This document shows positions 1 through 17,515 of a stretch of DNA of 17,515 nt, piece by piece. Positions within the stretch are counted from its first letter, which is position 1, and each line of letters starts with the position of its first letter. Source of the stretch: Candidatus Thorarchaeota archaeon (GTDB lineage Archaea; Asgardarchaeota; Thorarchaeia; Thorarchaeales; Thorarchaeaceae). Position numbers and translations under genes: made by a program. The notes below the pieces were generated by a model. It ran no database searches. It was given only the letters and a program-made list of their open reading frames with translations, and was not told where the DNA came from. The stretch lies in assembly GCA_016840855.1 (NCBI GenBank), contig JAEORO010000081.1:1-17515 (forward strand), written 5' to 3'.

Positions 1-894
1 GGGATTGCAGCTTCATTGTATATCATATATCGAGTGACAACAATAGTTCCATCTTTCGAATTCTTCCCCTTTATTGAAGGATCACTTTTCACTGATATTC
101 TGGTCATTCTAGGAATTGCGATTCCTGTCATTGTTATTGAGTATTTTATCATCGCACTACCCCTTGCAGCACTTTACCTTTTGGGTAGTCGGATGATAAA
201 ATCAGCCACTTACAACTTCAGCATCATGGACATAGGACAAGACTTTGGAGGTTACCGAATGCTCCGCAGGAGTGTCGCTCCTGCTCTTTTTAGTCTCAGC
301 TCTGCAGGGCTGGTTGTGGGTCTCATTGAGGGAGTTATAACAGAGAGCTATTCCTCTTTTCTTCCTGATGAGCGATATCTGATTGGATTAAGCATAACTC
401 TAATGGGCGCTCTCATAATCATGCCAATTGCTTTAGCATTGTTCATGCCCACATGGATTCTCAATGACGCTGGTATTGTCACACATCTCAAAGAAGGACA
501 ATTGGAAGTTCGACAATGTCCTGACACGGAAGGTGTAGGTCGTTGGTATAGTAGTATGCTTGGAGGTTACTCACTGTTCGCATTTCCAATTGCGATGGTG
601 AGTGCACATTTCATCAGACTTTTCATCATTGAGGGTATAACTCCTGAACCACGATTGCTTCTCATCAGCAGTTTGTGGACCATAGGAATACCTTTGCTCA
701 TGATGGCATTCATAATCCCCGTTGTATTCTTGAATGAAGCAGCGCTGAAAAGATCTATTAGTTTCATTCAACGTTTTGCGCGAGGCCTTGCAGCCAAGGA
801 AGTAGAAAGACCTGTAATTGCGAGAAAAGATGCAAAGAAAAAACCAGAGAAAGAATCTCCAGAAGAACCAGTCAAAGAAGAGCTGGATTTCTGA
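1..894 (+). CDS. Multi-pass membrane protein of unknown function, 5'-truncated by the window edge
   Basis: Frame 1 is open from base 1 (GIAASLYIIY...) to TGA at 892-894. It has several long hydrophobic segments and a charged C-terminal tail (KKKPEKESPEEPVKEELDF). No family recognised. Confidence 0.8.
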   Translation, partial: GIAASLYIIYRVTTIVPSFEFFPFIEGSLFTDILVILGIAIPVIVIEYFIIALPLAALYLLGSRMIKSATYNFSIMDIGQDFGGYRMLRRSVAPALFSLSSAGLVVGLIEGVITESYSSFLPDERYLIGLSITLMGALIIMPIALALFMPTWILNDAGIVTHLKEGQLEVRQCPDTEGVGRWYSSMLGGYSLFAFPIAMVSAHFIRLFIIEGITPEPRLLLISSLWTIGIPLLMMAFIIPVVFLNEAALKRSISFIQRFARGLAAKEVERPVIARKDAKKKPEKESPEEPVKEELDF

Positions 895-919
895 TGTGTC
901 TTCCCTTTAGTGGGCTATA

Positions 920-2008
920 CTAGCGCTTTCGAAGAAGGACAATGATTACCACTATACACGCCGTACCCCCAACAACACCTGGAATAATCCATTGCATTGG
1001 ATTTGGTGTAGATCCTGGACTCGTTGTTTTTTCAACAACTAGTAGATTCTCTGCATCGCAACAGGTGATTTCATTCAAGTATACATCCCATGCTTTGAAA
1101 TCGACAGTATAATTACCAATCTCGAGTCCCTCCACAAGACCAGTAAAGATGCCATCAGTGCTCGTTTCATCAAGAAATATGCATTGGACATGAACGTCCG
1201 ACACACGCTCACCTGTTGTTTCATTTAGAGCGAATATCTCAGCATCAACAGAGTAGACCCCCGTCACATCACTGAATTCCACTGTGAAACTAACATTAGT
1301 CCCGAGAGTACTAGACTGCGGAGATACTATCACATTCACTAATATTGGGGCATCAGCTTCATAGACTCCAATAGCTGTAGCAATTGCCTCACACATCTCT
1401 TCACGATAATATCTACTTCTGACTCCCGTCACTATGTTCTCGTCAATGATTGGTGGCACTAACTCATTGAATATAGCTCCTGCAGCTTCGTATTCAGAAG
1501 CATAGTCTGCATTTCCAGTGATGTTCTTTCCATCAATCACATCTGCCTCAGCAAGGACTCTCACACCACGGCACCATGCACTCACGACTATATCTTGATT
1601 CACTGCTTCTTTTATCAGATTGAGGGATGTCTGATTGGACAGGAGTAGTTCGTGGGACTCTCCTGGCATGACGGATATTGCATCGAATTGTGACACATCA
1701 TCTATTTCTGTCATCAATATATCAACAGAGAACAACTCATAACCTAGGTATCCACACGAAGTCAGAGTTTTATTCAATCCTGTTGTTGTGATACTCCATC
1801 CATACCGTTCAAAAATCTCAATAATAAATTGCACATTCGCCCCATAGTCATGATCCATTAACAATAAGATTTTGACCGAATCTTCAGAATATGTACCAAC
1901 ATCTGCTAATGCTACTGATGAATTGACCGAGCCTGAAAAAACAAGCACGAGGAGCAATCCTAGCAGAACTCCTCTAAAAACGCATCTTCTTGAGAATGAA
2001 CTCAACAT
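920..2008 (-). CDS. Exported, C-terminally membrane-anchored DJ-1/PfpI-family (class I glutamine amidotransferase-like) protein
   Basis: N-terminal signal-like segment (RRCVFRGVLLGLLLVLVFS). DJ-1-type motifs FDAISVMPG, VSAWCRGVRVLAEADVIDGKNITG and IIDENIVTG. A beta-rich Ig-like region and Pro/Thr/Ser linker follow, then a C-terminal TM helix ending LLRKR. Confidence 0.8.
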   Translation of the reverse strand: MLSSFSRRCVFRGVLLGLLLVLVFSGSVNSSVALADVGTYSEDSVKILLLMDHDYGANVQFIIEIFERYGWSITTTGLNKTLTSCGYLGYELFSVDILMTEIDDVSQFDAISVMPGESHELLLSNQTSLNLIKEAVNQDIVVSAWCRGVRVLAEADVIDGKNITGNADYASEYEAAGAIFNELVPPIIDENIVTGVRSRYYREEMCEAIATAIGVYEADAPILVNVIVSPQSSTLGTNVSFTVEFSDVTGVYSVDAEIFALNETTGERVSDVHVQCIFLDETSTDGIFTGLVEGLEIGNYTVDFKAWDVYLNEITCCDAENLLVVEKTTSPGSTPNPMQWIIPGVVGGTACIVVIIVLLRKR

Positions 2009-2122
2009 ACTCTATGACACCGGGTAGTATCTAGAATTGCAAATAACCTAATAATATGCCATTGGCGCAACTTTTTTACCAGAAAATACTAACTATAGTT
2101 AATTAAATGGTGGTGGGTTCTT

Positions 2123-2569
2123 ATGACCAAATTGATCGATGTTGAGATAAAGCAGAACACACTCGTACGTGCAAAACCGGATATGGTCTACGATGCTCTG
2201 ACTACAGCTGATGGTCTAAATGCTTGGTTCACCGTTGGGTCAGAGGTTGATCCAAGAACAGGTGGAACTATTACATTCCGCTGGAAGGACTGGGGTCCTG
2301 ATAAATACACAACTGAGGCAAAGGGTCCAGTTTTGGAAGCCAAGCGCCCTGAAAGGTTTGTGTTCCAGTGGAGTGCTGACAACCCAACTTATGCAACTAC
2401 AATTGAGATTGACTTTGAAGAAGTGGAAGAAGGTACTATTGTTCGTTTACGAGAACATGGATATCATGACACACCGTCTGGGAGAGCTGCCATGTTGGAG
2501 TGCGCTTCAGGTTGGGGTGAAGCCCTCACGCTCATGAAATACTATGTAGAACATGGAATCACTTACTGA
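2123..2569 (+). CDS. SRPBCC/AHSA1 (START-like) domain protein
   Basis: Motifs VYDALTTADGLNAWF, DPRTGG, PERFVFQW, GTIVRLREHG and GWGEALTLMK are typical of AHSA1-like proteins. GGTGG SD-like motif upstream. Confidence 0.9.
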   Translation: MTKLIDVEIKQNTLVRAKPDMVYDALTTADGLNAWFTVGSEVDPRTGGTITFRWKDWGPDKYTTEAKGPVLEAKRPERFVFQWSADNPTYATTIEIDFEEVEEGTIVRLREHGYHDTPSGRAAMLECASGWGEALTLMKYYVEHGITY

Positions 2570-2670
2570 GCTACTCTAGAATCTCCTAACAATTCATCGA
2601 ATTCTCATATGTAATGGCCTCCGTTATATGTGCCGAGTTATCCTTTATTTAGGCCACTTAATTCCAACCT

Positions 2671-3138
2671 TTAAGTCGAAGAAAATCTATAGGGGACATA
2701 GTCAGTCATAGGGACCTCTCTTCCGAGCATCTTCAAACCCATAGCAATTTGTCCTCTGTGATACGTAAAATGATTCACTAAATGGAAGTACATCTCATCT
2801 ATGTTTATCACTATAGTCTTTCCATCCCTTTCATCTTCAAAGCTTTCAATGATTCTATCCTCGGCTGCTTTTCGCCATTTTTTTAGATAATCAGAAATAA
2901 GCTGATAGAGCTCTTTTCTTGACATATTATAAAAATCAGGCTCTTCGGGGTTTCCGTCATACCAATCATGAAACCAATCCCACGTATCTTCAGCCAAGTG
3001 AATGTACCTTAGATGAATACTACCTGCACCCTCCCCAAGTGATTGTTCAAATTCGTTAATACCTAAGGTTTCAACTATTCTCCAGATTGAATTATTTGCC
3101 CAAGTCAAGTAGGCTGCCATCTTCTCAATGGGAAACAT
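2671..3138 (-). CDS. DinB/YfiT-family four-helix-bundle putative metalloprotein
   Basis: Motifs YLTWAN, GSIHLRYIHL and HLVNHFTYHRGQI match the DinB His triad; 155 aa. Confidence 0.9.
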   Translation of the reverse strand: MFPIEKMAAYLTWANNSIWRIVETLGINEFEQSLGEGAGSIHLRYIHLAEDTWDWFHDWYDGNPEEPDFYNMSRKELYQLISDYLKKWRKAAEDRIIESFEDERDGKTIVINIDEMYFHLVNHFTYHRGQIAMGLKMLGREVPMTDYVPYRFSST

Positions 3139-3194
3139 AAACTTCCAGTAAGACCCACATCCTAAAGAAGGTAGTCACATTGTCATATGTTAGT

Positions 3195-5297
3195 CTATTG
3201 GGATTCTAAAGATTGACTGAACGATTTCTTGAAATTTTCAGCTTTCTCATTAAATCCATATTTCTCCCACGCTTTCATGGCTGAATCAAACGTGTCCTTG
3301 GCCATGTTTAGATACTTCTCATCCGCCAATCTAATCCATGCTTTAGACAGGAGGTCCATAAGAGGAACTGACATCATTGCTAATTCATAGTCGAATTTAT
3401 GGGGGTCTTGTACAACAATTCTATTCAAGTCAACAACGCGATCTACAATCCTCTTCAATTCTGGTTTCTCAAGAGTGTCAGCAATTAGAGATGCATGATA
3501 GCTTGCAGACATTGCATCATCCCTAATCACTTCACCATACGATAGGAACCACTCTTGCACATCGAGTGCAATATCTACTCCCATTCTTAGAATCCTTGTA
3601 CGTATCTCATCATGAAGTAGTCTCGACGCCAGTGCAGTGAGCGAAGTCATTATGTTGCATAGGTATGTAGCATATGTGGTGGGTCGAGTAATTTGCGTGG
3701 CATCAATTGTGTTGATATCAAGAAGTTGCATAGCTGCATATAGTAACCGAATCTCCGCTTCCGGTAGTTTCTCAGCTCTGGATAGAACAGGCGAAATTGA
3801 GTTTGTCATAACAAAAAGAGAGAATCTAACTCTGGATTTTGGCCACTCTTCAACCATTGTTTCATAGATGTCACGAAGGAACTCAATAGTACGATGGATG
3901 TGGTTGTTTCTTGCATCTCCAGTTGACAGGAAGTAGTATTCAGCATGAGCAACACCCACACTTTGAAACACACTGTCAAGTGTGTACGCAAAGAGCGGCG
4001 TGTTTGTCATCATCAATTCTCTAAAGTAATCCCGATAGAGCTTGAGAACTTCTTCGAGGAAGACTTTACGTTCTCCAATCGATAAAACTGGTGATTCAGT
4101 CAAAGCCGTCAGCACTGCAATATAGTTCTGTAACTTCAATGATGCAGTGATTCCAATTTCAATTCCTTTCCCCTCTTTCTGCAATTCCCACATTAATTCG
4201 TCATTTGTTACCCACCTGATACTCCCAAGAATACTAGACATCTGAGTCTTGTATAAGTCAAGTTCATCCTTGAACCCATCGTAGCTTGTAATCGAATATA
4301 GTTTGTTGAAAATGTGGTTTCTATCTTGAATCGCCTCAATAAATGAACAGTAGACTTCTGACTTTCCCTTATAGAGTCTAACTAACCTACTAGAAAAATC
4401 AGGGTAGTCCACAACTCGAGGGTCAAGAAAGAGAAAACCAAGCATAAGATGTTCATCATCATCAATAAAATCAAAATGGTTCATTGACTCTCTAAAAACA
4501 CGCACATAGTCCGCAGGAATGACTTCACCTGCTACAGACCCAACAAGAACCTTGGCAAAATCAGTGAAAGGGTGATCATTAGGCAGCTTTGAAACAATTG
4601 CTCTTAACTCCGCTAATGTGGGGGGCACCGCTTTTGTCATAGAGTGTGCCAAAGCCCCCATCTTGATACTGAATATTCCTGCTACTACCCCATCATTGTC
4701 TATAGCAACTGCACATGCCTTGTCAAATTCCCCTCTCATAGCATATGCTAATGCATTACCCACTGAACCTATAGACACATCCTTTAGCTTTGCCCATTTC
4801 TCTTCTGGTTCAGGCCTAGCCAGAAGGTCATCAACTTCCAGTAATATTTTTGTAAAACGATCATCATTTCTTAGCTTATCATATACCGGGTTCCAGATAT
4901 CTGAAAGCGCTTCAGGAAATGATGTTTCAACATGATCTCTGACATAGGGATTAAGAATCCGCTCGATTATACTGATCTGTTCGTCATTAACGGAACCATC
5001 TGCGAATTGAATTTCAGACTCATCTATCTTCTCTGCAATGACTCGCAGAAGGCTATCCATATAGTCTTCTGCCTTGCTTACCAGTGCAATCACTGTGAAT
5101 CCTTTATGAGTTTCTGTAACAATCAGTGTGTTATCTTTGAACGCTAATCTTCTTACTTCGCCGCTACCTGTTATGTCACTCAATGCTCTGGTAGCTTCAA
5201 TCAGTGGCCCAAGAATTAGCTCTCCTTCGGCTTCCATTGAGCTCTTAAACTTGATAGGTACACCGCCTTCAGTCAGAACACCCATCAGTCTAATCAT
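3195..5297 (-). CDS. ~700-aa protein with an N-terminal longin-like domain and a long alpha-helical region
   Basis: The start is taken as ATG 5297 rather than TTG 5342. The N-terminus (MIRLMGVLTEGGVPIKFKS...LILGPLIEATRALSDITGSGEVRRLAFKDNTLIVTETHKGFTVIALVS...YMDSLLRVIAEKI) fits a longin beta-beta-alpha-beta-beta-beta-alpha pattern. The remainder looks helical. The ORF is solid; the domain call is by eye. Confidence 0.6.
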   Translation of the reverse strand: MIRLMGVLTEGGVPIKFKSSMEAEGELILGPLIEATRALSDITGSGEVRRLAFKDNTLIVTETHKGFTVIALVSKAEDYMDSLLRVIAEKIDESEIQFADGSVNDEQISIIERILNPYVRDHVETSFPEALSDIWNPVYDKLRNDDRFTKILLEVDDLLARPEPEEKWAKLKDVSIGSVGNALAYAMRGEFDKACAVAIDNDGVVAGIFSIKMGALAHSMTKAVPPTLAELRAIVSKLPNDHPFTDFAKVLVGSVAGEVIPADYVRVFRESMNHFDFIDDDEHLMLGFLFLDPRVVDYPDFSSRLVRLYKGKSEVYCSFIEAIQDRNHIFNKLYSITSYDGFKDELDLYKTQMSSILGSIRWVTNDELMWELQKEGKGIEIGITASLKLQNYIAVLTALTESPVLSIGERKVFLEEVLKLYRDYFRELMMTNTPLFAYTLDSVFQSVGVAHAEYYFLSTGDARNNHIHRTIEFLRDIYETMVEEWPKSRVRFSLFVMTNSISPVLSRAEKLPEAEIRLLYAAMQLLDINTIDATQITRPTTYATYLCNIMTSLTALASRLLHDEIRTRILRMGVDIALDVQEWFLSYGEVIRDDAMSASYHASLIADTLEKPELKRIVDRVVDLNRIVVQDPHKFDYELAMMSVPLMDLLSKAWIRLADEKYLNMAKDTFDSAMKAWEKYGFNEKAENFKKSFSQSLESQ

Positions 5298-5481
5298 TAC
5301 AAACACACTACCGTCTATGTAAACGTACTTTCCGTTCAACAAATTGCGAAAAAAGCCTTCTTGATATGGACTACACGCACCCGTCTACTTTTTTCAATCT
5401 CTCCTAACAATTTGATATAATTACATGAGTCTTAAATATCGCATATTATGGAAATAGACCCACCAATATCAGGTGAGATCA

Positions 5482-6351
5482 ATGTGCGAGTGGTGCTTCA
5501 AACACGGCGATGGTGGCAAATGGTACGAAAATGCTAGATTATACAGGAATGAACTTGCAGACGAGTACAATGCCAGTGAATACCTAGAAGAGCAATGGAA
5601 AAACATGGAAACCCTATTCATTCGAAAGATAATGGGCTTCAATTCAATTGGTCTGGGCTATAAGATGCAGATGCCTATCATTGGTCGTTTGATTCGAAAG
5701 GTTGTTGAAGGTCAAATTCATAGCGAGAAGAAGAACAGGAATCCTGTGAGAGCTGACGGTCACTTTGGCCAAGTGATTCCTCTGGAGGACGCTCAACACA
5801 TCATGGGAAACCTTGCTGCTGAACCCATCATCAAGAACTATTGTGTTTGCAGATGGATGCAGCGAGGTGTTAAAGATGCAGTCTGCATTAACTTCGGTCA
5901 ACTCTCTGAAGTGATTGAGAAGCACACAAGATACATTCCAGAAGGAGTGAAGTACCGGCTTGATCGTGAGGAAGCGATTCAGGCTCTGCAAGAACAAAAT
6001 GAGAGAGGTTATGTCGCATCAGTGTGGTTCCAACCAGTTCCATACATCAATGCGATTTGTTCGTGTGAAACTCCGGAATGCGGTGGATTTCGTCTAAGGA
6101 ATGACTTTGATTTGCGCACTATATACAAAGGAGAGTATCTGATTGATATCGACATCGATAAGTGCCAAGGCTGCAAGTCCTGCGTGAGAATGTGTCAGTT
6201 TAATGCACTAAGATACATCCCATCAGTAAACAGAGTGATTGTTGATTTGGATAAGTGCTTTGGCTGCGGAGTTTGTAGACATGCTTGTAAGCATGATGCT
6301 CTCAATTTAGTTCCAAGAGAGTCTGTACTAGGTCAAGCTGGGAAATATTGA
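5482..6351 (+). CDS. Cys-rich Fe-S protein with a C-terminal 2x[4Fe-4S] ferredoxin domain
   Basis: Two CxxCxxCxxxC motifs (CQGCKSCVRMC, CFGCGVCRHAC) plus MCEWCFKH, CVCR, CINF and ICSCETPEC. AGGTGAG SD precedes ATG 5482 (the ORF track starts at GTG 5473). Confidence 0.85.
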   Translation: MCEWCFKHGDGGKWYENARLYRNELADEYNASEYLEEQWKNMETLFIRKIMGFNSIGLGYKMQMPIIGRLIRKVVEGQIHSEKKNRNPVRADGHFGQVIPLEDAQHIMGNLAAEPIIKNYCVCRWMQRGVKDAVCINFGQLSEVIEKHTRYIPEGVKYRLDREEAIQALQEQNERGYVASVWFQPVPYINAICSCETPECGGFRLRNDFDLRTIYKGEYLIDIDIDKCQGCKSCVRMCQFNALRYIPSVNRVIVDLDKCFGCGVCRHACKHDALNLVPRESVLGQAGKY

Positions 6352-6361
6352 GGTGCCAAGG

Positions 6362-6646
6362 ATGGTAAAGAAGACAAAGATTACAATCGACTACTCAAGG
6401 TGTCACTCAGGTGCAAGTACTGATCCGCGTGATTGCAGAAAATGTCTATTGATCTGTGATCCAGCTGTTTTTCTGATGCATCCAACACTTGAAGACCATC
6501 CAGATCCCCACAATCCCGAAATCTGGAGAATTGATGCAATTTGGCTCTCAAAATGTACTGGTTGTATGAAATGTGTAGACATATGTCCTGAACAGGCAAT
6601 CACTGTCGTTCCTGGTGTTACCCTTTATCAGATGAAGGCCCGATGA
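6362..6646 (+). CDS. Small ferredoxin-like 4Fe-4S protein
   Basis: Motifs IDYSRC(x10)CRKCLLICDP and CTGCMKCVDICPEQAI. GAGGTG SD overlaps the upstream stop and precedes ATG 6362 (alternative GTG 6353). Its 3' end overlaps the convergent gene by 29 nt. Confidence 0.85.
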   Translation: MVKKTKITIDYSRCHSGASTDPRDCRKCLLICDPAVFLMHPTLEDHPDPHNPEIWRIDAIWLSKCTGCMKCVDICPEQAITVVPGVTLYQMKAR

Positions 6647-7610
6647 GCGTAGTTATTGGTCTTGACTGAAGGATGACTAGGCTACCATCTGGTTTGATAC
6701 ACCACTCGATATCCTGAGGGTACTCCATCTCACTCTCAATTTTCAATCCAACCTCTGCAATATCAAATAGGGTTTCATCATCCAGAGTATGTTTTGCCTG
6801 TCTATCCATTGGTGTTTTTTCCAATGTCAATTGTCCTCTCTTAGGAATGGAGGTAAAATTCTTTCCACCAAGAGTGCGTTGAATCACACTAGATGGAGTC
6901 TTCGTTAGTATATAGGTATCAGGTACTATCTTCCCTGAAACAAGAGCGTCACCAAAGCCCCAAGCTGCATTAATCAAAAGCTCATTTGCATTATTATTGG
7001 CAACATTTACAGTAAACATCACGCCTGAAATATCTGCAGGAATCATTTCTTGAACAATGACCGCCATCTTCATTTGTCTAAGAGGAATTCTCTTTGTTTT
7101 TAGATAGATTATAGCACGCTCTGAGAATGCTGATTGCCATACTTTCTTCACTGATTCTATGATTTTTCTAAAGCTCTTTATGCAGAGATAACTTTCTGCC
7201 TGTCCCGCGAATGAAATATCTCTGTGATCTTCTATTGTTGCTGATGACCGTACTGCAAAACCAAGCTCACTGCTCGTGCTTAGCTCATTGAGATTTTGAA
7301 TGCCAATTGTTATCTCAGACTCTAAACTTTTAGGTACTCGATACTTTTCTATCATCTTTTGCAGATTTTCTGAAATCTCTAAAATCTCTTCAAAATCTTC
7401 AGAATCGTCTGCTTGTTTCAGAAAATTGGCTAAATCTTGATTATTTTCTACCATTTGCGCAAACCCAATAGAGGAAATCGAAAACCCTGCTGGTGTGAGA
7501 AAACCGCTTTGTGCCAGTTTTACTAAATTTACAGCTTTTCCTCCATGATTTTCTACATCATCTACTTGAATCTCTTCAAGATTGTGAACAATTTGCAAAT
7601 AATCTATCAC
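6618..7610 (-). CDS. Stand-alone ATP-grasp (PPDK_N) subunit of a PEP-synthase/dikinase-like enzyme
   Basis: Motifs GGKAVNL, AVRSSATIED..SFAGQ, MAVIVQEMI, SGVMFT, WGFGDALVSG..PDTY, PQDIEW and LQSRPIT. The protein ends just after RPIT, with no His or pyruvate-binding domain. Confidence 0.92.
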   Translation of the reverse strand: MIDYLQIVHNLEEIQVDDVENHGGKAVNLVKLAQSGFLTPAGFSISSIGFAQMVENNQDLANFLKQADDSEDFEEILEISENLQKMIEKYRVPKSLESEITIGIQNLNELSTSSELGFAVRSSATIEDHRDISFAGQAESYLCIKSFRKIIESVKKVWQSAFSERAIIYLKTKRIPLRQMKMAVIVQEMIPADISGVMFTVNVANNNANELLINAAWGFGDALVSGKIVPDTYILTKTPSSVIQRTLGGKNFTSIPKRGQLTLEKTPMDRQAKHTLDDETLFDIAEVGLKIESEMEYPQDIEWCIKPDGSLVILQSRPITTLIGPSSDKG

Positions 7611-7957
7611 TCCGTGACAAATAACACACCGGTAGTCCCCTCTTGAGGTTGAATCATCACATATCTTCTATCCAGTTTTTCAGGACTTTCAATCATGGTG
7701 CCCATTAGTGCAGGTATCTCAAACTCTCTTGTGACTATCGCTAGATGAGAGCCAAGAGATCCTGTTAGGCACACGACGCCTGCAAGCCTTGATAGAATCG
7801 GTGCCAGAAAGGTTGTTCCCCCATCATTTACGAGGACTATCTTCCCATCGGGTCCTTCTTTTAGAAGCTGCAACACCTCTTTCATAGTAGTGATATATCT
7901 AAGTTCACCTTCTGCTGCAAGATTTAAAGAAATGAGGCCTCGTGCGATTTCTTTCAA
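7607..7957 (-). CDS. Stand-alone phospho-histidine swivel (PEP-utilizer mobile) domain protein
   Basis: GVVCLTGSLGSHLAIVTREFEIPALMG matches the SH.AIV.RE..IP phosphocarrier signature. Its stop overlaps the start of the ATP-grasp gene (GTGA). TTG start with GAAGGATGGT upstream. Confidence 0.9.
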   Translation of the reverse strand: MKEIARGLISLNLAAEGELRYITTMKEVLQLLKEGPDGKIVLVNDGGTTFLAPILSRLAGVVCLTGSLGSHLAIVTREFEIPALMGTMIESPEKLDRRYVMIQPQEGTTGVLFVTE

Positions 7958-7994
7958 CTTACCATCCTTCCTCGGACTTCAAGCGGGACATATT

Positions 7995-8038
7995 TAGCTT
8001 GTAATAAGCTTCGCGCTAGCTTCTGAAATGCTTAATAC
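7995..8038. promoter_or_regulatory. Four 11-bp-phased WWGCTT units in a divergent promoter (candidate operator array)
   Basis: TAGCTTGTAAT / AAGCTTCGCGC / TAGCTTCTGAA / ATGCTTAATAC start at 7995, 8006, 8017 and 8028. They sit next to a TATA-like TAAATATG on the minus strand at about 7989-7996. Confidence 0.45.
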
Positions 8039-8097
8039 TCACTATTTCTTGAAATTGGATTCAGAGTGCTATTATACATTTGATAGAAGTGGTGGCA

Positions 8098-9255
8098 ATG
8101 GACATCAGTGAAACAAACAAGATGATTCAACACATCTCAGATACTTTTTCTGAAATATTAGCTGAACGCGGGCTTCTTGAATCTGAAATATTCCCAACAA
8201 ATGAGTACATCTCAGTGTCATGCTACCATACCTATTATCATCTTTATGATGTTATGAAACAGGTCTGGGAAAAAACATCACCCGAAAAACTTGCCAAACA
8301 GAGTAAGGTTCTATTATCCGAAATACATGCTCTGTCCATTACGTATCTCTGGCTCTACTACTCACTCGGGCGTATGGGAATCGTCTTCGACAAATGTGAC
8401 AGTAATCCGAAGGAAGAAGCTGAGGAGAAACAGAAGCACTGGCAATGGATGCTTGAGAAGTGGCATAAGCTTGGTACAACCTACTTTAATACTGAAAAAC
8501 CAACAGTTGCTGCATCTGGTGGGAAGAATCTAGCTTTCGATGAGGATGTTTTGAACTGGATAAAGGATAAACTTGAACCAGTTGGAATTGACCAAGTCAA
8601 GAAAATTCGACGTATAATGGGTCAGATAGAGCTCTATGCCTTCATGGATGAGTGTGAGGCACGTGCCAAGCTTATCGACCACGGACCATATCGAATTTCA
8701 GAAGATGAGTTTCTTGTTATGACTGAGTTCACTAGGTTGCATGATGGAAAGGGTGACCTCTGGCTACCTTGGTCTGACACTGAAGCAAAACTCCCATCTG
8801 CTAAGCTAGGCGTGGCAATGACGATTGAAGGGGCTTCGGCTACATTCAACGATATTGGCACAATGACTATTGAGCCTGGTGACTACTCAAATCTCGTCAC
8901 CAGTATTGCAGCATATACAGAACGAGGAAACAAGATTATTCCTCTAGGTCTTGATGAGCTACCTGCATATGGAGATGCTGCAGAAGCTGCTCTCTCTGAG
9001 CTATACATGAAGTTTGCAGACTGGGACAAGAAGAAGCTCATGCTTGCTGGCGCTGTGGCATACTGGAGAGGGTTTGCTCGATATACTGATAAAGTGGGTA
9101 TCACAGGAAAGATTGACTGGAGTATCTCACAGTCTGTTATAGATGAGTATGTGCCATTCTTTATGGACAATGATGCAGATCCGGCTTTCATCAGATTTGG
9201 CCGATTTGATGACGAAATGGAGGAAGATCCAACTCTCTACTTATTACCCGAGTAG
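8098..9255 (+). CDS. Soluble ~385-aa protein of unknown function; candidate acceptor-binding subunit of the split dikinase
   Basis: Long clean ORF (ATG 8098 after GGTGG; the ORF track starts at TTG 8080) divergent from the His/ATP-grasp genes. Notable segments: ERGLLESEIFP, ELYAFMDECEAR..LIDHGPY, LPWSD, FNDIGT. Function is inferred from context only. Confidence 0.7.
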   Translation: MDISETNKMIQHISDTFSEILAERGLLESEIFPTNEYISVSCYHTYYHLYDVMKQVWEKTSPEKLAKQSKVLLSEIHALSITYLWLYYSLGRMGIVFDKCDSNPKEEAEEKQKHWQWMLEKWHKLGTTYFNTEKPTVAASGGKNLAFDEDVLNWIKDKLEPVGIDQVKKIRRIMGQIELYAFMDECEARAKLIDHGPYRISEDEFLVMTEFTRLHDGKGDLWLPWSDTEAKLPSAKLGVAMTIEGASATFNDIGTMTIEPGDYSNLVTSIAAYTERGNKIIPLGLDELPAYGDAAEAALSELYMKFADWDKKKLMLAGAVAYWRGFARYTDKVGITGKIDWSISQSVIDEYVPFFMDNDADPAFIRFGRFDDEMEEDPTLYLLPE

Positions 9256-9264
9256 GTGCTCGTA

Positions 9265-10164
9265 ATGGTAGAGCTTCGTGATACTGATGAATATGCACAT
9301 GAGCCTAATGAGCTTCTTGAGTGGCGCGAGAGCTATTATTTCAACTGGGTGGATCTAGATACAGGTATCTCTGGGTTTTCAACGATTGGACTTCTGCCAA
9401 ACGTATCAAAAAGAGAGTTTGTTTTCGCTCTTTTCTATGATGGAAAACGCGAGGCATACTTCGTTGAGCCTAAGGGTCCAACACCAGAGAACTTCTATGA
9501 ATCTCTCTCAGATGGATTCCTCTCCTTTGAGGTTATTGAGCCATTCAAAGAATGGGCACTCCGGTACAACGGGACGAACCTCAAAGCCAACATTCGTTGG
9601 ACCGGTCGATTTCCAGCTTATGATTTCGGTCATGGGAGTGGTACTTCATGGACGGGTCACTTTGAGCAATCAGGAATAGCAAAAGGAAAAATCGAGTTTA
9701 CAAGTGGAGAAATATTGGAATTTAATGGATATGGAGAACGTGACAAGAGCTGGGGCACTCGAAACTGGCATATCGACAGCTGGTTTGCACTTCATGCTCA
9801 GTTTGATGAGTTATCCATTGGGCTTCGTCTTGACTCTGTTGATGGTCAGTTCCATCCATCTGGTGGAATTAGTACAGTTGAAGGTCACATTCCTATCATA
9901 AAAGTAGAACTTGACACCATCTATCATGAAAAGCAACACAACCTTCCAGTTGGTGCTTTGACAAAGGTCTATGGCAAGGATGGAAGCTGCTATACTCTAC
10001 AATCTTCAATTATCTCTCCAACGAGTTTTATCAGATTTGCACGTGAGTTCGATGAAGGGACAACAGAGCTCTTTGAAGAGATGGCTATTCATCAATGTGA
10101 TGAATTAGGGGCTCGTGGTACAGGACTAATCGAGTGGTTGTTCACTCACTTGAAAGAAAAGTGA
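9265..10164 (+). CDS. AttH/CrtC/tocopherol-cyclase-like double beta-barrel protein
   Basis: Motifs HEP....WRESYYFNWVD, HFEQSG...G.I and GYGERDKSWGTRNW, in a beta-rich sequence. AGGTG SD overlaps the upstream TAG and precedes ATG 9265. Confidence 0.7.
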   Translation: MVELRDTDEYAHEPNELLEWRESYYFNWVDLDTGISGFSTIGLLPNVSKREFVFALFYDGKREAYFVEPKGPTPENFYESLSDGFLSFEVIEPFKEWALRYNGTNLKANIRWTGRFPAYDFGHGSGTSWTGHFEQSGIAKGKIEFTSGEILEFNGYGERDKSWGTRNWHIDSWFALHAQFDELSIGLRLDSVDGQFHPSGGISTVEGHIPIIKVELDTIYHEKQHNLPVGALTKVYGKDGSCYTLQSSIISPTSFIRFAREFDEGTTELFEEMAIHQCDELGARGTGLIEWLFTHLKEK

Positions 10165-10203
10165 CAGAAGGACCAAGAAATGGGCCCTCTGTTTCATTAT
10201 GTT

Positions 10204-11961
10204 TTACCAGCTTAAACCAAGTATCGATGCAAGCAGCCATGCACACAGAATGGAGTTGATCATTGCCCCAAGCCAACGATTGCCTGTCACGCGATAGGCA
10301 AACATGGTGATTACTGTGCACACTGCGAACCATGGTGCAAATGCGTAGAAGAATAACCACGAGTAACCAATCATGTCTGGAACAAGAGGTGCTCCTGCGA
10401 GGTATCCTCCAAAGAATTCGAACGCGATAAGAATGAGGTAGGGAATTGTCTTGATAAACACTGATTTCACTGTCCAATTGAATTGAACTTTAATCCATGT
10501 GCCTGAACTCTCTGGCAGCATAATTCCCGTCAACCACGCTCCATCTACTAGCGTATATACAAGAAATACTACAAAGTATAGTGGTACCAGTCTTGCTTGT
10601 CCGAGTGTTAAGTCGTGAAGCCCAGGAAGGAAGCATCTCAAGTCCAAGACAAGTCCCAGATCGACGAGTAGGGTCAGCAAATACAACCATACAAACACAA
10701 TGAGAGTTAAAACAAGGGTCTTCAATAAATAGGGTAAGGGCTTCTGTTTCCTTGTTTCAAACAACTCACTTAGCGTTGGTGATGACACTTCATTACTTAT
10801 GCTGTTTTTCTCACTTTGAGAAACCCCCTTTCTTCGCAGGATTACAAAAAGAGCAAGTAAGGCTACAAGTCCACTTCCTAGAATCCATGCTACTACTGCT
10901 AACCCATAAAATGTTGGGAAGGGTATTACTCTCGCTAATAGAAGACCAACAGCAAGAAATGGGAAGAAAGTGAGAACACCAATCAATCCCAATATCATTC
11001 CGTAAAGATAGAACGCCTTCTTTGTGGCTGGTTCGTCAGTAGGCTTTCCTTTCAAGTCTGAGAAAACGGGCATGTCAATTAGAATAGCAATCAGAGGGAA
11101 AATCGTAAGAAGCGCACCAATCAATCCAAGGAGTCCACCAAGCAACCAAAATGGATACAGGATAGATGTACTCTCTATCCAGTGCTCGTCTTCAATTCCT
11201 CCCTTCAGACTATTCTTCATCCATTCTACGCTTTCGCTAACAATGACTGGATTAATAGTTTCGAAAAGGTGATTTGTAGGTGGAAACACAGCCCTCCTCG
11301 CTGTGTTGTTACTAAAGTCACCATAGGTCGTTCCCGGCACAACGCCAGTTACATTAAACCATGGGTCTAACAAGTCGGGATTTTGCGGATATCTGGATAA
11401 AGAATCGAAGGTACCTGTTGCTATGAGAGTGTTTGGAATGTATGGCATATTTTCACGAAATCCGGAACCAACAAGAACCAGAGCACGTACATAGACACTA
11501 GACTGATTTATAGCAGCCCATGCAATACCACCACCCATGCTGTGGCCTATCAAACCAATCTGTGTATTATCAACAAAATTTAAGGATGCAATATAATCCA
11601 AAGCTGCGGTTCCACTACCTGTTCCTGGCTCAGAATTACCATGACCATTCGCATCGATTGTAAGTGCCACAAATCCCCGCCGAGCGAGTTCGATACCAAA
11701 GGCCATTAGCCACTCTTTGCTCTGTTGTGACCCATGAATCACAACGACGCTTGGTAGTGGGTTAGTGTCAGTCGCATAATTTGGTTTCTGAAGTGTACTA
11801 TGAATCAAGGATCCATCAAGGGCTTGAAAATCAACCTCTGTGACAGTTATTGAACCGAACCCGCTCTGCACGCTTGCTGCTAATAGGGTCCCCGAGAGCA
11901 TGATGATCAAGCCAAGACTGAATACTAAGTGTCTACGTCTTATGTTCAAGTTTGTGCCCAC
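10204..11961 (-). CDS. Membrane-bound alpha/beta hydrolase (N-terminal TM, hydrolase domain, C-terminal multi-TM region)
   Basis: Motifs VVVIHG, LARRGFVALTIDANGHGNS and the nucleophile elbow GHSMGG, with candidate Asp (GTFD) and His (TNHLFE). The C-terminal ~310 aa holds many hydrophobic helices. Confidence 0.88.
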   Translation of the reverse strand: MGTNLNIRRRHLVFSLGLIIMLSGTLLAASVQSGFGSITVTEVDFQALDGSLIHSTLQKPNYATDTNPLPSVVVIHGSQQSKEWLMAFGIELARRGFVALTIDANGHGNSEPGTGSGTAALDYIASLNFVDNTQIGLIGHSMGGGIAWAAINQSSVYVRALVLVGSGFRENMPYIPNTLIATGTFDSLSRYPQNPDLLDPWFNVTGVVPGTTYGDFSNNTARRAVFPPTNHLFETINPVIVSESVEWMKNSLKGGIEDEHWIESTSILYPFWLLGGLLGLIGALLTIFPLIAILIDMPVFSDLKGKPTDEPATKKAFYLYGMILGLIGVLTFFPFLAVGLLLARVIPFPTFYGLAVVAWILGSGLVALLALFVILRRKGVSQSEKNSISNEVSSPTLSELFETRKQKPLPYLLKTLVLTLIVFVWLYLLTLLVDLGLVLDLRCFLPGLHDLTLGQARLVPLYFVVFLVYTLVDGAWLTGIMLPESSGTWIKVQFNWTVKSVFIKTIPYLILIAFEFFGGYLAGAPLVPDMIGYSWLFFYAFAPWFAVCTVITMFAYRVTGNRWLGAMINSILCAWLLASILGLSW

Positions 11962-12062
11962 CTTGTGAACGCGAGCAAAGTCATGTTCAACTCGGTCTTT
12001 TATTTCAACCGACTAATAAAACGTAATCCATATCAACTATAGAATGTTGAGGATAATTACTG

Positions 12063-12698
12063 ATGCCAGACTGGGACAAAATCTTCACAGAAAGAGGTCG
12101 AGTATTTACTGACCCTCACTCAGACATGGGACGAGTTGCGAAATTAGTTCAGAAAAATAATGGTTTACGTATCCTTGATCTTGGCTGCGGTTCCGGTCGA
12201 CATGTTGTATACCTTACACACCTCGGTTTTGATGTATACGGCTTTGATTCCTCTTCAAGAGCTATCAGTATGGCCCAAGAATGGCTCGAAGAAGAATCTC
12301 TAATTGCTGAGCTCAACGTACATAAGATGGAGAATCCATTTCCTTATGATGATAACTTCTTTGATGCAATTATCTCCATTCAAGTTATCCACCACAATCT
12401 TATGAAAGATATCAGAAAGACAATCTGTGAAATTGAGAGGGTCTTGAAACCAGGCGGTTTCCTCTTTGTCACTTTTCCTATACTACGTGCTGCGCCTGCG
12501 AGTGAGGAGGATGACTGGAAGCTGGTAGAAGTTGAGGAAGGAACATATATTCCCCAAAGTGGCTGGGAAAGCGGAATACCTCATCACTATTTCACCGAGG
12601 AGGAGATACCAATTGAGTTTCGGTCATTCGAAATTCTTGATATCTATCTGGATGAAACTAACCATCGCTGCGTTATTGCTAGACTGCCCATGAGTTAG
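12063..12698 (+). CDS. Class I SAM-dependent methyltransferase
   Basis: Motifs ILDLGCGSGRH, YGFDSS, FPYDDNFFDAIISIQVIHH and ERVLKPGG. Confidence 0.93.
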   Translation: MPDWDKIFTERGRVFTDPHSDMGRVAKLVQKNNGLRILDLGCGSGRHVVYLTHLGFDVYGFDSSSRAISMAQEWLEEESLIAELNVHKMENPFPYDDNFFDAIISIQVIHHNLMKDIRKTICEIERVLKPGGFLFVTFPILRAAPASEEDDWKLVEVEEGTYIPQSGWESGIPHHYFTEEEIPIEFRSFEILDIYLDETNHRCVIARLPMS

Positions 12699-13888
12699 AT
12701 TTGATCTTCCAATCCAAATGTTGGGAAAACAAGACTCTTTATTTTCTCTATCGTATCATCCACTGCGCGACGTATCTTTGGATACTGGTCGCTAGGCATC
12801 CTGAAAGGCCTGCTAGTCCATCCTCCTCTCTTCACTTGGAAGCCATGTTTAAGACATAGCTCAATCCAATTGGCTGGAATTGTCGGTGGCAATGCAATGT
12901 CCGCGATGTCTGCTAATATAATCGTCCAAATCTTTGCAGCAGCCACAGCATTGTATCCACCGCCTCCTGTCACAACCAACTTTCTGGTTCCTAAGTGAAC
13001 AAGCTGACGAACAGTCTTAGAAGTTCGCTGATAGGTGTCATAGGTCAGCATCAAGTCCGTGAGTGGGTCATTCATATAACCATCTGCGCCTACATCCCAG
13101 AATACAAAATCTGGTTTATATGCCAACCAGATTGGAACCACCACATCCTCGAACGCTCGCCACCACTCGACATCATCCGTGAGCGGTGGGAGTGGTATGT
13201 TTACATTGTACCCTATGCCATCACCAATGCCCACTTCTTCCACTCTACCCGTTCCTGGAAAGAATCCCATACTCAGCTCATGAAGTGATATTGTCAGGAC
13301 ATTAGGGTCATTATAGAATGCATGCTGCACCCCATCCCCATGATGAGCATCGGTATCAAGATAGAGCATTTTCTTCCCCGGGTATTTTTGAAGATACTTC
13401 TTTATGGCAACCACACAGTCATTGTAATAACAGAAACCTGCAGCTTGACTCTCAAACGCATGATGAAGCCCTCCAAAGAATGTCACTGCATCTTCAAACT
13501 TGCCATCAGCGACTCCCATGACTGCATCGATAGTCCCACCAACAATGTAGCTTGCATATTGGTCAACACCAGGAAAGATAGGACATTCATTGGTATCTAA
13601 TCCAAAACGTGCAGAGAACGCAGTGCCCATGTTTCCAAAGAGTTCGAGTGTTTCGATATATGATGGGTCATGAAACAAAAGAAGCTCTTCACGTGTAGCA
13701 CGACGCATTTGTTGAATAGATATCCTTGGGCTTTTCAGCAATCCTGACATCACTGGTAGATTCCACGTCACCTCAAGTCGTGCTCGATTCCAGTACGGAT
13801 TAGGCTCTGCCCTCATTCTATCTAACTCATCGATGCCATCTAGGCTAAGGATTGCCTCCGGATCGAATAGGGCAGTCAGTTCTGACAA
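12695..13888 (-). CDS. acuC: AcuC/class I histone deacetylase-family Zn-dependent deacetylase
   Basis: Motifs ATREELLLFHDPSYI, GGLHHA, GFCYYND, YLDTDAHHGDGVQ, TISLHE, FFPGTG, NIPLPP, GADGYMNDPL and GGGGYN. GGAGG lies 7 nt upstream of the TTG start. The symbol denotes the family, not a proven role. Confidence 0.9.
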   Translation of the reverse strand: MSELTALFDPEAILSLDGIDELDRMRAEPNPYWNRARLEVTWNLPVMSGLLKSPRISIQQMRRATREELLLFHDPSYIETLELFGNMGTAFSARFGLDTNECPIFPGVDQYASYIVGGTIDAVMGVADGKFEDAVTFFGGLHHAFESQAAGFCYYNDCVVAIKKYLQKYPGKKMLYLDTDAHHGDGVQHAFYNDPNVLTISLHELSMGFFPGTGRVEEVGIGDGIGYNVNIPLPPLTDDVEWWRAFEDVVVPIWLAYKPDFVFWDVGADGYMNDPLTDLMLTYDTYQRTSKTVRQLVHLGTRKLVVTGGGGYNAVAAAKIWTIILADIADIALPPTIPANWIELCLKHGFQVKRGGWTSRPFRMPSDQYPKIRRAVDDTIEKIKSLVFPTFGLEDQI

Positions 13889-14016
13889 AGGATATCCTCC
13901 CGATATTGAATCGGACTTGGACGTCTGGTTCTATTCTCCTCTTATGTTTGATGGCGACGAATCCTGATAGTCCCTTCGAAAGCCTCATTATTCCTGATTT
14001 CAAAGGTAGACCTGCA

Positions 14017-15024
14017 ATGTCAAAATATGATTTGATTAAGGAAACGCTTCTTGGCAACTTAAGCGAACAGATTCCCATCTCTCTCTGGAAACATCATCCT
14101 GAAGCAGACAGAACTCCTGAAGGTCTTGCCAAAGCAGAGATTGACTTCCACAAATTAATGAACCACGATTTGATGAAGATCTCTTTCTTTGGTCATTTTC
14201 CTTGTATAGATTTTGGATGCACTGCGATTTATGATGGTGCCATAACAGGATCAACTACCCTGACCACAGCGGCAATCAACAAGGTGAGTGATTGGGAAAC
14301 CCTAGAACCACTTGATGTGAATGCAGGTGAGTTTGGAAGACAGATTCATGCAGTCGAGTTAATTCAAAAATACGCACATGGCGTAGTACCAACAATGGCC
14401 ACCGTTTTCGATCCTACAATGGTCGCAGATAAAATCTCTGACAAGAATTTACAAAAATATGCAGATGAGAACCCTGAGGTATTGAAAGGTGCACTAGAAA
14501 TAATAACTGACATCATGGTTGATTTTGCCAGTGCTGCAATAGATGCAGGAGCTGATGGCATCTTTTTGGCTTCCCAGCACTCTACAAAGTCATCAGTGAC
14601 AGATAAACAATACAAAGAATTTGTGTTGCCTTATGATCTAAAATTCATCACTCGACTCAGAGGAAAGGCGAAATTCATTGTCCTACATCTCCATGCACGA
14701 GAAGAAAATGAGGAGCTCAGGTTTGACCAGATTGCCAAAACACCCGGAGTTGCCGGTATTAATTGGGAAGATCAGACCTCGGCTTTGTCACTGAAACAAG
14801 GCAAGAAACGGTTCAGGGGCGCAGTTCTTGGTGGGATTGATCATAATGGAGTCTTTAGGACTGGAAATGCAGAAGACGCGCGGAAACAGGTACTCCAAGC
14901 AATAGATGAAGCTGGTCCTGACCGTTTGATTATAGCCCCAGGGTGCGTTATAACCGTTGATACCCCACAGGAGAACATTATCGCAGTAAGAGATGCAGTA
15001 AAATCAGTCAATCTGTATGAGTAG
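14017..15024 (+). CDS. Uroporphyrinogen decarboxylase-superfamily (URO-D/MtaA-like) TIM-barrel protein
   Basis: Motifs PISLWKHHP, ATVFDP, AIDAGADGIFLA, YKEFVLPYD, VLHLH, GINW, VLGGID and LIIAPGCV. ATG 14017 follows AAAGGT; the ORF-track start at 13852 overlaps the divergent deacetylase and is unlikely. Confidence 0.85.
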   Translation: MSKYDLIKETLLGNLSEQIPISLWKHHPEADRTPEGLAKAEIDFHKLMNHDLMKISFFGHFPCIDFGCTAIYDGAITGSTTLTTAAINKVSDWETLEPLDVNAGEFGRQIHAVELIQKYAHGVVPTMATVFDPTMVADKISDKNLQKYADENPEVLKGALEIITDIMVDFASAAIDAGADGIFLASQHSTKSSVTDKQYKEFVLPYDLKFITRLRGKAKFIVLHLHAREENEELRFDQIAKTPGVAGINWEDQTSALSLKQGKKRFRGAVLGGIDHNGVFRTGNAEDARKQVLQAIDEAGPDRLIIAPGCVITVDTPQENIIAVRDAVKSVNLYE

Positions 15025-15035
15025 GAGGATGAGAA

Positions 15036-16751
15036 ATGACCAGAAATGCTGAGGTGGCTCGGATTCTCAAAGAGATTGGTCTATTGCTCGAAGTCGAGGG
15101 CAAAGACCGTTTCAAACCTCTTGCATACTATCGTGGAGTAAGATCTATCACCTCTCTTGGAGAGGATATCGAAGCTGTGGCAAAACGCGATGGGCTCATG
15201 GATATCCCTGGCATTGGTAAAGGTCTTGCAGAAGTAATCAAAACCTATCTTGAAACTGGCGAAGTTGAGCTTCTTAATAAACTTAGAACACGTGTTCCAG
15301 TGAAAGTATTAGAGCTTGACGCAATCCCGGGAGTCGGTCCAAAAACAATCAAACTTGTGTACGAGAAGCTAGGTGTCAAAGACATAGATTCACTTGAACA
15401 GGTTGCCAATGAGGGGAAGCTCTCAGTCTTACCAGGTCTTGGTGAGAAAACCCAAGTACAAATCATTGAGGGAATTCAGATTGTAAGAGCCGGAATGGAG
15501 AGGACTCTCCTCTCTGATGCCATCTCCGTAGCTGAGAGAATCGAGAACGAACTTAGCAAATTGAAGGTCATAGAACAACTTGCGATTGCTGGATCCACAC
15601 GTCGCCGAAGAGAAACCATTGGTGATCTTGACATAATAGTTGTTACAACAGATTCTGAAACCGTAATGGGCTCTTTTGTCAGCTCAGAAGGAGTAACGGC
15701 AGTTCTCGCTCATGGACCCACAAAGTCCTCAGTGCGATTAGACTCCGGTCTGCAAGTAGACCTCAGAGTACTACCTAGTGAGAGTTTTGGCGCAGGTCTT
15801 CAATATTTCACCGGGAGTGTTGATCACAACGTCAAATTGCGTTCAATCGCGCAAAAGATGAAATTACGCCTTAACGAATATGGTTTGTATAAAGACAAGA
15901 AGAGAGTGGCAGGCGAGGATGAAGAGGGTATCTATAGGGCACTTGGACTTCAATATGTTCCTCCTGAATTGAGAGAGGACAAAGGTGAGATCGAAGCCGC
16001 TCAGAAAGGAGAACTCCCTAATCTTGTAACAATGAATGAAATTCATGGAGACCTACATAGTCACACAGACCAGTCAGATGGAAAGAACACGCTTGAAGAG
16101 ATGCTGGATGCTGCTGAGGGACATGGCTACAACTACTATTGTGTTTCAGACCATACAAAGAGTCTCACAATCGCAAATGGAATGGATGAAGAACGCCTTC
16201 TGAAGAGACTAGAGGAGATTGATGGGCTCAATGCATCTGGTCGCTGGAAGATGAAGATACTGAAAGGTGCTGAGGTAGATATCCTAGCTGATGGTAGCCT
16301 TGACATTGAAGACACTGTTTTGTCGCAGTTAGATATTGTCACAGTTTCTATTCACAGTCGGATGAAAGATAAGAAAAACACCATGACTGAACGAGTCTGC
16401 CATGCTTTAGAAAACAAGTACATTCACATTCTGGGTCATCCGACTGGTCGTCTAATCGGCAAGCGATCTGAGTTTGAGATTGACTTAGAGCAAGTATTTG
16501 AAACAGCCAAAAAACACAATGTAATCATGGAGCTAAATGCTCATCCGCAAAGATTGGACCTAAATGCTGGTAACTTGCGGGTTGCCACTAAGATTGGTCT
16601 GAAGATAGCGATAAATACAGACGCCCACGCAATCTCAGAACTTGATAATATGCGATTTGGAGTCTACCAAGCTCGTCGTGGTTGGCTAACTCCCGATGAT
16701 GTCATCAATACATATTCTTTGAAGAAACTTATGAAATTCATCAAGAAATAG
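15036..16751 (+). CDS. polX: Family X DNA polymerase with C-terminal PHP domain (PolX)
   Basis: HhH motifs (IPGIGKG, IPGVGPKT, LPGLGEKT), AGSTRRRRETIGDLDI (DxD), QVDLRV and LQYFTGS. PHP motifs DLHSHT, SDH, GAEVDI, GHPTGR, ELN and NTDAH. GGAGG SD. Confidence 0.96.
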   Translation: MTRNAEVARILKEIGLLLEVEGKDRFKPLAYYRGVRSITSLGEDIEAVAKRDGLMDIPGIGKGLAEVIKTYLETGEVELLNKLRTRVPVKVLELDAIPGVGPKTIKLVYEKLGVKDIDSLEQVANEGKLSVLPGLGEKTQVQIIEGIQIVRAGMERTLLSDAISVAERIENELSKLKVIEQLAIAGSTRRRRETIGDLDIIVVTTDSETVMGSFVSSEGVTAVLAHGPTKSSVRLDSGLQVDLRVLPSESFGAGLQYFTGSVDHNVKLRSIAQKMKLRLNEYGLYKDKKRVAGEDEEGIYRALGLQYVPPELREDKGEIEAAQKGELPNLVTMNEIHGDLHSHTDQSDGKNTLEEMLDAAEGHGYNYYCVSDHTKSLTIANGMDEERLLKRLEEIDGLNASGRWKMKILKGAEVDILADGSLDIEDTVLSQLDIVTVSIHSRMKDKKNTMTERVCHALENKYIHILGHPTGRLIGKRSEFEIDLEQVFETAKKHNVIMELNAHPQRLDLNAGNLRVATKIGLKIAINTDAHAISELDNMRFGVYQARRGWLTPDDVINTYSLKKLMKFIKK

Positions 16752-16766
16752 GAACCATTTGTAGAT

Positions 16767-16821
16767 AGTCACATCTTGTGACTTCATCCTGTGACCCCGA
16801 AATGTGGCTTCGCTATATATA
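16767..16821 (+). promoter_or_regulatory. Palindrome, 13-bp-phased TGTGRC repeats and TATA box upstream of the small-ORF cluster
   Basis: Perfect inverted repeat AGTCACA-TCT-TGTGACT (16767-16783). TGTGAC/TGTGAC/TGTGGC at 16777, 16790 and 16803. TATATATA at 16814-16821, about 32 nt before ATG 16854. Confidence 0.55.
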
Positions 16822-16853
16822 CCAAAACTGAGCAGTATTTCTTGTGAAATATC

Positions 16854-16955
16854 ATGGCTCTAACAACTAACTCACGAAATACATTTGTGCTGAAGAACAA
16901 CAAGGCAACAGTTTCCACTGATGCCCTGACCTATGCATACATCTATCGGAGGTAA
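16854..16955 (+). CDS. Small ORF 1, 33 aa: MALTTNSRNTFVLKNNKATVSTDALTYAYIYRR
   Basis: Translated by hand (below the ORF-track cutoff). It lies just downstream of a TATA box and resembles sORF2. Confidence 0.6.
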   Translation: MALTTNSRNTFVLKNNKATVSTDALTYAYIYRR

Positions 16956-16962
16956 GGTCGAA

Positions 16963-17058
16963 GTGGCACTAGCGAAGGTTGAGAAGAAATTCTTGAAGGA
17001 CTCTTTTGAACCGAGAATTAGTACCGATGCTATTACTCGCGTATACTTCAGGAGATAG
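16963..17058 (+). CDS. Small ORF 2, 31 aa: MALAKVEKKFLKDSFEPRISTDAITRVYFRR
   Basis: GTG start 9 nt after GGAGGT (16948-16953), which is embedded in the end of sORF1. Shares MAL, F.LK, [VI]STDA[LI]T and terminal RR with sORF1. Confidence 0.6.
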   Translation: MALAKVEKKFLKDSFEPRISTDAITRVYFRR

Positions 17059-17064
17059 ATTTGG

Positions 17065-17181
17065 ATGAATGATATCCACTCTTCATTAAGCACACCCTCA
17101 AATCAAGAGGTTCAGAATACTCGTACCAGAGATGGTAGCAAACTCTCTCTAGCTGAAGTGCTCGCGCTGGAAGCAACGTGA
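17065..17181 (+). CDS. Small ORF 3, 38 aa: MNDIHSSLSTPSNQEVQNTRTRDGSKLSLAEVLALEAT
   Basis: The ATG is 6 nt after the sORF2 stop, with an AGGAG SD embedded in the end of sORF2, and a T-tract follows. No similarity to sORF1 or sORF2. Confidence 0.42.
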   Translation: MNDIHSSLSTPSNQEVQNTRTRDGSKLSLAEVLALEAT

Positions 17182-17188
17182 GCACCAA

Positions 17189-17201
17189 TTCTCTTTTTTC
17201 T
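17189..17201 (+). terminator. Archaeal-type oligo-T terminator after the small-ORF cluster
   Basis: TTCTCTTTTTTCT begins 8 nt after the sORF3 stop. Confidence 0.45.
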
Positions 17202-17263
17202 AATCTATTTAGAATCTATCAAATCCATAATGAATTCAGGTAAGATTCAAAATAGATAAGGAA

Positions 17264-17381
17264 TGGTGCCGAGGATGGGATTCGAACCCACGAACTCCTA
17301 CAAGAACGGATGCCTCATCATAGTCTGGCGACAATTGATTGATCTTGAGTCCGTCGCCGTTGACCGCTTGGCTACCTCGGC
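17264..17381 (-). tRNA. trnL: tRNA-Leu(CAA) with a 32-nt canonical intron (17312-17343) and encoded CCA
   Basis: The reverse complement reads GCCGAGG TAGCCAAGCGGTCAACGGCG ACGGA CT CAA G [intron] A TCCGT, then a long variable arm, GTGGG TTCGAAT CCCAT CCTCGGC A CCA. BHB motif: CUCA/UGAG 4-bp helix with AG|A and GC|A 3-nt bulges. Confidence 0.96.
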
Positions 17382-17515
17382 TCATCATGTAGGAAGATTT
17401 AATCTCAATATAGCCGTTTTGGCTACTTTGACAGAATATTAGAATTTACAATGGTCTTAACTTGTTTCTAAATGAGGTCTAATCTTGGCATAGAAATCTG
17501 AGATAATCTTAGACC

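Follow-up and report, generated by a model that had tools for sequence, protein, structure and literature searches.

Gene content of the locus

The window analysed here is the whole 17,515-nt stretch of a Candidatus Thorarchaeota archaeon assembly (GCA_016840855.1, contig JAEORO010000081.1, positions 1–17,515, forward strand). The features considered are as follows.

5473–6351, + strand: Fe-S protein, 292 aa (Pfam Fer4 families at residues 224–282)
6353–6646, + strand: ferredoxin-like protein, 97 aa (Pfam Fer4_6 and Fer4)
6618–7610, − strand: ATP-grasp (PPDK_N) subunit, 330 aa (Pfam PPDK_N, E 9.5e-81)
7607–7957, − strand: stand-alone phospho-histidine swivel protein, 116 aa, with His71 (Pfam PEP-utilizers, E 1.4e-9)
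7958–8097, no strand: divergent intergenic region, 140 bp, between the swivel and 385-aa genes (sequence reading)
8098–9255, + strand: 385-aa protein, family unassigned, proposed acceptor (substrate-binding) module (ORF and homologues)
9256–10164, + strand: AttH-fold beta-barrel (DUF7065), 302 aa, proposed phosphate-eliminating lyase (Pfam DUF7065, E 1.8e-10)

ORF calls and sequence reading reproduced all of the coordinates, gene sizes and 140-bp divergent spacer given in an initial annotation, which had also described the ATP-grasp and swivel genes as separate and translationally coupled. The Pfam matches and the 4-nt overlap (tcac on the + strand at 7607–7610, GTGA on the coding strand) bear this out. 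The spacer contains AT-rich, TATA-like stretches as judged by eye. The ATG that yields 385 aa matches the position at which homologues begin, and a TTG at 8080 would give 391 aa; the gene stops with TAG at 9253–9255, and the beta-barrel gene starts at GTG 9256 or ATG 9265.

The 330-aa protein covers positions 4–312 of the 328 in the Pfam PPDK_N profile. Against NCBIfam it matches only the N-terminal ~320 residues of the PEP synthase, RPH and PigC models (E 1e-69 for RIF_Ptrans_rph and 2e-60 for PigC), with all scores far under the model cut-offs; the top NCBIfam matches of both this protein and the swivel protein are PEP synthase models, also far under cut-off. The swivel signature is intact as first described, with H71 invariant in 17 of 17 aligned orthologues within the motif GGxGSHLAIxxRE. 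In the same 17 sequences Gly stands where PEP synthase and PPDK have their phospho-regulated Thr (canonical motif taken from PMC12167813, section 10). By analogy with its relatives, the 330-aa protein would bind ATP and pyrophosphorylate the swivel histidine.

The initial annotation had described the 385-aa protein as unknown, and this held: we found no match in Pfam or NCBIfam and no sequence match in the PDB. No structure in the PDB matches the fold of its AF2 model (pLDDT 82; best Foldseek E 0.47, best VIA-align Z 5.0), and the most conserved loop (residues ~211–235, LWLPWS) is modelled at pLDDT 51–58. The gene is not a chance ORF, because 267 near-length homologues were found at E <= 1e-3 among 4906 candidates; a further search gave 152 cluster representatives at E <= 1e-3. 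All of 19 deep homologues retain G91, R92, R189, Y198 and P260, and Thor-type and Methanomethylicia-type sequences are 57% identical. A likeness to the substrate domain of RPH-type enzymes, which it had been suggested to look for, did not emerge: the hhalign probability is 0.2%, and RPH chains are absent from both the Foldseek and the VIA-align results.

Conservation of the gene set in archaea and bacteria

We compared 80 related archaeal loci from Thor-, Hermod-, Loki-, Hod-, Atabey-, Jord- and Frey-type Asgard archaea, Methanomethylicia and Bathyarchaeia. The DUF7065 beta-barrel gene adjoins the 385-aa gene in 79 of the 80, the exception (L045) being a locus that ends inside the 385-aa gene. 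A swivel gene lies beside the 385-aa gene in 66 of 80 loci and a PPDK_N gene within the examined flanks in 47 of 80, in keeping with the expected co-occurrence of 385-aa homologues and split dikinase genes; restricting the comparison to the 57 loci flanked by 3 kb or more on each side gives 57 for DUF7065, 48 for the swivel and 37 for PPDK_N. The association holds though gene order and strand vary between lineages: Thor-type loci have divergent pairs with the Fe-S genes convergent behind PPDK_N, Loki and Atabey types carry the Fe-S genes after DUF7065, and Jord and Frey types have DUF7065, swivel and 385-aa genes all on one strand. Other neighbours in the Thor synteny are mostly lost elsewhere, for example an alpha/beta hydrolase present in 23 of 28 Thor-type loci and in 1 of 31 Loki-type loci. 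The four genes at 6618–10164 belong together.

Judged from neighbourhoods, the conserved set of many lineages also takes in the Fe-S pair at 5473–6646, which lies outside the region first delimited and accompanies the module in Thor- and Loki-type loci. The 292-aa gene occurs in 47 of the 80 loci, placed in one of two ways with respect to the rest of the set, and the 97-aa gene in 44, always directly after it. The 292-aa protein combines a Cys-rich N-terminal ~220 aa of unassigned family with a C-terminal 2x[4Fe-4S] ferredoxin domain, and its ESM Atlas matches are to unnamed clusters only.

Some lineages lack part of the set near the 385-aa gene. Within the examined flanks, none of eight Hermod-type loci has a swivel or PPDK_N gene near the 385-aa/DUF7065 pair; each of three Hermod-type genomes checked encodes one swivel–PPDK_N pair elsewhere, and in the one Hermod-type locus reaching far enough this pair lies beside a second, divergent 385-aa paralogue. 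No PPDK_N gene is nearby in seven Methanomethylicia/Bathyarchaeia-type or six Jord/Frey-type loci, and in two Methanomethylicia genomes searched PPDK_N occurs only within one-chain proteins of 858–914 aa.

The grouping recurs in bacteria. The swivel is fused N-terminal to a 385-aa-like region in 3 of 23 distant representatives scanned (P0143, P0174 and P0264), and named members of such fusion clusters come from Gordonia otitidis and Citricoccus zhacaiensis. Plasmid pRB98 of R. oxybenzonivorans carries a swivel with a 385-aa homologue (hhalign 99.2%), a swivel–385 fusion whose next gene encodes a DUF7065-like protein (hhalign 84%, E 7e-6), and a PPDK_N protein; on Methylibium petroleiphilum plasmid RPME01 the genes for a DUF7065/DUF7064 protein, for a 385-aa homologue and for a swivel stand in a row. 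Swivel, 385-aa homologue and DUF7065-like protein thus recur as a trio on Rhodococcus and Methylibium plasmids, and the clusters in which the bacterial genes lie are catabolic, containing CoA ligases and carboxylases.

The beta-barrel protein

The fold search bore out the AttH/CrtC-like fold first assigned to the 302-aa protein. The top Foldseek matches of its AF2 model (pLDDT 93.5) are three entries for 25-phosphosteroid lyase (25-PSL; 9g4c, 9g2i and 9fzn; best E 6.2e-14, TM 0.73), with further matches to kievitone hydratase (7a0t, E 2.9e-9), AttH (2ich, E 3.5e-9) and, at E ~1e-9, the pericyclases Phm7, Fsa2 and CghA; the fold also includes hydratases and pericyclases. A profile of 20 orthologues retrieves 25-PSL as its only PDB sequence match (E 9.7e-4), at 14–15% identity; the 302-aa protein scores 37 with NCBIfam Rv3169_fam, whose cut-off is 150. 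The invariant R162-D163-K164-S165-W166-G167-x-R169 of the family aligns with GSRDRSWGVR of 25-PSL, giving a common RD(K/R)SWGxR motif. The product-complex entry 9g4c has N at the motif Asp, a substitution that we take to be an inactivating mutation; our search found no paper stating the role of this Asp. As its nearest match is 25-PSL, we consider a phosphate-eliminating lyase a likelier function for the beta-barrel than a CrtC-type hydratase. DUF7065 also pairs with other dikinases: contig C210 of this genome encodes a one-chain dikinase of RPH type (888 aa), directly followed by a DUF7065/DUF7064 gene, and two Methanomethylicia genomes have a one-chain dikinase with the same partner.

A proposed phosphorylation–elimination system

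We propose, with a probability of roughly 55%, that 6618–10164 encodes an AMP-forming three-piece dikinase together with a phosphate-eliminating lyase, carrying out ATP-driven phosphorylation and elimination and joined in many lineages by the Fe-S pair. Going by what is known of the family, the ATP-grasp protein would transfer the beta,gamma-pyrophosphoryl group of ATP to His71 of the swivel, and loss of the gamma-phosphate as Pi would leave His~P together with AMP, the course followed by PEP synthase, RPH and PpsAB/HpeHI. Gene linkage and fusions suggest that the swivel then docks on the 385-aa protein, which would replace the pyruvate barrel or RPH-type substrate domain and hold a non-pyruvate acceptor whose poorly reactive hydroxyl is phosphorylated. 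The AttH-fold protein, by its remote homology and shared motif, may eliminate the phosphate to give an alkene, with Asp163 of the RDKSWG motif as the putative catalytic residue. The net reaction would be an irreversible, AMP-forming dehydration. In the weakest step of the scheme, the Fe-S pair might donate electrons to, or accept them from, the product or some subsequent step. As substrate we would guess at an alcohol that is probably lipophilic and possibly isoprenoid. The earlier suggestion that the 385-aa protein supplies the acceptor site of a non-pyruvate dikinase in three pieces, with the beta-barrel acting on the same compound, gains genomic support from co-location across rearranged gene orders, bacterial fusions, the plasmid trio and the lack of a free pyruvate-binding subunit in the genome; the lyase reading refines it.

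Several alternatives have to be weighed against this scheme. That the genes form a split but ordinary PEP synthase or PPDK, with its pyruvate-binding barrel encoded elsewhere, we regard as highly improbable. PEP synthase models are indeed the best NCBIfam matches of both proteins, but every score is far under cut-off and the regulatory Thr is replaced by Gly. The barrel, reported as missing from the window, is matched by none of its 16 ORFs (PEP-utilizers_C), and our search for a separate pyruvate-binding subunit across the 92%-complete genome found none, the sole PEP-utilizers_C match lying inside a complete 938-aa one-chain PPDK on contig C144. It is also quite improbable that the 385-aa/DUF7065 and swivel/ATP-grasp pairs are functionally separate neighbours sharing a divergent promoter region by chance. 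The Hermod-type loci (0 of 8 with a dikinase gene in the examined flanks) and the 20 of 57 full-flank loci without PPDK_N point that way; against it, swivel–385-aa fusion proteins exist, the association outlasts rearrangement across archaea and recurs in Actinomycetota and Betaproteobacteria, and Hermod-type genomes carry the swivel–PPDK_N pair elsewhere, once beside another 385-aa paralogue.

The 385-aa protein could instead be a ligand sensor or phospho-histidine relay target with no catalytic acceptor site, making the set a regulatory phosphorelay like PTS enzyme I or the PPDK-derived protein kinases, of which VadK is described as a regulatory example. Some bacterial homologues have a C-terminal winged-helix domain, which hints at regulatory uses (in the 793-aa R. 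opacus B4 protein the TrmB-like match at 606–654, E 3.4e-4, is below the Pfam cut-off), P0264, P0187 and P0216 have long C-terminal extensions, and tyrosine-phosphatase genes lie near the Rhodococcus loci. We nevertheless consider a phosphorelay unlikely: the archaeal proteins have no DNA-binding domain detectable with Pfam, their very high conservation with invariant Arg and Tyr in deep homologues fits an enzyme, their coupling to an enzyme-fold partner is tight, and the bacterial neighbourhoods are catabolic. The least unlikely alternative, still a doubtful one, keeps the dikinase but makes the beta-barrel a hydratase, isomerase or cyclase of the AttH, CrtC, kievitone hydratase or pericyclase kind, acting on a non-phosphorylated compound or using phosphate only as a leaving group for cyclisation. 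The low identity to 25-PSL, the marginal E-value of that sequence match and the structural matches at E ~1e-9 are consistent with this, but 25-PSL leads the structural matches with an E-value some four orders of magnitude lower, is the sole PDB chain found by the family profile and shares the motif, and DUF7065 is repeatedly paired with kinases, both split and one-chain.

The scheme has partial precedents. PEP synthase and PPDK likewise combine a PPDK_N ATP-grasp with a PEP-utilizers swivel bearing a GGxxSH-type histidine motif; here the PEP-utilizers_C barrel is lacking, the proteins are separate and the regulatory Thr is Gly. RPH and PigC/RedH/HapC have the same ATP-grasp and swivel chemistry but are single chains of ~860–890 aa ordered ATP-grasp, substrate domain, swivel, and the genome's own RPH-type chain is separate from the split set. 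Known examples of dikinases whose ATP-grasp part is a subunit of its own are HpeHI, CreHI and PpsAB (phenylphosphate synthase), in which, according to PMC12167813, the swivel histidine carries the beta-phosphate and the acceptor is a non-pyruvate hydroxyl compound, as proposed here; the swivel here shares with PpsA and CreH a Ser just before the His, and neither the known systems nor this one has the regulatory Thr. In HpeH, CreH and PpsA, however, a protein of ~70 kDa carries the swivel at its C-terminus and is similar in its N-terminal part to the rifampin-binding domain of RPH (PMC12167813), whereas here the swivel stands alone, making three pieces, the fused forms have it at the N-terminus, and the 385-aa protein has no detectable likeness to the RPH-type middle domain or to any PDB fold.

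The same logic of phosphorylating an unreactive alcohol and eliminating the phosphate to give an alkene is followed by the 25-hydroxysteroid kinase (25-HSK) and 25-PSL of Sterolibacterium denitrificans (PMC8449060, PMC11061730), the latter being the closest PDB relative of the beta-barrel by both structure and sequence. 25-HSK, a kinase of ~40 kDa that forms ADP and carries a phosphotransferase annotation, is not a dikinase, and its gene is not adjacent to that of the lyase (PMC8449060), unlike the linked set here; the hosts here, moreover, are anaerobic archaea. The reaction of 25-HSK is completely reversible because the phosphoryl-transfer potential of the tertiary 25-phosphoester is about equal to ATP's (PMC8449060), and an AMP-forming dikinase would make such a phosphorylation irreversible. 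A literature search found no paper on the gene system described here, which stands as a conserved yet unstudied gene set in an Asgard archaeon.

The probable split dikinase and its setting

The contig is of Thorarchaeota type, the nearest homologues of its proteins being encoded in Thorarchaeota MAGs. Four neighbouring genes in the window form a system that is real, conserved and unstudied. Searches of the literature on DUF7065, DUF7064 and Rv3169, on dikinase and swivel proteins in Asgard archaea, and on the PEP-utilizing proteins of R. oxybenzonivorans returned no paper on this gene set, and Rv3169 was mentioned only in M. tuberculosis genomics papers. The four genes are:

6618-7610, minus strand: ATP-grasp protein (PPDK_N), 330 aa; Pfam PF01326, E 9.5e-81
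7607-7957, minus strand: swivel protein (PEP-utilizers), 116 aa; Pfam PF00391, E 1.4e-9
8098-9255, plus strand: 385-aa protein; no match in Pfam or NCBIfam
9256-10164, plus strand: beta-barrel protein (DUF7065), 302 aa; Pfam DUF7065, E 1.8e-10

On the minus strand the swivel gene comes first and shares a 4-base overlap (GTGA) with the ATP-grasp gene. A 140-bp spacer (7958-8097) separates the swivel gene from the 385-aa gene, whose TAG stop (9253-9255) abuts the GTG at 9256; a further ATG lies at 9265. The initial annotation had described the ORFs, their sizes, the translational coupling, the spacer and the lack of a pyruvate-binding barrel, and it is correct in every particular, Pfam finding no PEP-utilizers_C domain, the pyruvate/PEP-binding TIM barrel, among the 16 window ORFs. 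Two further minus-strand genes lie to either side: a 715-aa ORF at 3195-5342 without Pfam or NCBIfam match, found upstream in 14 of the best 80 loci compared below and only in those of Thor type, and, downstream of the DUF7065 gene at 10204-11961, a 585-aa protein whose translation, judged by eye, shows an alpha/beta-hydrolase domain at the N-terminus and a long hydrophobic stretch towards the C-terminus.

The two dikinase pieces resemble PEP synthase and PPDK in having a PPDK_N ATP-grasp domain and a phospho-His swivel with its catalytic His, but the window set is without their C-terminal PEP-utilizers_C barrel. The swivel His71 is invariant in 17/17 orthologues and is kept within a GGxGSHLAIxxRE motif, in which Gly occupies the site of the phospho-regulated Thr that, according to PMC12167813, is part of the canonical PEP synthase/PPDK motif. 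Scores against the NCBIfam PEP synthase equivalogs fall below their cut-offs (252 vs 598 bits for NF005057; 238 vs 740 for TIGR01418). The initial annotation had raised the alternative that a pyruvate-binding subunit encoded elsewhere reconstitutes an ordinary PEP synthase. When the genome (92% complete, contamination 6.3%) was checked, its only PEP-utilizers_C match proved to sit within a complete 938-aa PPDK on another contig, C144. A broken or split PEP synthase is thus very unlikely, since the sole PEP-utilizers_C domain in this 92%-complete genome belongs to a one-chain PPDK and the swivel has Gly in place of the regulatory Thr.

The candidate acceptor and its partner proteins

Conservation of the 385-aa protein is high: Thor-type and Methanomethylicia-type sequences are 57% identical, and the mean column identity is 66% (n=15 sequences). 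Over 19 deep homologues G91, R92, R189, Y198 and P260 are invariant and N7, R24, S29, P33, G196, P197, G318, Y322 and G334 nearly so; the arginines among them would be in keeping with a site of phosphoryl transfer. Its AF2 model (pLDDT 82, pTM 0.83) is a helical scaffold round a seven-strand sheet. Compared undivided with PDB folds, this model gave a best Foldseek E of 0.47 and, in a wide VIA-align search, a best Z of 5.0 (3cwx, 91 residues), neither of them a convincing match; the family profile had 0 matches at E <= 1 in a PDB sequence search, and the ESM Atlas gave no usable named match. Against the middle domain of the RPH-type dikinase of the same genome, hhalign gave the family a probability of 0.2%. 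The Foldseek and VIA-align matches listed include no RPH chain, an absence that does not exclude an RPH fold. Given the hhalign result and the lack of a PDB fold match, we do not place the 385-aa protein with the RPH/HpeH substrate domains; its fold may be new, absence from a fold list being no proof of this.

The beta-barrel protein is predicted with confidence (AF2 pLDDT 93.5) to have an AttH-like double beta-barrel fold. Its best Foldseek matches in the PDB are the three entries of 25-phosphosteroid lyase (25-PSL; January 2026 release), with E 6e-14 to 5e-13, TM 0.72-0.73 and 14-15% identity (9g4c: E 6.2e-14, TM 0.73), followed by fungal pericyclases, kievitone hydratase and AttH at about E 1e-9 (AttH 2ich, E 3.5e-9). 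A single DUF7065 sequence gave only chance-level matches in a PDB search; a family profile was needed, and the profile of 20 orthologues run against the whole PDB had 25-PSL as its sole sequence match (E 9.7e-4, residues 11-170 vs 17-182). The sequence-level tie between the two is weak. An invariant family motif, R162-D163-K164-S165-W166-G167-x-R169, aligns with GSRDRSWGVR of 25-PSL. In 9g4c, the product-complex entry, N stands in place of the motif Asp, which we read as an inactivating mutation; no 25-PSL paper confirming this turned up in the literature searched. DUF7065 is the only Pfam family matched at E <= 0.01, with no CrtC or AttH-type lipocalin-like domain, and the score against NCBIfam Rv3169_fam (37.2 bits) does not reach the cut-off of 150.

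DUF7065 proteins also occur beside one-chain dikinases. Another contig of this genome, C210, encodes an 888-aa RPH-type enzyme (PPDK_N 22-313, swivel 810-880); the genes immediately after it encode a DUF7065+DUF7064 protein of 320 aa and a histidine-phosphatase-family protein of 221 aa (L098:1604-5963), and two Methanomethylicia genomes (L107, L108) show the same dikinase/DUF7065-like pairing.

Conservation in the neighbourhood is highest for one of the Fe-S pair beside the ATP-grasp gene, the 292-aa protein (5473-6351), with 61-70% identity between Thor-type and Loki/Hod-type loci and 37% in the Atabey-type locus, compared with ~40% for the 385-aa protein. The Cys-rich N-terminal ~220 residues of this Fe-S protein (CEWC, CVCRW, CSCETPEC) match no Pfam family, and in the ESM Atlas this part falls in unnamed clusters only.

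Linkage and fusion in archaea and bacteria

Pattern matching for relatives of the 385-aa protein gave 154 candidates, 120 of them confirmed, and the best 80 were kept as loci. All 16 window proteins were compared with these by tblastn, and counts were also made for the subset with at least 3 kb on both sides (n=57).

Window proteins encoded near the 385-aa gene in archaeal loci
DUF7065: 79 of the best 80 loci; 57/57 full-flank loci
Swivel: 66 of the best 80 loci; 48/57 full-flank loci
PPDK_N: 47 of the best 80 loci; 37/57 full-flank loci
292-aa Fe-S protein: 47 of the best 80 loci; 37/57 full-flank loci
97-aa ferredoxin: 44 of the best 80 loci; 35/57 full-flank loci

The lone locus lacking DUF7065, L045, breaks off within the 385-aa gene. 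The set is retained through rearrangement: in Thor-type loci the pairs diverge and the Fe-S genes stand behind PPDK_N in convergent orientation; in Loki, Hod and Atabey types these genes come after DUF7065, on its strand; and in Jord/Frey types the DUF7065-like, swivel and 385-aa genes share one strand, with a second 385-aa paralogue alongside. Ordinary neighbours in Thor-type synteny are not retained likewise, the alpha/beta-hydrolase gene downstream of DUF7065 being present in 23/28 Thor-type vs 1/31 Loki-type loci (4/8 for Hermod type). At the tblastn level the swivel is also placed in L068, where a 137-aa ORF opposite it was discarded as an ORF-calling artefact.

Three groups of loci count against a strict four-gene operon. 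Of the set, all eight Hermod-type loci (8/8) show just the 385-aa/DUF7065 pair within the flanks covered, with a small membrane protein encoded ahead of it; the three Hermod-type genomes searched each encode one swivel-PPDK_N pair elsewhere, and in the one locus reaching far enough that pair adjoins a second, divergent 385-aa paralogue. Seven Methanomethylicia/Bathyarchaeia-type and six Jord/Frey-type loci have the swivel with no PPDK_N nearby, and in the two Methanomethylicia genomes searched PPDK_N occurs solely in one-chain proteins of 858-914 aa. The 146-207-aa gene upstream of the Hermod-type 385-aa gene was considered as a divergent swivel and rejected on alignment: in L031-L035, L042 and L043 (e.g. 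L033:6434-6919) it encodes a hydrophobic protein in the slot that the swivel has in other lineages.

Several loci are of interest in their own right. Contig C136 of this genome carries the module a second time in full synteny (L099:1-6046): alpha/beta hydrolase, DUF7065, the 385-aa protein (83% identity), swivel, PPDK_N, the 97-aa ferredoxin and the first part of the 292-aa Fe-S gene. This copy reflects either genuine duplication or the binning of another strain into this MAG (contamination 6.3%). The Jord/Frey-type loci L055 (3331-13384) and L051 have, on one strand, a DUF7065-like region and a swivel gene between two 385-aa paralogues, with three tandem B12-binding radical-SAM genes (537-552 aa) directly downstream. 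A full Loki-type module is carried by L081 (DATKTW010000080.1), titled Nanopelagicaceae bacterium; its genome falls in the Asgard phylum, and the phylum sample of that genome included the Hermod-type genomes G001-G003, so that either the name or the binning seems mistaken.

Beyond these loci, exhaustive phmmer searches with the 385-aa protein gave 152 cluster representatives at E <= 1e-3 (71 at <= 1e-10; 10 at <= 1e-30). Among 23 representatives scanned with Pfam, three have a swivel N-terminal to the 385-aa-like region and 20 have no match at all; named members of the fusion clusters are Gordonia otitidis and Citricoccus zhacaiensis. Queried with a swivel–385-aa fusion, 117/399 sampled genomes of the Asgard phylum gave matches. 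By tblastn, relatives are also found on catabolic megaplasmids. On R. oxybenzonivorans pRB98 a 125-aa swivel accompanies a homologue of 398 aa (hhalign 99.2%), a 542-aa swivel-385 fusion precedes a DUF7065-like protein of 381 aa (hhalign 84%, E 7e-6; fgfRDhSWGvR), and a third swivel accompanies a 525-aa homologue (hhalign 98.5%); the plasmid also encodes a PPDK_N/swivel protein and a tyrosine phosphatase and has a biotin-carboxylase set; by annotation, R. pyridinivorans pA has the same layout. On Methylibium petroleiphilum RPME01, genes for a DUF7065/DUF7064 protein, a homologue of 415 aa, a protein of 153 aa and a swivel follow one another. Some bacterial family members (P0264, P0187, P0216; L129:7004-9385) reach 726-794 aa because they are extended at the C-terminus by a segment that resembles a winged helix and ends in the conserved ...YHTVWFxLHEDLLRxxGRER; on the Rhodococcus plasmids this segment is a separate 202-aa gene beside an AMP-binding protein and the biotin carboxylase set.

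The initial annotation had staked its reading on whether 385-aa homologues co-occur with split dikinase genes. The swivel/385-aa/DUF7065-like trio recurs in two bacterial phyla, so this test falls in its favour. Comparative genomics likewise supports the reading itself, a three-piece dikinase in which the 385-aa protein would be the acceptor and the barrel its partner.

A proposed kinase-lyase route

Domains, motifs, gene linkage and fusions are observed directly for the module; the reaction scheme extends these from protein families and remote homology. By analogy with its family, the ATP-grasp protein would pyrophosphorylate His71, with loss of Pi, and His~P would then move to the 385-aa protein and phosphorylate a bound hydroxyl compound. 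The beta-barrel, from its remote likeness to 25-PSL, may then eliminate the phosphate to leave an alkene.

The closest known systems are the two-component dikinases HpeHI, CreHI and PpsAB (PMC12167813), which share with the window set a separate ATP-grasp subunit and the swivel chemistry. Their swivel is C-terminal, fused in a component of ~70 kDa to a substrate domain like the rifampin-binding one of RPH, whereas that of the window is a free-standing 116-aa protein and is N-terminal in its fused relatives. The kinase-lyase logic is common to our proposal and to 25-hydroxysteroid kinase (25-HSK) with 25-PSL; according to PMC8449060, however, 25-HSK is no dikinase, and the genes for kinase and lyase are not linked. 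The same paper puts the phosphoryl potential of the tertiary steroid phosphoester at about that of ATP, so that the ADP-forming kinase is fully reversible. We argue that an AMP-forming dikinase would make phosphorylation of a tertiary alcohol irreversible.

We put at roughly one in four the probability that Asgard archaea, Methanomethylicia, Bathyarchaeia and some catabolic bacteria share an unrecognised class of modular dikinase, with an acceptor protein of new fold and a free phospho-His shuttle, that together with a phosphate lyase and a dedicated Fe-S pair dehydrates unactivated alcohols, such as tertiary isoprenoid or steroid-like ones, independently of oxygen and with formation of AMP, perhaps with a redox step afterwards. 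The closest archaeal relatives of eukaryotes would thereby have a means of remodelling isoprenoid lipids or breaking them down in anoxic sediments. If the kinase-lyase reading holds, the swivel-histidine dikinase scheme would gain a three-protein form and a new, widespread acceptor-binding domain without known fold, and coupled kinase-lyase logic would be extended from its one hitherto known setting, a single bacterium that degrades steroid side chains anaerobically. A way to dehydrate poor alcohols irreversibly at the expense of ATP would be relevant to anaerobic hydrocarbon and lipid turnover and to biocatalysis, and the Rhodococcus and Methylibium plasmid homologues offer cultivable systems in which to find the substrate. 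Given the fusion-query matches across the sampled Asgard genomes, a function that can be tested would then be assigned to a block of genes that is common there and annotated as "hypothetical".

Follow-up and report, generated by a model that had tools for sequence, protein, structure and literature searches.

Three chained small open reading frames (sORF1, sORF2 and sORF3, encoding P1, P2 and P3) occupy the interval between a PolX-type polymerase gene and a tRNA gene in a Thorarchaeota genome, and the patterns of substitution and frame conservation support the view that they are genuine genes under selection on the peptide. The family to which they belong was present in all 59 genomes sampled from one Thorarchaeota family and in none of 191 genomes from 27 other Asgard families. 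With regard to function, we favor trans-acting small proteins of a stress-type regulon, a reading that we hold with about evenly divided confidence.

Among known organisms, none are more closely related to eukaryotes than the Asgard archaea. Hardly any of these have been cultured, so that their small proteome is invisible to annotation. Here, every sampled genome of one Thorarchaeota family has several copies of a microprotein family behind one of its best-conserved promoters, and paralogous copies are connected with efflux pumps and acetyltransferases. Should the peptides prove to be effectors that act in trans, they would form a new class of stress microproteins in archaea; should they prove to be translational sensors, this would be leader-peptide control in Archaea. 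The conserved operator and its candidate winged-helix regulator would together make a defined, testable regulon in an uncultured lineage. A previous sequence-only reading of this locus had proposed an unannotated family of small proteins. The features added by the present analysis are the multiple copies and one-family range, the common operator-promoter, the paralogues that run into MFS pumps, and the end of sORF3 that doubles as an RNA hairpin.

Organization of the locus

The window, that is, the whole stretch of DNA analysed, has 17,515 nucleotides, and the chain of three ORFs spans 16854-17181 on its plus strand, with a TATATATA box upstream and a hairpin and T-run downstream. sORF1 (16854-16955; ATG start, TAA stop, 33 aa, basic) stands at the head of almost every cassette in the family. 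It is followed after a 7-nt spacer by its paralogue sORF2 (16963-17058; TAG stop, 31 aa, basic), which starts with GTG in this genome versus ATG in 51 of the 57 distinct relatives, and after a further 6-nt spacer by sORF3 (17065-17181; ATG start, TGA stop, 38 aa), whose N-terminal part is variable and polar. An alternative in-frame ATG at 16933, inside sORF1, would give a 41-aa sORF2; it is mostly absent from aligned relatives. The Shine-Dalgarno (SD) motif of sORF2, GGAGGT (16948-16953, plus strand), overlaps the last codons and stop of sORF1, and an SD-like AGGAGA for sORF3 (17050-17055, plus strand) overlaps the end of sORF2; each next SD falls within the ribosome footprint of the preceding stop codon. 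The three ORFs, their spacers, the T-tract, the TATATATA box and the embedding of SD motifs in the preceding ORF ends are all as the sequence-only reading had described them. Its caution that the terminal RR may partly reflect the overlapping SD was also justified, the RR codons CGG AGG being the ribosome-binding site of the next ORF.

The flanks named by that reading, polX and tRNA-Leu, were recovered as well. The upstream gene encodes a PolX-type polymerase (domains DNA_pol_B_thumb, HHH_8 and PHP), and a tRNA gene lies downstream at 17267-17381 on the minus strand, convergent with the chain (Rfam, 47.1 bits; 35-nt insertion in the anticodon loop). By our own reading it is probably a tRNA-Leu(CAA) with an intron; an ARAGORN run did not call a tRNA at these positions, and this tRNA was the sole match when the whole window was searched against Rfam 15 at the gathering score. 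No same-strand gene follows sORF3 in the window, and the chain faces the convergent tRNA. At 26 other loci the cassette likewise comes immediately after polX, and at 12 it adjoins the tRNA gene.

The 3′ end of the chain forms an RNA hairpin (17158-17185, plus strand) from the last sORF3 codons, the stop codon and the first 3′UTR bases, and the sORF3 stop (17179-17181) lies in its 3′ arm. The hairpin folds at -17 kcal/mol (z -2.28), and 2 of 200 shuffles fold equally well. Across 26 copies, 87% of cells pair, versus at most 47% with the partner slid; five pairs are altered on both sides, and the observed values were reached by none of 500 shuffles. A T-run (17194-17199, plus strand) begins 9 nt after the hairpin and is likely an archaeal termination signal, and T-rich stretches are also found downstream of the hairpin in aligned copies. 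Termination in archaea is mainly driven by T-tracts and does not require a hairpin. Given its distance of 9 nt from the stem, the T-run is not part of a canonical hairpin-dependent terminator; a scan for bacterial-type terminators did not call the hairpin and T-run. The P1 region has a consensus structure of only -0.5 kcal/mol with zero covarying pairs, and no alternative RNA structure or pairing was seen there. To judge from the covarying hairpin and T-run at its end and from the convergent tRNA, the locus is one that stands alone.

Coding status, selection and paralogy

The reading frames are open in all distinct copies: 95 of 95 for sORF1 (with stops in frame +1 of 95 and frame +2 of 90), 57 of 57 for sORF2 and 27 of 27 for sORF3 (the other two frames being stop-bearing in 26 and 27). 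Among its 27 copies sORF3 starts with ATG (17), TTG (7) or GTG (3) and with no other codon, and an SD-like motif precedes 57 of 57 sORF2-type and 27 of 27 sORF3-type starts. The dN/dS ratio was 0.37 for sORF1, versus 1.10 and 1.08 off-frame, and 0.24 for sORF2, versus 0.89 and 1.29 off-frame. The N-terminal part of sORF3 is weakly constrained (dN/dS 0.61 versus 0.71 in one off-frame), its last eight codons have a pN of 0.000 versus a pS of 0.32, and all 14 orthologues analysed end in the same octapeptide, EVLALEAT. Variable third positions numbered 23, 24 and 30, versus 11-23 at codon positions 1 and 2, and indels in a 10-species alignment preserve the reading frames. The earlier proposal of an unannotated small-protein family under peptide selection is borne out by the open frames, the dN/dS values, the SD-like motifs before all internal starts and the lack of a match to curated families (see below).

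Peptide conservation peaks beside the stop codons, across the final 10-13 residues in P1 and P2 and the final 8 in P3. Both P1 and P2 show conservation at the two ends and along their whole length, with more variable and fast-diverging middle parts. Codons 2-6 of sORF1 are fixed as nucleotides (GCT in 97 of 97 and CTA in 85 of 91 Leu codons; 97 unique copies). Since the first six codons are constrained at the nucleotide level, part of the conservation is unrelated to the protein.

The similarity of sORF1 and sORF2 pointed out by the sequence-only reading proved to be beyond chance against shuffled controls. The two ORFs match in BLASTP with an E-value of 1e-4, and their local alignment score was reached by 2 of 20,000 shuffles, as was the score that remained after dropping MAL and the terminal RR. 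Profiles of P1 and P2 (50 and 45 relatives, respectively) were matched by hhalign with a probability of 98.3% and an E-value of 1.3e-14. By these comparisons sORF1 and sORF2 are true paralogues, and their STDA codons do differ synonymously (TCC ACT GAT GCC in sORF1 versus AGT ACC GAT GCT in sORF2). sORF3 is unrelated to either of them, its scores being reached by 19,507 and 8,660 of 20,000 shuffles.

Ribo-seq and peptidomics have uncovered archaeal small proteomes in Methanosarcina mazei (PMC11456600) and Haloferax volcanii (PMC10117724). As far as the accessible parts of these two reports describe them, they resemble the present ORFs in being unannotated and of at most 70 codons, are translated and are sometimes regulatory; we saw no sequence relation to them, and they were verified experimentally, whereas the present family comes from genomes of uncultured archaea only (PMC11456600, PMC10117724).

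Family members and database searches

Nine family matches were present in this genome, and its contig C86 carries another P1-P2-P3 cassette, which has diverged and has a different promoter. Sufficient DNA was available downstream of 73 unique promoter copies; among these, stand-alone P1-P2-P3 trios were the commonest class (20), and 5 more had the arrangement P1-X-P3. Going by these counts and by the C86 cassette, the trio is a unit. For annotation, the lesson is that seemingly 'empty' gaps in Thorarchaeota genomes, like that after polX, hold genes.

Profile searches of Pfam, NCBIfam and PADLOC gave no family match to the three peptides, and the best E-value in PHROGs was 0.099. When 95 family members were compared with Pfam, no match fell below E 0.02 and each Pfam family was matched by one member at most. 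The ESM Atlas contained no usable match for P1, and the top score for P3 was 0.85, against clusters without a name. The best match among PDB sequences had an E-value of 0.83, and the sORF3 profile had no match there. No description of this microprotein family was found in the literature searched. The PDB match, a likeness to the N-terminal end of ribosomal protein S14 from a bacterium (5myj), was rejected as chance because none of the 95 members matches Pfam Ribosomal_S14 and the S14 of this genome itself lacks the motif. The idea that P3 is a relic of the N-terminus of the pump was also rejected (hhalign probability 0.1%).

Promoter, operator and candidate regulator

A putative operator array (16768-16808, plus strand), probably bound by protein, abuts the BRE/TATA region. 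It consists of an inverted repeat, GTCACA-TCT-TGTGAC (16768-16782), and two direct half-sites spaced 13 bp, TGTGAC (16790-16795) and TGTGGC (16803-16808), and the TATA box TATATATA follows at 16814-16821, all on the plus strand. The array is conserved in 21 of 21 aligned copies, and most columns from the TATA box through codon 6 are at least 80% identical among 97 unique copies. The pattern TGTGNC-N8-GTGGC-N5-TATATATA matched 115 stretches in public genomes, and the titles listed, which cover 80 of these 115, were all Thorarchaeota, Promethearchaeota or uncultured archaeon. In this genome, three cassettes are preceded by this operator-promoter, as are a bactofilin-like gene and the gene for a 385-aa membrane protein.

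Archaea have a characteristic distance between TATA box and transcript start. Applying the usual distance, we infer a start near 16844-16846, which would leave a 5′UTR of ∼8-10 nt without an SD motif. A bacterial promoter scan of the stretch called no promoter, as expected in an archaeon. A gene for a small winged-helix protein, HTH_45, which in this genome lies on contig C240, occurs in 55 of 61 genomes of the Thorarchaeota family, and the operator-promoter was present in 23 of the 30 loci examined around this gene, mostly just past its end; the HTH_45 protein is a candidate regulator of the operator.

A similar arrangement is seen in the TFB-RF1 regulon of Pyrococcus furiosus, in which, according to the accessible part of its description, a palindromic site just upstream of BRE/TATA controls transporter operons in an archaeon and is conserved with the regulator gene (PMC5937170). 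The binding motif given in that part, TCTGAANTTCAGA, differs from the GTCACA-N3-TGTGAC with extra TGTGAC and TGTGGC half-sites found here, and TFB-RF1 was rejected as a match for the operator; in addition, a weak BRE and an activating protein are described there, whereas the regulator here is a candidate only (PMC5937170).

Peptide properties and expression data

An AlphaFold2 model of P1 showed, at modest confidence (pLDDT 71), a single helix over residues 5-32, and the conservation of P1, taken along its entire length, is most strongly periodic at 100-110 degrees. Mean net charge was +5.2 for P1, +5.9 for P2 and -2.4 for P3. P1 and P2 are hydrophilic (mean hydrophobicity negative) and not amphipathic, their best 18-residue hydrophobic moment (0.28) being lower than in shuffled versions of the same peptides (z -0.8 and -0.9), and they are predicted to be strongly basic, non-amphipathic single helices. 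They have in common a face on which S-T-x-A-[LI]-x-x-A-Y is conserved, and their C-terminus is rich in aromatic residues (H/Y-A-Y-x-Y). Trp is absent from all 50 P1 sequences and present in 5 of 45 P2 sequences, and Cys is present in 1 of 50 sORF1-type and 1 of 45 sORF2-type peptides. Going by the model, the conservation period and the net charges, the peptides look like folded helices rather than tunnel motifs. The predicted P1+P2+P3 complex scored 0.02, which, as a prediction without controls, is read neither for nor against binding.

No RNA runs were listed for the exact stretch. When four metatranscriptome runs were compared at 80% likeness, just two short contigs covered the promoter and sORF1 of relatives; both include the untranscribed promoter and are therefore no proof of transcription.

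Proposed function and alternative explanations

In the reading that we favor, the locus would be a self-contained, operator-controlled operon yielding three microproteins. Transcription would begin ∼25 nt past the consensus TATA box, beside the array of TGTGAC half-sites at which the HTH_45 winged-helix protein is the candidate regulator. The mRNA would be nearly leaderless, with sORF1 translated from its 5′ end and sORF2 and sORF3 translated via the ribosome-binding sites in the stop region of the preceding ORF, and the transcript would terminate at the hairpin and T-run overlapping the stop region of sORF3. P1, P2 and P3 would then be small effectors working in trans within a regulon that would also cover MFS efflux pumps, GNAT acetyltransferases, the bactofilin-like protein and the membrane protein. 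Their target is probably nucleic acid, the ribosome or a regulon partner, and P3 may be a counter-charged partner.

The neighbours of the paralogous cassettes bear on the main alternative, for which we see a real but clearly minor chance, namely that the ORFs form a cis-acting leader chain and serve as translation sensors (arrest or coupling uORFs) gating the next cistron. Among 61 downstream same-strand ORFs scanned, 29 were MFS transporters and 13 were GNATs, and nine unique pump starts are chained directly to a P2 stop, an arrangement to be expected of a cis-acting leader. The next ribosome-binding site, which lies inside the stop region of the preceding ORF, would be hidden beneath a ribosome halted at that stop, and at sORF3, whose stop is in the 3′ arm of the covarying hairpin, such a ribosome would block the hairpin as in TnaC- or pyrBI-type control. 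The conservation peaks just before the stop codons are as in arrest peptides, and in some polX-locus copies a same-strand gene comes right after the hairpin (tRNA_edit/YbaK at two loci and Imm5-like at one). On this view, the pump-less polX-locus copy would be a derived form, with gating confined to sORF3 or the terminator. However, what follows in this window is a convergent tRNA. The place of stand-alone trios as the commonest class, together with the P1-X-P3 cassettes, the conservation of P1 and P2 over the whole length with helical periodicity, the fact that no alternative RNA structure was seen in the P1 region and the non-canonical distance between stem and T-run would also argue against a leader chain.

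Leader-peptide (uORF) control of resistance or efflux genes is well known in bacteria, including the erm, cat and cmlA leaders, tetA(L), mef/mel and BmrB-bmrCD. In these systems, very short ORFs are located directly before a pump or modifying enzyme and the next ribosome-binding site overlaps the leader end, and paralogous cassettes of the present family likewise precede MFS pumps and GNATs. On the other hand, the polX locus has no downstream gene, no alternative RNA pairing was seen in its P1 region, and its peptides are ∼30 aa long, conserved over their full length, multi-copy, archaeal and known from sequence alone. The termination-arrest peptides TnaC, SpeFL and PepNL and the leader ORF of the pyrBI attenuator (E. 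coli) share with this family the strongest conservation in the residues just before the stop. They also resemble sORF3, whose stop lies within a hairpin beside a T-run, so that a ribosome there would compete with the hairpin; unlike in those systems, there is here no ligand, no Rho/rut logic and no downstream gene, and the T-run is 9 nt from the stem.

It is also conceivable, although rather improbable, that both modes are combined in a two-in-one device, in which the peptides gate the chained pumps as ribosome-borne sensors and, from free-standing copies such as the present one, act in trans on the same stress regulon, while the invariant P3 tail and the hairpin set how far the transcript or ribosome proceeds. 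If true, this would be leader-peptide-type control with a trans arm, undescribed in archaea, in the closest prokaryotic relatives of eukaryotes. A tiny peptide tied to the control of efflux genes, which may work in cis and in trans, has a counterpart in peTrpL of Sinorhizobium meliloti, a leader peptide for which the accessible part of the report describes an additional trans action, on an operon for multidrug efflux (PMC7298713). In that part, peTrpL is bacterial and belongs to a Trp attenuator; it has no sequence similarity to the present peptides, and a trans function has been demonstrated for peTrpL only (PMC7298713).

Exported peptides, either leaderless bacteriocin-like or signalling, for which MFS_3-type pumps would provide export or immunity, appear unlikely. 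Multi-peptide leaderless bacteriocin operons, such as aureocin A70, garvicin KS and enterocin L50, are similar in having tandem paralogous genes for cationic peptides of 30-45 aa without a leader. P1 and P2 are short and cationic (net charge about +5 to +6), lack a signal or leader sequence, and are multi-copy with fast-diverging middle parts, and transporters are near some copies, the MFS_3 ('transmembrane secretion effector') pumps being chained to paralogous cassettes. However, these pumps do not occur at the polX locus, where no transporter, of the ABC type or other, and no immunity gene was found. MFS_3 pumps usually carry small molecules and known leaderless bacteriocins use ABC transporters, which counts against export. 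The helices, moreover, are hydrophilic, non-amphipathic and poor in Trp, and the family is kept throughout one archaeal family rather than being strain-variable.

RiPP precursors with a maturase encoded elsewhere are very unlikely. Several paralogous short peptides with common conserved ends and an aromatic-rich C-terminus would agree with such a role, but no modifying enzyme or maturase, such as a radical SAM, YcaO or LanM enzyme, was found among the 13 proteins scanned in the 17.5-kb window, which confirms the earlier remark that none is adjacent, or among 12 neighbours of the copies on C256 and C257. The recurrent neighbours are pumps and acetyltransferases rather than maturases, and conserved ends with a variable middle are the reverse of a leader-core layout. 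Because there is no adjacent maturase and Cys is nearly absent, the precursor is the least supported of the regulatory, signalling and precursor roles that the sequence-only reading had suggested. Finally, a non-coding regulatory RNA or DNA element with incidental ORFs, which would explain the nucleotide-level conservation of promoter, 5′UTR and first six codons as well as the covarying 3′ hairpin, is scarcely credible and already disfavoured by the dominance of third-position variation, the frames open in all copies with the others closed, the conserved starts and SD motifs, the P3 tail with a pN of 0, the absence of Rfam matches other than the tRNA and the lack of consensus structure in the P1 region.

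Apparent P2-P3 fusions

Five library proteins of 70-90 aa resemble P2-P3 fusions. Natural fusions as Rosetta-stone evidence were rejected, as all five have Q exactly at the stop position of the genomes, and one of them also has Q beyond the P3 end. At least one in-frame stop was present in 24 of 24 genome matches to these proteins, and three translated metagenome loci (of 5 related) were also stop-bearing, two of the three with two stops. The fold predicted from the fusion alignment was poor (pLDDT 62.5, pTM 0.20). With Q at the stops and in-frame stops in the genomes, these fusions read as gene calls under a TAG=Q code, and for annotation, a library 'fusion' protein that has Q in place of a stop is not to be trusted.

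Organization and coding capacity of the polX-tRNA interval

The gap between the PolX-type polymerase gene (end at 16751; domains DNA_pol_B_thumb, HHH_8 and PHP) and a minus-strand tRNA gene measures 515 bp. The sequence-only reading had placed in it the motif TATATATA, three chained small ORFs with 7- and 6-nt spacers and a T-tract, the Shine-Dalgarno (SD) motifs of the second and third ORFs being embedded in the ends of the preceding ones, and every element was present as described. As read from the sequence, the TATA box TATATATA lies at 16814-16821 and is followed on the plus strand by sORF1 (16854-16955, 33 aa), sORF2 (16963-17058, 31 aa, GTG start), sORF3 (17065-17181, 38 aa) and, past sORF3, a T-run at 17194-17199; GGAGGT spans the end of sORF1 and AGGAGA that of sORF2. 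The products are referred to as P1, P2 and P3. No same-strand gene open to read-through from this chain was found before the window end (17515). The tRNA gene (17267-17381, minus strand; Rfam 47.1 bits) has a 35-nt insertion in its anticodon loop and was missed by ARAGORN, which called 0 tRNAs in the whole window; it probably encodes tRNA-Leu(CAA), with an intron and a long variable arm. Elsewhere in the window, three long ORFs had no Pfam match at E 0.01: 16-894 (+, 292 aa), 3195-5342 (-, 715 aa) and 8080-9255 (+, 391 aa).

Comparison with relatives confirmed that the micro-ORF locus is a real operon of an Asgard archaeal microprotein family. Counting distinct copies only, the frame was open in 95/95 P1, 57/57 P2 and 27/27 P3 sequences, and the two off-frames contained stops in 95 and 90, 38 and 46, and 26 and 27 copies, respectively. 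P1 always started with ATG, P2 and P3 always with ATG, GTG or TTG, and an SD-like motif lay within 16 nt of every P2 and P3 start. In 11 orthologous cassettes (operator-promoter plus micro-ORF chain), dN/dS was 0.37 in P1 (1.10 and 1.08 in the off-frames) and 0.24 in P2 (0.89 and 1.29), and both were selected along their whole length, which bears out the earlier suggestion of selection on the peptides. For P3 as a whole the value of 0.58 was no different from that of one off-frame (0.61); this ambiguity was resolved by splitting the ORF, since in 14 orthologues the N-terminal part was weakly constrained (0.61) and the last 8 codons gave a pN of 0.000 and a pS of 0.32, EVLALEAT being constant while its codons varied. 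The same region takes part in a hairpin formed by the last P3 codons, the stop codon and the first bases of the 3'UTR (-17 kcal/mol, z -2.28 in the window). Across 26 copies 87% of cells paired, slid controls reaching 47% at most, and five pairs varied on both sides, values reached by 0 of 500 shuffles; in one compensating pair, position 2 of the stop codon (TGA/TAA) is matched to position 3 of a Leu codon (CTC/CTT). Thus, the P3 tail is doubly constrained, as peptide and as RNA.

The proposed paralogy of sORF1 and sORF2 also held, with a BLASTP E value of 1e-4, a local alignment score reached by only 2 of 20,000 shuffles and a profile-profile E value of 1.3e-14, and a shuffle test showed P3 to be unrelated to either. 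P1, P2 and P3 had no match in Pfam, NCBIfam, PADLOC, PHROGs, PDB sequences or Rfam, nor did a Pfam scan of all 95 P1/P2 family members return a curated family, in support of the view that the family is unannotated. It should be noted that sORF2 and sORF3 share one frame (16963-17181), with a TAG stop and two codons between them, an arrangement kept in 24/24 genome matches. Five library proteins (P0011, P0039, P0041, P0061 and P0064) resemble P2-P3 fusions; each of them reads Q where the stop stands, one having a further Q past the P3 end, so they look like gene calls made with TAG read as Q, and natural fusion proteins were rejected.

Taxonomic range of the microprotein family

By DNA search, the region was found in each of the 24 further genomes belonging to this genus and in 0 of 16 outside it. 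A profile of 95 P1 and P2 sequences matched 85 of 87 genomes at the class level (84/85 in the window's family, where the single genome without a match is ~80% complete, and 0/1 in the sister family), and in a phylum-wide sample it matched 59/59 genomes of the family and 0/191 from 27 other families. Nine profile matches fell within this genome. In a representative library of 1.84 billion proteins only 66 reached E 0.001, 56 of them 29-46 aa long. The promoter pattern derived from the copies matched 115 stretches in public species genomes, and the 80 listed titles were all Candidatus Thorarchaeota, Promethearchaeota or "uncultured archaeon". Full-text literature searches on Asgard and archaeal small proteins gave no description of the family; two smORF/AMP surveys, in the parts consulted, touch on Asgard archaea only in passing.

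Promoter, chain types and neighboring genes

The repeated unit is the 5' part of the region, comprising operator, TATA box, short 5'UTR and P1; this genome has three copies of it, and each relative gives 2-7 matches. The shared upstream element consists of a GTCACA-N3-TGTGAC inverted repeat, two half-sites (TGTGAC and TGTGGC) at a 13-bp spacing, and the TATA box. When ORF chains were read behind 73 unique promoter copies followed by 600 nt or more of sequence, a P1-type ORF headed the chain in 69, continuing as P1-P2-P3 (20 copies), P1 with another middle peptide and P3 (5), P1-P2 straight into an MFS pump (9), P1 with a different conserved peptide of 39-44 aa, P4 (11), P1-P2 only (12) or some other chain (12). 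Downstream same-strand ORFs of at least 90 aa numbered 79, of which 61 were scanned with Pfam (the 18 omitted were mostly the shorter of two per locus). MFS_1/MFS_3 transporters (29/61) and GNAT acetyltransferases (13/61; 11 Acetyltransf_3 and 2 Acetyltransf_1) were followed by tRNA_edit (YbaK-like), Hemerythrin, SH3 and other families (2/61 each), and 11/61 had no family. In 26 other loci the cassette directly follows polX, and in 12 the tRNA gene lies beside it; some relatives carry a YbaK-like gene between cassette and tRNA, which is absent there in the window. The cassette has long been stably settled at the polX locus.

Five loci of this genome carry members of the family. Besides the window (contig C10), contig C256 carries P1-P2 with a desulfoferrodoxin gene and a GNAT gene nearby, and contig C257 carries P1, P4 and two more P-type ORFs, with an MFS_1 pump ~370 nt further on. 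Contig C86 holds a second complete, much diverged P1-P2-P3 trio (34630-34716, -, plus flanks; locus L140) behind a different promoter that has no TGTGAC array, and this trio retains the same hairpin and T-run at its P3 stop. On contig C107, one P2-type ORF of 31 aa (~24141-24233, -; locus L161, G000:C107:20000-26407) lacks the TGTGAC operator; an unrelated 35-aa ORF (MAGETANNES...) with its own SD precedes it and a GC-rich hairpin follows. P4 stands behind a P1 variant ending in TVVR (~9200-9810, -, within locus L139, G000:C257:66000-85999; also in loci L016, L019, L026 and L057). Its tail reads ...GHRTGQLVSETAYxVTNL, its coding DNA holds GGTCACA...TGTGACC repeats, and more P-type ORFs and then an MFS_1 pump or GNAT gene lie downstream.

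In 97 unique copies, the DNA sequence was nearly invariant from the TATA-to-start spacer through the 5'UTR to the sixth codon of P1. Codon 2 was Ala GCT in 97/97 (31% in the window's long genes), codon 3 CTA in 85/91 Leu (15%), codon 5 ACT in 79/84 Thr (29%) and codon 6 AAC in 72/95 Asn (35%). RNAalifold found no RNA structure at this 5' end (-0.5 kcal/mol, 0 covarying pairs). We take the invariant start as a transcription or translation initiation signal on a nearly leaderless mRNA, with gene conversion perhaps adding to the invariance. P1 copies at two loci of one genome were closer to each other (0.93-0.95) than to the best orthologue in 3/6 genomes, and P2 was locus-specific in 4 of the same 6 (loci L001 versus L021 and five other genome pairs), which suggests that conversion may be restricted to the promoter-P1 module. 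Metatranscriptome runs yielded two short contigs that match relatives' promoter and sORF1 (window 16766-16922) at <90% identity; because they span the untranscribed promoter, they may be DNA carry-over.

A putative regulon

The operator-promoter with its TATA box in place was found at five sites in this genome: three cassettes, a bactofilin-like gene (contig C240) and a multi-pass membrane protein of 385 aa whose N-terminus is acidic and for which Pfam gave no match (contig C196; locus L159, G000:C196:3500-9500; 2834-3991, -). Directly upstream of the C240 site is a 107-aa HTH_45 winged-helix gene (with the bactofilin-like gene at 2820-4503, -, of locus L160, G000:C240:20500-26500), whose product, by adjacency, is a candidate regulator that would bind the operator. 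This gene was present in 55/61 genomes of the family, and 23 of 30 loci fetched around it contained the operator-promoter, mostly just past the gene end and ahead of the bactofilin-like gene. It also occurred in three other Asgard families (18/19, 23/26 and 4/5 genomes). Since the peptides were confined to their own family in the phylum-wide sample, the candidate regulator predates them, and we infer that the micro-ORF cassettes joined a pre-existing regulon.

Possible function of the microproteins

The reading we favor, with about even confidence, is that P1, P2 and P3 would be trans-acting microproteins, outputs of a stress-type regulon. It is favored by the self-contained nature of the window locus (own promoter, three chained cistrons, own hairpin and T-run, convergent neighbor), the recurrence of the trio on C86, the whole-length selection on P1 and P2, their helical appearance and the finding of no attenuator-like RNA structure in the P1 region. 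AlphaFold2, given 50 sequences, modeled P1 as a single helix spanning residues 5-32 (pLDDT 71, pTM 0.27), and the strongest conservation periods over the full length, 110 degrees in P1 and 100 degrees in P2, hint at a conserved helical face, S-T-x-A-[LI]-x-x-A-Y, in both. The main rival, in which the ORFs would serve in cis as sensors or coupling devices, is rather unlikely by our estimate but has several observations on its side: each next ribosome-binding site falls within the footprint of the terminating ribosome, conservation is highest just ahead of each stop, many paralogues run into pumps, and a hairpin encloses the P3 stop, in the manner of TnaC- or pyrBI-type designs. Both readings may be true.

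The paralogues P1 and P2 have strongly basic sequences (mean net charge of +5.2 in P1 and +5.9 in P2) that are non-amphipathic, with a hydrophobic moment of 0.28 that is below that of their own shuffles; thus, the most likely target of trans-acting microproteins would be a nucleic acid, the ribosome or another regulon member. Charge and tandem layout would also suit exported bacteriocin-like peptides, which we consider improbable because the sequences are hydrophilic as well as non-amphipathic. RiPP precursors are more improbable still, as there is no maturase nearby and the conservation pattern is wrong, and a purely non-coding element is very unlikely. P3 is acidic on average (net charge -2.4, range -6 to +2).
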